Translations under genes and position numbers: made by a program
Shown here: piece after piece, positions 1 to 64,000 of the stretch
How the letters are laid out: each line of letters begins with the position of its first letter
Numbering within the stretch: the first letter of the stretch is position 1
IMG/VR virus record: IMGVR_UViG_3300021197_000608
Source of the DNA: an uncultured virus (IMG/VR IMGVR_UViG_3300021197_000608)
Lineage: Duplodnaviria; Heunggongvirae; Uroviricota; Caudoviricetes
Reading direction: 5' to 3' (one strand)
DNA length: 64,000 bases
Notes under the pieces: generated by a model
Told to the model about the DNA's origin: nothing
Database searches by the model: none
The model's input: the letters and a program-made list of their open reading frames with translations, nothing else

Positions 1-181
1 TACGAATCATCCATACGAGTACCCTTTGTGTATTCTGTGATGTCTATCTCTTCTTCTTTATTATCTTTATCGGACATGAAATATATCTCTGTATCTTTAT
101 TGCATTTATAGATTAGATTTTGTTGCTCAGTTTTGGGGGTATACTCTATACGAATCAGTATACCACAGAATCACCTCAGTG

Positions 182-418
182 TCAAGCACCCATCATGTAA
201 TATCCCTTTGCAGCTACATCCATTGTACCATCTCCATTACAGTATGTCTGATACAACTCCGTACCACTGAAGTGTATACACGCCTCACAGTATTCATCAA
301 AGTGTCTCACTGGAATGGTCGCCTTGATAGGCATCTTCCAATCATCCATACCCTTTGTAAGATAGTTAAACCTTACTCTTAGATTTCCTATGTGTAGTTC
401 ATCTAGCATTATGCACAA
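182..418 (-). CDS. hypothetical early protein
   Basis: 78 aa ORF overlapping the end of the upstream gene on the same strand. Confidence 0.55.
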   Translation of the reverse strand: MCIMLDELHIGNLRVRFNYLTKGMDDWKMPIKATIPVRHFDEYCEACIHFSGTELYQTYCNGDGTMDVAAKGYYMMGA

Positions 419-660
419 GCCCTTACTAACCTTTGTAGATCCTTATCCATGAAGTCTCCCTTAGAACACCAGTTACGCATGGCACTACACTCAGTACCAT
501 TAGACATACATGCATTCATCATAGGACATGTATCACAAGGACACTCTCTCTTGTTCTCAGGCCCATAATGCATCTCTTCATGGTTAATATTGCTTCTCTT
601 ACTAGAGAAGATACCTTGTCCAACACTCGTAGATAACTCATCAATAATTAAATTCATCAT
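409..660 (-). CDS. Cys-rich small early protein, unknown function
   Basis: 83 aa ORF with CPCDTC..C...C...C; GGAG SD; sigma70-like promoter at 694-721. Confidence 0.6.
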   Translation of the reverse strand: MMNLIIDELSTSVGQGIFSSKRSNINHEEMHYGPENKRECPCDTCPMMNACMSNGTECSAMRNWCSKGDFMDKDLQRLVRACA

Positions 661-795
661 ATAAACTCCTATCTCTTATCCTCTAACATAGCTAGTATAC
701 CACAACCAGCCCCTGTGTCAAGGCCTTTTTAAAGAAAAATAGCTATTAAATACAGAAAAGATATTCCGTAGATAATAGCCAGTAAAAACAGTAGC

Positions 796-1209
796 TTAAG
801 CAGCAATCTGATACTCCTTATCCCACTTACCTACATGGATAGACATGTAATATGCAGTATGAAAGTAGTCACTCATCATGTCTGATTCGTCAAACCACAA
901 GTCTCCAACACCCTCAGTATAGGGAGCAGTCTTAATGATCTTCTCAACCTTCTTGATGATTGCACCATTATCCTCACCGTAGAATGTATCAGCGTGGTAA
1001 TGGTTTAACTGTTCATGTGTGTTAATGTCACCAGCAACATTGTCTCCATTACGGTCACGATAGGTAAACTCCTTGAACGCAGGGCCCTTCATAAACGCTA
1101 CTGTAACAGAACTGGAATGGTCACGCTTTACTGAAAACTTGTACTCAGGCATCTGTGCCTTGAGTTGTTTCCGAATCGCTGCGACCTCTGGTGTTGAAAT
1201 ATATGCCAT
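796..1209 (-). CDS. LPD29-like (large polyvalent protein-associated domain) early protein
   Basis: IRKQLK..P..KFSVK and DESDMMSDYF motifs; start reassigned to MAYIST at 1209 after a GGAGAG SD. Confidence 0.6.
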   Translation of the reverse strand: MAYISTPEVAAIRKQLKAQMPEYKFSVKRDHSSSVTVAFMKGPAFKEFTYRDRNGDNVAGDINTHEQLNHYHADTFYGEDNGAIIKKVEKIIKTAPYTEGVGDLWFDESDMMSDYFHTAYYMSIHVGKWDKEYQIAA

Positions 1210-1244
1210 GTTTTTTCTCTCCGAATCACTCACTCTATACTTAC

Positions 1245-1273
1245 AGTATACCCTGATTCGGTAGCAATGTCAA
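1245..1273 (-). promoter_or_regulatory. sigma70-type early promoter
   Basis: TTGACA-17-TATACT upstream of the 796-1209 gene. Confidence 0.75.
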
Positions 1274-1316
1274 GCCTTTTATGAGAAAAAAAGCGAAAAA
1301 ATAGCTAAAAAAGTCC

Positions 1317-1345
1317 TTGACAAAAATTCGGTCGTGCGATATAAT
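1317..1345 (+). promoter_or_regulatory. perfect-consensus sigma70 promoter, divergent and antisense to the early island
   Basis: TTGACA-17-TATAAT with A-tracts upstream. Confidence 0.75.
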
Positions 1346-1406
1346 ACGGACTTTAATGTAATAGGAAGAGCACGTTGCCCCATTTATTTTAGCCTTTTTA
1401 ATGAAA

Positions 1407-1441
1407 TGGGAAATACTGGGATTATTTGGGATTCCGTGGGA
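1407..1441 (+). repeat. 4x TGGGA at exact 10-bp period (iteron-like)
   Basis: TGGGA at 1407, 1417, 1427 and 1437. Confidence 0.6.
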
Positions 1442-1540
1442 TTTTTCTCCGCACTTCTCTTCCCCCTCTAGGTCTATTCCTTATAGCGTCATCATCCATA
1501 GTACATATCAGTGTTGTAAAGAAGGATAATACCACTATCT

Positions 1541-1693
1541 TTATATGTCTATGTACTTGGAAACGCAATATACCTCATCCCCTATGGTCTTTATTGATTC
1601 CATACACTGTTCATATGTATAGAATCCTTCGTCTATGTCTATTAATGTTAATCCTTGTCCTATATGTACACATACCAAGAATAGATAGATCAT
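1541..1693 (-). CDS. small membrane/secreted two-Cys protein (not in ORF track)
   Basis: MIYLFLVCVHIGQGLTLIDIDEGFYTYEQCMESIKTIGDEVYCVSKYIDI, coupled to the upstream gene by ATGA overlap. Confidence 0.6.
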   Translation of the reverse strand: MIYLFLVCVHIGQGLTLIDIDEGFYTYEQCMESIKTIGDEVYCVSKYIDI

Positions 1694-1947
1694 ATATCCT
1701 TTTTTGCTCGTGGCATTACTTGTACTTTATACTCTTCCATGAGATCATTAAGTGTATCTGTGTCAATACAATTAACTCCTCTAATAGGCATAGGTTTATT
1801 ATACTCTAGCATAAGTCTTGCAATGATTTTATTTGGATTTTCTACCACAGCTGTCATACACTCTTCTCTTGTGTCGAATGTGGGGTTGTTGAAGATGAAT
1901 ATATCTCCATGTATTGTAGCGAATAGTACTACGATTAAAAACTTCAT
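1690..1947 (-). CDS. small secreted two-Cys protein
   Basis: signal-like N-terminus, FDTREEC...NC. Confidence 0.65.
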   Translation of the reverse strand: MKFLIVVLFATIHGDIFIFNNPTFDTREECMTAVVENPNKIIARLMLEYNKPMPIRGVNCIDTDTLNDLMEEYKVQVMPRAKKDI

Positions 1948-2644
1948 TTGGTGTTTCTCCTATGCAAGACTATGGTAAGGGCGATCATTGCAAAGCAATA
2001 CCCATATACCATACTAAGAAATAGTATCATTTCCACATATCCCTATATCTCCATCCAACGTAGGCAAATATTACCCATGCAATAATAAATACAACATTTA
2101 AGAGGAGTTCCATTCTACGACTTGGCCCGTATTCCATTTCTGGGCCTCTAATTCTGCATGTTCTCTCTGGAAAAATGTTAATACTGGTGTACTCATTCCC
2201 CATCCCTTTCCGTCATGTGTTCGTCTTACATAATCAAACTCGCCTGTGTCTATCTCTATCCATACAGCGTACAATGTTGGTTTCTTGTCTTTTTCTCTTA
2301 CATGTGGCATACTCATATTAAATCTCCAATCATATTTCGGGCGGCACATTCTCATCTATCGCTTGTCCTCTTACCTTTTCATACTTCTTTCTGTCCTTGT
2401 CTATCTGTAGTGTTCCACAGTATGGACAGAAGAGTTTTCTGAGATGATGTGGTTCTGTATACCACACTTGATCACAGGTCTTACATCTATGACTTATCAG
2501 TACTGGTGACATCCACATATTCCATATCATTGTCAAGACAATACTTCAATACCTTGAGAGCAACTCCTTTGTGATGAGTCAATAAAACAATGCGTCCTTT
2601 ATCGTTAAAGACAGCCCATTTATTTTTTCCCACCTCAGTTATCA

Positions 2645-2932
2645 TCATATCATTTCATAAAATGTGTACTTACAGGTCAATTCTTCGCCTGGCCATATAT
2701 CTCGTAGTGCATACAGAAAGAACCGTGAATCTGATTGTACCTTTACCATGTTTGCATTGTTCTCTGAATGATTATAAAATGCACCCAGCGGCGTTCTCTG
2801 TAGTTGTTCTCCCCAATAGAAATGTGACATACCGATCTGCTGGTCTTCTTTTATTGCTTCAGCACAGAAAAGTCCAAGTCCTTCAATTGTACTCTTCTTG
2901 ATTGTCACAAATTCTGGTAGAGGTCTATACAT
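2645..2932 (-). CDS. SET-domain lysine methyltransferase-like protein
   Basis: GLGLF, NHS and GEELTxxY SET motifs. Confidence 0.85.
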   Translation of the reverse strand: MYRPLPEFVTIKKSTIEGLGLFCAEAIKEDQQIGMSHFYWGEQLQRTPLGAFYNHSENNANMVKVQSDSRFFLYALRDIWPGEELTCKYTFYEMI

Positions 2933-3185
2933 CGTATTTCTTTCGTATTCGTTTAATTTCTCGCATTGCTTCTGGAAAGATTCGCATCGCCATGATTTCG
3001 TCTTCCAGTGCTTCGTATCTGAGTAGTTCTAACAACACATCTAATTCTCTACGCATAATCGGATGTAGAGTTATTCTAAAGGCCATTACTTCGTCATAGT
3101 TATTCATACTCCATATGGCATCCATGAGTTTGTATTGTCTGTCGTTGAGTCCTTCGATTGTTATTCTACCCATAATTCACCTTCT

Positions 3186-3362
3186 TTACTGGAAATTAGC
3201 AAGTTTCAATGAGACTATTTCATCCTTTAATGCAAGTTTTTCTTTCTTCATGTTTTTGAGATATTGTTCTGGTGCTTTCTCTGCTTCGGCTGCTTCAAGT
3301 TTGTCGTGTAATTTTTTATGTTTCTGTTCCAAATATTCTACTGTTTTGGCAGATTTTACCAT
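3186..3362 (-). CDS. DUF465/YdcH-like coiled-coil protein (not in ORF track)
   Basis: 58 aa: LEQKHKKLHDKL...MKKEKLALKDEI. Confidence 0.65.
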   Translation of the reverse strand: MVKSAKTVEYLEQKHKKLHDKLEAAEAEKAPEQYLKNMKKEKLALKDEIVSLKLANFQ

Positions 3363-3825
3363 TATTGTTATCCCCTTGTTTGTTTTACCCTAAGAAATAT
3401 ATATACTCCCATAGACACAAGCACCATCAGATCAAAGTTCTGTTCCGACCACATACCAACAAACCAAGCAATAATTAACGCAGTCCATAAGGCCTGTCTA
3501 TCCCTTACTTTGTCTATTGATGCTATGAACTGTTCGTCATTATTCATTCGTCATATCTTTGAGTTTCGTACTTATCTCATCAATTCTATTTTCCATAGTC
3601 TCAAGTCTATTCTCAAGTCTATCCGTAGCAGTGAACATAAGAATACCAGCAATCACCAGCATACTCCAAAAAATTACATTAAAATATTTCATTACTTTTC
3701 TTTCTTGTTTTTCGTTTCAGAACGTCTAGTCTGTTCTACAATACGAGGTTTCTTTTTTGTTTTGATAACATGTTCAGTTGTGGGTTGTGGCACAAGTTGT
3801 TGTACATGTCCAGCGGTGACTATTC

Positions 3826-4635
3826 TCATGTGAAGAATCCTTCTAGTGTCGATACTCCATACTTGTCTGCAACCTTGTTTACGTTACTAGAGTTATGTTG
3901 TACACTGTCACCTCTGTGTTCATAAGGCATTGTGTCACTTATCGTATATGACGTTTCGCCTGGCTTCTTGATTTTCCACTGCAAATCTTTATCCTTGGGA
4001 TATACTCTTGTCCATTCCATTGTGGATTGTTTTAGAGATTTCTTCGCACGTTTATTTAGAGGATATATGTACCGAAACTGTTTACCCCACACTCTAGAGA
4101 ACCCCAGCTCTCCCATATGTGCATCTGATGGACGAGGCCCATACTTTGTGTCCATACGGTTCATTACCTTCTTCATCTTGCGTTGTATTGTACGAAAGTG
4201 TACCTTTTCACCCTCATCTGTTACATATACATCACTCCATATAAAACCACCGTACAGAAAGTTTGCTGCCTGATACACATATCCTGGCTTTCCTACAATA
4301 CCATCTGCCCATGTATAGAGGTATTTGACATTTGGTGTGTGTTTCTTCATCCACTGAATAACCAGACTTTGCATCTGTGATTCAGAGTTGCGTGGCATCT
4401 TTTCATCCATGCACATCTTACCTATCTCGTAATAGTCACATGTAGAAAGTTCTGGGAACATCTTCTTGATTGTACCCATAGGATTCGTTCCCCAACCCAA
4501 AGTAAGGATGCCTACCAATTCTTCTCCTTGGTAGGCTCCTAGATAGTGTTTAGTGAGTTTCGGCATCACTGGACTATAGTGTCTTTCCTGTACAAACAGA
4601 GTTGCAACCCTATAGTCCACTGGTTTGATATGCAT
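3826..4635 (-). CDS. Mom-like GNAT adenine-modification enzyme
   Basis: ERHYS, PRNSESQ and YTWADG..G..YQAANFLYGG motifs typical of the Mu Mom family. Confidence 0.7.
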   Translation of the reverse strand: MHIKPVDYRVATLFVQERHYSPVMPKLTKHYLGAYQGEELVGILTLGWGTNPMGTIKKMFPELSTCDYYEIGKMCMDEKMPRNSESQMQSLVIQWMKKHTPNVKYLYTWADGIVGKPGYVYQAANFLYGGFIWSDVYVTDEGEKVHFRTIQRKMKKVMNRMDTKYGPRPSDAHMGELGFSRVWGKQFRYIYPLNKRAKKSLKQSTMEWTRVYPKDKDLQWKIKKPGETSYTISDTMPYEHRGDSVQHNSSNVNKVADKYGVSTLEGFFT

Positions 4636-5042
4636 TAGGTTTTATTCCCTCTTAGTGCAAAGAACAATCCACCTACCCATAGGAATACATGTAGATTGTC
4701 ATATAGAATTACATCCCAAAGACTTTCTGGTTGTCCAACCCAAATAACACCTGTCATAATACTACAAATAGTAATACCACAAAATCGTGTCAATAAGTCG
4801 GCATACTCTTCATATCCCCATGCAATCCATGATCCCACACCAGCTACAAGTAGTCCAATACCAGAAAGTAATTCACCATAGGCGGCAAACCACCAGACGA
4901 TGTACGGCAAGTCAAATGACTCTGCACCATCTAATGTTACTGGAAATTTACTTAGTCCTTGTTGAATAAAGACTATTGCAAGTGGTACACGCAATAACCA
5001 GTGACTCATACAGAACTCTGGTATTTTGTCTAAAAGTTTCAT
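4635..5042 (-). CDS. DoxX family membrane protein
   Basis: LLRVPLAIVFIQQGLSKF, AYGELLSG; four hydrophobic segments. Confidence 0.75.
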   Translation of the reverse strand: MKLLDKIPEFCMSHWLLRVPLAIVFIQQGLSKFPVTLDGAESFDLPYIVWWFAAYGELLSGIGLLVAGVGSWIAWGYEEYADLLTRFCGITICSIMTGVIWVGQPESLWDVILYDNLHVFLWVGGLFFALRGNKT

Positions 5043-5043
5043 C

Positions 5044-5472
5044 TTACAAATCCTCTAGTATTTCTTTCATCTTCCTTTTGGACTTACCACGCATTTTCAT
5101 TGATTTGATATCATCTAGATTAGACATATCATCCCCAACAATAACCATAGCAATCATACCCATAGTTTTGTGTGGTGTACACTGATACAAATACACGCCC
5201 GCTGTATCGAATGTGTAAGAAAACTCTTTACCGAGTTTTGATTTAGCAGGCGATTCCCAACCGTCTGGGCCTGCAATAAATTCTACGTTATGTCCTTTTG
5301 AATCTGGTGTCCAAGTAATCGTATCGCCTACTTCAATTCGTGCAATATCTTCACTGTATACCATCTTCGCACCATCATCACGTTTATTCAACATTGAGAT
5401 AGATGTATCCTCTGCCAGTGCTGGTGTAGCAAGTGCTAGGATAAGACTTGTCGTTGTCAATAATCTTTTCAT
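5044..5472 (-). CDS. paz: pseudoazurin (periplasmic type-1 copper protein)
   Basis: Sec signal (ALA|E), MLNK..G..MVY, GHNVE and CTPHxxMGM copper ligands. Confidence 0.9.
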   Translation of the reverse strand: MKRLLTTTSLILALATPALAEDTSISMLNKRDDGAKMVYSEDIARIEVGDTITWTPDSKGHNVEFIAGPDGWESPAKSKLGKEFSYTFDTAGVYLYQCTPHKTMGMIAMVIVGDDMSNLDDIKSMKMRGKSKRKMKEILEDL

Positions 5473-5684
5473 TTGTTATCCTTTACATTTAGATTATATG
5501 GATTGTACTGTTCTCCATTGTAACCACTTCCTGTGGCCTTCGGGCCGGTTTCGACTCCATTGTTGCAGGCAAATACTACAACAAATAATCCAACGCATAT
5601 CCACACAACTCCACGTTTGCTGTATGTTACGAATGCATTGAATGTTCTTTCTGCTTCTTCCTCTGCTGACTCTCTAGGTGTCAT
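5469..5684 (-). CDS. aa3-type cytochrome c oxidase subunit IV (CtaH)-like small membrane protein
   Basis: ERTFNAFVTYSKRG + one TM ending ACN, resembling Paracoccus subunit IV (QATFAGFIK..TM..LAN). Confidence 0.5.
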   Translation of the reverse strand: MTPRESAEEEAERTFNAFVTYSKRGVVWICVGLFVVVFACNNGVETGPKATGSGYNGEQYNPYNLNVKDNK

Positions 5685-5688
5685 ATAA

Positions 5689-5880
5689 TCACCCTAGAGT
5701 TGAACTTAGAAAGTCTATTGTCCTAGTGAAACACGGCATGATATTTAGATTACAATATCTAGCGTAGTCATCTAGTCCAACCAACAGCATCAAAGCTAAT
5801 ATAGGAAAAACAACTATAAAAACAGATATGATTAGGAATGCCCAACCAAGTCCTTTTGTAGTGCAATAATTTTGACTCAT
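5689..5880 (-). CDS. small membrane protein
   Basis: one TM, Cys residues, packed tightly into the operon. Confidence 0.6.
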   Translation of the reverse strand: MSQNYCTTKGLGWAFLIISVFIVVFPILALMLLVGLDDYARYCNLNIMPCFTRTIDFLSSTLG

Positions 5881-6236
5881 CTTCGTTTTCCTGTCATTGG
5901 ATCTTTTACTTCTTGTGTAGATAAGACTTGCAATCCACCCTTATTGTATGCTTGTCCTATAACAACATTACCACCATAATGAGGAACTTTTCTCTTTATG
6001 CTTGGCCCTGCAATAACGTCACTAGTCGGCAAACTAGGACGGTCAGATGAATAATCAGGTAGTTCGTAAATCGGTACGTCTACTCGATTTTCTTTTGGTT
6101 GATACCCCATTTTCTTCAGAAACTTTTCATGCTCGTCAAGAGACTTTTGCATCTTTGCAGATACCTTACGTTTCTTCTTCTTGGTGCTCAGTTTGTTTGT
6201 CGTGTAATAGATTGGTAGTAGGTGCATACCCTTCAT
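5877..6236 (-). CDS. basic hypothetical protein
   Basis: C-terminal AYNKGGLQ motif recalled from T4-like phage hypotheticals. Confidence 0.6.
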   Translation of the reverse strand: MKGMHLLPIYYTTNKLSTKKKKRKVSAKMQKSLDEHEKFLKKMGYQPKENRVDVPIYELPDYSSDRPSLPTSDVIAGPSIKRKVPHYGGNVVIGQAYNKGGLQVLSTQEVKDPMTGKRR

Positions 6237-6434
6237 TATATATCGCCTCCATCAAAACGTCCATAGACAGATTGTCTATAGACTCACCATAATCTTCTGC
6301 TAAGTCACTAATGCATTTTTGATTTTTTAAGTAACGCACTAATAACTCCTTTCCAATAGTTCTGGCCCCATTCAGAACCAGACTCTACACATCGTTGATA
6401 CGCCATGTTGGCGTTATCAATCAATCTTTCATAA

Positions 6435-6743
6435 TCAACTTGCATTGATTAACTCATATGCGGCGTCAACTGCATCAGAATCAAATCCACCAATGTGCCA
6501 GTCATATTCATCAGTTGGAATATAACCAGTTTTCCAATTGTAGATTGAGAACTTTACAAAATCCTCACCAGTATCAGCCTCGACACTCCATTCAGCATTT
6601 ACCTTTTCATAGGGGTCTGAATCGGTGTAGGTAGGTTTACCAAAAATCTCTACAAGTTTGTCATAGGTTGTTTTGATAACACCCTTATAAGAACTCATAT
6701 TCATATTTACAGCTTCACTGCATTCATAATCAACTACTAACAT
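6435..6743 (-). CDS. phage hypothetical early protein
   Basis: YDKLVEIFGKPT..KVNAEW..IYNWK..WHIGG; AAGGAGAG SD. Confidence 0.7.
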   Translation of the reverse strand: MLVVDYECSEAVNMNMSSYKGVIKTTYDKLVEIFGKPTYTDSDPYEKVNAEWSVEADTGEDFVKFSIYNWKTGYIPTDEYDWHIGGFDSDAVDAAYELINAS

Positions 6744-7354
6744 ACTCTCTCTCCTTATTTATTTTCATTATATAATATTATACCACCAATAATCATTGCT
6801 GTCAACCCAAAAAACATAACTATTAGCATTTCACCAAAAGTATTTGCATACTCTACACAAGCACCATCACAGTCATTTGCTGAACCAGCGACTGCCATAA
6901 TACCACCAATAGCCAATACTGCACCAATTATATTCCACATGTTCATTCTCCCTCAATCATAAGTTATTTGTGCTGCATAGTCAATCTTATCAAAGATTGC
7001 ATCCAACTCTTTAAGTTTTTCTTTGCACTTCATTATTGCAAAACCATTTCCAGGCGTTTTCTTTTTCTTCTTTTCTAGACTTTTTAACATATCCGAAAAG
7101 AAATACCATTCTTCCTGTAATTTAGTAATAGGATCTACCATAATTTAACTCCATTCTCATGTGCAGCTTGCATTTCAACAATCTCTGCCTGTTGCATCCA
7201 AAATTCGTTTTCGTCCATGACGATAACATCACGTTCACATTCATTCAACACCATCTGATGTTCACACGCATTGCCGTAGCATTCTTCCTCAGCAATAACA
7301 TTTCCATTCTCAATCAAAACAAACATACCGAATCACCTCTCTCATTACCCTTAT

Positions 7355-7383
7355 ATAATACCATTGTTATGATAACAAGTCAA
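7355..7383 (-). promoter_or_regulatory. early promoter with spacer palindrome
   Basis: TTGACT-17-TATTAT; TTGTTATGATAACAA at 7364-7378. Confidence 0.8.
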
Positions 7384-7699
7384 GCATTATTTTGAAAAAA
7401 GTGGGCCTTCATGCCACTCATCAAACTTATCTTGTTCTGCAATAAACTGATTGTTCTCTTGTCTGTCGAGAAGAACCCACTTTCTAAACATATCTTTAAT
7501 CTTAGACTTATCACGTTCATATGGTGATACATCTATACTATGCACCTCACTGTACATTTTATACATTCTCAAGTCAGCAGTATAGTCTGCATCTGGTTCT
7601 CTTTTATAGATACTCCAATCCCACTTGATTACGTCACCATCATCGTGAATTTGCAACCCAAGAGAACAATCATAAAAATCATCCTCTGGGTCGAAATCT

Positions 7700-8197
7700 C
7701 TATATATTGCGAATAGCATTTTCTATCTCCGACTTGACATATTCAAGAGTGCATTCATTAGCCTGATAAACGATACCGATACCACCCTTACTTATCCACC
7801 TACTGATGTTGTCTGGTTTATCATCTACCAAAATGTTTGGTACACCAGAAAATCTTTCAGTTGCATACCTTTCTTTTTGTCCAGTAAAGATAAGTTTGTC
7901 GATAGATGGCATGTACCCATGTCGAGTTAACCACACTCTTTTCCAGTATGCAGAGTTGTCTCTGTCTCCACGCAACGGTGAGGAACAGATACCCCAATCA
8001 CCAGTATCCTTTACAAAGTTCACTAACGCCTCTGACGTAGGAAACAATTCTAATGTATTGAAGAAGTCAGTACCTTGTAACTTAACAATCGACTTCTCTT
8101 TATCCTCTATCATCTTCCAATGATCTTTACCAAACGCCTTTGCAAACCCATCAAAAAAGTCTGCAATCACGCCGTCCATATCTAGATATACTGTCAT
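7700..8197 (-). CDS. HAD 5'(3')-deoxyribonucleotidase-like protein
   Basis: YLDMDGVIADF and ILVDD motifs. Confidence 0.85.
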   Translation of the reverse strand: MTVYLDMDGVIADFFDGFAKAFGKDHWKMIEDKEKSIVKLQGTDFFNTLELFPTSEALVNFVKDTGDWGICSSPLRGDRDNSAYWKRVWLTRHGYMPSIDKLIFTGQKERYATERFSGVPNILVDDKPDNISRWISKGGIGIVYQANECTLEYVKSEIENAIRNI

Positions 8198-8871
8198 ATC
8201 GGCCTCGCTTCTATGATGGCACGTTTTGTTTTTGAACGCAACACAGCCATCTTTTCATAATCTTCTAACCACTTTAGTGGCGACTTAATTGTTTGAGACA
8301 CACTCATCTTTACTTTATGAGCACGAAATTGTCTCTTCAATTCTTTTGCAACTTCAGTTCCTAAGAACCGTGAAATCAGTTTTACCAAAGTTTGTCTAAA
8401 TCCAATATCATGGTTCATATGTCCAGCGGTATGTGCTAACTCGTGCAACACAACCCACTTGTTCATTCCACATGAAGGTTGCAACCGAACCCTACTCCAT
8501 GTTGCATTACCAGCAGTACGAACATTGTATCGAATTTCTCTCATAAACTCAAGTCGTGGATTTGTATTACCACTTTTTGTAACCAGTGATTGATAAGTCT
8601 TAGACTTTACAATTCGATTGAAATATTTGGTAATTTCTTTTTGAGACATACCTTCTCGAGCTTCTGGAAACTTGCGTTCTGTAGCAAACTCAGACTGATA
8701 TACTTTGTTACGTCCACTATCGACATAAGAATTCTGTAGTCGATTGCGTGTAATCTGTCGAGTTTTCTTAGTCACATAGTTAGCATACTTATTTGCGATA
8801 TCATTATTCATCACACCAGTATCAAGTGCTGCTTTGTAGGCATCATACCCACCTTCTGAAAATACTCTCAT
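8194..8871 (-). CDS. HExxH zinc metalloprotease-like (SprT-like) protein
   Basis: VVLHELAHT..HMNH..F. Confidence 0.65.
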   Translation of the reverse strand: MRVFSEGGYDAYKAALDTGVMNNDIANKYANYVTKKTRQITRNRLQNSYVDSGRNKVYQSEFATERKFPEAREGMSQKEITKYFNRIVKSKTYQSLVTKSGNTNPRLEFMREIRYNVRTAGNATWSRVRLQPSCGMNKWVVLHELAHTAGHMNHDIGFRQTLVKLISRFLGTEVAKELKRQFRAHKVKMSVSQTIKSPLKWLEDYEKMAVLRSKTKRAIIEARPI

Positions 8872-9105
8872 TACTAAACTCCTTCCATTTCACAAAGTGC
8901 ATCACTAATTAAACCACGAATACTAACTTGACTCTCGTCAACCTCAATACCACAACTCTGTGCAGTATCTAAAATCTGACGAGCGCAACAACTAATGTCA
9001 GAAGTACCAATTTCTTCTGCATCACCAAACATCCACTCTACTTCTTCTTGGACGATATCTTCTAATGTTGTCATATGATTCTCTCTTTCTCTAACTTACA
9101 TATAC

Positions 9106-9184
9106 AAGCTACCATTGTTTTCATAACAAGTCAAGCGATTTTTAGAAAAAAGCCAAAAAAAAAGCCCTGTAAAAACAGGACTTT
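9106..9184 (-). promoter_or_regulatory. early promoter cassette (palindrome, A-tracts, promoter with spacer palindrome)
   Basis: TTGACT-17-TAGCTT; TTGTT-N5-AACAA at 9115-9129; inverted repeat at 9161-9184. Confidence 0.75.
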
Positions 9185-9215
9185 AGAGTAAATCTGGGGG
9201 GTTTATTGTATTTTT

Positions 9216-9881
9216 TTATCTTTTTTTCTTGGCAAGTTCAGAATTAATCCATCTTTTTGCAATGTGATTCGTTACTTTTTTCTTAACTAACATCATACAT
9301 CGTTTCCAGACTTTATTGAATACATCCTCACCAGCATCATTATTGTCTACAATAATCATACCACTACTACCAAATAGACTTTGGAATTTACCGATGTTCT
9401 TTTGAACACCTTTCCACATTTCCTGTACTTGTTTCTCAGGCAATGTACGAGAACGCATTCTATTACGTTCTTGTGCAGTATCCAATGAGGTATTCACAAA
9501 TATCATATACGTTTCATATCCAATTTTTTTAAGTCCTTGAACTTGACTTGCAATTTTATCATAATCTTTACCAGTACCGTCAATGATAAGTCCTAGTCGG
9601 CCTTGCAAGAAGTTTCCTTGCATACGTTTAGTGGTTGCTTTTGCTTTAAGACGAATCTCTTGTCCTTTGTCAGAGAAAATATCTTCTGGGGAAGCTTCTA
9701 ATCCAGCATCTTTCAACATCTTTTCATAGATATCGTCAGAGTTCACAACTTTCATTCCTAATCCACCAGTTGTTCTGCGAACAACATAAGACTTACCAGA
9801 GCCAGGCCCTCCAGCTAGAAATATTGCTTTAAATATGTTGGGATCGTATACTCCCTCTTGTAATTCGTTGAATGTTTTCAT
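9216..9881 (-). CDS. P-loop kinase (zeta toxin/PNK-like) with CTS-like N-terminus
   Basis: AGGPGSGKS Walker A, NSDD, IIDGT, RNxxR; N-terminus MKTFNELQE. Confidence 0.8.
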   Translation of the reverse strand: MKTFNELQEGVYDPNIFKAIFLAGGPGSGKSYVVRRTTGGLGMKVVNSDDIYEKMLKDAGLEASPEDIFSDKGQEIRLKAKATTKRMQGNFLQGRLGLIIDGTGKDYDKIASQVQGLKKIGYETYMIFVNTSLDTAQERNRMRSRTLPEKQVQEMWKGVQKNIGKFQSLFGSSGMIIVDNNDAGEDVFNKVWKRCMMLVKKKVTNHIAKRWINSELAKKKR

Positions 9882-10090
9882 GTTGTAGTCCTAACAACTC
9901 CATAGTTCTTTTTTTATACATTTCCTCATAGTATTTAGTCTCCTTATCGTTTATAACCTCTACCCTTCTTGTTGGTGTTCTTTGAAAGTTCATTTTTCGT
10001 AGTCGGTTTTTGAGTTTGGATGTCATGTCTTGCCTCGTTAAGTTAATGGTTAAATCATAACAAAGTGAGTTGTTTTTTTTGGCCCTCCCT

Positions 10091-11524
10091 CTAGAAAATT
10101 ATCTCGCCAGGGTCTGCATCACCTCTTGGAATAAGTTCATCAGCTGAACTACCACCATCAGTATGAATAACACCCTTAGACGGATATTTGGTTTGAACTG
10201 TATCTCTTACACAATCCATAAGAATCTCATGTTTGTATAATCCTTCACCTCTTTTAAATGAGTGGTGCAATTTAGATACAAGGTATTTGCCTGTTAATGT
10301 CTGGTCATCCTCATCGTTGAGTTTATCTTTGATGACAACACCGATAAGATCACCAGCCTGTAGTGTAGTATTACCAGACACACTAAGTCTTAATGAAACA
10401 GCAGAGTTCAAAGAAGCAAAACGAGACTTTCTTCTTTGCAACCATTTGTCTGTTCCCATATAATCATATGTTTCTGTGTATGCTGGATTGAACAATCCAT
10501 CTGGAATATCTCTATCTATTGTTTGTAGATATACAGTTGCATCTGGATACTCTGTAATCTTCTTATTGTAGTCATCAAGTAACTCAGATACAGCAGGGCC
10601 CTTTTCAGAACCATATCTATTAAACTGGTCTACATGAACATCTCTATCAAAATCCTCTAGATAATCATAGTCGTATTCTTTGTAGTCTTTATTAAAAATA
10701 TCAAGTAGATATAGTTTGGATGCATACATTCCAGAACGTCTACTTGCCAGAGTATTTGTTGTCGAAACAACATCATAGTCTAAAATGTTCTGAAGTAGCA
10801 AATCTGGACGGCCCCTAATTTCTTCTTCATTTGCAGTAAGTTCACGATACACTAATCGTGGGTTCTTTCTGTCCATCATACTATCTAGAGTTCTGAAGAA
10901 GTATCCCTTTACAGTTTCATAGAATAGAAATGTTGGAGCATAGTCATATTCATTTGAAGTACAACGTCTTGCAAGAGCATTGATGAACTGAAAAGGTCGC
11001 ATATTAGGTGCAACTAATTTAAATTTGTTTGATGTCTCTTCATAGTAAAACTCCTTCTTTGAGTTTAACAATTCAGTGTCACGCAAAATATTTTTGATAA
11101 TTTCAGCTGATGGTTCACCGCTAAATGACTGAACCACTCTAATGTTATTGTTTCTCACTAATTCAGCTGTGGTGAATGATAAACTAAATGCAACTGTTTT
11201 GTCGTTAACATTTACTTTACTATTGATTTTATAAATGTACAGTGGTTGTTCTGTAAAGTTGATAACTATATTTCTGTCATCAGTGTCATCTACGTTTGGT
11301 GTTGATAGTTTGAGTTTTAGTTTTTCTTGTCCACATATACGAGCGTTACCAATAACATCATTTGTATCAGCAAATGATATATCACCAGAGATGGAGTTTT
11401 GAAAGATATCTTCGTAAATATCTACTGAAGCTACAAGGTCAATTAAGTCTAATTCTAAACCACCAACAGTAAGTAGTTTACATTCTTCAATAATATATTC
11501 ACCAGCATACTGTATATCTGCCAT
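10091..11524 (-). CDS. baseplate hub protein (gp27-like)
   Basis: IYEDIFQNSISG, FLFYET, GNTTLQAGD and TGKYLVSKLHH motifs; follows gp48-gp53. Confidence 0.6.
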   Translation of the reverse strand: MADIQYAGEYIIEECKLLTVGGLELDLIDLVASVDIYEDIFQNSISGDISFADTNDVIGNARICGQEKLKLKLSTPNVDDTDDRNIVINFTEQPLYIYKINSKVNVNDKTVAFSLSFTTAELVRNNNIRVVQSFSGEPSAEIIKNILRDTELLNSKKEFYYEETSNKFKLVAPNMRPFQFINALARRCTSNEYDYAPTFLFYETVKGYFFRTLDSMMDRKNPRLVYRELTANEEEIRGRPDLLLQNILDYDVVSTTNTLASRRSGMYASKLYLLDIFNKDYKEYDYDYLEDFDRDVHVDQFNRYGSEKGPAVSELLDDYNKKITEYPDATVYLQTIDRDIPDGLFNPAYTETYDYMGTDKWLQRRKSRFASLNSAVSLRLSVSGNTTLQAGDLIGVVIKDKLNDEDDQTLTGKYLVSKLHHSFKRGEGLYKHEILMDCVRDTVQTKYPSKGVIHTDGGSSADELIPRGDADPGEIIF

Positions 11525-11526
11525 TA

Positions 11527-12057
11527 TTAATTACCACGCAATCTAGATTTCAATTCCTGTTTTACTTGTCTTATAAATTCTGGTTTTAACAAACGAATTC
11601 TTCTTTTGACATTTTCTTTTCTTTCTTCATATTCATAATTAGTAACTATTACTGCATTTGCTGGTATGGTATTTGCTGGATCGTTTGGGATTTCAATAAC
11701 TTTTGTTGTGTCACCAGATGCCTGTGGTATTTCATAATGGTGAATATCATCAACATTATCATACTTTGCATGTACATAAGACTCAAACTGTTGTACTGCC
11801 ATTGGCCAACTATCATATACGTTTTGAATATCATTAGTTAGTAAAACAATCCAATGTAGTAGTGGATCACCATAAAATTCATTTGCAACAAATTCTGGAG
11901 TTTCACCAGATTTTACATCGTAAAAATCATAAGTGACATTGTTTCTTTTTACAATGTCATAAAATCTTACTCTTCTAGTAATATCTGTGACTAGTACTTG
12001 ATTAGCACCTTCGTGCATATCAACTTTTACTTTTGGGAAATTATTAAAGTATGACAT
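11527..12057 (-). CDS. 53: baseplate wedge protein gp53
   Basis: MSYFxxFP, LysM-like GETPE..A..YG..LHWIVLL, YEYE..NxxKRRIRLLKP. Confidence 0.85.
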   Translation of the reverse strand: MSYFNNFPKVKVDMHEGANQVLVTDITRRVRFYDIVKRNNVTYDFYDVKSGETPEFVANEFYGDPLLHWIVLLTNDIQNVYDSWPMAVQQFESYVHAKYDNVDDIHHYEIPQASGDTTKVIEIPNDPANTIPANAVIVTNYEYEERKENVKRRIRLLKPEFIRQVKQELKSRLRGN

Positions 12058-12058
12058 A

Positions 12059-12919
12059 TTAGAATCCTATCGCAACTTTTTCTTTTGTTACAATATCAAG
12101 TTCTTTAAATGATAAAGTTAATTGAGTTTCTACTGGTTGGTGGTCTTTAAAGAACTGTGGACGATCCCCACCAAATTTTACATCTACTCCTTCCAATGCA
12201 CACTCACCAATTCTGTGTAGGTGAACATTTGGATGGTATGTAATATTGAATGTAGATGGGATTACCATTGTTCTACCAGAACCAGAAGAACCTTCAAATT
12301 CAGGCATTGAGTGGTATCGAAATAGAGTGACAATCTCTTCTATTTCTCGTGCTTCATCTGATGTTTTTGGTAATAGTCTAAATGTGTATTGAAAAGAACG
12401 TCTATCAATACCCTCAAACTTCATCTCTGTTCTGTTATTTGTAATCTTACCATCAATAATTTGTGATGCAGCCAGAGCGCCTGGAGCAATTGTTGCTTCT
12501 AAAACATTACCAAGTGCTTTCTTACCTTCTTCGCCTGCATTATCCAACAATTTCTTTACTTCAAATCCTGCTCCTGAGATACCTTTAGCACCAGCTAACG
12601 CACCAGCAACTAGAAGTCCAATCTCTGCTTCACCATATGATGCTTTATGACTAAGTTCTATTTGAGATGGCATATACAAACAAATAGATGAACCAAGTTT
12701 TTTTGTTGGTGCTCTAGGAACAGACATAGTACTAAATTCATCTGATCTACCTAATGGTTCTGTAGAGTATGCAGTTGAACCAAATTGTATTTTAGATTTT
12801 TGCTGAACATTAATATCAAATTGCACCCAATACTGTGCTTGTTCTGATGTTAGATTAGATGGATACTTTAGGATAGGTTTACTAGCCTGTCCTGATGTTA
12901 AATTGTTTAATACTGCCAT
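12059..12919 (-). CDS. 48: baseplate tail tube cap gp48
   Basis: LKYP, LYMP, FEGIDRRSF.F.L.PK...E and LSFKE motifs. Confidence 0.85.
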   Translation of the reverse strand: MAVLNNLTSGQASKPILKYPSNLTSEQAQYWVQFDINVQQKSKIQFGSTAYSTEPLGRSDEFSTMSVPRAPTKKLGSSICLYMPSQIELSHKASYGEAEIGLLVAGALAGAKGISGAGFEVKKLLDNAGEEGKKALGNVLEATIAPGALAASQIIDGKITNNRTEMKFEGIDRRSFQYTFRLLPKTSDEAREIEEIVTLFRYHSMPEFEGSSGSGRTMVIPSTFNITYHPNVHLHRIGECALEGVDVKFGGDRPQFFKDHQPVETQLTLSFKELDIVTKEKVAIGF

Positions 12920-12947
12920 ATCTAAATAGTCCTATACATTGTGAAAG

Positions 12948-12955
12948 TATTTATA
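12948..12955 (-). promoter_or_regulatory. T4-type late promoter
   Basis: TATAAATA upstream of gp48; same octamer on the minus strand at 19268, 21386, 25749, 38214 and 58734. Confidence 0.75.
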
Positions 12956-12960
12956 TAGAC

Positions 12961-13392
12961 ATGGCATACAGAGGCAGATATATTCCATCTAAACCAAGAA
13001 AATATAAGGGTGATCCTGACAAAATTATTTATCGTAGTTTGTGGGAACGTAAGTTTATGGTTTACTGTGACAGAAATGACGCTATCCTTGAATGGGGCAG
13101 TGAAGAAATCATTATACCATATGTATCTCCCCTAGATGGTAGAAGACATCGTTACTTCCCAGATTTCTATGTAAAAGTTAAACAAAAAGACAATTCTATC
13201 AAAAAACTATTGATAGAAGTAAAACCTAAAGCACAATGCGGCCCACCCAAAACACCAAAACGTAAATCACCAAGATTTGTTCAAGAAGTTCGTACATGGG
13301 GTGTAAATAGAGCAAAGTGGGAAGCAGCGATAGAATGGTGCAACGATAGACAGATGGAATTTAAAATACTAACTGAAGACCATCTTGGATAA
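12961..13392 (+). CDS. 4: head completion nuclease gp4
   Basis: MAYRGRY..P.KYKGD, YRSLWE, HRYFPDF, IEVKP; start reassigned to 12961. Confidence 0.9.
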   Translation: MAYRGRYIPSKPRKYKGDPDKIIYRSLWERKFMVYCDRNDAILEWGSEEIIIPYVSPLDGRRHRYFPDFYVKVKQKDNSIKKLLIEVKPKAQCGPPKTPKRKSPRFVQEVRTWGVNRAKWEAAIEWCNDRQMEFKILTEDHLG

Positions 13393-13396
13393 TCTG

Positions 13397-13404
13397 TATA
13401 AATA
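13397..13404 (+). promoter_or_regulatory. T4-type late promoter
   Basis: TATAAATA immediately before gp2. Confidence 0.75.
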
Positions 13405-13409
13405 CATGT

Positions 13410-13988
13410 ATGGCACAGATAATTGAAAATATATTAGAAAAAACAGGAGGCAAGGAACGTAGTGTTCGTTGGTTTCGTGATAAGGTGCGTGAACTTGGTG
13501 AAGTTCCACCAGCTACACTTGTTCGTGAAGGAGTTGTAACTGGGCGTCCAACCTTTGGTACTATGAACTTTTTCATGTATGATCCTAAGAATAAGATGAA
13601 TGAGTCGGTGTTACCTTACTATGACAGGTTTCCATTAGTATTACCCATTGAACCATATAGAGATGGTTTTCTTGGATTAAACTTTCACTACCTTTCAATA
13701 CCTATGAGATTGAAACTATTGAATGTGGTACAGGAATATGCATCGAATGATAGGATGGATGAAACAACTAGAATTCGTTTAACATGGAATCGTATCAAAA
13801 GAAACCCAATGGTAAAACCTACAGTGAAGAGATATCTTGCAGATCATGTAAAAGGAACATTCCGTAGAATTGATGCAGAAGAAATGATGGTTGCAGTTTT
13901 GTTACCAGTGCAGAGGTTCGTAAGAGCGAGAGAAACACAAGTATATGCTGATTCAAGAAAAATAATTGGTCAGCCTAGGAGAACGTAA
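13410..13988 (+). CDS. 2: DNA end protector gp2
   Basis: YDPK..LPYYDRFPL, GLNFHYL, VKRYL. Confidence 0.9.
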   Translation: MAQIIENILEKTGGKERSVRWFRDKVRELGEVPPATLVREGVVTGRPTFGTMNFFMYDPKNKMNESVLPYYDRFPLVLPIEPYRDGFLGLNFHYLSIPMRLKLLNVVQEYASNDRMDETTRIRLTWNRIKRNPMVKPTVKRYLADHVKGTFRRIDAEEMMVAVLLPVQRFVRARETQVYADSRKIIGQPRRT

Positions 13989-14707
13989 TGGCAGCATTAG
14001 ATCAATTCATATCAAGTTTTAATAAGTACGGTGGGCCTGCACAACTTAATAAATTTGAGGTTGTAATACAATCACCCTTTGGAAGTGTTGACGATAGGCA
14101 TGTTTCATTTAGAGTTGAGGGTATAACTATGCCAGGCAAGAACATCCGTACTACAACAAATGAAAATATATATGGGCCAACACACGAAATGGCACAAGGA
14201 TTGACATATGCAGAAGAAGTCAACATGACGATTCTATTGTCAGCAACACATAGAGAAAAACATTACATACATTTGTGGATGGACTATATTGTTAAACCAA
14301 ATACATATGACTTAGAATATTATCAGGAATACATCCAACCAATCTTTATTTATCAACTTGGTAAAAATGGAGAAAAAATGTCTGGTTTGAAACTAAATGA
14401 GTGTTTTCCAAAAACTTTGGGCCCAATTCAATACTCACAAAATAGTGTTAACGAATTGGCAAAACAAGAAGTATCATTTTCATTTAAAGATTTAGAATTT
14501 GTGGATACTGCTGGAGATACAATATCACTTAGAGATTCAGATGCTGGTAGATTCCCTAGACAACAACAAGTGGTAAACTCACCAATTCCATATGATGACG
14601 CAATAATGAGAATCGCTAGAAACAAAGTACGAGAAGCATCTACTAGAATAGCAACGATTGATCCAATTCAATCAGCAATAAGTTTTTTAAGAAATGGCCC
14701 AAGATAA
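13988..14707 (+). CDS. tail tube initiator gp54 / gp19-like
   Basis: NKFEV, MPGK, Y..EY...I.IYQL, FP..GPI motifs; position after gp2. Confidence 0.7.
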   Translation: MAALDQFISSFNKYGGPAQLNKFEVVIQSPFGSVDDRHVSFRVEGITMPGKNIRTTTNENIYGPTHEMAQGLTYAEEVNMTILLSATHREKHYIHLWMDYIVKPNTYDLEYYQEYIQPIFIYQLGKNGEKMSGLKLNECFPKTLGPIQYSQNSVNELAKQEVSFSFKDLEFVDTAGDTISLRDSDAGRFPRQQQVVNSPIPYDDAIMRIARNKVREASTRIATIDPIQSAISFLRNGPR

Positions 14708-14733
14708 TTTTATAATGCAATAGGAGAAATATT

Positions 14734-15435
14734 ATGGCATTACCACAGCTCTCTACGAGCAAATATGAGTTGACGCTCCCTTCAACTGGACAAAAAGTTG
14801 AATACCGTCCGTTCCTTGTAAAAGAGGAAAAAACACTGATGATTGCCCAGCAAACAGGTAAAGAATCAGACATGATTAAAGCAGTACAAAATATTGTATC
14901 TGCATGTACATTTGAGGTAGTAAATTCAAAGAATATGCCTCTATTTGATTTAGAGTATGTTTTCTTACAGTTGAGATCAAAATCAGTTGGTGAGATTGCA
15001 AAACTAAAAGTCAAATGTCCTGATGATGGTGAAACTGAAGTAGAGGTAGATGTACCTCTTGAACAGATTTCATGTGTGAAAGAAGTAGGACACGATACAA
15101 AGATTGAACTAACTGACACAATCGGTATCATTATGAAATATCCTACAGTAGACATGATGATTGGTATAGACACAAAAGATGAAGCTTCTTCTACTTTTAA
15201 AATTATTAAAAGTTGTGTTGATCAAATATATGATGCAGATAATGTGTATGTGCGAAACGATATGGACGAAAAAGACTTGGACGATTTCATTGATTCTATG
15301 TCTCACGATCAGTTTGAAAAACTGAGTGAATTTTTTGATACTATGCCTAAAGTGAAATATCCTGTTAAGGTTAAAAACCCTAATACTGGTGTTGAAAGTG
15401 AAGTGGTATTACAAGGACTATCTGATTTTTTTTAG
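14734..15435 (+). CDS. 26: baseplate hub protein gp26
   Basis: MALP..YELTLPS..YRPFLVKEEK, LRSKSVGE, MKYP, GLSDFF. Confidence 0.9.
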   Translation: MALPQLSTSKYELTLPSTGQKVEYRPFLVKEEKTLMIAQQTGKESDMIKAVQNIVSACTFEVVNSKNMPLFDLEYVFLQLRSKSVGEIAKLKVKCPDDGETEVEVDVPLEQISCVKEVGHDTKIELTDTIGIIMKYPTVDMMIGIDTKDEASSTFKIIKSCVDQIYDADNVYVRNDMDEKDLDDFIDSMSHDQFEKLSEFFDTMPKVKYPVKVKNPNTGVESEVVLQGLSDFF

Positions 15436-15626
15436 TAGCCCTTTCCCACAATAGTCTGGAAAACTACTATCAACTAAATTTTCAGATGATGCAACATCAC
15501 AAGTACTCCTTAACAGAACTTGAAGAAATGATGCCGTGGGAAAGGGAAATATATGTTTCTTTGCTCCTACAATATCTTGATGATGAAAAAACAAGAGAAA
15601 GACAGCGAGCGGCTGATAATAAATAG
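15426..15626 (+). CDS. 51: gp51-like baseplate hub assembly domain in the -1 frame (not in ORF track)
   Basis: SLENYYQLNFQMMQHHKYSLTELEEMMPWEREIY; first ATG at 15486 lacks an SD; T8 run at 15426-15433. Confidence 0.75.
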   Translation, partial: FFLVALSHNSLENYYQLNFQMMQHHKYSLTELEEMMPWEREIYVSLLLQYLDDEKTRERQRAADNK

Positions 15627-15640
15627 TTAAGGAGAGAACT

Positions 15641-15982
15641 ATGGCAGAGAAAAAGACAGTAACCGTAGACCCAGAGGTCGTAGAAAAAATTGATACTAAT
15701 GGTGATGGACACATTTCACATGAAGAAATGGAGATGAATTTGGAATTTAAAAGAAAAGAACTAGAAGACGCTGATGCTCGTAGAGATGCAATGCGTCAAA
15801 TGGCGTGGTTTGCCCTTTGGGGTATGTTATTATATCCGTTTGCAGTAGTAATTGCAAATTGGATTGGATTAGACCAAGCATCAAAGATTTTAGGTGACAT
15901 GGCGGCAACATATTTTGTTTCAGTTGCGGCAATAGTTGCAGCTTTCTTTGCTGGTAACGCATACGCAGATAAAAAGAAGTAA
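15641..15982 (+). CDS. two-TM membrane protein with an EF-hand loop
   Basis: DTNGDGHISHEE canonical loop; two hydrophobic segments; AAGGAGAG SD. Confidence 0.7.
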   Translation: MAEKKTVTVDPEVVEKIDTNGDGHISHEEMEMNLEFKRKELEDADARRDAMRQMAWFALWGMLLYPFAVVIANWIGLDQASKILGDMAATYFVSVAAIVAAFFAGNAYADKKK

Positions 15983-15988
15983 AATAAA

Positions 15989-18091
15989 ATGGCAGATTTC
16001 AGTAAAGTCGTAGAAGAATTAAAAGTCCAAACAACTGCTTTGAACAAACTTGCTGGTATAGTTGATACCCAGCAAGATGAAATTAAAAAGCAAGGTAAGG
16101 ATGCCCGTAGAGTTGCAGCTGGACAAAAAGCATATCAGACTCGAATGGATAATGCTGCGAAAAATACTGATGCTGGTGAAGTAGAAGATCAAAATCAAAG
16201 AGAAAAGTCTCAAAGTAAACTACTTAATGCAATATTAAAAACCAAAGATGGTATCATGGGTGTGGGTAGTACTCTTGGTAATTTTGCTAAAGATAAGGGT
16301 AAGGAACTAGGTGGTAATATTTTTGGTACACTCAAGAAACTTGCTTTTGGTGCAGCCGTAGGCGCTCTCCTAGTTTTCTTGAATAGTGAGTATTGGGAAA
16401 AGACTAAAGTACTCTTATCAGATAAAATTGTACCAGCCGTTAAAACATTATACGACACATACTTAAGCCCATTTTTTACTTCTATTGGAAATGTTTCAAA
16501 AAACTTTAAAAATATGTTGGAAGACCCTTCATGGGAGAATCTTACAGCTTTCTTTGGTAGTGCTGGTTCAATCGTACTTGCTATTGGTGCAGTTTCACTA
16601 TTACTTGCACCACTAAAAACTCTCAAATTCTTAAAATCAGCAGTTACATTACTTGGAACTGCATTTTCAAAGAGTGGTGGGCTTGTAACTTCCTTAACAG
16701 CACAAACTACTAAATTGGGTGGAAGTAAATTCGTACAAGGACTTAAAGATGGTATAGGTGGATTAGCTAAAGGATTAACTAAATTAGGTGGTAATCTAAA
16801 AGGTATGGTAGGAACTGGTGTAAAAGCAGCACCAGGCGCAATTGTAAAAGGTGGAACAAAAGTTGCATCAGTTGCTGGTACAGCTCTTAAAGGTGCAGCG
16901 GTAGCGGCAAAAGGTGCGTTGAGATTTGCAGGCCCAATTGGACTTATTGCAACTGCGGCTTTTGGTATATTTGATGGTGTTAAGGCAGGACTAGATGAAG
17001 CAAAAAATGAGACTTCAACTGCTGGTTCTATTGTAAAGGCGAGTGTGTCTGGACTTCTATCTGGACTAACATTTGGACTTGTAGAACAAAAGACAATCTC
17101 TGATGGTATTACAAAAATCAGTACTGGCATCACAGATGCATGGAACACATCAAAAACTGCAATCTCTAATGGTGCTTCATTACTTGCTACGAAAACAACA
17201 TCAGCATTTAATACTGCAAAAACAGCATTTAATGATGGATTTGATTCCGTCAAGGCTGGTATTAATAAAGTAGTAACAGATCCAGAAGGTGCATTCAACG
17301 CTGCAACTGCTAAGATAACTGAACTTACTGGTATTGCACTACCAGACTTTACAGATGTTAAAACTGGTATTACAAATTTAGGTACTAGTATCTCAAACAG
17401 AGCTTCTGATATCAAGAATAAATTTACAGAATTTACTGGTATTGAAATTCCAACATTTACAATTCCAACACTACCAGATCTAAAAGACAAAGCAGCTGGA
17501 TTGTTTGATGATCTGAAATCTCTTGAACTTCCAAAGGTAACACTACCAACACTACCAGATTTGAAAGAAAAATTCAAAGGTATTTGGGATAGTCTTTCTA
17601 TTCCAAAAATATCATTCCCTGATTTTTCAGATTTAAATCCATTTGCAAACTTATCAGAAAGACTAAAAGAATCTAAAGCATTTGATATAATGAACTTCTC
17701 TATTTTTGGTAAAGAATTTGGATTGGGTGAAAAACTTAAAGGTGGATTGATAAGTCTATTTGGTTCAGATGCACCAGAAGCTAGAGAGAAGGGTGGCCCA
17801 ATTGAAAGAGGTGAGGATTATGTTGTTGGTGAAGCAGGGCCAGAGTTATTCCTACCTAGAGGGTCAGGATATATCATACCAAATAATACAATGGCTGCAT
17901 TGAGAACTGGTGCAGTTGCACAGGGTTCTGTAAAAGATGATTCAAGAACATCGTCATCACCGATTGTTATAAATGCTCCGACAACAAATAACAATATAAG
18001 AAGTGGTGGTGGAGGTCGAGGTGGACTTATTCCAATGCAAGTCGGAGATAATGATCCAACACTCAGAGCAATCGCAGCAAATACATTCTAA
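15989..18091 (+). CDS. tape-measure-like tail protein
   Basis: 700 aa Ala/Gly-rich helical protein with amphipathic repeats; C-terminal GGP...YVVGEAGPELFLP motif. Confidence 0.65.
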   Translation: MADFSKVVEELKVQTTALNKLAGIVDTQQDEIKKQGKDARRVAAGQKAYQTRMDNAAKNTDAGEVEDQNQREKSQSKLLNAILKTKDGIMGVGSTLGNFAKDKGKELGGNIFGTLKKLAFGAAVGALLVFLNSEYWEKTKVLLSDKIVPAVKTLYDTYLSPFFTSIGNVSKNFKNMLEDPSWENLTAFFGSAGSIVLAIGAVSLLLAPLKTLKFLKSAVTLLGTAFSKSGGLVTSLTAQTTKLGGSKFVQGLKDGIGGLAKGLTKLGGNLKGMVGTGVKAAPGAIVKGGTKVASVAGTALKGAAVAAKGALRFAGPIGLIATAAFGIFDGVKAGLDEAKNETSTAGSIVKASVSGLLSGLTFGLVEQKTISDGITKISTGITDAWNTSKTAISNGASLLATKTTSAFNTAKTAFNDGFDSVKAGINKVVTDPEGAFNAATAKITELTGIALPDFTDVKTGITNLGTSISNRASDIKNKFTEFTGIEIPTFTIPTLPDLKDKAAGLFDDLKSLELPKVTLPTLPDLKEKFKGIWDSLSIPKISFPDFSDLNPFANLSERLKESKAFDIMNFSIFGKEFGLGEKLKGGLISLFGSDAPEAREKGGPIERGEDYVVGEAGPELFLPRGSGYIIPNNTMAALRTGAVAQGSVKDDSRTSSSPIVINAPTTNNNIRSGGGGRGGLIPMQVGDNDPTLRAIAANTF

Positions 18092-20249
18092 CGCTTATCT
18101 GATGGTACTATAAGACGCCATCTATCTCTATCAGGGTCTTCAATATACAATTTCTTTGGACATTGATATTGTGGGGCAGTGTAGGAAGATTCTTTAATCT
18201 GTTTCTGACACCTATATTCACACAGTCGATCTCTCTGTCCAAATTCTTCTACAATGGATTGTTTGAAAAGATAACATGTCAGCATAAACTCAATCATTAG
18301 TGATCATATACCGTTCTTCTATTAGGGTCAATATAAACTGGTTTGCAGTAGGCAGTTATTCTATGTTCTGGTGGCACAAGGTACTTTGAGCCATAATTAC
18401 CATATTGCCTTGGTATGCGTCTTGCATAGTACTGACAAACATCTATACTTCTAAAATACATTGGACTAGGTTGTTGTTTGGCTTCTTCGCCTGCTCCCAT
18501 AACAACAACTAACATAAATGCATGTATCATGCTTTATGCCTTTCTGCTTCCCATTCCGCCTGTTCTATACGAAGCTTGATGTGTTTACATCTAGTTTCTA
18601 AATCTGTTTCTGGTATATGGGGGGTTTTATATGTTTGTTCGTCCATCCAAAAAGCCATGCATAATATTGCTACCATGTAGATTAGACATATAACCGAAAC
18701 AATAATTCCAACTGACACGATTCATCTCGCTTCCATAATTAACCAGAGTAATCCAATTCCACAGCCTGCAATAAGAAGAACTAAACCAATTACAGCAATA
18801 ATTTCTATTATTGCTTTTTGACGTTCTTTCTGATCGTATATTGCTTGTTGTCTCTTTTTTCTAATATCTGCTTCTGTTGTCAAAAGTTCTTGCCAAGCAG
18901 AAAGTCCTCTAGTATGTGTAATGAGTTGTCTAAGTTCATCACGCATGTCCTCTGCTTTCTTTTTTGCCATGAAAGCTTGCATAGCTTCTTCTTCTACAGA
19001 ACCAGCTGCAAATATCTTTTTAAACAGTGGTGGTTTCTGAGCATATTCATCTGCCTTCTTGAGGTCAGACATTGCACCCATCCAGCGTCCAAGATCCTTA
19101 CCCATAGTTTCGACATCTCGACCAACACTAAAACCTTTTTTAATTAAATTAAAAGCGCTCGTTGCCGTTGCAAGAGCTGTTATTGGATCTACCATTCGTT
19201 ATTTGCACCTTTCAGGGTTATTGCAAATGATAAAACAATAATATTAATCTCGTTCAACTCACATTAGTATTTATACGATATGATGAACTTTGTTTAGTTA
19301 ATTGAACGGTTTTAGTTCAGATGGTGCAACATCTACAAACCTAACTATACTATTAATGTCGTTGACTTCAACGTCTAGTTTTTTACACGCAAGTCTCATT
19401 GAACCAGCATATTCGTTTTGTGTAGGCCCTTTAATGTTACGTTCAATTGTGCGTTTTGCTTTAAGACATTCACTTAAACCATCTCTCACTGTGTATTCTT
19501 TAAGTTCCATTGGACTACCAAAGAACATCAATAATACGATTGCTCCCTCTATAACCATGACTTATCCTCCAAGACTTTCTGTAACGCTTTTAGATTTCAC
19601 TTGCGGTTCTTCGTCTGTATCTAACAAACGAACAATATAGTCATTACCATCTGCATCCTTACCTACTTCTACTAGTCTCTTTTGACAAGTATATCTGTAA
19701 GGTTCAGTTCCTTCGTGCGTTTTTTCTGCTATTCTTTTCTGTTTCAAACAATCTACCATTTTGTGGTATCCAACGTGGGAAGCCACCTCACCATTAACAT
19801 ATAACAAAAGAGTGATACATACCATCTCTATCATATCAGTGTCCGTTCTTTAATTCTAGCTGGGAGTCTTTGATTTTCTCAATTGCTTCTTCCAACTGGT
19901 TAATTCTTTTCTCGTAAAATTCCATAGTCAATTTTTGTTGTTGGTCAAACGGTGCTTGACCAGTTTCAATTTCTGTAGTTAATTTTTCAAGTTCGCCTGC
20001 AATATGTTCAATCAACATGAACTGTTCGCTATCTGCTGGAAGAGAACCCATCTCTCCTCTCGGCCATTTAATACGAAATTCTGTATTCATAGTAACATCA
20101 TTTTGTTGCATATGTTGTTGAGTTTCTATTTGATTTAACCGTTCAACAATACCAAAGTAAGCCCATGTTGCAACAGAAGCACCAGCGATCATTGAAAGGA
20201 TATTTCTTAATGGTAACGCAACTTCTGTGTTATCGCTAATCTTAGCCAT
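18088..20249 (-). other. cluster of 7 small membrane/secreted late proteins
   Basis: ORFs 18088-18297, 18297-18530, 18527-18718, 18722-19195, 19298-19558, 19562-19834 and 19836-20249; tightly packed, hydrophobic; TATAAATA at 19268. Confidence 0.7.
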
Positions 20250-20310
20250 CTTCTTCTCCTAATATATTTATGTCGAGTCAAAGTTTTGACAACAACAATA
20301 ATATGACAAG

Positions 20311-20345
20311 AAAAAGAGGACAGAAATTTGACTCCCTGTCCTCTC
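20311..20345 (-). terminator. intrinsic terminator after gp32
   Basis: AGAGGACAG...CTGTCCTCT stem followed by a U-tract. Confidence 0.65.
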
Positions 20346-20432
20346 CTCTTCTCTTTAGTATTTAGTAGTCTTTTTAGGCGGTGTTACGATACCGTTACGG
20401 AACTTGCTGCGCCAAGGACTGTACTACTACAC

Positions 20433-21326
20433 CTATTCGTTTGCCAACTTTTGAAAGTATGACATTGCATCATCTTCATCAGCGTCAACTGATTTTGGTT
20501 CTGGTGCTGGTTCAGACTTCATAGTAGGTGCTGGAATTGATTCCTCTTCTTCTATAAACTGAGCGGCAGTCTTACCTGTCGCAACTGTACCTGTTAGAAC
20601 TGTATCCAAACGAGTTTTTAGTTCATCATATGATTTGAAGTTTGATGGAGCCATGAAATCTGCAAGAGAATATTGCGTATCATAGATTGCTTCCATTTCT
20701 TCATCTGATGGTTTCAATTGAGACTGTGACTCAAACTCTGACTTATCATAGTTCCAGTAACCGTCAACCTTACGAATTTTCAGTTTGAAGTTTGCACCTT
20801 CCCACAAATCAAATGGGTTGATTGCAGTTTCATCTTCAAACGCAGGCTGCATTGCCTCCATCAGTTTATCAAAGATTTTCTTACCAAACCTATAGAGCAT
20901 AACTTTACCCTCATTTTCTGGATTGGCAGAATCTTGAATGACATAGATGTTTGCGTAGTATTGCAGTTTACGTTTCTGCTTTCGAGCAATCTCTTTATCA
21001 CTCTCAACACCAGAGTTCCACAACTGAGTGTTGTACTCAGATACAGGATCTTTTTGGTTGAGTGTGGTTAGAGAGTTCTCAATATACCACTGTCCAGTTG
21101 GGCCTTGGAATGCATGATTCCAAACACGAACCCACGGCATTTCTTCATTCACTGGTGCTGGAAGGAAACGTATGATTGCCATACCGTTTCCAGCCTTGTC
21201 AACCTGTGGTTTCCAGAGCCGTTCATCAACGTATGATTTTTTCTCAGTTGTTGGGGATTCGTCCTTTTGGACTTGTTTTAAAAGTTTGTCCAGAGAGTTC
21301 TGGTTGCGTAGTGCTGAAATAGACAT
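20433..21326 (-). CDS. 32: single-stranded DNA-binding protein gp32
   Basis: DERLWK, IRFLPAP, WYIEN, GKKIFDK, GANFKLK, NYDKSEF, acidic tail. Confidence 0.95.
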   Translation of the reverse strand: MSISALRNQNSLDKLLKQVQKDESPTTEKKSYVDERLWKPQVDKAGNGMAIIRFLPAPVNEEMPWVRVWNHAFQGPTGQWYIENSLTTLNQKDPVSEYNTQLWNSGVESDKEIARKQKRKLQYYANIYVIQDSANPENEGKVMLYRFGKKIFDKLMEAMQPAFEDETAINPFDLWEGANFKLKIRKVDGYWNYDKSEFESQSQLKPSDEEMEAIYDTQYSLADFMAPSNFKSYDELKTRLDTVLTGTVATGKTAAQFIEEEESIPAPTMKSEPAPEPKSVDADEDDAMSYFQKLANE

Positions 21327-21396
21327 ATTTTTTCTCCGTATGTTTTCGTATGTTTAAGTATTTCACATGATTCATAATGTATTAGTATTTATAATA

Positions 21397-22233
21397 CTAC
21401 ATCATCCACCCAAAGTCAATAGATAAATTCAAATTTTCTAATTCTATGTACTGTAGGTTTTCGATATCTTTCCACTCTTCAATGAACTTACATGTATCGT
21501 CAGTTCCAAGTGGAGCAGGATTCACTTTCCAAAATCTCACATGTGGATAATCAAGGAAATTTTGTTTGTGTTGTTGTATCCAATTTGTATCTGGAGTTAC
21601 AGCTGCATCTGATGAAAGATAGTTATCTGTATCCTTGTACATATTGTTTACTTTGCCGTTTGAACTGCCCATATCAAATCCTATCAGATATATATCTGTT
21701 GGATTTTCATTACTTATTGCAGTTCGTACTGCGATTGGGCCTGCACTCCAACCACTGTATTCTTCTGATATGAGGTATACCTCATCATCTCCATATTCTT
21801 CACACCATGTAATCCATCTATGATGTTTTGATAACAATTCATCAATAGTTTTCTGGTCGTATCCCATTGATGTATAGTGATCGTGTTGTCGTTTCATCTG
21901 ATTAGGATCAGTTCCATTGAACACAAAAGAATTCTTATCTTCTCTTTTATTGAATATCGTCCATCCTTCATGTTCAAATTCTGTACTTCCAACTATGGTA
22001 TCAAACATAATTCCTGGCAATCTTGTCCAGCTCCGAAAGTAACATTTGTTCTTTAGTGGATATCCACTTGTATATACTTCATGTTGCATACCACCATCAA
22101 CGACAATCAGTACGTCTGGTGTAAAATCACGATAGAGTGCATTACAACCATAAACCTTACCCATCATATTCAGTTGCATGAGGTCTACTTTTTTTCTGGA
22201 CTCACCGTTACCAACAATAAAAACTTTACTCAT
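21397..22233 (-). CDS. DUF115/MptE/glycosyltransferase-like protein
   Basis: VFIVGNGESR, GCNALYRDF.PD, IYLIGFD; start reassigned to MSKVF. Confidence 0.5.
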   Translation of the reverse strand: MSKVFIVGNGESRKKVDLMQLNMMGKVYGCNALYRDFTPDVLIVVDGGMQHEVYTSGYPLKNKCYFRSWTRLPGIMFDTIVGSTEFEHEGWTIFNKREDKNSFVFNGTDPNQMKRQHDHYTSMGYDQKTIDELLSKHHRWITWCEEYGDDEVYLISEEYSGWSAGPIAVRTAISNENPTDIYLIGFDMGSSNGKVNNMYKDTDNYLSSDAAVTPDTNWIQQHKQNFLDYPHVRFWKVNPAPLGTDDTCKFIEEWKDIENLQYIELENLNLSIDFGWMM

Positions 22234-22820
22234 TTTGGATACCTCATCCAAATTGTTGCAATCCACTTTTCTAAACCATCGGCTGGTTGTAAACCAGCGT
22301 GTAGTGTTAGTTTGTTTATATCCATTGTATAGTTGTATTCAAAATAAATTAATGCACCCTTCTTTGGCACAAACTTCAATCCTAAATGTGGGAACTCTGT
22401 TTCACCACCTTCTGGAACATCATTAAGATAAAATATTGCAGTTGCTTCTCTTTGAGCATTAGTATTATGTTGTACACCCTTATGCACAAAGAAATCAAAA
22501 TGCGCTTTATATTGTTGTCCTTTTTGATAATTGATAATCATAGTATCTTCAAAGTTCTCTGTTTGTTTACCAAAGAACTCAGCAGTATTATCTCTTATAA
22601 GTTTATTCACTGAATGTTCATGTTCTGTAATAAAAAAGTCAGAACTTGTACGAGCCTGATCAGGTCTAATTCTACCATCATTTCTATCTACCACCTGAGA
22701 GTTATGAACTCTTGGTCTAGAATATTCCACCAATTCATCACAGTCACTTGGTGCAATAAAGTTCTCTATGTATGCAACTAATGGTTCATCGTTATATACA
22801 TCAGACTCGTACAAATACAT
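22230..22820 (-). CDS. 2OG-Fe(II) oxygenase, prolyl-4-hydroxylase-like
   Basis: RTS, HFD, YLND..GGETEF, H...KWIAT. Confidence 0.85.
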   Translation of the reverse strand: MYLYESDVYNDEPLVAYIENFIAPSDCDELVEYSRPRVHNSQVVDRNDGRIRPDQARTSSDFFITEHEHSVNKLIRDNTAEFFGKQTENFEDTMIINYQKGQQYKAHFDFFVHKGVQHNTNAQREATAIFYLNDVPEGGETEFPHLGLKFVPKKGALIYFEYNYTMDINKLTLHAGLQPADGLEKWIATIWMRYPK

Positions 22821-23549
22821 TTACAATCCTTTCAACAATGGGAAGATTTTTGCAATCTCCTTGGCACATTCTTTTGCAACATTCATGTGTTCTTTTTGAG
22901 TTCCATTTTCACTTCTTAATTCTATATAATGTACCCAAGAACGTAATGTTCCATTCATCATAATACATGTCTTCGTCAATCCTTCAGGCAGAACTGCACG
23001 AGCCTGTTCTTTAGCAATACCATTTTCGATTGCCCAGTTGTAGGCTTCCTTTGCTTGCTTGATTATACCATGTTGTTTTCTTTGCCAATTTGTAATTAAA
23101 TCTTGTCTATGTAAATCCAATTGTATAGAAGGGTCGTTCTCTATCTCTATAGAGTTCTGTCTATTCTTTGGATCTTGAAGTCTACATTCACGAGTTGTGA
23201 AAGCATCTCCCATAGACTGTGGATCGGCATACCTTTGACTAAATTCTTGAAAACTGAAACTTCTGTGACGCACAATTTGATGTGCAATATCACGAGTTGT
23301 TTCTATTTCAATACAAGCACTAGCCATTTCTAAAGGTGACCAGTGTTTGTTATCTATGAGATACTTGATAAGTTTCTCTGAAGTTTTTTTGTTAAATTGA
23401 TTTGCTGGGTTAGATACACGAGCACAATACGAAATTAAATCTTGGACATCTCCAAGTCCTTCTTCAGCAAAATCCTCTGTAGGCATCGAATACGATACCA
23501 ACTTAGCGGATGTTAGCATATAGTCTTCCTTATTCTCTGTCACCATCAT
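22821..23549 (-). CDS. thyX: flavin-dependent thymidylate synthase
   Basis: HWSPLE, RHRSFSFQEFSQRY, EQARAVLP. Confidence 0.95.
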   Translation of the reverse strand: MMVTENKEDYMLTSAKLVSYSMPTEDFAEEGLGDVQDLISYCARVSNPANQFNKKTSEKLIKYLIDNKHWSPLEMASACIEIETTRDIAHQIVRHRSFSFQEFSQRYADPQSMGDAFTTRECRLQDPKNRQNSIEIENDPSIQLDLHRQDLITNWQRKQHGIIKQAKEAYNWAIENGIAKEQARAVLPEGLTKTCIMMNGTLRSWVHYIELRSENGTQKEHMNVAKECAKEIAKIFPLLKGL

Positions 23550-23971
23550 CTTTCTTCACCTTTTTAATGTTTTCAAAATCCCAACCTACTTGATTAATAA
23601 CATACGGAAAATCGTAAATAACTATCTTTTTCTTACCATCTACGATTGCTTCAACTTCCCACTTTGTTTGTGACAATTGTTTATATTCCATGTTATATCC
23701 TTATTTCAAATTGAGCAGTTTAATATCATACTCAGGATAATGCGTTATGTCCGCCGTCTTGGACGCCATGACATATTAGACTTATTAGCGACTTCTGCAA
23801 GTCGTTTGGAAAGTTCGATATCACGCTTCTGAAGTTCAGCGCAATCGGACTCTAGAGTCTTTACACGAGCAGTTGCTTCTTTAAGCTTTGCACGATAGAA
23901 GTCTCTTTCCCTAATAAGTTCATTCGATTCGTTTGAACGAACTGGATCTGGAAGTTGAACTTCGATACCCA

Positions 23972-24553
23972 TTAGAATGTCTCCTTTACTAGTTTGAGTA
24001 GTTTCGTTTTACACTTCTCCTTATCATAAGGTAGAAATGCGGTGTACTTAACAATTAATCTTCTGCTGTCAGGCCATACTAGATCATCACTCATTCCTTC
24101 ATCAAATCTTCTAACATAGTTTAGTAATCCTTGCAGAATTACCATTGTCTCCAAACTAACTCTTTTAGCAAGGAAGTTCTTTAATAATACAGGATGTTTA
24201 CCTGTTTGTAAAGAGAAAATTGAATTAAAATCATCAACTTGTTCAAATAAAAATGACATATCAGTAAGAAAGTTGTATGTCAATGATTGTTTGTTCTTAG
24301 ACCATTTCAGATAATTCTCTTCCTTAAAATCTCCTAACCACCCTTTAGGCGAGTGGACAAAATTTGCAACAAAGTAGTCTAACGATTTATCATCATACTT
24401 CTTTGCGACCCTAGAGAAGAAATGTCTATCTCTTCTTTTCAAGAACGAAGCCTTGGTTGCAGATGTACGTCCACCATATCTGGTGTAATCGTAGTCTGTA
24501 GTAAAATGCAACTTGAGACCAAGGTACATTTGGTAGGCTTCCCACGCTTCCAT
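23972..24553 (-). CDS. 59: helicase loader gp59
   Basis: YQMYLGLKLHF..YDY..Y.G, F.KRRDR.FF, SLET. Confidence 0.85.
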   Translation of the reverse strand: MEAWEAYQMYLGLKLHFTTDYDYTRYGGRTSATKASFLKRRDRHFFSRVAKKYDDKSLDYFVANFVHSPKGWLGDFKEENYLKWSKNKQSLTYNFLTDMSFLFEQVDDFNSIFSLQTGKHPVLLKNFLAKRVSLETMVILQGLLNYVRRFDEGMSDDLVWPDSRRLIVKYTAFLPYDKEKCKTKLLKLVKETF

Positions 24554-24563
24554 TGGAAACTCC

Positions 24564-24797
24564 TTAGATTGGTAGGGTTGCTACTCTAGGCAAGAAATTT
24601 AATTCTCTTGCATCGGCTTCTATTTTCTCTTTGAGGGGTTTTGATATGAGCGGCGCTATTGAGTCAGGCTCCATTTGATTCTTCTCACAATAATCTAAGA
24701 TTGCATCCATATAACTAACCCCACCTTGTGCTACAATTGTTTCTATTTTAATAGCAAACTTCTTTGGTGTCATCACTGTAATCTCTTCTAAGTTCAT
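24564..24797 (-). CDS. 33: late transcription coactivator gp33
   Basis: F..KIE.IV..SYMDAI..CE..LISKPLKEKI..A..LNFL; next to gp59. Confidence 0.85.
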   Translation of the reverse strand: MNLEEITVMTPKKFAIKIETIVAQGGVSYMDAILDYCEKNQMEPDSIAPLISKPLKEKIEADARELNFLPRVATLPI

Positions 24798-24810
24798 AAT
24801 TTATCCTTTT

Positions 24811-24846
24811 AAAACGATAGGGAGCAGGGCGCCCCACCCCCTATCT
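24811..24846 (-). terminator. GC-rich hairpin with U-tract
   Basis: GATAGGGGGTGGGG...CCCTGCTCCCTATC followed by GTTTT. Confidence 0.6.
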
Positions 24847-24928
24847 AATAAAGCAGAGCCAGTAAATATTAGTCTGGATGCATCGTAATCCTTACCGTAG
24901 GACTACACGGGCGTATTAAGGCGCCACC

Positions 24929-25447
24929 CTACTCGTGTTCTCCGCCTGGGTCATTCGGATCAAGTCTAATTTTTTCAACTTTACCACCACCAGAAAGATA
25001 CATAACTTGTCTAGACCTACTTGGCGTACCAGTAGGGAAATTAGTAAAAAAAGATGGTTTACGTTTTGCAGTTTCAAATGTTCCTACTGTAATAACAATA
25101 GCTGCAAGTAAGATAATGTGAGCAATTGCACTAATACCAAATACAACAAAACTACCAACTAAAAACGAAAATACGATGCACCACATCCATGCAAGTATTT
25201 GTAAAACCATATGTCTTACTTGTAAATCTGGAATATGTCTCAATGGATTTCTATCCATATCCATTACGCCATTCCAACAATCATATACCCATTGTCTCAT
25301 ATCTATTACCTTTTCAAATGTTACCTTTACTGGATAATGTGCATCCACAACATCTCTAAAATCTATTGCATCATATACATTCACAAACTTTTGTACAACT
25401 TTTTTATCTTTAAAATATCCAGTTACACGATACATAATAATCTCCAA
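24929..25447 (-). CDS. membrane protein of unknown function
   Basis: NPLRHIPD..RHMVLQILAWMWC with 2 TMs; start uncertain. Confidence 0.6.
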   Translation of the reverse strand: MEIIMYRVTGYFKDKKVVQKFVNVYDAIDFRDVVDAHYPVKVTFEKVIDMRQWVYDCWNGVMDMDRNPLRHIPDLQVRHMVLQILAWMWCIVFSFLVGSFVVFGISAIAHIILLAAIVITVGTFETAKRKPSFFTNFPTGTPSRSRQVMYLSGGGKVEKIRLDPNDPGGEHE

Positions 25448-25454
25448 ATTAAGT

Positions 25455-25745
25455 GGTAGGTTATTCTGTTACTAGGAAACCCACCGAAACCCTATCGGAT
25501 TAAGCTGCTAGAGCATAACCTTGAGGTGCAAAATTATCGTTTGCGTTTAGTTTTGTTAGACTATTAGGCGTCTATCCCACAGTTCTACTCTTACCTATCC
25601 CTATCAGTCGATCCTAGTTCGCCCCCATCATAATCCCACTCCCAAGCAGTGATTCAATATCTCATCTAGAAGTGAGATTATGGTGGAGGCGATGGGTACT
25701 GCCCCCATGTCCTGTCTAGTATTCGGTTTGTATCAACAAACTGTA
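25455..25745 (-). ncRNA. ssrA: two-piece circularly permuted tmRNA
   Basis: acceptor piece ends CGCCTCCACCA at 25681; hairpin intervening sequence 25627-25680; coding piece starts GGGGGCG at 25626 (G3.U70); tag ANDNFAPQGYALAA* at 25544-25500; outer ends approximate. Confidence 0.93.
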
Positions 25746-25748
25746 CTC

Positions 25749-25779
25749 TATTTATACCACAGTAGTTCCAAAGAGTCAA
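25749..25779 (-). promoter_or_regulatory. overlapping sigma70 and late promoter for tmRNA
   Basis: TTGACT-17-TATAAA, with the -10 extended to TATAAATA. Confidence 0.7.
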
Positions 25780-25964
25780 GAAGAAATTGATCCTACTGGC
25801 TTACAAATAAATTCTACAGTATCCCAATCACCATCAACTGGAATTTCTGTATACTCAACCATCATAACTTCGCATTCTGATTGAGTTTGAAACCACTGCA
25901 CATCTTGTTCTAGACATGTGCTTCCAGAACAAACTGTCAATAGTATATGCCAAATTGTTTCCAT
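25776..25964 (-). CDS. small two-Cys family protein
   Basis: FQTQSEC...FICKP. Confidence 0.6.
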   Translation of the reverse strand: METIWHILLTVCSGSTCLEQDVQWFQTQSECEVMMVEYTEIPVDGDWDTVEFICKPVGSISS

Positions 25965-26323
25965 TATAAAGATTTACCTTTTGGCCAAGGGATTACTTTT
26001 AATCCTCTTCCAGTATTAAGAATACATCCTGTATCTTTATCAGTAAATTCTAATAGTGTCCACGTTTCTGTATCCTTATTATGTGCAATAACAAGTTTAG
26101 ATTCTGTTAATGCACCTGTTGTATTCATAGTTTTACCTTCCATGATAACAGTTGGTGCTTCACCAAACCTCATCGTGATATCAATCATTTCTTGTGCTGT
26201 TCCACACTGAACTGGTTTTTGTGTCCAGTATGGTTCTGCAAATGCTGGACTACATCCCAGCATCACTACGCATAGCAGTAACTTCCTCATTTTCTTTTTC
26301 CCACTCTGAGACAAACTGTTCAA
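25964..26323 (-). CDS. secreted hypothetical protein
   Basis: signal peptide from internal MRKLLL; KPVQCG..TWTLLE..GCIL.G. Confidence 0.6.
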   Translation of the reverse strand: MNSLSQSGKKKMRKLLLCVVMLGCSPAFAEPYWTQKPVQCGTAQEMIDITMRFGEAPTVIMEGKTMNTTGALTESKLVIAHNKDTETWTLLEFTDKDTGCILNTGRGLKVIPWPKGKSL

Positions 26324-26951
26324 CTGTTTCTACTAGTAATGGTAAGTAGTCATGTTTAGTTTTAACAAACTCTTGAACTGTTCCATCTTCTGTTACAACA
26401 AGAATTACTATTTGATTGATTTCGATTCCTGTTCGTTCTTCAAACATTTCTGCATATGCAGCTGCCTGAATATAATATGACTCATTATACTCATCATTAC
26501 GTTCTGAACGAGAAGTCTTAAAGTCAATGATAGATGGTTTTCCATTATATTCTGCAATACAATCCACCCTACCAGCAACTTGATATTTGTCACTCCAAAG
26601 TCCACACTCTTGAGCGAATATATTATCTATATTCTTTTCTATTACTGGTTTTAGTTGTTGAAACAAACACCAAGGCAGAAATTCACGATTGTCTTTTTCT
26701 ACCTCTTGATTGTTTATAAAGTCCTCACACATATGGTGGACTTTAGTTCCACGAGTCGCAGCAGTTCTTGCAATATAGTTTGCAACATCATGTCCAACTC
26801 TTTTACGCCACTGGGCTAAACCCTCACGTTTTCGTACATTCAGTACAGTTGTGATTGATGGGTACATTCCATTTGGTGTTACATAAAATCGTTTGCGATC
26901 TACGTTCTTAGTTTTTACTTCTGGTATATCAACTGGTGTGTGTGTAAACAT
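26250..26951 (-). CDS. PD-(D/E)XK / Cas4-like exonuclease
   Basis: YPSITTVL, RGT.VH, AGRVDCI, IIDFKTS, QAAAY. Confidence 0.85.
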   Translation of the reverse strand: MFTHTPVDIPEVKTKNVDRKRFYVTPNGMYPSITTVLNVRKREGLAQWRKRVGHDVANYIARTAATRGTKVHHMCEDFINNQEVEKDNREFLPWCLFQQLKPVIEKNIDNIFAQECGLWSDKYQVAGRVDCIAEYNGKPSIIDFKTSRSERNDEYNESYYIQAAAYAEMFEERTGIEINQIVILVVTEDGTVQEFVKTKHDYLPLLVETVEQFVSEWEKENEEVTAMRSDAGM

Positions 26952-27011
26952 AATTTATCCTCAAGTTTTAACATATTATACTTCAATTAGACTGTAATGT
27001 CAATAGATTTA

Positions 27012-27737
27012 TCAACCGCTTTCAGTCTGTCCTTGTTGTTTTATTTTACTGATAAGATATTCCTTTACCATACCAGAACGAACAATATCACCTAAATTAA
27101 ATTCTACTGTAGAGAATGATTTCATACCTCTAAGAATTTTCATAAAATGTGATATACCGTCTTTCTCACTGTTTCTTTGTAAGTCAGTTTGAAAGATATC
27201 ACCACAGAACATAATTTTTGAATCTTGTCCAACTCTAGTAATGATAGTATCTAGTTCATGGAAGTTCAAGTTCTGAGCTTCATCTACAATAACAATAGCG
27301 TTATCTAACGTGATACCACGCAAGAATGAAGTTGTAAGAAACATCAATGAACCTTGACTCTTTAGTCTATCATACAACATACTAAATGCCTGTTCGTTTG
27401 GTTGTTCAAACATAAACTTCACCATATTCTGATATGGTACTTGGAACAAGGCTGTCTTGTCCTCTTCATCACCTGGCAAGAAACCAATCTCACGAGTTGG
27501 TACTGCACTACGAACTAAGTAAACACAATCATATGGTGTTTCATTTCTCAATGCTTCTTGCAAAGCGAGATATAAGGTAATGAATGTTTTACCTGTACCA
27601 GCCGCACCGTACAAGAACATATTCTTACCAGATTTATAATCTTGAAATACCTTCTGTTGATTGTCAGTAGCTGGAGTTACAGTAACCATCTGGTCAATTC
27701 TAATATCTTTTGCCTTTGCCATTATTCGCTTCTCCAT
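27012..27737 (-). CDS. phoH: PhoH-like ATPase
   Basis: GAAGTGKT, IGFLPG, FLRGITL, DEAQN, GD..Q.D, DIVRSG. Confidence 0.95.
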   Translation of the reverse strand: MEKRIMAKAKDIRIDQMVTVTPATDNQQKVFQDYKSGKNMFLYGAAGTGKTFITLYLALQEALRNETPYDCVYLVRSAVPTREIGFLPGDEEDKTALFQVPYQNMVKFMFEQPNEQAFSMLYDRLKSQGSLMFLTTSFLRGITLDNAIVIVDEAQNLNFHELDTIITRVGQDSKIMFCGDIFQTDLQRNSEKDGISHFMKILRGMKSFSTVEFNLGDIVRSGMVKEYLISKIKQQGQTESG

Positions 27738-28033
27738 TTATGTCGATGCTTATCTATCACTGCTTTAGTCTTAATATCCTTAATACTCCTATTACCATAT
27801 CTATCTGCAAAAGGTGTATCTGGATGAGCCTCTGCAATTTTACTTTGCATCTCTTTCCAACCATCGTCAGTTTTACTATCAATTGTCGAACCGTATGTCG
27901 AAACAATTGAAAAAGATGATGGCAGTTGTTTGATATGAGGATTTTTCTCTAGCAGTTCTTCTCTGCGAGCATTAGACAGGAAGTCCTCAAACTCTTCACC
28001 TGTCTCTGTATTTTTAAAATTAAATATTGGCAT
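27722..28033 (-). CDS. FmdB-like small protein
   Basis: MPIFNFKNTETGEEFE..NPHIKQ; next to phoH as in T4-like marine phages. Confidence 0.6.
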   Translation of the reverse strand: MPIFNFKNTETGEEFEDFLSNARREELLEKNPHIKQLPSSFSIVSTYGSTIDSKTDDGWKEMQSKIAEAHPDTPFADRYGNRSIKDIKTKAVIDKHRHKWRSE

Positions 28034-28315
28034 AATAATCCTATTTTTTCAATTCACTCATCTCTTGTTTAAGATGATAATTTTCTTCAGACAATTCCTT
28101 AACTCTATTTATGAGTTTGTAATAATCACCTGTCAGATTTTTCATATCCTCTTGCATCAACTCAACCTTAGTTGACAATGCTACAAGTTCTCTACGATAT
28201 AGTTCATTACCAGTTTTATCTAGATTAAGACCTTCGTCTATCTTTACTTCCATTTTTGCATCCTCTTGTCGCATTTTCCATAACATCCAATCATAATAGC
28301 GTTCAGGCTCTTTAG

Positions 28316-28858
28316 TCATGTTACATACCATTCTGGAGCTCCACGCTTTTTCCAACTCGCAAGATGTTGTTTGTATTTTATGTAGTAATTTCTGTAAGAA
28401 ACAATTGATGATGGATTCTTTACATCATCAGGCATCGCTGGTGTTGGTTCTGTAAAATTACCATCTGGAATATTATCTGGTGCAACTGCAAGTGCTTCAT
28501 GTAGTTTTCTGTAACTCTCATGGTCTACATCTTTATCATACCTGTAAACAAACTCTTGATTTAGTTTACTCCACAAGTCATATAGGTATTTGTAATTTGC
28601 TTTTGATTGTCGAACCCAAATACCACTAGGATGATTTACATGAGAGGCTTTGTAAAGAACACTTTCAAGATTAGAACTCAACTTCCATCTTTTGATTTTA
28701 CGTCCATTCTTAGTCTGTCCGTAGTATTCTTCACCATCCAATACACGATGTGCAGTAGACATAAGTTGAGCATACTCAATAATCATTTTACTAGCATGAC
28801 TGTCCACATGCATAGCAGCACTAATCTTTGGATCTTCATGTAAGTAAAAAATATTCAT
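28316..28858 (-). CDS. pyrimidine-dimer glycosylase-like conserved phage protein
   Basis: MNIFYL..DP, KM..E.AQLMSTAHR, H.NHPS..W, PAMP, YR.YY. Confidence 0.65.
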   Translation of the reverse strand: MNIFYLHEDPKISAAMHVDSHASKMIIEYAQLMSTAHRVLDGEEYYGQTKNGRKIKRWKLSSNLESVLYKASHVNHPSGIWVRQSKANYKYLYDLWSKLNQEFVYRYDKDVDHESYRKLHEALAVAPDNIPDGNFTEPTPAMPDDVKNPSSIVSYRNYYIKYKQHLASWKKRGAPEWYVT

Positions 28859-29395
28859 CTACTTCTCCCACCGATAAAAGATATGATCTTCAATCTCAAT
28901 TGTTTTTGTTTTGGTTCTTGCCCATGCTGGACGTACATAGTCTGCATGATAATGTGTTGCACCTTCTGTAATGTCCATGAGTTTTATTGTACCATTAATT
29001 ACCATTTCACTCAAGAGAAAAATCTCATTAAATGTTTCTTTATCATGTGCAATATCGCTTTTGCCATCACAATACCAACTGAACTGACACTTATGTCGAA
29101 TAGGTATCATCTCACCAGTACCCTTCCAACTAGGTCGAGAAGGGCCTTCATAGACAACACCACAGATTGTATTTGGAAATCTAGAATCATTTACACGATT
29201 TATAGTGACAGACATAACTGCCATCTGTCCAGCCGCTGGTTGATTCCTTGCTTCAAAGTATACATTCTGTGCAAGACACTGTGCTTCTCTATGTCTGAAT
29301 TCTTCTACACCTAGAGATGAATCATCAGCATATGCGGCTGGCATGAGTGTCAATGCACTCATTAGTAGTTCTTTAATCATGGATAGTTGCCCCAA
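28859..29395 (-). CDS. SleB-like cell wall hydrolase (Hydrolase_2)
   Basis: CLAQNVYFEAR, NRV..FPNTIC, CQFSWYCDG, GATHYHADYV.P.W, HIFY. Confidence 0.9.
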   Translation of the reverse strand: MGQLSMIKELLMSALTLMPAAYADDSSLGVEEFRHREAQCLAQNVYFEARNQPAAGQMAVMSVTINRVNDSRFPNTICGVVYEGPSRPSWKGTGEMIPIRHKCQFSWYCDGKSDIAHDKETFNEIFLLSEMVINGTIKLMDITEGATHYHADYVRPAWARTKTKTIEIEDHIFYRWEK

Positions 29396-29982
29396 TATTC
29401 ATTCCATTGACTCGATACAACATCCTTTGCGATATCTTTATCCCAACTAGACGTATATCCTAATTTATCAATTACGAATGTTTGAACTTCTGAAACATGT
29501 TCAGCTTCACTAAACTTGTTTTCAATTCCATCAATTGAGAAAACCTCTTCCTCAACATCCATCATGTAACTTTTAACTGCTCCCATTATACAATCTCCTC
29601 AAAACCCATCATTGCAACTTTGTACTTTGTAGTACCCAATAACATCTGGTCGTTCATACTTGTAGAACGTAAACCATATGTTTGTCCATCCACTTCTTTA
29701 AGTGGAGCCATAACAGTGACGTTTGGATTATAGTCACCATTCTTTTCACCATCCTCAAAGTATTCTTCTTTGATACTCCAAGAACCCATTACGTTATTTG
29801 TCCAACGATATGCATATTCAAGTTTTTCATTATCTGATGGTAAATCAGGCACATCTACAAAAGCAACTGTATGTGGGGTTTCCTCAAACGCTGCGTGAAT
29901 AACTGCTACTTGTGTCATAATATATTCCTCTCTTTTCATTCTACATACTAATTATAACTGTTGATTCGTCAATTGTCAAGAG

Positions 29983-30402
29983 CTAAAGTATGTTTGATTC
30001 CCAAACTAATTGAGCAAGTTTATCTTCCATTCGGTATGCCTCTTTCTCCCAAGGCAAATCCCAATAACTAACTGAGTCTGCAACTGTAGACCTTTTCCAA
30101 TGTCTGTCAGTAATGTTACCACTCATCTCATTACGAGCGTACTGTTTTGCATGTACCATTTCGTGACACAATGCAGTGACAAAATCTTTCAAGGATAATT
30201 CTTTACTAACCTCAATCTCAAACTCACGATTAGTATCTTCCATCATGCAGTAACCGATAGCATCATCAGTAAACTTACGAATGTTAACAGTAATGTCTAA
30301 AGTTCTCATACGAGGCATAAGAGCTTTAATCATCGTGTCGATAACATTATAAGCAACTTTCTTTTGGTATTTGTTACCACCGTTTATTTCAATATAATTC
30401 AT
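29983..30402 (-). CDS. HExxH metallopeptidase-like early protein
   Basis: LCHEMVHAKQ..Y.DLPWEKEA. Confidence 0.7.
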   Translation of the reverse strand: MNYIEINGGNKYQKKVAYNVIDTMIKALMPRMRTLDITVNIRKFTDDAIGYCMMEDTNREFEIEVSKELSLKDFVTALCHEMVHAKQYARNEMSGNITDRHWKRSTVADSVSYWDLPWEKEAYRMEDKLAQLVWESNIL

Positions 30403-30427
30403 AATCTCTCCGAATCACTATACTAAT

Positions 30428-30497
30428 AGTATACTTGTTATTACAACAAAAGTCAAGAGAAAAAGTAAAAAAAAAGTTCTTGAAAATCAAGAACTTA
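30428..30497 (-). promoter_or_regulatory. early promoter cassette
   Basis: TTGACT-17-TATACT; TTGTT-N5-AACAA at 30435-30449; palindrome AAGTTCTTGA-AAA-TCAAGAACTT. Confidence 0.75.
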
Positions 30498-30567
30498 GAA
30501 AAAAATTTAGTGAGGAGCAACTCTATTGAGAGAGTTGAGAGAGAAAGGAAGTTGCCCCTCACCAATG
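30498..30567 (-). ncRNA. candidate small hairpin RNA with anti-SD loop
   Basis: own TTGACT-17-TATTAT promoter (30573-30601); 16-bp stem; loop CCUUUCUCUCUCAACUCUCUCAAUA; U-tract. Confidence 0.5.
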
Positions 30568-30607
30568 ATTCTATAATACCACTAAGATACCATAGAGTCA
30601 ATAAGTT

Positions 30608-31480
30608 TTAGTCAAATAGTTTTTCAAAAGTAGCAGTTCCTGCCACTCCATCTGCAACCAAACCATTTGCTGATTGCCATTCTTTTAATGCACGTTCTGT
30701 GCCTGGCCCAAAGTCTCCATCTGCACCAATACCTAATGCTTCTTGCATAAGTTTGACACCTTCGCCTTTTGCACCTTTTCTTAAAACACCAATATCGTCA
30801 AGGATATCTTCTACAGAACTATCGTCTGCACCTAAATCCTCTACACTCATACCTAGTACTTCCATTGCATGAGAGTATCGTTTTTGTCTATCCTCTAATC
30901 CAATATTGCCACCGTTGATCTTCTTAGTCATTTTCACAACATTGTCTGTATCAGCGATATCATTCAGATTATTTGCATCCCAAAACCAACATGCAGATTC
31001 AATCGCACCAGATGGTGTTGCAACATACTCTGCTGCCTGTTCTGCACTCATATTAATACTTTCACCAAACTTAGTGTAGTTATGTCTACCTGTTAATTGT
31101 TTTAGGCCTCTGCCTCTGAACAACCAACCATCACCTTCATTGACGTTGCCCATTTTGTACTTACGATATTCGTCCATGTACACATAGTTTGCAATCATTT
31201 CTGGTTTACGGTGATATTCATCTGCATCACGTTTAGGTGAGTTACCAAAGTATCGTCCAAAGACTGCACGAAGCGCCTTTGCACTATAGTTTAGATTTTC
31301 TTCTAATCGTTTGAACCCACCAGATTCGTGGGCACACTGACTTAAAAAGTGTGCAACTCTACGTTCTGTTGTGATACCATATTTTGGTAACAGTTCGCAC
31401 AGTGCATCATACCAATCATCAGCATCAGCAGATATGATTTCTGCAAGATGTCCTTTAGTAAAATCGAATTCAAAGCTCAT
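30608..31480 (-). CDS. GH19 endolysin with C-terminal peptidoglycan-binding domain
   Basis: AHFLSQCAHES, ENLNYS, FRGRGLKQLTGR.NY, INGG..GL.DR; DG.FGPGT..A...WQ..GL.ADG. Confidence 0.9.
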   Translation of the reverse strand: MSFEFDFTKGHLAEIISADADDWYDALCELLPKYGITTERRVAHFLSQCAHESGGFKRLEENLNYSAKALRAVFGRYFGNSPKRDADEYHRKPEMIANYVYMDEYRKYKMGNVNEGDGWLFRGRGLKQLTGRHNYTKFGESINMSAEQAAEYVATPSGAIESACWFWDANNLNDIADTDNVVKMTKKINGGNIGLEDRQKRYSHAMEVLGMSVEDLGADDSSVEDILDDIGVLRKGAKGEGVKLMQEALGIGADGDFGPGTERALKEWQSANGLVADGVAGTATFEKLFD

Positions 31481-31488
31481 ATCTTTTC

Positions 31489-31965
31489 CTATTCTTGTTT
31501 CATAAATTCATCATTCCATCCAAACGCTTCCTTAACAACAGTTGTTGAAAGTCCTTTGTAAGTTTGATGTAATTTTTTATCTTTAGCATCAATTATTAAT
31601 TGCGCTTCTGATTTGTGGAGTCCTTCTAATAATTGAATAAACATATTCTCACGTTTAAAACCAACCAGAGTATTATCTCCACCCTTTATAAAACGATACA
31701 GTTTCCTCGCTTCTCTGCGTAGTACTGTATGTTCTGTTCCTTCTTCTGCTTTATTTACTTTGAAGGGAACTTCTCCTTCTGGAATCAACCATTCGATTTT
31801 AGGATCAAACGATGATTTGATTACCATTCGTAGTGGATCGCAATCGTGTTCTTTTAGGATTGCAACCTTTTTATCTTTTGTTTTTGCATTATGCACTTTT
31901 TTTAAAACCTCAGATAGTAGAGGTGTGTATGTGGACTCTGCCATATTAAAAATCTCCAATGTCAT
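31489..31965 (-). CDS. conserved T4-like hypothetical protein next to rnh
   Basis: LSEVL..K..IL, P.G.VP, KRE.MFIQLLEGLH..EA. Confidence 0.7.
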   Translation of the reverse strand: MTLEIFNMAESTYTPLLSEVLKKVHNAKTKDKKVAILKEHDCDPLRMVIKSSFDPKIEWLIPEGEVPFKVNKAEEGTEHTVLRREARKLYRFIKGGDNTLVGFKRENMFIQLLEGLHKSEAQLIIDAKDKKLHQTYKGLSTTVVKEAFGWNDEFMKQE

Positions 31966-32806
31966 TCATAAGATTTTTCAATCTCTTTTTAATAAAATAG
32001 TTTAATAGTTTTGATCGTTCACCCTTTGGTGGTAACTGATATTGTTCTAGTATCTCTGCCTTCAGTTCTCTTGGAATCTGTTCCAAGTCAATCAAAACTT
32101 TGTTACGTTGATAGTTACGCATCATGTCTTCAGTACAATAATCTTCTGGGTCAAGGTCAATCCAAGTCTCCAGTTTTTTCTTGGACAAAGGCTTCTGTCG
32201 TAACTCATCTACAAACGTATTGTCTGATGATAAGAAATTAGGAACTCCATCACTTCTATCACCCTTCAATATATGTTCTCTAATATATATATCTGGATCT
32301 ATACCACTTACAAACTTTTTCAACACAGGCGAAAATTGTTTTACAAAACTGTGTTTTTGCAACTGAATAAAGTCTTTGTCTCCAGAAAGAATTAGAACCT
32401 TCTCATACTCAGATGGTGTAACAGCAATATGTTGTACCACAGCGGCGATACAATCATCTGCTTCTGCACCTTCTACTTCTAAAACTTTGTATGGGAAATT
32501 ATCTTTTATTTCGTCACGAATGTTGTTGAGAGTTTCAAAGATTAGATTCCAATCCAATCCAGAAGCTTCTCTATCTTTCTTACGATTAGATTTGTAGTTT
32601 GGAAAATAGTCTCTTCTCCAATACTTCTTGCTATCATAACAAAGAATAAGTTCTCCATATTCTTCACTAAACCTAGAACGATACATTCTAAGTGAGTTCA
32701 ATACCATATGGCGAACTAGATTTTCATCAACATCATTTTTTCTTTTAGAACCAATCTGCATCATAAGATTACTGATTGTGACTTGGTTCATATCAACTAA
32801 TATCAT
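31946..32806 (-). CDS. rnh: T4 RNase H (5'-3' exonuclease)
   Basis: MILVD, YWRRD.FP.YK..R, EADD, SGDKDFIQL, GDRSDGVPN. Confidence 0.95.
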   Translation of the reverse strand: MILVDMNQVTISNLMMQIGSKRKNDVDENLVRHMVLNSLRMYRSRFSEEYGELILCYDSKKYWRRDYFPNYKSNRKKDREASGLDWNLIFETLNNIRDEIKDNFPYKVLEVEGAEADDCIAAVVQHIAVTPSEYEKVLILSGDKDFIQLQKHSFVKQFSPVLKKFVSGIDPDIYIREHILKGDRSDGVPNFLSSDNTFVDELRQKPLSKKKLETWIDLDPEDYCTEDMMRNYQRNKVLIDLEQIPRELKAEILEQYQLPPKGERSKLLNYFIKKRLKNLMNDIGDF

Positions 32807-33865
32807 ATATTCACCTTTTTATAATATTATATATTACTACAAAAATCACTAGTTGTCAATAGGTTTATCTATTTCTTCTAATAATTTTGCCAACCCTTCT
32901 AAGTCAACATCATATGCTACACCATCATTATCCTTTATCACAGTGGTAAGCGTTTCAACAAGTTCTTGAAGTGGATGTACCATACCCAAGTCTCTGTAGA
33001 TTGTAGACTTAACCAGTTCTATTATTACAGAAGTGTCTCTAATAAAGTTTTCACCATCTACATTCATGCCATTTTCTGACATGTTATGTATCATGTTTAC
33101 TACTAAAGCTTCACATAGATTTTCAGTAAAGATAATATTCTCACGAATCTCGTGAGCTTTATTATCAATTTTAATTGCAACCTTTGGATTATTTTTAGGG
33201 AACTTTATTATATTACTCTCAGGGTTTTCATTATCATTAGTCATTTTCCATTTCCCTTGTCCAATCACATCCAATATCTGGATACCACATTCCAACAGTT
33301 CTTTTGGGTGTACCGTCTGGATGATATGCCATCACTAAACAAACACTCTTACATTTCTTTTCTTGGTATTCTCCCCAAAATAAGTCTAACCATATTCCAC
33401 TCTTTAGGTATCTTTCCATATTCTGAACATAACCTTCGTGGGATTTCATTTTAGCAATAGCACCTTTGACATTCTGTCTAACATTCTTACGTTCCGTTGC
33501 AAGAAGTTCTCTTTGTGTCTTAATCCACCTCTTCACATTTTTATGATTCCAAGGATCTGATTCTGGACGAGCAAGAACGTCTGGATGAATTGATTTATAT
33601 TCTGGGGGATTTTCTTTTAGTCGTTTTTCACGAGCCTTAGCAAGACGTTCTGCTGCAGCTGCTTTCTGTTCAGCAGACATTGGTTTCCTTCTCTTACGAG
33701 ATTTTGGAATTGTATTATCACTCTCAATTTTTGTACGCTGTGCCATATCACCTATCCTTTTTCCAAGGCCCATTATCAAAATCTTGTTGTTCCTGACATC
33801 TAGGACAACTAGAATATTTTTCCTCATCATAAATTATTGAACATTTAGGACAAGTTATAAGCATT

Positions 33866-34111
33866 CTAGTATCCCATCTCTTCCTGTCGTTTTAACATCT
33901 TACGTTTGAACCTACGAGTAGCTGCAGCCTTTTCTTTTCTGCGCTTCGTTCCCTTACTCTCAAAATAAGAGCGTTCTCGTAGTTCTTGAAACAAACCATC
34001 TTTGATAAGTCTTTTTTTAAGAACTCTTAATGCACCATTAACATCATCGTTACGAACTGTAACTGTCATTCCACCTTGATTTGTTTCTTTATCTTTTCTT
34101 TTTTTATACAT
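33866..34111 (-). CDS. rpsU: ribosomal protein bS21 homolog
   Basis: VTVRNDDVNGALRVLKKRL..DG..QELRERSYFE.K..KRR. Confidence 0.88.
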   Translation of the reverse strand: MYKKRKDKETNQGGMTVTVRNDDVNGALRVLKKRLIKDGLFQELRERSYFESKGTKRRKEKAAATRRFKRKMLKRQEEMGY

Positions 34112-34125
34112 ATTTTCCTCATAGT

Positions 34126-34203
34126 TGGCCTGCCCTGTAGGACTCGAACCTACGACCCACAGCTTAGAAGGCTGTTGCTCTAATCCAGCTGAGCTAAGGG
34201 CAG
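34126..34203 (-). tRNA. tRNA-Arg(UCU)
   Basis: complete cloverleaf: CUGCCCU/AGGGCAG acceptor, CU-UCU-AA anticodon loop, GUUCGAGUC T-arm, encoded CCA. Confidence 0.95.
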
Positions 34204-34220
34204 TTATAACCCAACTGTAC

Positions 34221-34664
34221 CTATTTTTGAAATCTCAGGGAATAAGTTCTACCCTCGTATGTAAATGTAACAGTCGAATGACTATAGATAGTGTGTCTAC
34301 TTTCATTGTATGTTGTAACATCTCTACAAACTTGTTGTTGTTTGTAACCAACAATTCGTTGATTTCCTTTTTTCTTATCAGCGGCAACCATACCACCAAT
34401 CACTGCACCAGCAGCTGCACCTTTGTCATTACCAGACGCACCCTTACCAAGTAAACCACCAATAATGATACCAGTAAGAACATCTGCACCAGAGGCACCA
34501 CCACCTGATTGTCCATAGATAGGAACATCTACAACTTCACATGATTGATATGTAGTCGGTATACGTTTAGTTACAGACTTATAATGATCTTGTGCTTCAT
34601 GTGCAGCTGCTGGATGGCAACCAATCAAAAAAACGAGTGCTGATGTACCAAGTAATTTCTTCAT
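34221..34664 (-). CDS. glycine-zipper envelope protein
   Basis: signal peptide; GIIIGGLLG..G.G...AAAGAVIGG. Confidence 0.7.
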   Translation of the reverse strand: MKKLLGTSALVFLIGCHPAAAHEAQDHYKSVTKRIPTTYQSCEVVDVPIYGQSGGGASGADVLTGIIIGGLLGKGASGNDKGAAAGAVIGGMVAADKKKGNQRIVGYKQQQVCRDVTTYNESRHTIYSHSTVTFTYEGRTYSLRFQK

Positions 34665-35675
34665 TCTTTTATCTCCAATACAAAATCACCAGTTCCAAAT
34701 AGTTCATATCCAGTTTTACATTCAGTGATTTTTACATATGTATCCAATACTCGACACATCTCTTTTGCAGCCACAATGGCCTCTTCTAACGTCTTATAAA
34801 TCATGTCATTATCAATTAAACCTCCGAATCACGAACAACATTCTATAATACCAAATTTATGACTCAGTGTCAAGAGGTATTAATTCTTTTTCTTTTGAAT
34901 CGCCGTGATATTTTACTTTTATATAATTACCTTTTTCTAAAGTTTCAAGTGTGTGTTCAATTATCTCATCCACAACCTGTTTTTTACCTAAGTACTTTCC
35001 GTAGTAAAAGAAAGCAGCAAGTATTGATGTTGCTAAAATAGCATGTTCAATTGCTGTCATTTATCGCTCCAATGTAACGTAATCTCCAAAATATTTAGTG
35101 AACACAGAAATAAGGTTTTCATAATCACCTTCTATCATTTCATCTGTGATTGCATCACTATCCAATCCTAACTGTACTGCAAGGTCTCCTGCTCTTGAGA
35201 GTAGAAAAAATGCATTACCAGCAGGCCCATTTAAATCAATAACCTGTTCTTGCATAATCGCACTCCTGTTCCATTTCAGTTTCAAATTGGTTGAAGGTAT
35301 CTTTTTTCTTCAAAAGAAGAACTTCAACAGCATGAAGTGCCATGTACTTCTCATCCGAAGCACCTTCATTCATGGCAATTACAAGGTTCTCTAAAACCTC
35401 AATGTCTTCCAAAAGGTCAACCATTACGCAGCCTCCAATAAGTAACTACAATGTTTTGCAACGTCTTCAGGCGTTGCAAAGTAATCAGTGTACCTATCAA
35501 AAGGTACAATCATACCACCACAGTCTGGATCTTTACAGACTGCACCGACATACCACCCAGCGGCAGAGGCCATTACGAGATTCTCCGATACAGGCATATC
35601 TGTACCGTAAAATTTAACGTCTTTAATGTTTTTTTGAATTTTCATAGCGAATCACCTTTCTCATCATCTATATAC

Positions 35676-35704
35676 ATAATACCATTGTTATCACAACAAG
35701 TCAA
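35676..35704 (-). promoter_or_regulatory. early promoter with spacer palindrome
   Basis: TTGACT-17-TATTAT; TTGTT-N5-AACAA at 35685-35699. Confidence 0.8.
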
Positions 35705-35711
35705 GAGTTTT

Positions 35712-36053
35712 TTAATAATTTCTTTCAATTCTGTCGTGAATAGGAATAGCACCATAAAAGTTGTGTCCAAGCATTTGTTCAATCTTGTCACTGAACCTAC
35801 TATCAGATGTTGCAGCATAGTTACCACCCATCATAGACTGTTTACCTTCACACTCTTCTGGAATAACTTTCACAGAAGAACCAAAATGAAAAGTTTGTTT
35901 TACCAACTGAGCAGCAGGATAATCATCACATGGATCGAAAGGCCCACTCACGTTTGTTAAACAAAGTCCTTTGATGTTCCTAGACGAAACACCACCATTT
36001 GTGCAATCATACTTTGATGATGCATCTTTATAAACATTTACTAATAATCCCAT
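35712..36053 (-). CDS. phage hypothetical early protein
   Basis: DCTNGGVSS, MMGGNY..SDSRF, PIHDR; AAGGAGAG SD. Confidence 0.7.
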   Translation of the reverse strand: MGLLVNVYKDASSKYDCTNGGVSSRNIKGLCLTNVSGPFDPCDDYPAAQLVKQTFHFGSSVKVIPEECEGKQSMMGGNYAATSDSRFSDKIEQMLGHNFYGAIPIHDRIERNY

Positions 36054-36802
36054 AATCTCTCTCCTTAGTTTGGAAATACTAAACCAAAATCTCTAATCAT
36101 TATATCACGAACATGTTCTCTGTCAAGACTATCACCAGAAAATCCTAAAGTATTTTCTTCTGAATACATGCCAACTTTGTTGATATAGTTTTGTGTCGAT
36201 TTAATAATCTGTTTAGGTGTTGCACCCATTGGATAAATCGCATCAGGCACATCACCATAAAAACTTTCTACATAAGAAATAAAATCAATTACCTCTGAAA
36301 CAATTTTTTCTACACTCATAATTAACTCCTAACTAATATTCCACTTGAGTTGAACTTTACCTTTTTGCAAACACTCTTTGAAGTACTCAAGATATTCAAC
36401 AGTCTTACCTTCTTCAATCATTTTATCAATGTTTGATATCATGCTGTTTTCAGCTTCAGCAAAGTTTAAAAAGAACTGACCATTCTCATCTTCAACAGTA
36501 AGTTTCTTGTGTTTCCAATCTTCGTAAAAATATGCCATTACACTAACTCCAATGCTTGTGCCCAAAGTATTTTCGCACCATCGTGTGTTGCAAATCCTTC
36601 TTCGTCTGCAAAATCCATTGAAGAACTTCCCATTACTGTTTCTGCAATACCTTTAGTTCTCAAGATATATGCGATACCTTCAGCAGTACTAGACCAACCG
36701 ACAAGGCCAGTATCTGAACAACACTGAATCCCACCATTGTGAGCACTGATAAAATCTACTTGATTTGACATTTGTAATACCTTTCTCTCTGATTACATAT
36801 AT

Positions 36803-36892
36803 AATGTACCATTGTTATGATAACAAGTCAAGCGTTTTTTGAAAAAAAGTGAAAAAAAGTTGAAAAAAAAGCCCTTGAGAATCAAGGGCTTA
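36803..36892 (-). promoter_or_regulatory. early promoter cassette
   Basis: TTGACT-17-TACATT; TTGTTATGATAACAA at 36812-36826; phased A-tracts; AAGCCCTTGA-GAA-TCAAGGGCTT. Confidence 0.8.
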
Positions 36893-36912
36893 AAAAATAA
36901 ATTTATTTTTTT

Positions 36913-37383
36913 TTAAAATTTTGTGAGAAATTGTGCAATTCTACCCACAAAAGGTAGCAACATTACCGCCATAAGCAGATTCATACCAGTATGTGCCATA
37001 GCGATTCGCAATGTGTCTCCCTTGGGCATCCCATCAGAAACGAACAATCCAGCCAACCAAATAGTTCCAGTTGTACCTATGTTTGCACCAAGCACTGCTG
37101 CAATCGCAGCTGGTAGTGGTAATGCACCAGAAGCGACTAGTGCAATGATTGCTGTTGTTGAGAGTGATGATGATTGCCAGAGTAGTGTCATAACAATACC
37201 ACCAAAGAACATATAAATTGGATTACCTAAAAAGAATGCAAGGTGTTCCATATTCCCCATCGACTTCATACCGCCAGAGAATGTTTTAAGACCAATATAA
37301 AAAATCACCAGACCCACGAGGGCGGTGATTATAGGGTTTCCTAAATCCATTTGTTTTACCTTTTTCCAAAGTTCAGTTGACAT
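36913..37383 (-). CDS. Na+/Pi cotransporter family (SLC34/NptA) protein with a single repeat
   Basis: QSSS signature and GANIGTT; 156 aa, hydrophobic. Confidence 0.85.
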   Translation of the reverse strand: MSTELWKKVKQMDLGNPIITALVGLVIFYIGLKTFSGGMKSMGNMEHLAFFLGNPIYMFFGGIVMTLLWQSSSLSTTAIIALVASGALPLPAAIAAVLGANIGTTGTIWLAGLFVSDGMPKGDTLRIAMAHTGMNLLMAVMLLPFVGRIAQFLTKF

Positions 37384-37475
37384 GATTGCCCTCCAAAAGA
37401 AAAGGGAACAGTTATTGTTCCCTTATTCTATATAGTTCTACGCTATGCGTTTGTCACAAAACTTTAACAAAAAAG

Positions 37476-37694
37476 TTATCTGTTATATGGTTTATATGTT
37501 CCCATAGCAATTGCTTTGATTTCACTACGAGAGATACCCATATCATTGAGTTCTCTATCAGTCATCTGTGAAAGTTCTCTATAACATTTCCTATCCATCT
37601 TTGGTGTCATAATACGTTTTACATTTTTATATAAGTCTACTACTGCATCGCAGAATGCACAGTATGTCGCTGTTAGTGTAGTCATTACACCCAT
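37476..37694 (-). CDS. DUF1127 (YjiS-like) protein
   Basis: RELSQMTDRELNDMGISRSEI. Confidence 0.85.
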   Translation of the reverse strand: MGVMTTLTATYCAFCDAVVDLYKNVKRIMTPKMDRKCYRELSQMTDRELNDMGISRSEIKAIAMGTYKPYNR

Positions 37695-37924
37695 CCTTTC
37701 AAATTTTTATTTGTGTCTGCTTTTATTTCTTCAGACTCTATCATAAGTTTCTTTGCTTCCTCATAGTATCCCTGTCTTGCAAGTTCAGCAGCTGCTCTTG
37801 CATATCCTACTCTGGTAAAAAAGTTATTAAACCTAGAACCTACTTTTACGAAAAACTTCGCAATAGTTTCACATATCTCACAAGTTTCTTGATATGTGTG
37901 TCTTAATACTAATCCAATCGTCAT
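37685..37924 (-). CDS. hypothetical protein
   Basis: GYARAAAELARQGY; GAGGAG SD. Confidence 0.65.
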   Translation of the reverse strand: MTIGLVLRHTYQETCEICETIAKFFVKVGSRFNNFFTRVGYARAAAELARQGYYEEAKKLMIESEEIKADTNKNLKGWV

Positions 37925-38079
37925 TAGTTTTTTCTCCTCTTGTGTGTGATATTATAATATAAAATTACGTCATCATCTGTTAAATGTTTTACATCCTCAA
38001 AATATTCTGTACGAATAAAACGTACAATATCCGAATGCTTGTTCTTATTATTGAACAATTTTGCTATCCATTTTGTCAT
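37924..38079 (-). CDS. 51 aa hypothetical protein (not in ORF track)
   Basis: MTKWIAKLF..RFIRTEY; TAATG coupling to the next gene. Confidence 0.55.
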   Translation of the reverse strand: MTKWIAKLFNNKNKHSDIVRFIRTEYFEDVKHLTDDDVILYYNITHKRRKN

Positions 38080-38123
38080 TTTCTTTCTTTCCTATAAAAC
38101 GATAAAAGGGATGCAGTGCATCC

Positions 38124-38183
38124 CTATTTTTTATTAGTTGGTTCGCTCAAAGCTTCCCATTCCTCATCTGTGTAAGGCCACAT
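38124..38183 (-). CDS. 19 aa micropeptide MWPYTDEEWEALSEPTNKK
   Basis: AAGGAGA SD; TATAAATA upstream; GGGATGCA-C-TGCATCCC-TTTT terminator directly after the stop. Confidence 0.5.
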   Translation of the reverse strand: MWPYTDEEWEALSEPTNKK

Positions 38184-38273
38184 CGAATTTCTCCTTGGGG
38201 GTTGATTCAGTTTTATTTATAACAAAAGGACAGTTTTGTTGTCCTTTTAACCAGTGTTATTTTTGCATAACCG

Positions 38274-38615
38274 TTAGTCACTATCTGCATCATGTAGTCT
38301 AACAAAGAACTCTGCATCAAGCACAACAAGTGGTTTCTTGCCGTTCTTCTTCATAACAACAATAGGTTCATAATTACCACTGTTGTCTTCTGCTTGAGAA
38401 TACGCTTCCCAAACATTTAGTTTTTCTACATTCTTACATTCTATTGAATAGGGGAATTTTTGTCTAGCAGCACGAGCCATGATGAGGTCTTCCCCACCAG
38501 CACCCATACTCCTAGACTCGATATCTTCTGGATGTACTTCCAGTTTTTCTATCAGTTGGTCACGCACCCACTGTTGCAGGCGCCTACCTTTTGCTTTCGC
38601 ACTTTGTGTTTTCAT
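38274..38615 (-). CDS. PD-(D/E)XK Holliday-junction-resolvase-like nuclease
   Basis: AKAKGRRLQ, G.DL, SIECKN. Confidence 0.7.
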   Translation of the reverse strand: MKTQSAKAKGRRLQQWVRDQLIEKLEVHPEDIESRSMGAGGEDLIMARAARQKFPYSIECKNVEKLNVWEAYSQAEDNSGNYEPIVVMKKNGKKPLVVLDAEFFVRLHDADSD

Positions 38616-38779
38616 TAATAATCATCATCTGCTGGATCATATAGTTCATCTTCGTTATCACTATTTAGTTCCTCGCCACAAAAAGGACAAAACGCTGGTT
38701 GATAATACCGTTCTTCCATGTTATGCTGAATTCTGAATACAGCTTCACACTCTTCACATAGTATTTCTTTTTTACTCAT
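38615..38779 (-). CDS. zinc-ribbon small protein (not in ORF track)
   Basis: CEEC...CPFCG followed by an acidic tail. Confidence 0.65.
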   Translation of the reverse strand: MSKKEILCEECEAVFRIQHNMEERYYQPAFCPFCGEELNSDNEDELYDPADDDY

Positions 38780-38785
38780 AAGTTA

Positions 38786-39991
38786 TTAAGCTGCCTCGTA
38801 AACGTCATCCCACTTACCATTAAGTCCAGCAACCTCATATTCGGTTACTCTATTCTCAAAGAAGTTAGTATGGTCTGCTCCATTCAATACCCACTCCAAC
38901 CACTGTAAAGGATTCTCTTTTACTTTATAGTTTCCTTTTAGTCCAAGTTGGATTAATCGTCTGTCTGTTATATATCTTATATATTGTTTTACTTCAGACT
39001 GTTCTAGTCCTTCAACCTCACCAAGTTTGTATGCAAGGTCAACAAAGTTATCTTCTAGTTTTACAGACTGTCTTGCCATCTCATATATAGTTGCTTTAAA
39101 TTCATCGTCAATAATACGAGGATGTTCTGCACAATATGCCTTGAAGAGTTTTGCAATTCCTTCAACGTGGATTGATTCATCACGAATACTCCACTCAACA
39201 ACTTTACCCATACCCTTCATCTTACCGTAACGCTGGAAGTTCAACAACATTACAAATGATGCAAACAAGGCAATACCTTCGTTCATCACAGACTTAGCCA
39301 TTGCAAATGCAAGTCCACGAACTGTATTTGGATCACTGTCCATCATAAACTCAATCTTATCTGCCATCTCTGTGTATTCTAAGAAGGCATGATATTCGGC
39401 ATCAGATAACCCAAGTGTCTCATTAAGAAGTGCATATGCACGTTGGTGAATAGCTTCTCTATTCGCAAACGAACCAAGCATATTTCGTACTTCGTTATTC
39501 TTAAATTTGGGAATAAGTTGGTCATAATAGTTTTGTCCTACTGCAACATCAGATTGTGTGAATAGTCTTAGGATGTTAGTGATATATTCTTTTTCAATCT
39601 CACTGACTTTGCCAGACTTCCAATCTGCAACATCTTCTGATAAATCAAGTTCGTCTTCAATCCAGTGAACTTTCTCATGTCTTGTTGTGATTTCAACTGC
39701 CCAAGGATAATGGAATGGTTTATATGTTTCAGAGAACACCATTAGTCCACCACCCTTTTTCTTTACGAACTGGTCGGCAATTGCAATAAACTGATCGTAT
39801 GTTCCAATCAACTTATCATCAATAAAGATTTGTGGAACAGAACGAGCATTAGGAACTCTCTGATAAAACGCAAGTCTCTGCTCTTCATCATCTAATCTAC
39901 TTTCTGTATACTCGTAACCATGTGAATCAAACCAATGTTTGGCCTTCTCACAAAATGGACAATTTGATTTACTGTAAATTTCTACCTTCAT
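38786..39991 (-). CDS. nrdB: class I ribonucleotide reductase beta subunit with N-terminal glutaredoxin
   Basis: CPFC..SVPQIFI Grx domain; EAIH..Y, DESIH, NFFE..TEY. Confidence 0.93.
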   Translation of the reverse strand: MKVEIYSKSNCPFCEKAKHWFDSHGYEYTESRLDDEEQRLAFYQRVPNARSVPQIFIDDKLIGTYDQFIAIADQFVKKKGGGLMVFSETYKPFHYPWAVEITTRHEKVHWIEDELDLSEDVADWKSGKVSEIEKEYITNILRLFTQSDVAVGQNYYDQLIPKFKNNEVRNMLGSFANREAIHQRAYALLNETLGLSDAEYHAFLEYTEMADKIEFMMDSDPNTVRGLAFAMAKSVMNEGIALFASFVMLLNFQRYGKMKGMGKVVEWSIRDESIHVEGIAKLFKAYCAEHPRIIDDEFKATIYEMARQSVKLEDNFVDLAYKLGEVEGLEQSEVKQYIRYITDRRLIQLGLKGNYKVKENPLQWLEWVLNGADHTNFFENRVTEYEVAGLNGKWDDVYEAA

Positions 39992-39994
39992 TTC

Positions 39995-41806
39995 TTACCC
40001 CTGACATGCGACACATTCATCTTGTGTCATAGTTTGTGTTTCAAAATCCTTTAGTGCATCTCTTGTTACTTTCTCAGCAACATTCTCTGCACGTTGTGAA
40101 GTCTCTGTTCTTAGATAGTACAGACCCTTCGTACCTAACTTCCACGCAGCAAAGTGTGCCTTATGTAAGTCTCTTTTATCTGCCCCAGCTGGGAAGAATA
40201 AGTTTAGTGATTGTCCTTGACAGAGATATTCTTGTCTGTCTGCACCTTGTTCAACCAAAACCATCTGATCGATTTCAATCGCTGTCTTAAAGACATTCTT
40301 GATTTTCTCTGATAGGAAGTCGAGGTGTTGGACTGAACCGCCATTTGTAATAATACTTGACCAAACATCTTGTGTGTTCTTCTTTACTTTCTTTAATTCT
40401 TGTTCTAAATATATATTCTTCACCAAATGAGAACCAGCACGAGTACGGTGTGTATATGCATTCGCTTTCATTGGTTCGATAGATGGTGATGTTCCAACAA
40501 TAATACTAGAGTTTGCATTGGGAGCAATTGCAAGTAGATGAGCGTTACGTCTACCAGTACCCATCATATCAGGAGCCTCACCCCTTTCTAACCCCATAGT
40601 GTTAGATTCCTTTGATGCTTCTTCTTTGATATATTTAAATACTTCTCTGTTTAGTTCTCTTGCTTCTACTGACTCAAAAGGAATTCTCTTCTGGTGTAAA
40701 AGAGAATGCCAACCCATAGCACCTAGTCCAAGACTACGTTCTTGTGTGGCTGAGTAGCGAGCACGCTGAATTTCATCGCCTGCATTGTCAATGAAAAACT
40801 GTAGAACATTGTCAAGAAAGCGAATAAGATCACGAACAACATTAGAATCCTTCCACTCATCATATTTCTCCAAGTTTAGAGAAGACAAACAACATACAGC
40901 AGTTCTATCTTCAGATGTGGGTAGGTGAATTTCATTGCAAAGATTTGAACCATTAATTTTCAAACCTTTAGCTTTCATAGTATGAGGAAGTGCTGCGTTT
41001 GCAGTATCAATAAAGTTTAGATATGGTTCACCTGTACGATATCTCACTTCTAGAATTTGTTGCCATAGTGTTCTTGCAGGCATTGTCTCACGAACATCGT
41101 GGTCATTAGGATCAATCAAATCCCACATTTCTCCACGTTCTACTGCTCTCATAAAAGAATCAGTAATATTAATCGCATGGTGCAAGTTAAGGTTCTTACG
41201 GTTTACATCACCAGTGGGAACTCTCATATTCAAGAACTCAATGATGTCTGGATGTGATACATCCATGTAAGCTGCATAAGAACCTTTCCTTGTCTTACCC
41301 TGACGATAGGCTGTCATGTCTGCATCTACTGTATGTAGAAACGGCATTGGGCCAGGCGCCTTATTAGAGATTGCACGAATGTCACTCCAATGTCCACCGA
41401 CACCACCACCTTTAACTGACAACCAGCGTAACTCTGCTGAATGGTCGATTAGTCCTTCTAGCGAATCTGGTACATAAGTTAGAAAACAAGAAATTGGTAA
41501 TGCTCTTGCTTTTTGTCCTGTCCTTGGTGCATTTGACAACACTGGTGAAGCAAACATAAACCAACCTTTTGAAACGTAATCATAGATTCTCTGTGCGAGT
41601 GCTAAGTCTCCATCACAGTATGCAACAGCAGCACGAGCATATGCTTCTTGCGGTGAATCTTCGTCTGATTTACAATAATAGTCCTTGAGTAGTTTGTATG
41701 CTTGTTCTGATAAATCTTTGTCTCTGTTTTTGTCTATAGTAATGCCAAGGTGGTCAAGACCAGTTTCCTCAGCACTTGGGAATGTTACTACGTTCTCAAG
41801 GGCCAT
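39995..41806 (-). CDS. nrdA: class I ribonucleotide reductase alpha subunit
   Basis: ISCF, SNLCNEI, APNANSS, LYY, C-terminal CVAC. Confidence 0.95.
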   Translation of the reverse strand: MALENVVTFPSAEETGLDHLGITIDKNRDKDLSEQAYKLLKDYYCKSDEDSPQEAYARAAVAYCDGDLALAQRIYDYVSKGWFMFASPVLSNAPRTGQKARALPISCFLTYVPDSLEGLIDHSAELRWLSVKGGGVGGHWSDIRAISNKAPGPMPFLHTVDADMTAYRQGKTRKGSYAAYMDVSHPDIIEFLNMRVPTGDVNRKNLNLHHAINITDSFMRAVERGEMWDLIDPNDHDVRETMPARTLWQQILEVRYRTGEPYLNFIDTANAALPHTMKAKGLKINGSNLCNEIHLPTSEDRTAVCCLSSLNLEKYDEWKDSNVVRDLIRFLDNVLQFFIDNAGDEIQRARYSATQERSLGLGAMGWHSLLHQKRIPFESVEARELNREVFKYIKEEASKESNTMGLERGEAPDMMGTGRRNAHLLAIAPNANSSIIVGTSPSIEPMKANAYTHRTRAGSHLVKNIYLEQELKKVKKNTQDVWSSIITNGGSVQHLDFLSEKIKNVFKTAIEIDQMVLVEQGADRQEYLCQGQSLNLFFPAGADKRDLHKAHFAAWKLGTKGLYYLRTETSQRAENVAEKVTRDALKDFETQTMTQDECVACQG

Positions 41807-41826
41807 TTATAATTCTCCTAATGTTT

Positions 41827-42855
41827 CTATGTCCGCTTCCACGAGTTGAAAACGGTTAATGCTTCTAATCCGTGATGGGTGTTACTATGTATACATTCCG
41901 TAATTTCTAGAAATGTCATACCACCCAAAATCATATCGTTAACATCTTTTTCTTCAGTTGAAGATGGCCATAAACAAACACGATATCCATCGTTTATGCA
42001 CCGTTCTATTTGTTTGCAAACTTCCTTATTCCTTGGTTCGTTATCTGGAACAAGGATTGCTTTATCTTTGTAATCAGGTACACGCAAATCACTTTGAGCA
42101 ACCGCAATACAATTGTTAAGAAATAAACTATCAAGAGGGCCTTCCACGACAAGAATATCGTTAGAAGTGTCCACCCTGTTAAGACCAAAAATCTTCGGAT
42201 GGTTCTCATCCAGAATGATGGTGATGTATTTCTGTGGTTCGTCACCAAACGCTCGTCCTTGATATGCAAATATTTCACCATTCGTTTTTCTGAATGGTAT
42301 AATCATCCTTGGATGATCGCCTACCAATGATGGGAATTTGTTAGGTATAAACCTATTCGTAAACTCTAAAAAGTTTGGACAGTAATATATATCATTCCAA
42401 GACTCTTCAGGCAGTTTTCTTTGAAGAAAAATATTCTTTGCTGGATGTTTTTCATTCATATATGCAAATGATTTTAGTCCAGCGAAAGAAACCTTTTTCT
42501 TAAATTTTGGAGCAGTAAAATCAAAGTCTGGTTTAGGAACAGATTGTCCTGATCCTTTACCACCCCTACCATTTGATGTTTGCCCCTCTTTATATCTCTC
42601 CAAAGAATATTCTTTAAATAATCCAGCATCAACATGTTCTATCAATTTAGATAGTGTTGTACCAAAAGCGCAGTTGTGACATTTGTAGAACAATTCATTC
42701 TTTGTTCTATAAACAAAACCTCTAGCTTTCTTACGGTTCTTTGTTGAATCACCACAATACGGACAAGAAAAATTCCACAAAAAATCACTCTTCTTTGTGA
42801 AGTTTCTTAGTCTAGGGCCAATAAGGGATATATACTTTGTGTCGATATAATTCAT
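41827..42855 (-). CDS. 61: DNA primase gp61
   Basis: CPYCGD..CHNC zinc finger; VEGPLDSLF; DNEPRN; KDVND. Confidence 0.93.
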   Translation of the reverse strand: MNYIDTKYISLIGPRLRNFTKKSDFLWNFSCPYCGDSTKNRKKARGFVYRTKNELFYKCHNCAFGTTLSKLIEHVDAGLFKEYSLERYKEGQTSNGRGGKGSGQSVPKPDFDFTAPKFKKKVSFAGLKSFAYMNEKHPAKNIFLQRKLPEESWNDIYYCPNFLEFTNRFIPNKFPSLVGDHPRMIIPFRKTNGEIFAYQGRAFGDEPQKYITIILDENHPKIFGLNRVDTSNDILVVEGPLDSLFLNNCIAVAQSDLRVPDYKDKAILVPDNEPRNKEVCKQIERCINDGYRVCLWPSSTEEKDVNDMILGGMTFLEITECIHSNTHHGLEALTVFNSWKRT

Positions 42856-42896
42856 AAGTCATAATATACACGATTTCACCATCAATGTCAATAGAT

Positions 42897-43352
42897 TTAC
42901 ATAAAGATTGGTAGTATCTCTGTTAATGCAAAACCTACAACAATGGAAGCACCTATAATTAGATATCTCCATTTCTCCAGTACACCTACTCTGGTTTGTA
43001 TTTCTTCTCGCAGTCTCATAATCTGTTCGGTTGACTGTTGACTATGCTGACTCATAGCATCAACTAGTCTACGTTCTACCTCTGACATATGCTGAGAGGT
43101 TTCTTTAGCATTAGTCGTAATACGAGAGTGTAGTTCTTGTACACTCTCCCTAAATTCTTTTTCGTTTTCTTCCAATGCCTCTTCCTGCCTAATTAGTTTT
43201 TCTTCGTGGACAGCCATGATTGTATGTAATGAAGATGACACATCTGCAATTTTTTCGATAGCAGAATCTAAACGGATATGAATTTGTTTCATATCCGTCA
43301 CTTCTCTTTTTAGAAGTTCTACTTCTGTTTCAAGACTTTTTACTGTTGCCAT
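42897..43352 (-). CDS. coiled-coil protein with C-terminal TM
   Basis: AVHEEKL..LEKWRY followed by a TM. Confidence 0.6.
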   Translation of the reverse strand: MATVKSLETEVELLKREVTDMKQIHIRLDSAIEKIADVSSSLHTIMAVHEEKLIRQEEALEENEKEFRESVQELHSRITTNAKETSQHMSEVERRLVDAMSQHSQQSTEQIMRLREEIQTRVGVLEKWRYLIIGASIVVGFALTEILPIFM

Positions 43353-43619
43353 TTTCTAACATCTCAATTCTTTTCTCTAATTCATCTATCTTCTTTGTAA
43401 CATGTGGATACTTTTTTCTCCATGCATCTTCTGGTTGTTGCAACCAAGTCCACCCCCATCTGTCTATTAGATAGTCTAGGATTTGGTCAAACTTACCATA
43501 ACTCCATATTCCAATATGTGTACCTTTAAAATATGCAACGAATGCTGCACCAAATATAGAACCAGCTAATGCAGTATAAATCCATAGACGGTCAGTAAAC
43601 ATTGATTCCAACATATCTA

Positions 43620-44357
43620 TCATTTATTTATTCCTTCTGCATATACTGGGTCAGTATATTTTACATAGTATACCATACCATGATCGTATGCACCGTCAAA
43701 TGGTTGTCCTTTTTTGAAAGCTCTCCATCTACCTCTCCACTTATCTTTTATAATTTGCCATAGTGACATTTTTCTTATGTGTCCAAAATAATTGATATAT
43801 GTCAAGTCTCCATGATGTTTATATCCCATGAAGAATAGTGGAACAGTTGTTACTATATCATTATTATTTACGACTCGTGTATGAGGTGTTGTAATATTCT
43901 TTACAAACTTTCTAGTTCCAACACGAGGTGAACCATAAGTGTAAAGATGTTCGACTTTTGTGGACTCCTCAAGTCTTGAGGTTGCGATAGTCGCCATTGC
44001 AGCTCCTAGTGAATGTCCACAAATATATAATTTCTTGTTCTTGTGATCGGAATGGTGTTGTAGTATTGCATCCCAAATCTTATCTAATTCATTTCTAAAC
44101 CCAGAGTGAACCCACCCCTTTGTCATTGCACCACGAGGTATAGCATTTAAGTCTGCAAGAACATCTGATATCTCTGATGGTTCTGTTCCTCTAAAAACTA
44201 GTGCATATTCTTTATCATTTGATACAGCATAACATTGAGCGCCGTCCATATCAAAATATTTTATTTCTGTGTATCCTAATCCTGAAAATGGGGCATCCTG
44301 TTTGTTCATGTACGCATACATAGACGCCTTTGCAAATTTATTGATCTGTTCCCTCAT
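43620..44357 (-). CDS. class 3 lipase
   Basis: FRGTE, VHSGF, GHSLG, YGSPRVG, DIV..VP, DH. Confidence 0.9.
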   Translation of the reverse strand: MREQINKFAKASMYAYMNKQDAPFSGLGYTEIKYFDMDGAQCYAVSNDKEYALVFRGTEPSEISDVLADLNAIPRGAMTKGWVHSGFRNELDKIWDAILQHHSDHKNKKLYICGHSLGAAMATIATSRLEESTKVEHLYTYGSPRVGTRKFVKNITTPHTRVVNNNDIVTTVPLFFMGYKHHGDLTYINYFGHIRKMSLWQIIKDKWRGRWRAFKKGQPFDGAYDHGMVYYVKYTDPVYAEGINK

Positions 44358-44739
44358 CGGCGGTATCCTCTATTGGTTTCACTGCCTCTTCATAATATAG
44401 AATTATTTGTTTTTGTTGTTCTATATATCTTCTTAATTCTGCAAAGTTCTTCGATAAATTCTCATAGTCTTTTACTGATATTGCAACATAAGAATCTGTT
44501 CCATTCTTAGCGGTAAACTCTTTCATAAAATCTTCAAAGTTTTCTTCTGGAGAAACTACATAGATTTTAATTTCATTCATTCTTACAGATCTTGGAGCTG
44601 GAACTGTTGGTATGTTTCGCTCTACAAGTTTTGTTACTGTAACAACTTCTTTTTCTGGTCTGAACGTACTACAACTACTCAGGAGTAGAGTTGTCACTAG
44701 TAGCAGACTCAAGGTCAACCCATAGTTTGTCTGTCGCAT
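44338..44739 (-). CDS. o-spanin-like lipoprotein
   Basis: lipobox LLSSC; start overlaps the end of the upstream TM/coiled-coil gene. Confidence 0.6.
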   Translation of the reverse strand: MRQTNYGLTLSLLLVTTLLLSSCSTFRPEKEVVTVTKLVERNIPTVPAPRSVRMNEIKIYVVSPEENFEDFMKEFTAKNGTDSYVAISVKDYENLSKNFAELRRYIEQQKQIILYYEEAVKPIEDTADEGTDQ

Positions 44740-45067
44740 TTTGCATTCTCTTTTCAATCAGGCCTGGTTTTTTATTCGCCAAGTGTGTTAAATTATGTTT
44801 ATTCAAAGTTTCACGAAGCTCATCTCCGTACACTTCTGACTTTCTCAAGTCCTTGTTAAGTTGATCTGTGAGAGCATTCAAACGTACATTATTTTTTTCC
44901 ATCTTTATGATAGTCGCTTGGTTCTCTTGATTTGCAACTTCTAGTTTTGCATTGTTCTCACGCAACTGAGCAATAGTTGACTGTGTTGTATCATAGTAAT
45001 ACTTGGCGGCATAAGTTGCACCGCCAAGTATTCCAAGTATGATAACTAGTGCATATATTTTAATCAT
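44675..45067 (-). CDS. i-spanin-like protein
   Basis: N-terminal TM followed by a coiled coil. Confidence 0.6.
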   Translation of the reverse strand: MIKIYALVIILGILGGATYAAKYYYDTTQSTIAQLRENNAKLEVANQENQATIIKMEKNNVRLNALTDQLNKDLRKSEVYGDELRETLNKHNLTHLANKKPGLIEKRMQNATDKLWVDLESATSDNSTPE

Positions 45068-46043
45068 CGTGTGAGTGCTTCTCTATCCTACCATGTAACT
45101 CTTGTAAGGAGTCTTCTGCATCCCACTCAATCTCATCTATCCATTCTTCTATCTGAGCAAATGAGTTTGCAACCTTGACTTCAAATTCGTGTTGAAAATC
45201 ATGTAGTGATTTCATCTGAACAGTAAAGGTGTCATTTATTAGTTCATCTTGACTGTTTACATGTACACCCATTCCATCAATACGATTATGTGTTTCAAGT
45301 ATTGCATCAAGAGTTTTCTGATTCAATTCCTCAATATCTTTTTGTAATTGTTTCACATCGTTGAGGAGAGTAACTTCCTTTTCAATTTCACTTTTCGCAG
45401 TAAGTTCTGCAACTTCACTCTTTAACAAATCTATTGTCTGAGCTTGTTGAGCTGTCCACCATACAAAGGCAGACACCTGTAACACTATTGCAATAACTAT
45501 ACCAATACTAAATTTCATGGTCATCTTCATCTCTTTCTTTCAAAATTGTTCTCATAACATCACTAGCAGTATTTGGAAAATATCTAGGAGCGATACTATG
45601 AATCAAAAGTGCAGGCACACATAGTTGTAATAGTACCGCTGTTTTGAGAGCACGTTTCATATGTTGCCCACCTGTCATTCCTACTTCTTCTAGATGTAAC
45701 TTGCACTTTTTACTTAACATTACATTAACTTTCTTCTAATCCACATTACTATGGCGTATACAGTTATACCGTAAACCGTTGCGACTCCAATGTCTACAAG
45801 GTGTTCACGCATATGATAGATAAATTCTATCCCTGCTTGTACATCACCTTCCATTATTCAGACTTCCACATAGTCCACACACCCCATGCAATTGCAATTC
45901 CAGCTGCAATCTTAGCGAGTGGTGCCATAAAAAGAATCATTAGTCCTAGTGCAACACATACTGCACCATCTAATGTAGTTCTTTCACCTAGTCTGTTTTT
46001 AATCCATCCTCTTATACCAGTTTTGGTTTTTTTGGTTGGTTTC

Positions 46044-47042
46044 TTAGCCATTTCTAGCCTCCTTTATGTATTTTCCATAGTTATCTTTATTCATAACTAG
46101 GAACATTTTTTCTGCAAGTAAGTTACCAGCAACATAATCTGCAAGGTAATGAAACCCTGCTTTCACCCTACCTAGTCCACACTCTTTTGCGGCTTTTGTG
46201 ATACCGTCTGTGTGTTCTGGAAACTTTGCAGAAACGTATAGTCCAACCAACATTGATTGTGTTGCATGTCCACTAGGATATGATCTTGTTTTGTTAGTTG
46301 TACTAGACATTGGTTTGATAGACGGATCAACTTCGTGTGGTCTATCAAGGTTAAATTGTTCTTTAAAATACCCAATGGTGGGTTTGGCCTGCATAATAAT
46401 ATCTCTCATTTCAGTATCGTGAAATATCAAACCATGTTCTTCACAATACTTTTCAATAGCGTAAAATGAATTCTCATCATGGTCACGAATGGACTGTTCA
46501 TCTTCTGGAGTTCTATTCGCAATAATCTGTTTTACCTTATCTGCCTCTTTCTGTAAATCAGTAGGAGGTTCAGGTAAAGTAATCCGTTCATATAATTTTT
46601 CAGGAAAAAATTCAAACGCTTCAAAACTTAATTTGGGGTTTGATGTTGCAAAGTTAGTTTTTCTCATAACTGTCTTTGCAATTAAATCTAGTTCCTTTCC
46701 ATCCCACTTTAGGACGAAAGGCATATTGATATCTGTCTGCATATCATTTAAGACTGCTTCGGCGTCTGGCCCCAGTTTCGCAATCTTTTTACCAAACTTC
46801 TTGTAACTCTGCTTAAACATCCGAATAAGCTCCGCCACAGTAATCTGTTTCTTGTTTCGTGCGTCATTGACCCTATCTAAAAAATGTCTGGTAAATTCTA
46901 CGTCAATACCAGCGGCAGCATATAATCTATCTGCATATTTTTCTACACCGTTTAAATCGTTCTTTGAAAGTTTTGCACCACCAGTTTGTGCATTCAAATC
47001 AGCAATTGGATGTACTTTGGCAAACTGATTAAAGGTTTTCAT
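46044..47042 (-). CDS. CTS-like N-terminus + unknown domain + PAP2/acid phosphatase domain
   Basis: MKTFNQF; KxxxxxxRP, SYPSGH and GRxxAGFHYxxD PAP2 motifs. Confidence 0.8.
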   Translation of the reverse strand: MKTFNQFAKVHPIADLNAQTGGAKLSKNDLNGVEKYADRLYAAAGIDVEFTRHFLDRVNDARNKKQITVAELIRMFKQSYKKFGKKIAKLGPDAEAVLNDMQTDINMPFVLKWDGKELDLIAKTVMRKTNFATSNPKLSFEAFEFFPEKLYERITLPEPPTDLQKEADKVKQIIANRTPEDEQSIRDHDENSFYAIEKYCEEHGLIFHDTEMRDIIMQAKPTIGYFKEQFNLDRPHEVDPSIKPMSSTTNKTRSYPSGHATQSMLVGLYVSAKFPEHTDGITKAAKECGLGRVKAGFHYLADYVAGNLLAEKMFLVMNKDNYGKYIKEARNG

Positions 47043-48971
47043 TACTTTACCTTTGAAAGTGCAAAGTCAGCCATTTTCATAAATTGTGCTTTTGTTCCAT
47101 TCAACATCTTTTGTAGTTTCTGTTGATTAGAACGATTTACTGCGTCATATACTTGTGTAATAGCAGAGGCTGTGAACAAGTCCACTTTCATAGAACCATC
47201 TTTGAATTTAATATTCTGGTTCTGTTTTCTCTTTACAATATTCTTTAGAACATCTATATTGTCTTCTGCAAGGATAGATGCACGTTCCATAGTAGTCTCT
47301 TGGACTTTTTGTGCGAGTTTTGTTTTCATTGCTTCTCTCTTTGCTTTCCGTTCCGACATTCTTTTGTAGAAGGTTCTTGCTTCTTTTGTTCTACCATCGT
47401 ATGGGTTTTTCTTTTTCTTCTTAGGCATTCTCCAATGCACTGGATCATCACCAGTACCAGCAACAGCAGCACCTGATGCATTTGCTGGTGCATCCTCATC
47501 TACTTTCTTGAGGCCCAACATTGGATCATCATAGAACCTTTTCATCATGTCATCAAATTTTAGACTCATAATAGATCCCCTATATCCGCTTCTTTAATAT
47601 CTTCAGCAGAAACAAATATCTTCTGCTTTGTTTTCTTATGTATTACTGGAAATACATCAACACCCAGAATTGTATCTGCGGCTGGTGTATCTTCAAATAC
47701 TTCTACTTCATCGCCCTCTAGTGCATCTATCTCATCTTGTTCTTCACCAGATGTTACTACGTCTTGCACGAGAACATAAATTCCTTTTGACAACTTACCA
47801 TTGTCAAGTGTTACTTCCTCAACGATAGTATCGTCAAGTTCCATGTCATTTTCTTGTAGATATTTAATGAACTCACGTTCAAACATCTTTTCATCCTCGA
47901 CATGTTCTTTAAAGGTATCCTTTAAAAGAAACAATGCAGCTGCATATGTGCCTAATCTTGTTCTTAATCCAGGCACCTTCTGAAATATTTTCTTAATGTT
48001 AAATACCAGTTTGTGTAGAATTGTATACGCATTCTTTTCAGATACTTTATACAATGTCTTATCAGTTCTGTTTCCATCTTTGTCGATGATGCCCATCTTA
48101 AATGCATCAGTCCTGTCAAACGGTGTTGTTAACAGTTTGATAAAACGGTAGGTAACAAATAAATCAATCGCTCTTCCCATTATAGTTTCTCTAATACCTT
48201 TTTAATATCTTGTATTTGTTCTACTTCTGGTATCTCACCATCTGGTAACATATTTAAAAATACCATGAATGTTTTAAGAACACTCCATAATTCTGGTTCA
48301 ATTTTAAACAACAACAAAGTAGAAGCTGCATCTGCACCAAAAACATTATTGATAACAATCATATGATTAAGTATAAGGCGTTCTTTTAGTTCACCTGTTT
48401 CGTTATACTTTCTCAATAAACGCTTAACATATTTAAAGCGTTTCATGTCATCGTTGAATTCGGTTTCACCTTCACATTGTGGATTATCATAATGTTTAAT
48501 AGCAAACATAATGATATTGTCTTTACTTAATTTTTCAAACATAATAACCTTGTCGTTTTAAACGATTTTGGCTCTGATAAAATGAGTTCCTGCTTGAGTT
48601 TTTTCGTGCATGATTTCAATTGATCTTCCACCTTCAACTTTGTGTGAAATGCCGTCATCGTCAATCTTTTCGTGATCGTCATCTTCTCCAAAACGTCCAC
48701 CAAACTGTGACAATGGCATAGAAACTTTGCCACCTTCACCAAGATCAACATCACCAAAAGAAATAGATAAACGTCCAAGTTTTTCTCTAAGTTTATTCAT
48801 AGCGTGTTCTGGAACTAGATACTCTATATTTCCCATTGCACCCAAGAATGAATTAATTCTTTCAACTGATTCTGGTTTAGCGAGGTCGTTAGTGAAGTCA
48901 GAACCGTCTACTGGATAACCACCATCGACTGCTTTTTCAGTCAAATGTTTTTTAAACGTCTTCATCTTCAT
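47042..48971 (-). other. four conserved T4-like late hypothetical genes
   Basis: 47042-47569, 47566-48180, 48180-48542 and 48558-48971 (MKTFKKHLTE); mostly translationally coupled. Confidence 0.7.
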
Positions 48972-49160
48972 TTTCCTCTTCTTCTAATTCTTCTTCCAGA
49001 TCATCCCAACTTACTTCATCCTCATCAACCAATGTAGCCTCTACTGGAGAGGCTACATCTTCATTTGGGTTGACTTCTAGGATTTCTTGAAGGGCTTCTG
49101 GTTTATTTTCAGGCATTGGTTTGCCATTTGCACCATATCTGATAGCCATCAAATTACTCC

Positions 49161-49625
49161 TTAAGCGATTGTTGCACCAACATTTGCAAGAAGTGTCCAC
49201 TTGCTGTTTGTAAAGATAAGTGTTACTGTATCATTTACATCAGCAAAAGTGATGGTTGAACCATTTGCAAAGTTAGAGGGTGTTATAACAGCGTTACCAC
49301 CATCAGCAATCATTGTGATGATTTTGATTTGTCCGTTAGAACCATCTGCAAGTCCAGATGCATGAGCACCACCAGCAGCTACAGTATTAATATGAGTAAT
49401 AGATGTACCTGTTGTTGATGTTACGTCTGGGGCAGCAGAAGTGTTAGAAATTACTTGTGCAGCACCATCCAAACCAATCCAAGTTGGAATGTTTTGAACT
49501 GTGTCACGAACAGTAATCTTTTTATTGACAGGGTTTCCTGCTGGATCGTCAATAACGTGAAGTAGATCTTCGGCAGCAAGTCCTGTTCCTAGATCGTTTA
49601 GTGCTGTAATTTTTTTATCAGCCAT
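49161..49625 (-). CDS. virion structural-like protein
   Basis: MADKKITAL N-terminus; Thr/Ala/Gly-rich beta composition. Confidence 0.55.
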   Translation of the reverse strand: MADKKITALNDLGTGLAAEDLLHVIDDPAGNPVNKKITVRDTVQNIPTWIGLDGAAQVISNTSAAPDVTSTTGTSITHINTVAAGGAHASGLADGSNGQIKIITMIADGGNAVITPSNFANGSTITFADVNDTVTLIFTNSKWTLLANVGATIA

Positions 49626-49933
49626 TTGTTTTCTCCTTAATTGTTAAAACCCTCAACTCAGTGCAGTTTGCACTGCACTATCGTCTTGCGAGGGGATGCT
49701 ACTGGCGGGATTCGCCTCACCTAATAGGTTTAGAAAAACGTCACATTGTTGCATTGCACCACTTAGTGCATTACCCTGTGCTGTCAACTGTACCTTCATA
49801 TTATCTACGTTTTGCATTTGAGTTTGAACCTTTTCAAAATCTGTCTGCAATTGTGTCTTATATTCTTCAATTTCACTGACACTTAGTGTCTTACCATTTT
49901 TTTTCATTAATCACTCCATTATTATAGTATTAT

Positions 49934-50509
49934 TTATGCGATTGCCGTTAGTGTTCCAGCGGCTGCACCAGCAGCGGCACTAATTGCAACCAACGAGTTC
50001 AATGTAGTTCCTGTATCTTTCAGTGTACCACCAGCAAGTGCTACGTTCTGAGCACCAATTGACAATACGTCATCTGCAACAACTGTTGTTCCACCAGCAC
50101 CTATTGTAACTCTGAATGTCAATCTGTTTGTACCAGTACCAGATGTATACGCTGCAGTCAATGCTGCCGCAGAACCACCACCAGCTTGGTCATTAGTGAT
50201 TGCAACTGTTGGATTACCAGTTACAGTTACCTTCTCGTTGTAAATTACACGAACATCAATGTTACCACCAGCACTTACGTCAAACGCTGTAGATACAAAA
50301 TCTGTTGCAGAAATTGTAGCAGCACCAAGTCCGACAGTACTAGATGTACCACCAGCAAGTCCGCCGATAGAACATAGAACTTCTTCGTTACCTTTACCGT
50401 TTAGCACTACCCAACCTCTATCAGTTGCGAATGCCTCTTTCTTTTGTGCAGCAGTGAGCCACTTTGGTTTGGACTCATCTGCTGTTACTGTTGTTCCCCA
50501 TAGGGCCAT
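49934..50509 (-). CDS. virion structural-like protein
   Basis: MALWG..KPKWL; Ig-like NEKVTVTG.P..Y.SG.GT..LTF. Confidence 0.55.
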   Translation of the reverse strand: MALWGTTVTADESKPKWLTAAQKKEAFATDRGWVVLNGKGNEEVLCSIGGLAGGTSSTVGLGAATISATDFVSTAFDVSAGGNIDVRVIYNEKVTVTGNPTVAITNDQAGGGSAAALTAAYTSGTGTNRLTFRVTIGAGGTTVVADDVLSIGAQNVALAGGTLKDTGTTLNSLVAISAAAGAAAGTLTAIA

Positions 50510-50544
50510 AGTCTTTCTCCTTATTAAAGATTTTACTCTTCTAT

Positions 50545-51057
50545 TTATCTAAATCCATATCTCTTCAATTGAGAAATGGTTTTTGTTGGACTCAGATGAT
50601 GAATCCCAATACCACCTTTGGTTTCCCATTCAATTATATTCTTCTTATAATCATCAATCAGAATATTTGGTTTACCATCAGTCATGGCATATTTCTGTTT
50701 GTCTGCTCTCTGTACTAGAAGTACTTTACCAGTAGGTTTTGCATTTCGTGATAACCACTTTTTCTTGCCTGGCCTACTGTTCGCATCTCTATTTGAATAT
50801 GCAGACAGAATGTTTGCTTGATACTTATTTATCAACTTCCACATTACCTGAGCGCCAGGCATCCAATCCAATGTTGCCCAGAAATCTTTCTTTCCAGTGA
50901 TTGCATTCCAACGCTCATCTTTATCAGTTTTTGCAAATTCTAAACCAGTGAGGTTTTCATACCCACCAATGAAGTCACATAAAACCATATCCATATCACA
51001 GTAAATCTGTGGAAGCTCTGCTTCTTCAATGTTTGTGAGTTCCACAAGATATTTCAT
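50545..51057 (-). CDS. HAD nucleotidase paralog with N-terminal extension
   Basis: YCDMDMVLCDF, ILIDD; extension MKYLVELTNIEE. Confidence 0.85.
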   Translation of the reverse strand: MKYLVELTNIEEAELPQIYCDMDMVLCDFIGGYENLTGLEFAKTDKDERWNAITGKKDFWATLDWMPGAQVMWKLINKYQANILSAYSNRDANSRPGKKKWLSRNAKPTGKVLLVQRADKQKYAMTDGKPNILIDDYKKNIIEWETKGGIGIHHLSPTKTISQLKRYGFR

Positions 51058-51059
51058 TG

Positions 51060-51572
51060 TTACACTTTATCCTTTGGTGTTACTTCAACTTTTGACATTT
51101 CTTTACCTGTCATAGTTTTACCATTCTTCTTTGGTTCTTCTTCTTCTTCAGATTTTGTTTTCACACCATCTTTCTCTGCAGCAGCTTCTGCCCACATACT
51201 AGAAATGTACTGTGCTGCTTTCATAGCAAGAGTTGTTTCTTCTTTGACTTCAACTTCTTCGTTTTCACCTTTGTAGTTCTTGTCTACATAGTCGAAAAAC
51301 TTTTTCTTTTCTTCATCAGATTTGAAGTCAGCAGGACTATCAACTTTGAATTTTTTCAAAGCAGACTTAAAGAACTTTTCATATGCTTCTTTGTCCTCAG
51401 AAGTCATCTCTTCCTTTTTGTCTTTTTTATTCTTTGGTTCTTTATAACCACTCGCAAATGCAGCTTTTCTTTGAGCGTCACTTGCAAATCCTTCGTCTTT
51501 CTTTGCAGCAGAAACCGCTTCTACCACTGCACTTTCAAGACTACCTTCTTTACTTTTTAGATACTTAGGCAT
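51060..51572 (-). CDS. Lys/Glu-rich modular protein (putative internal head protein)
   Basis: basic modules separated by Glu-rich linkers. Confidence 0.6.
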   Translation of the reverse strand: MPKYLKSKEGSLESAVVEAVSAAKKDEGFASDAQRKAAFASGYKEPKNKKDKKEEMTSEDKEAYEKFFKSALKKFKVDSPADFKSDEEKKKFFDYVDKNYKGENEEVEVKEETTLAMKAAQYISSMWAEAAAEKDGVKTKSEEEEEPKKNGKTMTGKEMSKVEVTPKDKV

Positions 51573-53318
51573 CTGGTTTCTCCTGTGAGTTTAGTTTATT
51601 AATTGTTTCTGTTGCCTTTGCAATCTGCAACTGCAACTGTGCGATACGAGTTTTCTTCTTATCATCTCGTGATTGATCTACCGCCTTGGCAGAATCTGGT
51701 TTGTCCATTTTCTTTTCTGGTTCTTCTTTGATATCTACAGGTGATACTGCCATATCTCCGAAAGCCATTGTAACTTTTCCATCTCTTTTGTATAGATATC
51801 TTTTTGCACTAGTAGGACTATCTTTTCTTGCCATGGTAATCTTTTCTACTCTACCCTTGTTTACCATGTTCTTAGACTTTACAATATACTCAATAAAATC
51901 TTTACCCTTCTCTATTGAAGAGTCGTGTTTGATTTTAACAGTAGAACCCTTCTTCAGTTTATCAAAGACTCTAAGCAACTTAGGATCGTTCATCTTCATG
52001 CCTTCAATTAAAGCATCTGTAATTTCAACTTCTTCAGCCATACCCATCTCTAGAGGTCTACCGATCATCTTTGATGCTCTGTTAGTTGCAATACCACGTT
52101 TTAGTTTGACAACCTTACCTTTTTCTTTTCTAAGGTTATTTTTTGATAAACTAATTGCATCTTTCTCATCAGATGCAAATGCAAGAACATCTCCACTTTT
52201 AACTGATACGACAGCAAACTTATTAGTAATTTCATCAAGTTCANNNNNNNNNNNNNNNNNNNNNNNNNNNNNNNNNNNNNNNNNNNNNNNNNNNNNNNNN
52301 NNNNNNNNNNNNNNNNNNNNNNNNNNNNNNNNNNNNNNNNNNNTTCATCAAGTTCAACTTCTTCTCTCATTCCAAGTTCTTTTCTACGTTTATTGATCTG
52401 ATCAATAAGTTTTTTCTGTGCAGGCGAACCAGGCATAGTTTTCATTGCTTTGGTGTAGAGTTTCATTAACTCAGCATCCATAGAAATATCTTTCATTCTA
52501 CCTTCATCAAGATTTTCATTTGCCTTTCGCAAAGCAGCTTCAACCTCTGGATACTTTGATAATCCATCTCTAATTTTCTCAATAGCCTTAACTGCACCTG
52601 TCATATTACCACCCTTATAACGAGGGTCATTTGCAATACCTATTGCCATTTTAACTTCTTTGGAAGAAGGTCTTCTTGACATAAACTTTTCATCAACTTC
52701 AACTTCTTCAGATTTTCCTTTATGTTGTTTCCACAAGTCTGCATCACCAGTGGTTCTTGTCTTACCACCAGAAATAAAAGAGTTAACTCTTGCATGGGCC
52801 CACTGTACAGGTGTTGTGCCTGGTCGATGTCCACCTTTCCATGCGGCAACACCTCTATCAAATACCTTCTTCAAAATACTCAGTGAAATGCCAGAAGCGT
52901 CTGCCTTCTTTTTTAAAGACTTATCTGCATCCTCATCAAGTTCAACTTCTTCTTTGTACATATTTAGCTCGAATTTTTTATCATCAAGATTTGCAACTTG
53001 TACTTGGATTGCACCACCTTTACCCTTTAGTCTATAACTATTAGTTTTACCTTTAGATGGTTTCTTGGGGCCTGTTGCAACCTTGTCATCAATCTCTTTT
53101 GGATCAATTGTAATACCATGAAGTTTCTTTGCCATGGCATATGCGTGTTGCATTGCAGATGAAAAATCTTTGTGGTAGAGGTCATATTTTGCCTCATCAA
53201 GTTCAACACTCTCACTGACAACACATTCACATGGTTTATCTCCACATTTTGGACATGGTGCATATAGAGTTCTCATCTCTATCAGAATATCTTTCATACT
53301 TCTTGAATATCTAGTCAT
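51565..53318 (-). CDS. modular polyprotein with EEVELDE linkers, spanning the N gap
   Basis: frame after the gap resumes ELDEITNKF... and runs into ORF 51565-52068; the ORF-track split comes from the arbitrary gap length. Confidence 0.75.
52231..53207 (-). repeat. dispersed GAAGAAGTTGAACTTGATGA linker repeat
   Basis: 20-bp identical copies at 52345-52364 and 52933-52952; partial copies at 53194-53207, 52231-52243 and about 52690. Confidence 0.8.
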
Positions 53319-53586
53319 TTGTTTCTTCCCAAATTTTTACGACAAGTTGCCCTGTTCCTTTTATTATTCTATGATACTCCATTTTGGGTATCTTGTAAAT
53401 CTTTCCTTTTACTAATTCTTCTGGTAACTTATTATCCAATTGTATCTTCCAATTGTCACCATCTAAAACTGTAACTTCTCTAGTACGTCTATCTCTGTGC
53501 CATACCAGTTCTTCACTTTCTATATCATCTTCAAACTGTCTGATAATAACTCCCTTATCATAAGTTTGAGTATAGGGTTTTACCAA
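53311..53586 (-). CDS. cupin-like small protein
   Basis: ELVWHRD..R...IPKMEYHRIIKG. Confidence 0.6.
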   Translation of the reverse strand: MVKPYTQTYDKGVIIRQFEDDIESEELVWHRDRRTREVTVLDGDNWKIQLDNKLPEELVKGKIYKIPKMEYHRIIKGTGQLVVKIWEETND

Positions 53587-55712
53587 AAGAAATTACCCCC
53601 ACCACTCAAACCAAGTTGTTTTGCATATCTTGGAAGATTACAACTCCAATATCCTGCCTTGGTTCTATCTTTTTGTTGGTCGCAATTATGTCTTGCAGCA
53701 AAACTCTTTCGTGCTTCTTTATCACTTAACTTAACTTTCAGTCCACTTGTATCACCAAATGTAACCTTCTTGACATTACCTGTCTTTGGATCTTTTACAT
53801 ATACATAGTATTTCTTTGGCCCACCGACTTTAGGTTTATTTAATTCTACATCTTTTTCTTCAAACATCATAGGACAATCTAATGCAACATGCTGTCCTTG
53901 ATACATATCAAACCTACCTAAGTCACCTTCCATAAGTTGTTTATCAAATCCTACTGGTTCATAAACACCAACTTGATATGCATCTCTTTTCTCTTGAAAG
54001 AATTCAAAATATTTTTCTGAACCCACACGATAAATGTTAGACTCAATCAAACTTGAGGTTTCACATTCATTACAGCAATCAGGTGTACCACAATTGGTAT
54101 GTTCTGAAAACTTAATTACTTTCTGTCCTGGCGTCATATCTTGGTGTAACTCCCTTCGAGCATTTGTTCCGATTTCACGAGCATCTTCATACTTATCTGA
54201 TTTTCGTTTTGTACCATCAGAACGAGGAATCAATCCCTTTGCCTTTAGGTGTGTAATATCACCAAATCCAGCTTTCCCTGCCTTGTATCTTTTCATTGCA
54301 TCTTGTGTATCAGGTGCTTTTTCTTTATACAAATCTGGAAACATCTTTTTCATTTTATTTGTGTACTTTGATGGTTTAGTTTTTGCAGACTTATCGCCTG
54401 GCGCTGGTTTGTATGCACTGTCATCACTGTCATCTTTTGCAGAACCTTTTGCAAAATGTCTTGCACGAGCCTGTTTGGTAGACTTTGCCATCTTATCACC
54501 CTCAGCATCTTTTGCATAATACTTTGCTGGTTGTGTACCTTTTCGTTTTCCAATATCTTTATCTTCTTTTTCTGCAACAAACTCTTCTTTTGGAACACAG
54601 TTCGGCACCATCTTACCGTTCTTCTTTTTCATTCCAACTTGTTTATGAGTATCCCAACAGGGATTCTCTTCTGTGAGTTTAGGATGAGCCTTTGTAAATG
54701 CATTCCCAAGTTCTTTACCATCAATACCTATAAGTGTTCTTGCAATTTGTTGTGCGTAATAACTAATACCGTGTTTTAGTTTTCCACCTGATTCTTTATG
54801 TTTTCTATCAATAACGGATTTCATAATTTCAACTGCTCTATCATAACCTTTTTTCTTTGTAGTTTTGGCCATGACACGTTTGATAAGTTGTCCAGTTGTC
54901 ATCTCTTGGATTTCATACAACCACTTCTTATGTGTATCTCCATTCTCTTCTGCAAAGGTAATATAGTTTGTTCCTCTACGAACAATCTTTCCACAGACAC
55001 CAGAATATGAATCAGTGACTTCTTCACCAATGGTTAGTATCTCACCACGAATATATAAATCTCTGAAGATTTCTTCTTCAGTTATAGTATCTTCTACTGG
55101 AATAAACGACTCACGAATACCCATGTATCTACGAACATCTTTAAATAAAGTCATTCCTTGTTTGAAATTTGTTGGTAATCCAAGTTTGAACTGGTCAAAA
55201 TCATTCGTAGATGCAGCAGCTCTCATCTTTGACGCAGACATTCCAGTAACACCTTCTGCATCTGGATCACGTTCACCAGCAGATATAACTTCGATATTAT
55301 CAAAACCATAATAACCATGTCTTGCTTCAACACCATTATACTTGTTCAGTAGACCTTCAAACTCTGCAACTCTATCAGAACCAGCAACCATGACAATTGA
55401 TTTGTGTCCTTTGTTATAAAGGATCATTGCAATCTCAAATACATTTCTTGCTTTTGATACTAGAAGATTTCTTGAATGTTTTGGGAACATCTTTTTCATG
55501 TATGCAATTTTCTTAGAATACGGTAATGGGTCTTTCTTTGGGTTTTCAGAATGTGATGCAAAAATATAATATGGGGCGCCAGCATTTTTCTTTGCAACTG
55601 CCGCTGTTTTGTCTAAAAGTTTCTCATGTCCTATCGTTGGTGGGTTAAATCTACCGAATGTAAATACGGCAGTGTCACCACGAGCTTCGCTGATGTCTTT
55701 AAATGTTTTCAT
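53580..55712 (-). CDS. HxGH-class nucleotidyltransferase (cytidylyltransferase/NMNAT-like) with a C-terminal string of small basic modules
   Basis: MKTFKDISE; FGRFNPPTIGH, GSDR, SASKMR; modules CW..VPNCVP and RKSFAARHNC. Confidence 0.85.
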   Translation of the reverse strand: MKTFKDISEARGDTAVFTFGRFNPPTIGHEKLLDKTAAVAKKNAGAPYYIFASHSENPKKDPLPYSKKIAYMKKMFPKHSRNLLVSKARNVFEIAMILYNKGHKSIVMVAGSDRVAEFEGLLNKYNGVEARHGYYGFDNIEVISAGERDPDAEGVTGMSASKMRAAASTNDFDQFKLGLPTNFKQGMTLFKDVRRYMGIRESFIPVEDTITEEEIFRDLYIRGEILTIGEEVTDSYSGVCGKIVRRGTNYITFAEENGDTHKKWLYEIQEMTTGQLIKRVMAKTTKKKGYDRAVEIMKSVIDRKHKESGGKLKHGISYYAQQIARTLIGIDGKELGNAFTKAHPKLTEENPCWDTHKQVGMKKKNGKMVPNCVPKEEFVAEKEDKDIGKRKGTQPAKYYAKDAEGDKMAKSTKQARARHFAKGSAKDDSDDSAYKPAPGDKSAKTKPSKYTNKMKKMFPDLYKEKAPDTQDAMKRYKAGKAGFGDITHLKAKGLIPRSDGTKRKSDKYEDAREIGTNARRELHQDMTPGQKVIKFSEHTNCGTPDCCNECETSSLIESNIYRVGSEKYFEFFQEKRDAYQVGVYEPVGFDKQLMEGDLGRFDMYQGQHVALDCPMMFEEKDVELNKPKVGGPKKYYVYVKDPKTGNVKKVTFGDTSGLKVKLSDKEARKSFAARHNCDQQKDRTKAGYWSCNLPRYAKQLGLSGGGNFFW

Positions 55713-56101
55713 TCTTTAGCACCCTGTTTCGCTTTTTGCAGTCTTTCTATTTCTGACTTTTTTACTTTCGGTAATAATTTTGTAGCAATCTTTTTAAGTG
55801 CAGCACCTTTTTTCGCTAAAATTTTATTATCAATCATTTGTCTTTGTACAAGAGGCAAGTTTGCATATGCATTTGCATCTAGACCAGTAAACTTCTTAAT
55901 GATTAAAAACTTTGCAGCTTTGTTCGCTCTCTGTTTAAGTTTTGAATCACTTGCCTTTTTTAGTTTAGCTCTTGCAATCTTTGCTTTGACAGCAGAACTT
56001 TTCATCATTCGTGACATTCTCATTCCAATTTTTTTTCTGTCAAAAGTGCTCATAGCCTTTCTTTCAGAAAGTTCAAAAAGTAATTCATCGAATGTCTTCA
56101 T
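55709..56101 (-). CDS. very basic protein with CTS-like N-terminus
   Basis: MKTFDELLFELSE followed by a Lys/Arg-rich helical body. Confidence 0.7.
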   Translation of the reverse strand: MKTFDELLFELSERKAMSTFDRKKIGMRMSRMMKSSAVKAKIARAKLKKASDSKLKQRANKAAKFLIIKKFTGLDANAYANLPLVQRQMIDNKILAKKGAALKKIATKLLPKVKKSEIERLQKAKQGAKE

Positions 56102-57345
56102 TTATCCCATGCCTTTATCGCAGTAAAGTTATTAAAACTGAATTCCATTCTATCAACTAATTTAACTGCATTACCAGAAATTCTATCAATAGCAACATAT
56201 CCTTCTGGGTTTACAACTTTAAACCCATTTGCAGTTTTAATAAAAGTTCCAATGCTCTTTACTGTATTTAGTTTCTTTACCACACCCATTTTCGCTTCTA
56301 CGATGTGATTTTGAAATGTAACCATATTACTCAAATTTACTGTATGTTTCTTTAGTTCACGAACTATTTCTTTTTTCTTATTCTCTACTTCTTTTTTCTT
56401 AACAGGAGTTTTTAGTTTGTCAACCTTTTTATCAAATACACTCTCTACCCAAGGAATGTAACCTTGTGCATGTTTCTTTGGATTAGTAACCTTCTGTCCT
56501 TTTCTTACAAGACTATTATTATATGTCTTGAGAGATGCACCAGAAAAATCACCAGTAAAACTATTTTGAATAGTTAAAAACTGATCTAATAATCCAGAGT
56601 TAATTTTTTGAAAGATAGAACCAGCCATAGATAAATGTTTAGTAACCACTGCTGTTTCTTTTGCAGTCATTGTTGCAGAACCAGATGTATCTTTGTATGT
56701 TGCATCATCCATCCAAACTGTAGATGGATTGTTAAGTCCTTTTATATTTGCACCAAATGATGCTTTCATATCTTGTAGTTCGTCACCTTTGTATGTTGTG
56801 TGCCATACAACACCAATCTTGGCGTTTTTAATCTTTCTACCTAAGTCCGAATTTACATCTACAGCATATACAATAGTATTGGGTTGAAATGTGTAATACT
56901 TCTTTCCTTCTATATCTGTAGTGTCTACATCACCATCAGTAAACATCAAGTCTCCTTGAAGTACATCTGTAATACCCAACTTAGAAAACTCTGCAAGTGC
57001 AACTTTAAATTTACTATTTAATGCACCAGATAATTTATCTGCATCTATCTCTGTATTTGACTTATAGAGTTTTGGTTCGATATTAAAAACAGATTTCTTT
57101 GCAACAAAGAACTTACCATCTTTTGGATCAATACCAGCAAATATTGCAGGCGCACCATCCCACTTGACAGTCATGTTTACAGAACTACGACTTGAACCAG
57201 CCAACATGTCACGCAAAGAACGAACAAAGTTGATTGCAGCTCGTCCACCAGAAACACCAAAATTAAGAATTTCATCCTCAATGTGTTCTAGGTGTAAATT
57301 CTTACCACCTTTATCTTCTGTAATAAATGAACTAAACTTTATCAT
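56098..57345 (-). CDS. covalent nucleotidyltransferase (RNA/DNA ligase-like) with CTS-like N-terminus
   Basis: MIKFSSFITE; KWDG (motif I), QGDLMF (III), EGYVA (IV), VKLVDR (V-like). Confidence 0.6.
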   Translation of the reverse strand: MIKFSSFITEDKGGKNLHLEHIEDEILNFGVSGGRAAINFVRSLRDMLAGSSRSSVNMTVKWDGAPAIFAGIDPKDGKFFVAKKSVFNIEPKLYKSNTEIDADKLSGALNSKFKVALAEFSKLGITDVLQGDLMFTDGDVDTTDIEGKKYYTFQPNTIVYAVDVNSDLGRKIKNAKIGVVWHTTYKGDELQDMKASFGANIKGLNNPSTVWMDDATYKDTSGSATMTAKETAVVTKHLSMAGSIFQKINSGLLDQFLTIQNSFTGDFSGASLKTYNNSLVRKGQKVTNPKKHAQGYIPWVESVFDKKVDKLKTPVKKKEVENKKKEIVRELKKHTVNLSNMVTFQNHIVEAKMGVVKKLNTVKSIGTFIKTANGFKVVNPEGYVAIDRISGNAVKLVDRMEFSFNNFTAIKAWDK

Positions 57346-58694
57346 TTTGTGAGTCCGTTATATTTGATTGCAAGTCCTGTCGGAAATTGTCCTAGTTTCT
57401 TTTTGCCTGCGTGTCCAGATTTGTTTGAACGAATTGACATTTTCATAGTCAAAGTTTCTGTACCAGATTTAAGTTCAATGAACCAATCTTGTTTAGACGT
57501 TTTTGATGAATATGATTTTACAAACTTTACTTGTGGTAGGAATACCCCTACTTCATCTCTGTCTGTAACTTCTTCGTAATCTGTACCAATTGCCTTTATA
57601 ACAACAGTTGGAACTTCTGGTGCATCTCTTAATACTTCTGTTTGTATATACTTTAAAGTTTTATCTTTACTTTTATTAAATAAATCAACAACACCTTTTC
57701 GCATAATTTCTAACATTGCATCATAATCTGATTCATATGCCTTGTTGTTTTTCTTATCGTAATCTTTTAGAATAGTTTCGGTTTTTCTTCTATCGGGGCT
57801 TCTACCATTTGCACCACCGTCAAATCCATCAAGTGCAGGCATACCTTTGATTTTAGAATATACTTGTGCATATGCAGACGCCCGCAATGTTGCCATCATT
57901 CTAGTTTCACCAAATGCAGTAAAAACAGGTCTTACATATGTGTTAAGTTGTGGTTCTGAAGTTTTCTTACCACCAGCTTTTAGACTGACACCAAGAAACT
58001 TTCCATCTGTGTATTGAATAAACATATCGCCAGGGTGTTTACTTGGAACACCTGACGGTTTTGCACGATATCCCCAATAAACTAATTTTATTGGTTTATC
58101 TTTATTTGAATCATTTATATATCTAGTAATACCAATAGCGTTATTCATCTTCTCTTCAAACTTAGAGGATGTATCTGCTTTGTTTATTGTCTCTTGTCCA
58201 GCAACTGTATCTTTTGAGTTAACACACTTTAGTTTGTTAACTTCAAGGTCTAATAGATATTTGTGAAAATTTTCTGGGTTGGTGGGTACATAACCCTTTT
58301 CAAAAGCTATACAAGGGAATAGTTCTGTAATACTAGAATTAAGTGTGGTTTCTTGCATTCCACCAGCCATTGGTTTGACATTAATTCTAAACTTTTTATT
58401 GTCGATTATACCGTCAATTGGATCTACACTAGAATTAGATGAACCCAAGTTTGCATCAATACCAGATTGACGCATTCTTCTAAGTATTTCATCTCTATCT
58501 GTCTCTCTATCCTTAGAACGTACCGTATAGACAGTTCTTACGGAAGAACTGGCTTTCGTGTTTATTTCATGGGTAAACCCATCAAAGAAATCTGTAGGAA
58601 GAGTTTCCTCATATAAATCTTGTATTTTCTCTGTTAGAGAAACATTAGATTCGACAAGAGGATTTATCTGACGATAATATTTTTTTATAGACAT
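57342..58694 (-). CDS. restriction-endonuclease-like PD-(D/E)XK protein
   Basis: E..PC helix, PGDMFI..GVSLK; late promoter at 58734. Confidence 0.45.
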   Translation of the reverse strand: MSIKKYYRQINPLVESNVSLTEKIQDLYEETLPTDFFDGFTHEINTKASSSVRTVYTVRSKDRETDRDEILRRMRQSGIDANLGSSNSSVDPIDGIIDNKKFRINVKPMAGGMQETTLNSSITELFPCIAFEKGYVPTNPENFHKYLLDLEVNKLKCVNSKDTVAGQETINKADTSSKFEEKMNNAIGITRYINDSNKDKPIKLVYWGYRAKPSGVPSKHPGDMFIQYTDGKFLGVSLKAGGKKTSEPQLNTYVRPVFTAFGETRMMATLRASAYAQVYSKIKGMPALDGFDGGANGRSPDRRKTETILKDYDKKNNKAYESDYDAMLEIMRKGVVDLFNKSKDKTLKYIQTEVLRDAPEVPTVVIKAIGTDYEEVTDRDEVGVFLPQVKFVKSYSSKTSKQDWFIELKSGTETLTMKMSIRSNKSGHAGKKKLGQFPTGLAIKYNGLTK

Positions 58695-58940
58695 TTAACA
58701 CAGTTTCCATTAGCACAAATAGTTTTCTGATACTATTTATAATAACAAAACTATTCACGAATGTCAATATTACCTTTTAAAAATTTAGGTAAAGGGAACT
58801 CTCCGAATGGTTTACTTGATATTAGATGTTCTGAGAACATTTCAGCATCAACTTTTCTTCTATATGTACGCACAACTTCATTAGTAGGAAATTCAATAAC
58901 TTCCCACTTCTCATTGTTTTTATTTACAAAGTATGTTATT

Positions 58941-60350
58941 TTATACTTTGAGGTCTTTAAATTTCTCATAAGTCTTGTCTTTCTCAAGACCCACGCCGAA
59001 AGTTGTTTTATCAAATGCTGCTCCTTCATCTTGTCCACTGTCAATAATGTCATCTTGTGCTTCCTGTTCGCAATCATATAGTTTCATTCTAGCTCTGTCG
59101 ATACCAACCACAAACCTCTTATTAGTGCCTGGATCATTGTATCGGTTCTTCAATTGTTTCACCATCAACTGATTTAGACCTTCCAAATCTTCTGTTGATA
59201 TGAGTGCAAACATGAGGTCAGCCGTAGCAGGCAAACCAAAAGATTCTGATGTATCTTCCAGCCCAATGTCGCTGTTTGCATATCCCCCTCTAGTAGTTTG
59301 TGTCGCTGACATAATCGGTACATTATTTTCAACTGCAAGGCCCCTAAGTTCCTCTGCAATCGCTTTGATGTAAAAATACGATCCAACATTTGCATTCCCC
59401 TTAAATCTAGATGAGGCACAAATGTTAAGATAGTCGATAAAAATAATATCTGGTTTAAATGACTTCTTTAGTGCCAGTTCTTTTAGTAAACTTCTAAAAT
59501 GTCCAGTATGGGCAGATGCAGTAGGATACTCTTTGATAATTAACTTTCCGTTGGTCTTTGTTTGTATTTTGGAGAGGCGGTCAGTGAACATCTTTTTAGG
59601 TAACTCATGTAAGTCATCCATAGTTATATTCATTAAGTTTGCATCAATACGTTCTGCGATACGTTCCTCTGCCATCTCCAAAGTTATATAAAGAACATTC
59701 TTTCCTTGCATGAGGGTTGACGCAGCCATGTGACACATGAACAACGATTTACCAACACCAGTACCAGCAAGGGCAATGTTCAAAGTTTTTTGTGGAAGTC
59801 CACCTTTTGTAATTTTGTTAAAGTACTCAAGGTCGAATCCTATTTTCTCTTCTATTTTGTGATAGAACTCAAATCGTTCTTCACCATTTTCTACATAGTC
59901 GTGTCCTACATTCTGATCAAATGCAACTGATAGTGCATCAGATAGAATTGTTGGAATTGCTTCAGCAGTATGTTCTTTATCTTTTCCTTCTATAATTTGA
60001 ATACCACTAAGGATGGCATTGTAGACTGCCTTGTCCTTACAAAATTTTTCTGTCGTATCTACTAACCATTGCATATCAACTTGTGCATCAGATAGTGCCT
60101 CAACAATATCAACAACCTTCTTAAATTGTTCACTAGATAAATCTTTTCTATTATCAAGTTCAATCGAAAGACTTTCTTTCGTAGGTTGATTTCCATACTT
60201 TTCAATGAACTTGGAAATCTCTTCAAATACTACTCTCTCACTTGGATCAGAAAAGTATTCTGGTTTGATAAAAGGAAGAACCTTTCTAGCATAAGGCTCA
60301 TTCCAAACTAAATTACTGAGTGTTGTTCTTTCAATTGTCTGTATTGACAT
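58941..60350 (-). CDS. 41: replicative helicase gp41
   Basis: AGTGVGKS, ITLEMAE, IKEYPT, DYLNI, SATQ, SESFGLPATAD, QLKNRY. Confidence 0.95.
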   Translation of the reverse strand: MSIQTIERTTLSNLVWNEPYARKVLPFIKPEYFSDPSERVVFEEISKFIEKYGNQPTKESLSIELDNRKDLSSEQFKKVVDIVEALSDAQVDMQWLVDTTEKFCKDKAVYNAILSGIQIIEGKDKEHTAEAIPTILSDALSVAFDQNVGHDYVENGEERFEFYHKIEEKIGFDLEYFNKITKGGLPQKTLNIALAGTGVGKSLFMCHMAASTLMQGKNVLYITLEMAEERIAERIDANLMNITMDDLHELPKKMFTDRLSKIQTKTNGKLIIKEYPTASAHTGHFRSLLKELALKKSFKPDIIFIDYLNICASSRFKGNANVGSYFYIKAIAEELRGLAVENNVPIMSATQTTRGGYANSDIGLEDTSESFGLPATADLMFALISTEDLEGLNQLMVKQLKNRYNDPGTNKRFVVGIDRARMKLYDCEQEAQDDIIDSGQDEGAAFDKTTFGVGLEKDKTYEKFKDLKV

Positions 60351-60681
60351 ATTCTAAATTATCTTCCTTCAGTTGCGATTCAATAACGGTTATAAGAATG
60401 TCTCCAAGTAGATTTTTGAATTCCATATCTTCTTGTAATTCTTTTGGTGTATATTGAGGTGAGTATAACACATCATAATGAAATGTCAAGGGCATATCTC
60501 CCTCTTTTGTTTCTTCTTCACCAATTTCTACTTTACCATACTTATAGATAATGTTTTCATATTTACCAGTAATAGATAAAAGTTTTATACCTGTCCACTC
60601 CTGTGTCTCTTTATCAGTAGTAACAAATTCAAAACTTCTACTAATATCAATCGGATTCAACGACATCTTCTTCAACCTCAT
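60331..60681 (-). CDS. gp40-like small protein
   Basis: position between uvsX and gp41 as in T4; sequence support weak. Confidence 0.4.
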
Positions 60682-61705
60682 CTTCTACTCTTTGTCCATA
60701 CTTGAATTCTTTTGATGCAGCCTGATCTAATTTAATCATCACATCTTCAGTAAAGAACTTCTCTGGTTGATTATTAATAGTCTTACCAAATGTCTTTGTA
60801 CCATCAGGCAACTCAATACGAGTTGATACTGATTTAAAGATATTATACTTTAATGCAAGTTCAAGTAGTCCATAGTATCTATCAAGTCCACGTTCATACA
60901 TAAGTCTTACATCAACCATTTTGTTTTCAATAGTCAAACGAGATTTTGCATTCTTACAGTGAATGATATTACCAACAACTTCTGTACCATCCTTTTCTTT
61001 TTTCTTGGAAAGATATACAATAGATGAAGCCGCATATTTCAATCCAGAACCACCACCCATTTCTTTTGTTGGGAACATAGAACCCACAACATCATAGGTG
61101 TGATTAGTGACAACCATAGGAACTTTCGCTTTACCTAGTTTCAAAGTCAACACACGAAATGCAGCTTTTAGAACTTGCGCTCTGGTCATATCTCTGGTTT
61201 CTTTACCATCAGCAGTATCTTCTACTTCTTTTGTAGTAGACAACATACCAAGTGAATCAAGACATAACATCATAGGAACACGTTGATCTTCTGGTGTCTC
61301 CATGTATTTATCAAGAACTTTAATTGCCTGTGTTCTAAATTCTTGTACAGTTGTTACAGGCAGAATAACCATTCTGTTTGGATCAATACCTCTATCAACT
61401 ACCATCTGTTTTGTAATTGCAGATTCAGACTCAAAATACAACACACCAGCATCTGGGTTTGCATCAAGGAATGACTTAACCATACCCATTACAAAGAACG
61501 TCTTACCAGTTGCGCTGGAGCCTGCAACCGCAGTTATTTTATTTGCTGGTAGTCCACCATAAATTGAACCACTCAGTAATGCATTAAAGATATAAGAACC
61601 AGTGTCGATAAATGCATCAACGTCACCAGCCTCCACACCTTCAGATACAAGTGCAGCGTATTCATTGCCCGCTGTCTTGGCAATCTCTTTCAAAAAGTCT
61701 GTCAT
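60647..61705 (-). CDS. uvsX: RecA-like recombinase UvsX
   Basis: DTGSY..NALLSG, TGKT, DSLGML, DMTRA, NHTY, MGGGSG. Confidence 0.95.
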
Positions 61706-62115
61706 TAAATGTCACCTTCTTTTCTGTTTTCAGAACGAAACGCTTCAAACCCATCTGGGTATCTCGTTTCTAACTTTTGTATATTAGTATCTATAACATC
61801 CTCAAGAGAAATGCCTAGAGCAATACAAGCTTGTGTAACGTACCATAAAATATCGCCAAGTTCACGTTTCATATGATATTGTGCATCATCATCCATAGGT
61901 TTAGCTTGAAAAATCGACTTCTTAACGATCTCTGCAAACTCGCCTCCCTCAGCACTAATACCAATTGCGGCAGTAAGAATGCGTTCTGGTGAAACACCAA
62001 ACCCATCAATTACATCAAGTGCATCCGAAAATGATTGTGCATCAGAAGATGCATCACTGGTCACTTCGTCAACGAACCTAGTATAATCCAAGAGGAAGTT
62101 TTTATCTATTACCAT
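61705..62115 (-). CDS. mazG: MazG-like NTP pyrophosphohydrolase
   Basis: [25 protein letters not shown]. Confidence 0.88.
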
Positions 62116-63200
62116 TATGATTCTCCAAAAATTGTGTTATGAGTAGTATATACTTTAACAAATGTTGTACACTTTGTCAAGTCTTTTATTCGTCTTGCTC
62201 CAACATATGTGCATGTTGATCTGATGCCCCCCAATATAGAATGCACAGTAGTTCCAATACTTCCTCTGTAGGGAACAATGACTTCTTTACCTTCTGCGGC
62301 TCTGTAGTTTTTAAGTCCACCGAAATGTTTTTCATTTGCAGTCTCCGAGCTCATACCGTAGAACTTAACTCCTACTGGTATTGGATTATCATCTTCCAAT
62401 ATATATTCTCCCCCACCTTCATCATGTCCTGAGAGCATTCCACCGAGCATGACGAAATCTGCACCGCCTCCAAGAGCCTTTGCAATATCTCCTGAGTTTG
62501 TGCAACCACCGTCAGCGATGATATGACCACCCAAACCATGAGCAGCATCAGCACACTCAATAACAGACGATAACTGAGGATACCCAACACCAGTTTGAAT
62601 ACGAGTAGTACACACACTGCCAGGCCCAATACCACACTTAACGATATCTGCTCCATTTAAAATTAACTCCTGTGTCATATCACCAGTAACTACATTGCCT
62701 GCTATGATAACAAGTTCTGGATGATTCAATCTTAGTTGGTAAATAAAGTTACTAAACATTTCAGTATAGCCATTTGCAACATCTACACAGAGATACTTAA
62801 TCGCTCCATCAGTCATTTCATATACATGTCTAAACTTCTTCAAATCTTCATCAGATGTACCAATAGACATAGCAACATTCTGTCTACGATCATATGCAAG
62901 GTCATCTTCTAGACAATGAAAGAATGCAACTAGTTCAGCAAATGTATAAGTCTTTACCAGACATGTAAATATGTTGTGTTTTGCAAGTTCATCTGCAACT
63001 TCAAATGTACCTACACCATCCATGTTTGATGCCATGATAGGGATACCAATATATTCCTTTGGTAATCCCTTACTATCTTTTGCATTTCTAAATTTTGTAC
63101 TACGAAACAAATCTACCTCTTTACGAGATTTGAGTGTTGAACGCTTTGGGCGTATCAACACATTAGAAAAGTCTAGTTTAAAATCTTCTTCGATTTGCAT
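62115..63200 (-). CDS. guaC: GMP reductase
   Basis: KLDF..VLIRPKRSTL.SR, NMD.VGTF, DVANGY, GIGPGSVCTTR, FYGMSS; start reassigned to MQIEEDF. Confidence 0.93.
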   Translation of the reverse strand: MQIEEDFKLDFSNVLIRPKRSTLKSRKEVDLFRSTKFRNAKDSKGLPKEYIGIPIMASNMDGVGTFEVADELAKHNIFTCLVKTYTFAELVAFFHCLEDDLAYDRRQNVAMSIGTSDEDLKKFRHVYEMTDGAIKYLCVDVANGYTEMFSNFIYQLRLNHPELVIIAGNVVTGDMTQELILNGADIVKCGIGPGSVCTTRIQTGVGYPQLSSVIECADAAHGLGGHIIADGGCTNSGDIAKALGGGADFVMLGGMLSGHDEGGGEYILEDDNPIPVGVKFYGMSSETANEKHFGGLKNYRAAEGKEVIVPYRGSIGTTVHSILGGIRSTCTYVGARRIKDLTKCTTFVKVYTTHNTIFGES

Positions 63201-63526
63201 TAGCTTACAAGTCCTTGTAATCCTTTTTGTGGAATCGCTAGTCCACTCGTTTGCGAAACCCATCCATTTGCAATTTCAGTAGCTGTTTCAATCACAAACA
63301 AGACTCCGTTCTTTGCAAACTGAACATTACTCTTTGGTTCTTGGCCGGTCATGCAAATTCCATTTACAAGTCCAACTCCTTTTTCTGTTACTTGAACAAG
63401 TCTTGGTTTATAGATGGTATAATTTACCATATCATCTACCACATATTTCCCAACGACTTCCATACCGTTAGAAAAAACTAATGTTATAATATCATTTTCT
63501 TTCATTTTATTCCTCTTTAGTTCCAT
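63200..63526 (-). CDS. Sm-like small hypothetical protein
   Basis: IITLVFSNGMEVVGK..KPR..TSGL. Confidence 0.5.
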   Translation of the reverse strand: MELKRNKMKENDIITLVFSNGMEVVGKYVVDDMVNYTIYKPRLVQVTEKGVGLVNGICMTGQEPKSNVQFAKNGVLFVIETATEIANGWVSQTSGLAIPQKGLQGLVS

Positions 63527-64000
63527 CTGAAGTTAGTGTAGGAAGATATTCAATCTTCCAATTGATACCTAGTTTATTAAAAATCAACTTGAACTCTGGT
63601 CTGTGAGCTGGAAGTTTTTTGTTAAACCAGTTATCCTCATAGTCAACATTATCTGGTGATGGATGGTGAATATACAGAATGAAGTTTTTCTTCTTTGGAT
63701 AATTCTGTAATACACGAGCAATAATTTTATTCCAATCAAACTTACCAGAAGTCATTGCCATAGTGAATGTATTTTTATCTCTATGTTCCTCAAGTCTTGC
63801 TTCAAGTTGTTGCGACCAATCATCTGAACTCCAATCAATCCAAACTTTACCCATAAGATTGTTTTCTTGCTTTAACATATCTTTTTTGGTAGTCTTGATA
63901 AGTCCAGTAACTTGATTACTAGTCATGTAAAATCTATCTTTCAACCAAGTCTTATTGATAAGTGAATCTACAGGAATTTTCTTATTGAAGTACCGACTAA
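63507..64000 (-). CDS. hypothetical protein, 5' end outside the window
   Basis: frame open to the window edge. Confidence 0.6.
   Translation of the reverse strand, partial: SRYFNKKIPVDSLINKTWLKDRFYMTSNQVTGLIKTTKKDMLKQENNLMGKVWIDWSSDDWSQQLEARLEEHRDKNTFTMAMTSGKFDWNKIIARVLQNYPKKKNFILYIHHPSPDNVDYEDNWFNKKLPAHRPEFKLIFNKLGINWKIEYLPTLTSDGTKEE

Follow-up and report, generated by a model that had tools for sequence, protein, structure and literature searches.

A small RNA family of Melnitz-like marine myophages, probably acting as an anti-Shine-Dalgarno-type translational repressor

Small RNAs that turn pyrimidine-rich loops towards ribosome binding sites are known from several groups of bacteria. In Alphaproteobacteria, the Cuckoo (alpha-r14) and AbcR (alpha-r15) RNAs carry repeated C/U-rich, anti-Shine-Dalgarno-like hairpin loops, with at least two hairpins each bearing a CCUCC-type loop motif, and are presumed to mask ribosome binding sites. 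RepG of Helicobacter pylori and the C-rich sRNAs of the RsaE/RoxS type in Firmicutes direct a pyrimidine-rich loop seed against purine-rich leaders or Shine-Dalgarno (SD) sequences, and their targets have been established experimentally. With respect to phages, DicF is a trans-acting RNA of prophage or phage origin that is thought to repress translation by pairing with ribosome binding sites, and species 1 and 2 of T4 (rnaC/rnaD) are stable RNAs which are co-transcribed with the T4 tRNA cluster and whose function is not known. Regulatory RNAs described from virulent phages are few, and the myophages of SAR11 and OM43 are abundant.

The locus considered here lies in a window of 64,000 nucleotides, i.e., the whole stretch of DNA that was analysed, from an uncultured virus (IMG/VR record IMGVR_UViG_3300021197_000608). 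Its carrier is a marine T4-like myophage of the Melnitz type. The window codes for T4 RNase H-like, PhoH, RNR, DnaB-like and RecA/UvsX-like proteins as well as for a tRNA-Arg(UCU) and a two-piece alpha-type tmRNA, and the tmRNA of this phage group has already been described (PMC9004378). The nearest cultured phage is the Methylophilales (OM43) phage Melnitz, with which the window shares the local gene order and an RNR large subunit that is 88% identical, and the nearest record is a 25.7-kb fragment (G001) that is 99% identical at the element region. The genes in this region of the window are located on the minus strand. Here, the gene for an endolysin composed of a GH19-like catalytic part and a peptidoglycan-binding domain (Pfam) is followed by a promoter, a long hairpin with a CU-rich loop and an intrinsic terminator (Table 1). 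A functional RNA is very likely to be encoded at this site, and the comparisons given below suggest a new sRNA family of Melnitz-like marine myophages that is probably a translational repressor of the anti-SD type.

In common with Cuckoo and AbcR, this RNA displays a C/U-rich, anti-SD-like sequence whose motif is repeated within one molecule. In contrast to them, it has one large loop of 25 nt with CUCUCUC repeats and not the CCUCC-type motif, and its carriers are lytic T4-like phages, in which a tRNA often shares the unit. Membership in the Cuckoo/AbcR group was rejected, as there is only one loop-bearing hairpin, the second being a plain terminator whose loop has 3 nt. The likeness to these RNAs that had been drawn in the initial annotation also does not extend to kinship at the level of Rfam: a cmscan of positions 30380-30660 gave no match to either of them even at E values of up to 10, the best hit being Cyano-1 on the opposite strand with 18.6 bits (gathering score 41), and in the whole window only tmRNA and tRNA reached the gathering score. 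RepG and the RsaE/RoxS-type RNAs differ from it in sequence, structure and hosts, show no sequence or model similarity, and have established targets, whereas those proposed here are predicted only. The present RNA differs from DicF in being carried by a virulent T4-like marine myophage and in having early leaders of that same phage as its candidate targets, and its family has no catalogued relatives. The likeness to T4 species 1 and 2 is one of context only, namely a non-tRNA small RNA sharing a unit with a phage tRNA; the present RNA is shorter, and copies that lack the tRNA still keep the RNA and its promoter. No description of this RNA was found in searches of the literature on pelagimyophages, on phage-encoded anti-SD sRNAs and on CUCUCUC sRNAs, and the terms 'sRNA', 'small RNA' and 'non-coding' do not occur in two papers on SAR11 and OM43 myophages (PMC7029224, PMC9004378).

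The promoter of the RNA starts 6 nt after the endolysin stop codon and consists of a -35 element TTGACT (30601-30596), a 17-nt spacer with a TGG end, and a -10 element TATTAT (30578-30573) that ends 7 nt before the stem, the predicted transcription start being at about 30566. The two arms of the hairpin (5' arm 30565-30549, 3' arm 30523-30507) enclose a CU-rich loop of 25 nt (30548-30524, CCUUUCUCUCUCAACUCUCUCAAUA) and form 17 pairs in the minimum-energy fold, three of which are wobble pairs. A single A separates the stem from a U7 tract (30505-30499), and a second hairpin follows, which has a stem of 10 bp (30496-30474), a 3-nt loop and a U9 run ending at 30467. Given this second terminator, an RNA of about 99 nt is likelier than one of about 70 nt. 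The initial annotation had listed a TTGACT-17-TATTAT promoter adjoining a hairpin with a U-tract, all of which are indeed present on the minus strand; it was also right about the length of the loop, but its 16-bp stem has to be extended to the 17 pairs of the fold, and it had overlooked the second terminator. A promoter of its own and a Rho-independent terminator bound the non-coding unit on either side. Further downstream, the promoter of the next gene leads via GUGAUUCGGAGAG to the ATG at 30402 of a gene coding for a SprT/WLM-like protein, which by synteny is the customary downstream neighbour of the RNA in relatives.

Table 1. Features of the RNA locus and of its candidate targets in the window
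Feature	Position	Strand	Basis or remark
Endolysin gene (upstream)	30608..31480	-	phrog_181 endolysin 3.7e-71; Pfam PG_binding_1 8.4e-12; Glyco_hydro_19 weak
sRNA promoter	30573..30601	-	consensus scan, 10/12 matches plus extended TG
Hairpin	30507..30565	-	fold z = -7.5; model R1 60.3 bits; 13/14 pairs covary
A/U-rich linker (A, U7, C, U)	30497..30506	-	sequence; comparison with L007-L009 and L015
Intrinsic terminator, canonical	30467..30496	-	terminator scan and fold
Promoter of next gene, TTGACT-17-TATACT	30428..30456	-	looser variant of the palindromic-spacer class
SprT/WLM-like gene, 139 aa (downstream)	29983..30402	-	Pfam SprT-like weak 3.6e-4; phrog_10499; synteny
Best candidate target, SD region of ORF 36771-36538	36780..36790	-	11-nt perfect loop complement
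Early-type promoter with palindromic spacer, heads candidate target transcript	36803..36831	-	promoter-class pattern
GAGAAAGG, 8-nt loop complement, in leader of promoter 35704-35676, ATG 35645	35655..35662	-	
AGAGAAAG, 8-nt loop complement, in leader of promoter 9134-9106, ATG 9074	9085..9092	-	
UGAGAGAG, 8-nt loop complement, in leader of promoter 7383-7355, ATG 7326	7337..7344	-	

With a free energy of -35.8 kcal/mol for a 116-nt stretch (z-score in Table 1), the fold was equalled by none of 200 shuffled sequences. Consensus promoters, in turn, are not more frequent than in shuffled sequences (9 vs. 6.8 +/- 2.6 expected in 2 kb); the fold does exceed the chance level, and the conservation among relatives does so most of all. 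A strong hairpin with a U7 tract right after the stop codon of a gene, as seen in the window, is reminiscent of an intrinsic terminator. The loops of such terminators usually comprise 3-8 nt, however, and the reading of the first hairpin as one was rejected: its loop has 25 nt, the terminator scan calls the second hairpin only, and in relatives it is followed by sequence other than U or by a tRNA. The true terminator is located 10 nt further on, the loop is conserved, and there is a separate promoter. The U tract itself, set off from the stem by 1-4 nt, is missing in most relatives, and on this comparison it is a local feature and not a conserved terminator.

The distribution of the element was assessed in sets of loci gathered in different ways. 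In a set anchored on the endolysin gene, comprising 80 loci from viral contigs and the window (81 sources), a covariance model (R1) derived from an alignment of 36 sequences (A1) finds the element in 18 of the sources with 52-67 bits, and in the closer relatives the promoter-hairpin unit lies directly 3' of the endolysin gene. The opposite strand of the relatives' copies scores only about 18-24 bits, as compared to 60.3 bits for the sense strand of the window. A second anchor, the homologue of Melnitz gene 64 (80 loci), is free of a bias towards the loop motif, and here the element is present in 46 loci, about 35 nt 3' of that gene. At least two different genes can thus precede the unit. When viral contigs were scanned for the 16-base core of the loop, at least 120 loci were obtained, and from all loci, including these, 35 distinct promoter-bearing hairpins were gathered. 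In each of the 35, a promoter of the form TTGAC-N(16-18)-TAnnAT ends 2-9 nt 5' of the stem, and the orientation of promoter and terminator relative to the hairpin is fixed; a terminator after the hairpin, or after the tRNA described below, is found in relatives too. In Melnitz itself, the element (MZ577095.1 37295-37347; 49.3 bits, E 3.4e-10) consists of a promoter, a 14-bp stem that is wholly different in sequence, the loop ACCUCUCUCUCGACUUUCUCUCUCA and a terminator. The family is accordingly widespread in marine viral contigs and has strong comparative support, and since it is present in the cultured pair of Melnitz and Methylophilales sp. H5P1, its expression and its targets are directly testable.

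At the margins of this distribution, three lysin-bearing contigs of 167-180 kb (G002-G004) gave no hit for the element, a further contig (G005) has only a divergent hairpin of 17.4 bits, and in one lineage (G008/L082) the SprT-like gene has the hairpin in its 5' UTR, 20 nt ahead of the SD and without a recognisable promoter or terminator. Prokaryotic genomes contain at least 125 instances of the same 16-mer in at least 120 loci. Of these loci, 100 were searched with the model as a control, and the maximum was 39.8 bits, with all but two scoring 29.3 bits or less. Among the prokaryotic loci listed, a tidy hairpin with a terminator is seen only in metagenome-assembled genomes assigned to Alphaproteobacteria (L272) and Planctomycetota (L256); these two do not identify a host.

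With respect to what follows the hairpin, the 35 copies fall into several classes. In 12 of them, a tRNA-Gly(UCC) called by ARAGORN begins 5-12 nt later and is itself followed by the terminator; four have a tRNA-like sequence that ends in CCA but is not called by ARAGORN; in 17 the terminator comes directly; and in the remaining two the locus is cut off. The window represents the tRNA-less form, its A/U-rich linker occupying the exact position of the tRNA in the near relatives L007-L009 and in L015. Co-transcription of the tRNA in relatives implies that the promoter is of the type used for stable RNAs.

Evidence for the structure comes from its pattern of substitution. A plain MAFFT alignment evaluated with RNAalifold shows compensatory changes in seven of ten predicted pairs. 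In a model-fitted alignment (A2; 49 matches, 46 of them distinct), which leans toward the model by construction, both sides change in 13 of 14 stem pairs, and 90.3% of the cells are paired as compared to 72.9% in shuffles, a value reached by none of 500; sliding the 3' partner by 1-3 columns reduces the figure to 34-58%. G-U pairs are common in this alignment (e.g., 16 of 46 sequences at each of two positions), which together with the strand asymmetry of the model scores indicates an RNA of this strand. While the stems have been replaced wholesale, every variant of the loop retains two CUCUCUC-type repeats, and variation is seen in the centre (CAAC, CGACUU or CAAAU) and in the 5' extension (ACC, UCC or UUCCUUU). 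Both the covariation and the loop conservation that had been named initially as points to be checked are therefore borne out, in that the stem covaries and the loop repeats are (nearly) invariant, and a conserved single-stranded seed is found inside a covarying structure.

The complementarity of this seed to a phage leader, noted in the initial annotation, was confirmed. The sequence AGAGAGAAAGG at 36790-36780 on the minus strand, which precedes the ATG at 36771 by 8 nt, is the exact complement of the loop bases CCUUUCUCUCU; this perfect match of 11 nt extends over the SD region, and the sequence has no other exact copy in the window outside the element. ORF 36771 is preceded by a terminator and then by a promoter of early type, behind which it is the first gene. 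The orthologues of this ORF in three other phages complement the loops of their own phages, with 8 nt in Melnitz (GAGAGAGG), 9 nt in G009 and 10 nt in G006 (GUUGAGAGA...), and leader and loop differ in a matched fashion, GAAAGG in the window going with CCUUUC, and GAGAGG in Melnitz and G009 with CCUCUC. GAGAGAG before the ATGs at 6743 and 36053 is likewise present as annotated.

The promoter of ORF 36771 belongs to a class with a palindromic spacer, TTGACTTGTTATCATAACAATGGTA, which is shared by four promoters of the window (four matches at up to three mismatches vs. none in 100 shuffles). Four of the five leaders of this class have perfect loop complements over the SD, of 11, 8, 8 and 8 nt, whereas shuffled loops on the same five leaders give a mean of 0.24 and reach four in one of 2000 cases, for a class that was defined post hoc, with the pattern already seen, and whose leaders are paralogues. 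The longest match is found in G006 (51.8 kb; RNA at about 16.5 kb), where GAGAGAGUUGAGAGAGAGGC in the start region of a gene for a protein of 138 aa with an N-terminal hydrophobic segment (29655-30071) is a perfect 20-nt complement of that phage's own loop, covers the SD, and yields a duplex of -42.1 kcal/mol that none of 60 shuffled loops equalled. In the same contig, eight of 101 start regions have complements of at least 9 nt, a number equalled by one of 1000 shuffles. The G009 orthologue of the 138-aa gene has a complement of 11 nt (-31.7 kcal/mol; none of 60 shuffled loops), the long matches in both phages take in the CAAC centre of the loop, and the best duplex of G007 was also equalled by none of 60 shuffled loops.

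Across all start regions, however, such complementarity is not above chance. Crude prediction gives 119 start regions in the window; four of them have a complement of at least 8 nt as compared to a mean of 4.5 for shuffled CU loops, a complement of at least 10 nt somewhere is matched by 282 of 1000 composition-matched shuffles, and start regions behind any sigma-70-like promoter show no preference (Mann-Whitney p 0.52). Neither GAGAGAG (eight in the window vs. 7.8 in shuffles) nor the 11-mer with up to one mismatch (three in the window vs. 1.9 expected) is enriched, and the SDs of most window genes are of the ordinary AGGAG type. The best duplex energy was equalled by 26 of 60 shuffled loops in the window, by 38 of 60 in Melnitz and by 10 of 60 in G008, and in the promoter class of Melnitz only one of 11 leaders has a complement of at least 8 nt, with shuffles doing as well in 599 of 2000 cases. 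Genome-wide anti-SD pairing in this window was therefore rejected as no better than shuffles. The same applies to the 138-aa gene as a universal target: it is found neither in the window nor in the complete Melnitz genome, and the orthologues L431 and L432 have ordinary SDs. In an exhaustive scan, the GA 16-mer followed by ATG occurs at 10 loci, three of which belong to the 138-aa gene family, while two belong to a small ORF in contigs without the RNA, one has the RNA reversed, and four are chance-like. An 82.8-kb phage without the sRNA has the same GA 16-mer before an ATG, and such start regions are thus possible without the RNA. The anti-SD reading as initially put forward is thus supported in part: the promoter-class leaders and the matches in G006 and G009 speak for it, and the comparison of all start regions of the window to shuffles speaks against it.

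From the architecture of the locus we infer that the host sigma-70 RNA polymerase would transcribe the minus strand from about 30566 to about 30468, starting at the RNA's own early-type promoter and yielding an RNA of about 99 nt. The long hairpin right at the 5' end would keep the 25-nt CU-rich loop single-stranded, and the intrinsic terminator would form the 3' end. In the many relatives with a tRNA-Gly(UCC) on the same transcript, the hairpin might be freed by processing of the tRNA. In addition, as the interval from the endolysin stop to the hairpin contains no terminator, transcripts that read through from the endolysin gene would carry the hairpin at the 3' end of the endolysin mRNA. As judged from the complementarities, there is a roughly even chance that the RNA acts by base-pairing on SD regions. 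The loop, made up of two CUCUCUC repeats with a 5' extension CCUUUCU or ACCUC, would then pair with a subset of phage messages at their purine-repeat SD regions; in the window the candidates are the leaders that follow early promoters with the palindromic spacer, above all that of ORF 36771, and in the related lineage the start region of the 138-aa protein, which is predicted to be exported. With respect to the outcome of such pairing in vivo, we infer that ribosomes would be kept from binding and translation would be repressed, possibly along with decay of the mRNA. If this pairing model holds true, phages of genome-streamlined hosts would have an RNA-based means of timing translation.

A more far-reaching proposal, which we regard as rather doubtful, is that streamlined marine T4-like phages possess an early-gene switch of two parts, with the RNA as the part that acts in trans. 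Early units would be marked by a palindromic, operator-like promoter spacer together with a GA-repeat SD leader, the CU-loop RNA, made from its own promoter or from a tRNA-Gly precursor, would accumulate as a free anti-SD mimic, and the marked leaders would be shut off together, which might time the transition from early to late expression. The group has been reported to be without the middle-mode regulators of T4 (PMC7029224, PMC9004378).

Other modes of action have to be weighed against base-pairing with phage leaders. The two CUCUCUC repeats might represent half-sites for a pyrimidine-binding protein of the host or the phage, with the RNA serving as a decoy or as a recruiter; ribosomal protein S1, Rho, cold-shock proteins and Hfq are candidate binders of this kind. 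In line with this, the loop is a mirror-symmetric repeat pair that is kept despite changes at its centre, and in both the window and Melnitz the complementarity to all start regions does not exceed that of shuffled loops. A protein site nevertheless leaves unexplained why antisense matches of 20 and 11 nt in G006 and G009 fall on the start region of one and the same gene with the CAAC centre included, and why the loop variant of the window fits its own leaders, and we therefore hold it to be unlikely. The weak phage-wide target statistics in the window and in Melnitz would equally suit a base-pairing sRNA that is directed against host messages in the course of host takeover, the matches to phage leaders being incidental, and so would the promoter of early type and the CU-rich seed, which resembles the anti-SD core, CCUCC. 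Since the long and specific matches lie within the phage genomes, however, the host as the actual site of action appears quite improbable.

A purely cis-acting role, either as a stabiliser or terminator at the 3' end of the endolysin mRNA or as a 5' leader for the processing or expression of a tRNA-Gly precursor, is suggested by several observations: read-through transcripts of the endolysin gene must contain the hairpin, a tRNA or tRNA-like sequence comes after 16 of the 35 copies, the hairpin of the G008 lineage is located in a 5' UTR without a promoter of its own, and the window has a U7 tract after the hairpin. With this U tract not being conserved and a separate canonical terminator lying downstream, with a conserved promoter placed at the base of the stem, with the unit found behind two different upstream genes and kept together with its promoter in the 17 tRNA-less copies, and with an invariant loop of 16-20 nt that would be superfluous for a stabiliser or terminator, such a role has a low probability in our view. 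In particular, the possibility, raised in the initial annotation, that the hairpin serves only as the endolysin terminator is contradicted by the promoter at the stem, the two upstream contexts, the covarying stem and the frequent tRNA, and a stand-alone small RNA gene that is more than an endolysin terminator is supported. Finally, CTCTCTCAACTCTCTC is a perfect mirror repeat, and the conserved entity might in principle be the DNA itself, as a polypurine-polypyrimidine mirror repeat (H-DNA) or as a binding site for a protein on double-stranded DNA. As the arms covary with many G-U pairs, which correspond to A-C mismatches on the other strand, and as the model scores are strand-asymmetric and the orientation is fixed with respect to promoter and terminator, an element acting at the DNA level is highly improbable. 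The preferred reading thus is that of a stand-alone, probably anti-SD-type sRNA.

A protein-coding reading of the hairpin was rejected in agreement with the initial annotation, which had seen no credible ORF. Among the 46 distinct relatives, the lengths of the hairpin are spread over all three residue classes modulo 3 (23, 12 and 11), and hence a reading frame is not kept. For Melnitz, this entails a correction of the record, which assigns to this site a hypothetical CDS, Melnitz1EXVC043M_65, that overlies the RNA. RNA data are available as assembled contigs from four runs of four studies, which lack strand, ends and level. The only one of these to span the element is a 267-nt contig from an oligo-dT library (X7), which covers positions 30374-30640, while the remaining RNA runs reach only into portions of the neighbouring genes or match 30426-30464, a repeated promoter segment, where the contigs are loose at either end.

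In the element-bearing relative G006, the start regions of three consecutive genes coding for 140, 138 and 200 aa all carry GA-repeat sequence complementary to that contig's own loop; the duplexes come to -31.5, -42.1 and -25.6 kcal/mol, respectively, and PHROG and Pfam searches found no function for any of the three. In Melnitz, the closest cultured relative, a hypothetical CDS (Melnitz1EXVC043M_65) has been annotated over the element. It starts at an AUG within the 5' arm of the hairpin and continues over the loop and the terminator and then over the promoter that follows, and is most likely a mis-annotated RNA gene.

Variant forms of the element occur in other phage relatives. In the G008 lineage, the hairpin has no recognisable promoter or terminator and lies 20 nt upstream of the SD of the SprT-like gene, and the element here belongs to an mRNA leader. 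A relative of 117.8 kb has a divergent hairpin with the loop CUCCUUUCUCUUACAACUUACA immediately after the lysin stop, without a promoter, and tRNA-Pro and tRNA-Trp come next; this hairpin may be a decayed or an alternative version of the element. In the loci L011, L111, L121, L140, L365 and L372, a tRNA-sized sequence is found directly 3' of the hairpin, in the place taken in other relatives by a regular tRNA-Gly(UCC). This sequence has a UCC anticodon-like loop, a CCA end and an odd D-arm, and ARAGORN made no tRNA call for it.

Tidy hairpins with the same loop as the phage element, CUCUCUCAACUCUCUC, are also present in two contigs from prokaryote MAGs, the planctomycetotal one (L256) carrying a second CU stretch as well. 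They may represent counterparts of cellular origin or DNA of phages present in the bins.

With respect to the early genes of the window, promoters sharing TTGACTTGTTATCATAACAATGGTA have a spacer forming the palindrome TGTTAT-N-ATAACA, which resembles an operator site bound by a dimeric repressor. Allowing for up to 3 mismatches, TTGACTTGTTATCATAACAATGGTA has four matches in the window versus none in shuffles, and similar promoters number 11 in Melnitz and 4-5 in the relatives G006 and G009. Several promoter-proximal leaders in the window have in common GUGAUUCGGAG or GGUGAUUCG immediately 5' of the start codon, a conserved extended SD-like block.

Coordinates of the features described
Feature	Location	Strand	Remark
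Gene, GUGAUUCGGAG/GGUGAUUCG leader	window 796-1209
Gene, same leader type	window about 7145-7326
Gene, same leader type	window 29983-30402
Gene, same leader type	window 34661-34804
Gene, same leader type	window 35424-35645
Early-type promoter, TTGACTTGTTATCATAACAATGGTA	window 7355-7383	minus
Early-type promoter, TTGACTTGTTATCATAACAATGGTA	window 9106-9134	minus
Early-type promoter, TTGACTTGTTATCATAACAATGGTA	window 35676-35704	minus
Early-type promoter, TTGACTTGTTATCATAACAATGGTA	window 36803-36831	minus
Variant of this class	window 30428-30456	minus
tmRNA	window 25409-25783	minus	tag ANDNFAPQGYALAA
156-aa ORF	window 36913-37383	minus	PF02690, 1.4e-15
Melnitz1EXVC043M_65	L322 4644-4823		MZ577095.1 37295-37474
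Hairpin, element's loop	G008 38,5xx (L082 382-434)		13 bp; contig 30.5% GC
Divergent hairpin	L030 3383-3434
Genes with GA-repeat start regions	G006 29200-30685 (L418 9200-10685)
Hairpin, then terminator	L272 about 283-333	minus	Alphaproteobacteria MAG
Hairpin, then terminator	L256 about 285-400	plus	Planctomycetota MAG

The candidate target operon is adjoined by the 156-aa ORF, whose match to a Na+/Pi-cotransporter domain makes an auxiliary phosphate-uptake gene fragment possible. The window also codes for a two-piece (permuted) alpha-type tmRNA; as indicated in PMC9004378, a phage tmRNA of this type was already known from Melnitz and relatives.

Follow-up and report, generated by a model that had tools for sequence, protein, structure and literature searches.

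The open reading frame at 56098..57345, on the minus strand of the viral DNA presented above, raises the question of whether it encodes an enzyme that joins or adenylylates polynucleotide ends and, if so, with which partners and at what stage of infection it would act. The window analysed here is the whole stretch of 64,000 nucleotides from this uncultured virus. Exact translation of these coordinates yields the 415-aa protein that the first-pass annotation had placed there. The protein matches the Pfam family DUF6267 (PF19782) with 350.7 bits (E 1.6e-104; the gathering score is 27 bits), residues 16-410 aligning to profile positions 1-375 of 376, and DUF6267 matches comprise 2705 clusters at 50% identity (E<=1e-3). 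Because of the strength of the Pfam match and the number of matching clusters, the gene is taken to be real and, judged from its sequence, is a member of a genuine, abundant phage protein family. A full-text literature search for 'DUF6267' returned no paper, and a ligase assignment could still exist in print; a search for 'cyanophage' with 'RNA ligase' showed no DUF6267-type family in the titles or abstract openings among the matches listed, and one for a phage RNA ligase fused to a cytidylyltransferase gave nothing relevant. In the protein atlas, DUF6267 occurs in unnamed viral clusters only. No cellular homologues were evident, a single-protein scan of genome contigs having matched only 5 MAG contigs.

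The motifs from which membership of the ligase/capping enzyme superfamily had been proposed are all present in the translated protein, at the places and in the order claimed: motif I, TVKWDG (residues 59-64, 57154..57171), motif III, LQGDLMF (residues 129-135, 56941..56961), motif IV, PEGYVA (residues 380-385, 56191..56208) and motif V, AVKLVDR (residues 393-399, 56149..56169), all on the minus strand. An isolated KxDG string is not rare by chance, so the motif evidence lies in conservation. In an alignment of 78 sequences that are 35-60% identical to the 415-aa query (alignment A1), K61, D63, G64, D132, E381, G382 and K395 are invariant in 78/78 sequences; only 20 columns are invariant, and these ligase-motif residues account for 7 of them. 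Motif III has an Asp (D132) where classic ligases have Glu. K395 is the only Lys of motif V. V397 occupies the +2 place of the second Lys of T4 Rnl1, and R399, after it, is present in 99% of the rows. A candidate motif IIIa, YYTFQPNTIVY (56866..56898, minus strand), includes F153, present in 96% of the rows. Further upstream in the protein is a family-specific motif, HLEHIED (residues 18-24, 57274..57294, minus strand), in which H21 is invariant and H18 and E23 are kept in at least 90% of the rows.

The catalytic set of the Naegleria RNA ligase NgrRnl is given as K170/D172/E227/F248/E312/K326 in the published account (PMC7261155), and by order and spacing K61/D63/D132/F153/E381/K395 correspond to it. 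The interval from D132 to F153 is 21 residues, identical to that from E227 to F248, motif IIIa being assigned by this spacing only, and the interval from E381 to K395 is 14 residues, identical to that from E312 to K326. K61 is predicted to be the lysine that accepts AMP, and D63 a carboxylate of the metal site; D132 and E381 would hold metal as well, roles taken over from the NgrRnl description in the same source (PMC7261155). The full catalytic residue set is also kept in a 303-aa cyanophage variant of DUF6267.

Structure prediction compared with Rnl1 and Rnl2 had been named in the first-pass annotation as a check, and the AlphaFold model of the DUF6267 protein (pLDDT 91.8, pTM 0.88) matches the NTase domain of both. 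In structure searches (VIA), the best match was NgrRnl, with Z 8.3-8.7 over 182-186 residues (8.5 over 183 residues at rmsd 3.7 in the search of 48,161 representative chains), a Z of ~8.5 being in the tool's own 'middling' range. The aligned part of NgrRnl, residues 143-339, covers its entire NTase domain. Among the representative chains, the next matches were to Trl1 (Z 8.0, 7.9 and 7.3), REL1 (7.6) and T4 Rnl2 (7.5 and 7.4). Lower values were obtained for T4 Rnl1 (6.8) and archaeal Rnl (6.6), and lower ones still for DNA ligases (6.4-5.7); in a second VIA look, ligases made up 49 of the 50 entries listed. The superfamily assignment is supported by a predicted structure that fits the ligase NTase domain, together with motifs I, III, IIIa, IV and V in matching order and spacing. 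On its predicted fold, we place the DUF6267 protein in the superfamily of covalent lysine nucleotidyltransferases (polynucleotide ligases), as a highly diverged member that is built like an RNA ligase.

Comparisons by other methods stayed below significance. Foldseek against the PDB gave nothing at E<=1e-3 (best E 0.089), with weak rows for 3jsn, 1b04 and 9a6z at E 0.29-0.35. Searches of PDB sequences with the single protein and with the family profile found no ligase, and weak 'Toxin protein' and eS8 rows in such a search were dismissed as chance or low-complexity matches. When alignment A1 was compared by hhalign with single T4 Rnl2, Rnl1 and gp30 sequences and with a 32-sequence Rnl1 profile, and sliced cores with Rnl1, the probability was <=5%; local alignments at that level placed K61 on the motif I Lys of T4 Rnl1 and E381/K395 on motifs IV/V. 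Among Pfam families, PF09511 (Rnl1/Trl1) gave a below-threshold match in 4/78 members (best E 6.2e-4, 20.1 bits vs a 28.3-bit cutoff) and no match for the 415-aa query itself; PF09414 was not among the best 25 of 82 matched families, and the NAD+-ligase adenylation family (PF01653, including domain Ia) had no match to the query at E<=10. Since the Foldseek and profile comparisons are not significant, homology rests on the fold and the motifs.

In its architecture, the protein resembles in part each of several ligase groups. It is most like Rnl5 (NgrRnl and Deinococcus DraRnl; PDB 5cot, 6vt0-6vtg), the best structural match, in having the NTase domain at the C-terminal end. Unlike NgrRnl, it lacks an N-terminal OB domain, which in NgrRnl holds the ATP gamma-phosphate according to the published account (PMC7261155), and it has both a ~130-residue helical insertion between motifs IIIa and IV and the Asp in motif III; sequence identity to NgrRnl is 12-14%, and no sequence method connects NgrRnl with DUF6267. 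In the model, the insertion covers residues 228-359 (56269..56664, minus strand); it contains the invariant residues N277 and K352 and is shorter in the 303-aa variant. Only ~55 residues precede motif I, consisting of a disordered tag (pLDDT <50 for residues 1-11) and one long helix (22-48), and the chain ends 20 residues after K395, with a single helix (399-408) there and no OB domain. With T4 Rnl1 and Trl1 the protein shares VIA Z values of 6.8-8.0 and the only ligase Pfam family matched by any member, below threshold (PF09511), but it has neither a C-terminal domain after motif V nor the second motif V Lys, and the family-profile hhalign probability is 1-5%. T4 Rnl2 and REL1 match over 175-195 residues (VIA Z 7.2-8.0), starting from Rnl2 residue 3 and model residue 14, although the Rnl2-type C-terminal domain is absent. 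The likeness to T4 gp30 and other ATP-dependent DNA ligases (PF01068) is that of the superfamily fold (VIA Z 5.7-6.7), whereas the OB domain with motif VI, the DNA-binding domain and a sequence match are all missing; an OB domain C-terminal to the NTase domain is described as present in all known DNA ligases (PMC7261155). The same source counts six RNA ligase families of characterised structure, and the predicted architecture appears to fit none of them, nor the DNA ligases (PMC7261155). If the protein is a ligase, the lack of an OB domain together with the helical insertion between IIIa and IV would make this a new ligase architecture.

The surroundings of the gene suggest the partners with which such an enzyme would work. 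Downstream on the same minus strand lie a small, very basic 130-aa protein (55709..56101; phrog_23027) and a 710-aa multidomain protein (53580..55712; Pfam, PHROG and model), the residues 1-205 of which form an HxGH adenylyltransferase domain (55098-55712) and the further domains of which match phrog_4808, phrog_9737 and phrog_7595. These are followed by a coupled 91-aa ORF to which Pfam and PHROG assign no function (53311..53586, minus strand) and a DUF5824-containing protein (52101..53318, minus strand), whose C-terminus is uncertain because its ORF crosses a masked run of N at 52244-52343. The DUF6267 and HxGH genes are linked by ATGA overlaps through the small gene between them and, on this arrangement of start and stop codons, the pair is translationally coupled. 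Of 58 related viral loci, 48 have an HxGH homologue downstream in the same orientation, no more than 450 nt away in 37 cases. Among 30 long DUF6267 relatives, 14 are fusions with an HxGH domain, in which either part may come first; in P0143, DUF5824 is joined to DUF6267 and the HxGH domain. The proposal that the DUF6267 protein works with the nearby HxGH transferase gains support from this coupling, from the synteny in 48/58 loci and from the fusions in either order. By its model, the HxGH domain most resembles PPAT (E 1.3e-5) and NMNAT/NaMNAT, and weak profile matches are to NadR-type NMNAT and PPAT. To our knowledge, there is no precedent for an HxGH enzyme in a ligation or RNA-repair pathway. 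Among the cassette proteins, none was recognised as an enzyme that heals 3' ends, and PADLOC gave no match for the cassette proteins.

A kinase is a further candidate partner. Family and homology searches identify a 221-aa P-loop kinase of the AAA_33/Zeta_toxin type at 9216..9881 on the minus strand of the window. It is 50% identical (E 2e-60) to the kinase domain of a kinase-DUF6267 fusion (P0135), of which it is an orthologue. Its nearest NCBIfam entry is PSTK, with E 1.4e-5, far below the cutoff, and its only PADLOC match is VakA. In HTVC008M the kinase gene lies inside the cassette; of five complete DUF6267-carrying genomes, only two were found to have this kinase. The pairing of ligase and kinase recalls the LIG-KIN arrangement of Trl1 and the partnership of T4 Pnkp with Rnl1, from which it differs in that the kinase is separate or N-terminally fused and no CPD or phosphatase was found. 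The kinase link, like the absent OB domain, the helical insertion and the head-targeting-like N-terminus considered below, goes beyond what the first-pass annotation had described.

The N-termini of these proteins resemble signals for packaging into the phage head. Residues 1-10 of the DUF6267 protein, MIKFSSFITE (57316..57345, minus strand), look by N-terminus comparison like a capsid-targeting sequence, and the basic protein (MKTFDELLFE), the HxGH protein (MKTFKDISEA) and the kinase (MKTFNELQEG) start in a similar manner. In the T4 record, ipI starts MKTFKEF, and ipII and ipIII start MKTYQEFIAE. The likeness extends to the decapeptide of IPI, IPII, IPIII and Alt, which are capsid-targeted, injected cargo of T4. 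The first 10 residues of T4 IPIII suffice for head loading, positions 4 and 7 governing targeting and positions 8 and 10 processing, as reported for T4 (PMC9026906); the DUF6267 protein has F4, F7, I8 and E10 where IPIII has Y4, F7, I8 and E10. Unlike the T4 internal proteins, the cargo here would be enzymes of nucleic-acid or nucleotide chemistry. The tag pattern occurs in 48/119 DUF6267 representatives, vs 3.9% of shuffles and 8/120 Rnl1 controls. It is not universal: in 17/119 representatives the HxEH motif stands right at the start, and in ACG-2014e neither the homologue of the DUF6267 protein nor that of its partner carries a tag. In addition, the T4 late-promoter consensus is matched by TATAAATA at 58734..58741 (minus strand), 40 nt ahead of the start codon that opens the cassette; the window holds 7 such matches vs 5.7 expected, which is no enrichment.

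Published virion proteomes bear on the same question. S-CREM2 particles yielded a cytidylyltransferase together with two neighbouring proteins, and those of three other cyanophages yielded NMNAT-like proteins, with the authors' warning that the signal could be contamination (PMC10665884). Among the virion proteomes consulted, the HxGH partner is listed and the DUF6267 protein is not, the S-CREM2 list having ORF154-156 in and ORF153 out (PMC10665884). Because the ligase-like, basic, HxGH and kinase proteins all start with T4-like capsid-targeting peptides, delivery of the DUF6267 protein and its partners inside the virion is likely, by analogy with T4.

From the observed motifs, their conservation and the predicted fold, we infer chemistry of the following kind. 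K61 would attack the alpha-phosphate of an adenylyl donor, most likely ATP and possibly NAD+ or another ADP-X, to give Lys61-AMP. In this scheme the catalytic metal would be bound by Asp63, Asp132 and Glu381, with Lys395 steadying the transition state and Phe153 in a stacking contact with the adenine. The AMP would then move to a 5'-phosphate end, and attack by a 3'-OH would seal the break. With the observed synteny and fusions, the DUF6267 enzyme would be the core of a translationally coupled cassette whose other members are the HxGH adenylyltransferase and the small basic protein, joined in some phages by a PNK/PSTK-like 5'-kinase. The cassette proteins would be loaded into the head and injected together with the genome, as a kit for healing and sealing ends (or adenylylating them) that would be at work ahead of phage gene expression; packaging of this kind is proposed because of the observed tag-like, T4-like starts and the late-promoter consensus match ahead of the cassette. 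We give an even chance to this reading, in which DUF6267 is a divergent strand-sealing or end-adenylylating ligase at the core of a head-loaded kit delivered with the phage DNA.

Among the viruses of the sea, T4-like cyanophages and pelagiphages rank with the most abundant. In a different explanation, DUF6267 would be the 'missing' intracellular DNA ligase of marine T4-like phages, a substitute for T4 gp30 that seals Okazaki fragments and recombination nicks in the cytoplasm and is not packaged. A review reports g30 homologues as absent from cyanomyoviruses and adds that distant ones may remain unidentified (PMC2984593). In four of five complete DUF6267-carrying genomes there was no match to PF01068 or PF01653, and in none of the five a match to PF09414 or PF09511, so that by these four Pfam families DUF6267 is the only ligase-fold gene in 4/5 related complete genomes. 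The gene adjoins gp41 and UvsX in the window, in ACG-2014e and in HTVC008M, and a tblastn search with one divergent query found DUF6267 in 312 Synechococcus and 60 'Cyanophage' records, vs gp41 in 377 and 61; on these counts the family would be near-core in cyanomyoviruses. This distribution and position favour a replication ligase. However, DLP6 carries a PF01068 ligase (E 2.5e-15) and the cassette together, with the cassette beside ThyX and not the replication genes, which weakens a strict replacement of gp30; moreover, the model has no OB domain, RNA ligases outscore DNA ligases, Okazaki fragment joining needs no 5'-kinase, and the capsid-targeting-like starts and late-promoter match better suit virion cargo than a replisome enzyme. 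We consider a cytoplasmic DNA ligase unlikely. A cytoplasmic RNA (tRNA) repair ligase, analogous to T4 Pnkp plus Rnl1 or to Trl1, would reverse the cuts of host ribotoxins, with the kinase healing the 5'-OH. The closest structures are indeed RNA ligases, Trl1 and Rnl1 included, the only sub-threshold Pfam signal is PF09511, and the kinase is fused or adjacent, with the tRNA-dependent kinase PSTK as its nearest NCBIfam entry (far below the cutoff); phage RNA ligases are also usually accompanied by kinases and accessory nucleotidyltransferases, according to published work (PMC7824862). Such a repair pathway nevertheless sits poorly with a cassette in which no 2',3'-cyclic phosphodiesterase or 3'-phosphatase was recognised, with a kinase in only 2/5 complete genomes, with an HxGH adenylyltransferase partner that has no role in known RNA repair, and with a near-universal conservation in cyanomyoviruses that is unusual for a counter-defence accessory, and it too seems improbable.

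The HxGH partner itself invites the suggestion of a cofactor module, in which it would make an ADP-linked dinucleotide (e.g. NAD+ from NMN, its substrate supplied by the kinase as in NadR) that serves as the adenylyl donor of DUF6267, the mononucleotide being recycled, or would itself adenylylate the 5'-phosphate end that DUF6267 then seals. The closeness of the HxGH model to PPAT/NMNAT and its weak NadR-type NMNAT and PPAT profile matches agree with this, as do fusions in both orders, which are typical of enzymes of consecutive steps, and an N-terminal HLEHxED module that could handle a leaving group other than pyrophosphate; the virion 'cytidyltransferase' has, moreover, been interpreted in print as an NMNAT homologue (PMC10665884). 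Yet neither the NAD+-ligase adenylation family nor its Ia domain matches the protein, the substrate of the HxGH enzyme is not readable from its fold, the best structural matches are ATP-dependent RNA ligases, and the scheme has no experimental precedent, so that we hold it to be quite unlikely. Finally, the protein may not be a polynucleotide ligase at all: with its ligase fold it could instead transfer nucleotides to a protein or small molecule, or it could be an internal head protein that has no catalytic activity and has kept a nucleotide-binding pocket. All sequence-profile tests fell below significance, motifs III and V are atypical, no nucleic-acid-binding flanking domain is recognisable, and the T4 internal proteins are diverse cargo (PMC9026906). 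These points are countered by a catalytic set that is complete and invariant in 78 sequences and kept in the 303-aa variant, by non-helical structural matches that are all ligases among the entries listed, by the very basic small protein and the basic linkers in the cassette, and by the published description of known superfamily members as transferring nucleotide to polynucleotide 5' ends (PMC7261155). We regard a non-ligase function as very unlikely.

The preferred reading, a head-loaded ligase kit, can be taken further, to a proposal that we think doubtful but worth stating: DUF6267 would found a family of OB-less polynucleotide ligases and, with the HxGH enzyme and the PNK-like kinase, form the first virion-delivered ligation or end-adenylylation kit, in which the HxGH enzyme supplies or regenerates the donor or pre-adenylylates the 5' end for sealing or capping. 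If true, the OB-less ligase would explain why marine T4-like phages have long been described as ligase-free. Confirmation would bring a new ligase family and a possible reagent, and a new logic for phage-injected enzymes, for which the tags suggest ready-made delivery. It would also assign a definite role to the 'cytidyltransferase' proteins, which recur in cyanophage virion proteomes.

The gene immediately upstream of DUF6267, also coupled and on the minus strand (57342..58694), encodes a 450-aa protein that matches phrog_2496, a family with no annotated function. It was considered as a conserved member of the cassette and rejected, the five complete genomes having different PHROG families or none there. 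In the protein atlas, this 450-aa protein falls in a restriction-endonuclease-like cluster (score 0.92), which we take as a lead only.

Translation of the minus-strand ORF at 56098–57345 recovered, at exact coordinates, all four ligase-motif strings quoted in the first-pass annotation: in the 415-aa product (P0001), TVKWDG occupies residues 59–64, LQGDLMF 129–135, PEGYVA 380–385 and AVKLVDR 393–399. P0001 matches Pfam DUF6267 over its full length (E 1.6e-104) and belongs also to PHROG 455, of unknown function. Its surroundings are those of a T4-like marine myophage (UvsX, gp41-type helicase, gp32, gp59, RNase H, ribonucleotide reductase, ThyX and baseplate genes), the nearest cultured relative being Methylophilales phage Melnitz, with a DUF6267 homologue 74% identical to P0001. 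DUF6267 is a very large family, with 2705 matching clusters (50% identity, E≤1e-3); all 8000 scored candidates were matches. It looks essentially viral, and a genome scan with patterns from the single protein P0001, which reaches close relatives only, found only five binned MAG contigs with DUF6267. Across 78 DUF6267 sequences (35–60% identity to P0001), 20 alignment columns were invariant, seven of them being the proposed catalytic residues K61, D63, G64, D132, E381, G382 and K395; two other positions came close, R399 (99% of rows) and F153 (96%). Also invariant were an N-terminal HLEHxED motif and two residues inside a helical insertion, N277 and K352. In a 303-aa variant from cyanophage S-RIM12, the middle is much shortened and the catalytic residues are retained.

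Tests of ligase kinship at the level of sequence profiles were weak. The family profile found no ligase among PDB sequences, and hhalign comparisons with T4 Rnl2, Rnl1, gp30 and the Rnl1 family profile gave probabilities of ≤5%. The local alignments that these weak tests did produce keep the expected register: the motif I lysine of Rnl1 pairs with K61, its motif IV glutamate with E381 and its motif V lysine with K395. The only ligase family matched by DUF6267 members was PF09511 (Rnl1/Trl1), by 4 of 78 with a best E of 6.2e-4, below cutoff.

The AlphaFold model of P0001, predicted with confidence (pLDDT 91.8, pTM 0.88; residues 1–11 disordered), consists of a long N-terminal helix (22–48), a β-rich core (56–214 and 366–396) and a helical insertion (228–359), with just one short helix after motif V. 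Foldseek returned no PDB match at E≤1e-3; the top row was an archaeal DNA ligase (0.089), and ligases were frequent among the weak rows. When VIA-align was run exhaustively over 48,161 chains, the Z values were moderate, ‘middling’ by the tool's own grade, and were led by Naegleria gruberi RNA ligase (NgrRnl, 5cot; Z 8.5, rmsd 3.7 over 183 residues) and followed by fungal Trl1 (8.0, 7.9, 7.3), Trypanosoma REL1 (7.6), T4 Rnl2 (7.5, 7.4), T4 Rnl1 (6.8), archaeal Rnl (6.6) and DNA ligases (6.4–5.7). The comparison with Rnl1 and Rnl2 that had been proposed for this protein supports a ligase-like predicted fold. Other rows were mostly small helical proteins matching the insertion; in a second look, ligases made up 49 of the 50 entries listed, and the model covered NgrRnl residues 143–339, the whole NTase domain. 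In BFVD, viral RNA ligases and capping enzymes came after the DUF6267 members, with weak E-values; an entry there named NrdB (H8ZNG8, 728 aa) also aligns to the model.

According to the available text of PMC7261155, the catalytic metal of NgrRnl is bound by D172 of motif I, E227 of motif III and E312 of motif IV; the motif V lysine, K326, touches the α and γ phosphates, and F248 stacks on the adenine. DUF6267 has a counterpart set in K61, D63, D132, E381 and K395, with F153 as the candidate motif IIIa residue by its spacing; the distances from motif IV to V (14 residues) and from III to the candidate IIIa (21 residues) are those of NgrRnl. It differs in having Asp rather than Glu in motif III, in lacking the second lysine of motif V, in lacking an OB domain at either end, in the helical insertion between motifs IIIa and IV, and in the invariant HLEHxED motif. 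The same text describes a C-terminal OB domain in all DNA ligases and repeated origins of RNA ligases by fusion of the NTase domain to differing modules (PMC7261155). On these grounds we assigned DUF6267 to a new architecture within the ligase superfamily, outside Rnl1, Rnl2, Rnl5 and the DNA ligases. Fold matches and invariant motif residues in the right order uphold the proposed membership of the ligase/capping superfamily; for a computational result the fold and catalytic assignment are well supported, and we consider them very probably correct.

The DUF6267 gene lies in a cassette of six ORFs that overlap head to tail (450 aa, DUF6267, 130 aa, 710 aa, 91 aa and 405 aa), with ATGA overlaps at junctions 1–3. 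At the N-terminus of the 710-aa protein is an HxGH nucleotidyltransferase domain, matched by Pfam CTP_transf_like (E 4e-5) and by the PHROG ‘cytidyltransferase’ (E 5e-73); the model (pLDDT 86.6) is nearest to phosphopantetheine adenylyltransferases (E 1.3e-5) and NMN/NaMN adenylyltransferases. In 58 of 80 related viral loci the sequence extends 1500 nt or more past the DUF6267 gene; 48 of the 58 have a same-strand HxGH homologue downstream of it, and in 37 of these the distance is within 450 nt. Of 150 DUF6267 representatives listed, 31 exceeded 450 aa, and 14 of the 30 scanned were fused to the HxGH domain, N- or C-terminal to DUF6267. Coupling, synteny and fusion support the anticipated partnership with the nearby HxGH transferase. 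Three further fusion partners have counterparts in the cassette: DUF5824 in the 405-aa neighbour, PHROG 7595 as the C-terminal domain of the 710-aa protein, and PHROG 23027, to which the 130-aa protein belongs. Another, in the fusion relative P0135, is an AAA_33/Zeta_toxin P-loop kinase. The window encodes a 221-aa kinase (9216–9881) 50% identical to that of P0135 (E 2e-60), and in Pelagibacter phage HTVC008M its homologue is part of the cassette, flanked by the genes for the small protein and the cytidyltransferase. We judge DUF6267 to be strongly linked in function with both the HxGH enzyme and the kinase. The upstream 450-aa protein was rejected as a conserved cassette member, since across five genomes it is assigned either to differing PHROG families or to none.

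PHROG 4808 (‘ribonucleotide reductase alpha subunit’) is a domain of ~85 aa after the cytidyltransferase, as a separate gene (6733–6987 in the ACG-2014e locus, L002) or fused (residues 209–307 of the window's 710-aa protein), and its label looks like annotation carry-over. In DLP6, AAY80_069 (8919–10220 of locus L089), after the cytidyltransferase, is annotated exodeoxyribonuclease VII large subunit, which may be unreliable because it has just weak matches to PHROG families of unknown function. The 405-aa DUF5824 ORF (52101–53318) contains a run of 100 N (52244–52343) through which the listed translation passes, so its C-terminus and gene boundary are uncertain.

The N-termini resemble capsid-targeting sequences. 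In the T4 record ipI starts MKTFKEF and ipII and ipIII start MKTYQEFIAE; in the window we found MIKFSSFITE (DUF6267), MKTFDELLFE (130-aa protein), MKTFKDISEA (710-aa protein), MKTFNELQEG (kinase) and MKTFNQFAKV (PAP2-like ORF). The tag pattern occurred in 48 of 119 DUF6267 representatives of ≤450 aa, as against 3.9% after shuffling the first 30 residues of those proteins and 8 of 120 Rnl1 controls; 17 of the 119 were clearly untagged. The homologues from Melnitz, DLP6 and C48C1 carry the tag, and that of ACG-2014e lacks it. Within the window, 7/119 minus-strand and 0/48 plus-strand ORFs matched, cassette proteins and the kinase accounting for four of the seven. A match to TATAAATA, which we take to be the T4 late-promoter consensus, lies 40 nt upstream of the cassette; this motif is not enriched in the window (7 observed, 5.7 expected). 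For IPIII, the available text of PMC9026906 states that the first ten residues are enough for loading, residues 4 and 7 serving targeting and 8 and 10 processing; DUF6267 has F4, F7, I8 and E10 there. S-CREM2 virions contained the cytidylyltransferase (ORF154, 3 peptides) and the products of the next two ORFs, and NMNAT-like proteins are cited in virions of three other cyanomyoviruses, with the authors' warning of possible contamination (PMC10665884); DUF6267 was not among the S-CREM2 virion proteins listed in the available text of that source. Head packaging of DUF6267 enzymes is plausible in the window's clade, as read from these N-termini. The PAP2 ORF (46044–47042, minus strand, 332 aa; PAP2 phosphatase domain E 3.2e-8) has no E among its first ten residues, and could be another protein targeted to the capsid, or could supply the phosphatase that is missing from an end-healing kit.

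The best single account, to which we give an even chance, is that DUF6267 is a delivered ligase, which would arrive by delivery and would heal and seal ends (or 5′-adenylylate them). A rival is a cytoplasmic substitute for gp30. In five complete DUF6267-bearing genomes (Melnitz-1, ACG-2014e, DLP6, HTVC008M and C48C1), PF01653, PF09414 and PF09511 had no match, and PF01068 DNA ligase matched in DLP6 only (E 2.5e-15). With one divergent tblastn query, DUF6267 was found in 312 Synechococcus-phage and 60 ‘Cyanophage’ records, compared with 377 and 61 for gp41; Synechococcus was not among the best ten organisms listed for T4 gp30 homologues. A review (PMC2984593) reports that g30 homologues are not found in cyanomyoviruses, where distant ones might be unrecognised. 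This ligase complement and spread fit a ‘hidden ligase’. Simple replacement of gp30 is weakened by DLP6, which has both a PF01068 ligase and DUF6267 and whose cassette adjoins ThyX rather than replication genes. The other rivals to a delivered end-sealing enzyme are a tRNA-repair ligase acting in the cytoplasm, a cofactor-coupled (NAD+-like) mechanism, to be set beside the NMN/NaMN adenylyltransferase likeness of the HxGH domain, and a non-ligase role, to be set against the fold and catalytic assignment. Among curated families, PSTK, a tRNA-dependent kinase, comes nearest to the window kinase, though its match (E 1.4e-5) is far below cutoff.

Three minus-strand ORFs adjoin this kinase: an NT5C/HAD-like phosphatase ORF (7700–8197), one of 225 aa (8194–8871) that weakly matches a HEXXH metallohydrolase (TIGR04338, E 2.6e-6), and one of 66 aa (8874–9074) with the tag-like start MTTLEDIVQE. 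The closeness of a HAD phosphatase to a PNK-like kinase is reminiscent of a split Pnkp. Elsewhere in the window, auxiliary-metabolism-type genes on the minus strand (5044–5472, 36913–37383 and 62115–63263) include a plastocyanin/azurin-like copper protein, a Na/Pi-cotransporter fragment-like ORF and an IMPDH/GMP-reductase family gene adjoining MazG. A 165-aa ORF with a TnsA-like endonuclease N-terminal domain (12895–13392, plus strand; E 1.7e-24) sits among baseplate genes of the opposite strand and may be a homing or mobile endonuclease. A 269-aa minus-strand ORF at 3826–4635 matches the Mom protein family (E 1.3e-48), which suggests a putative DNA-modification function in this marine phage.
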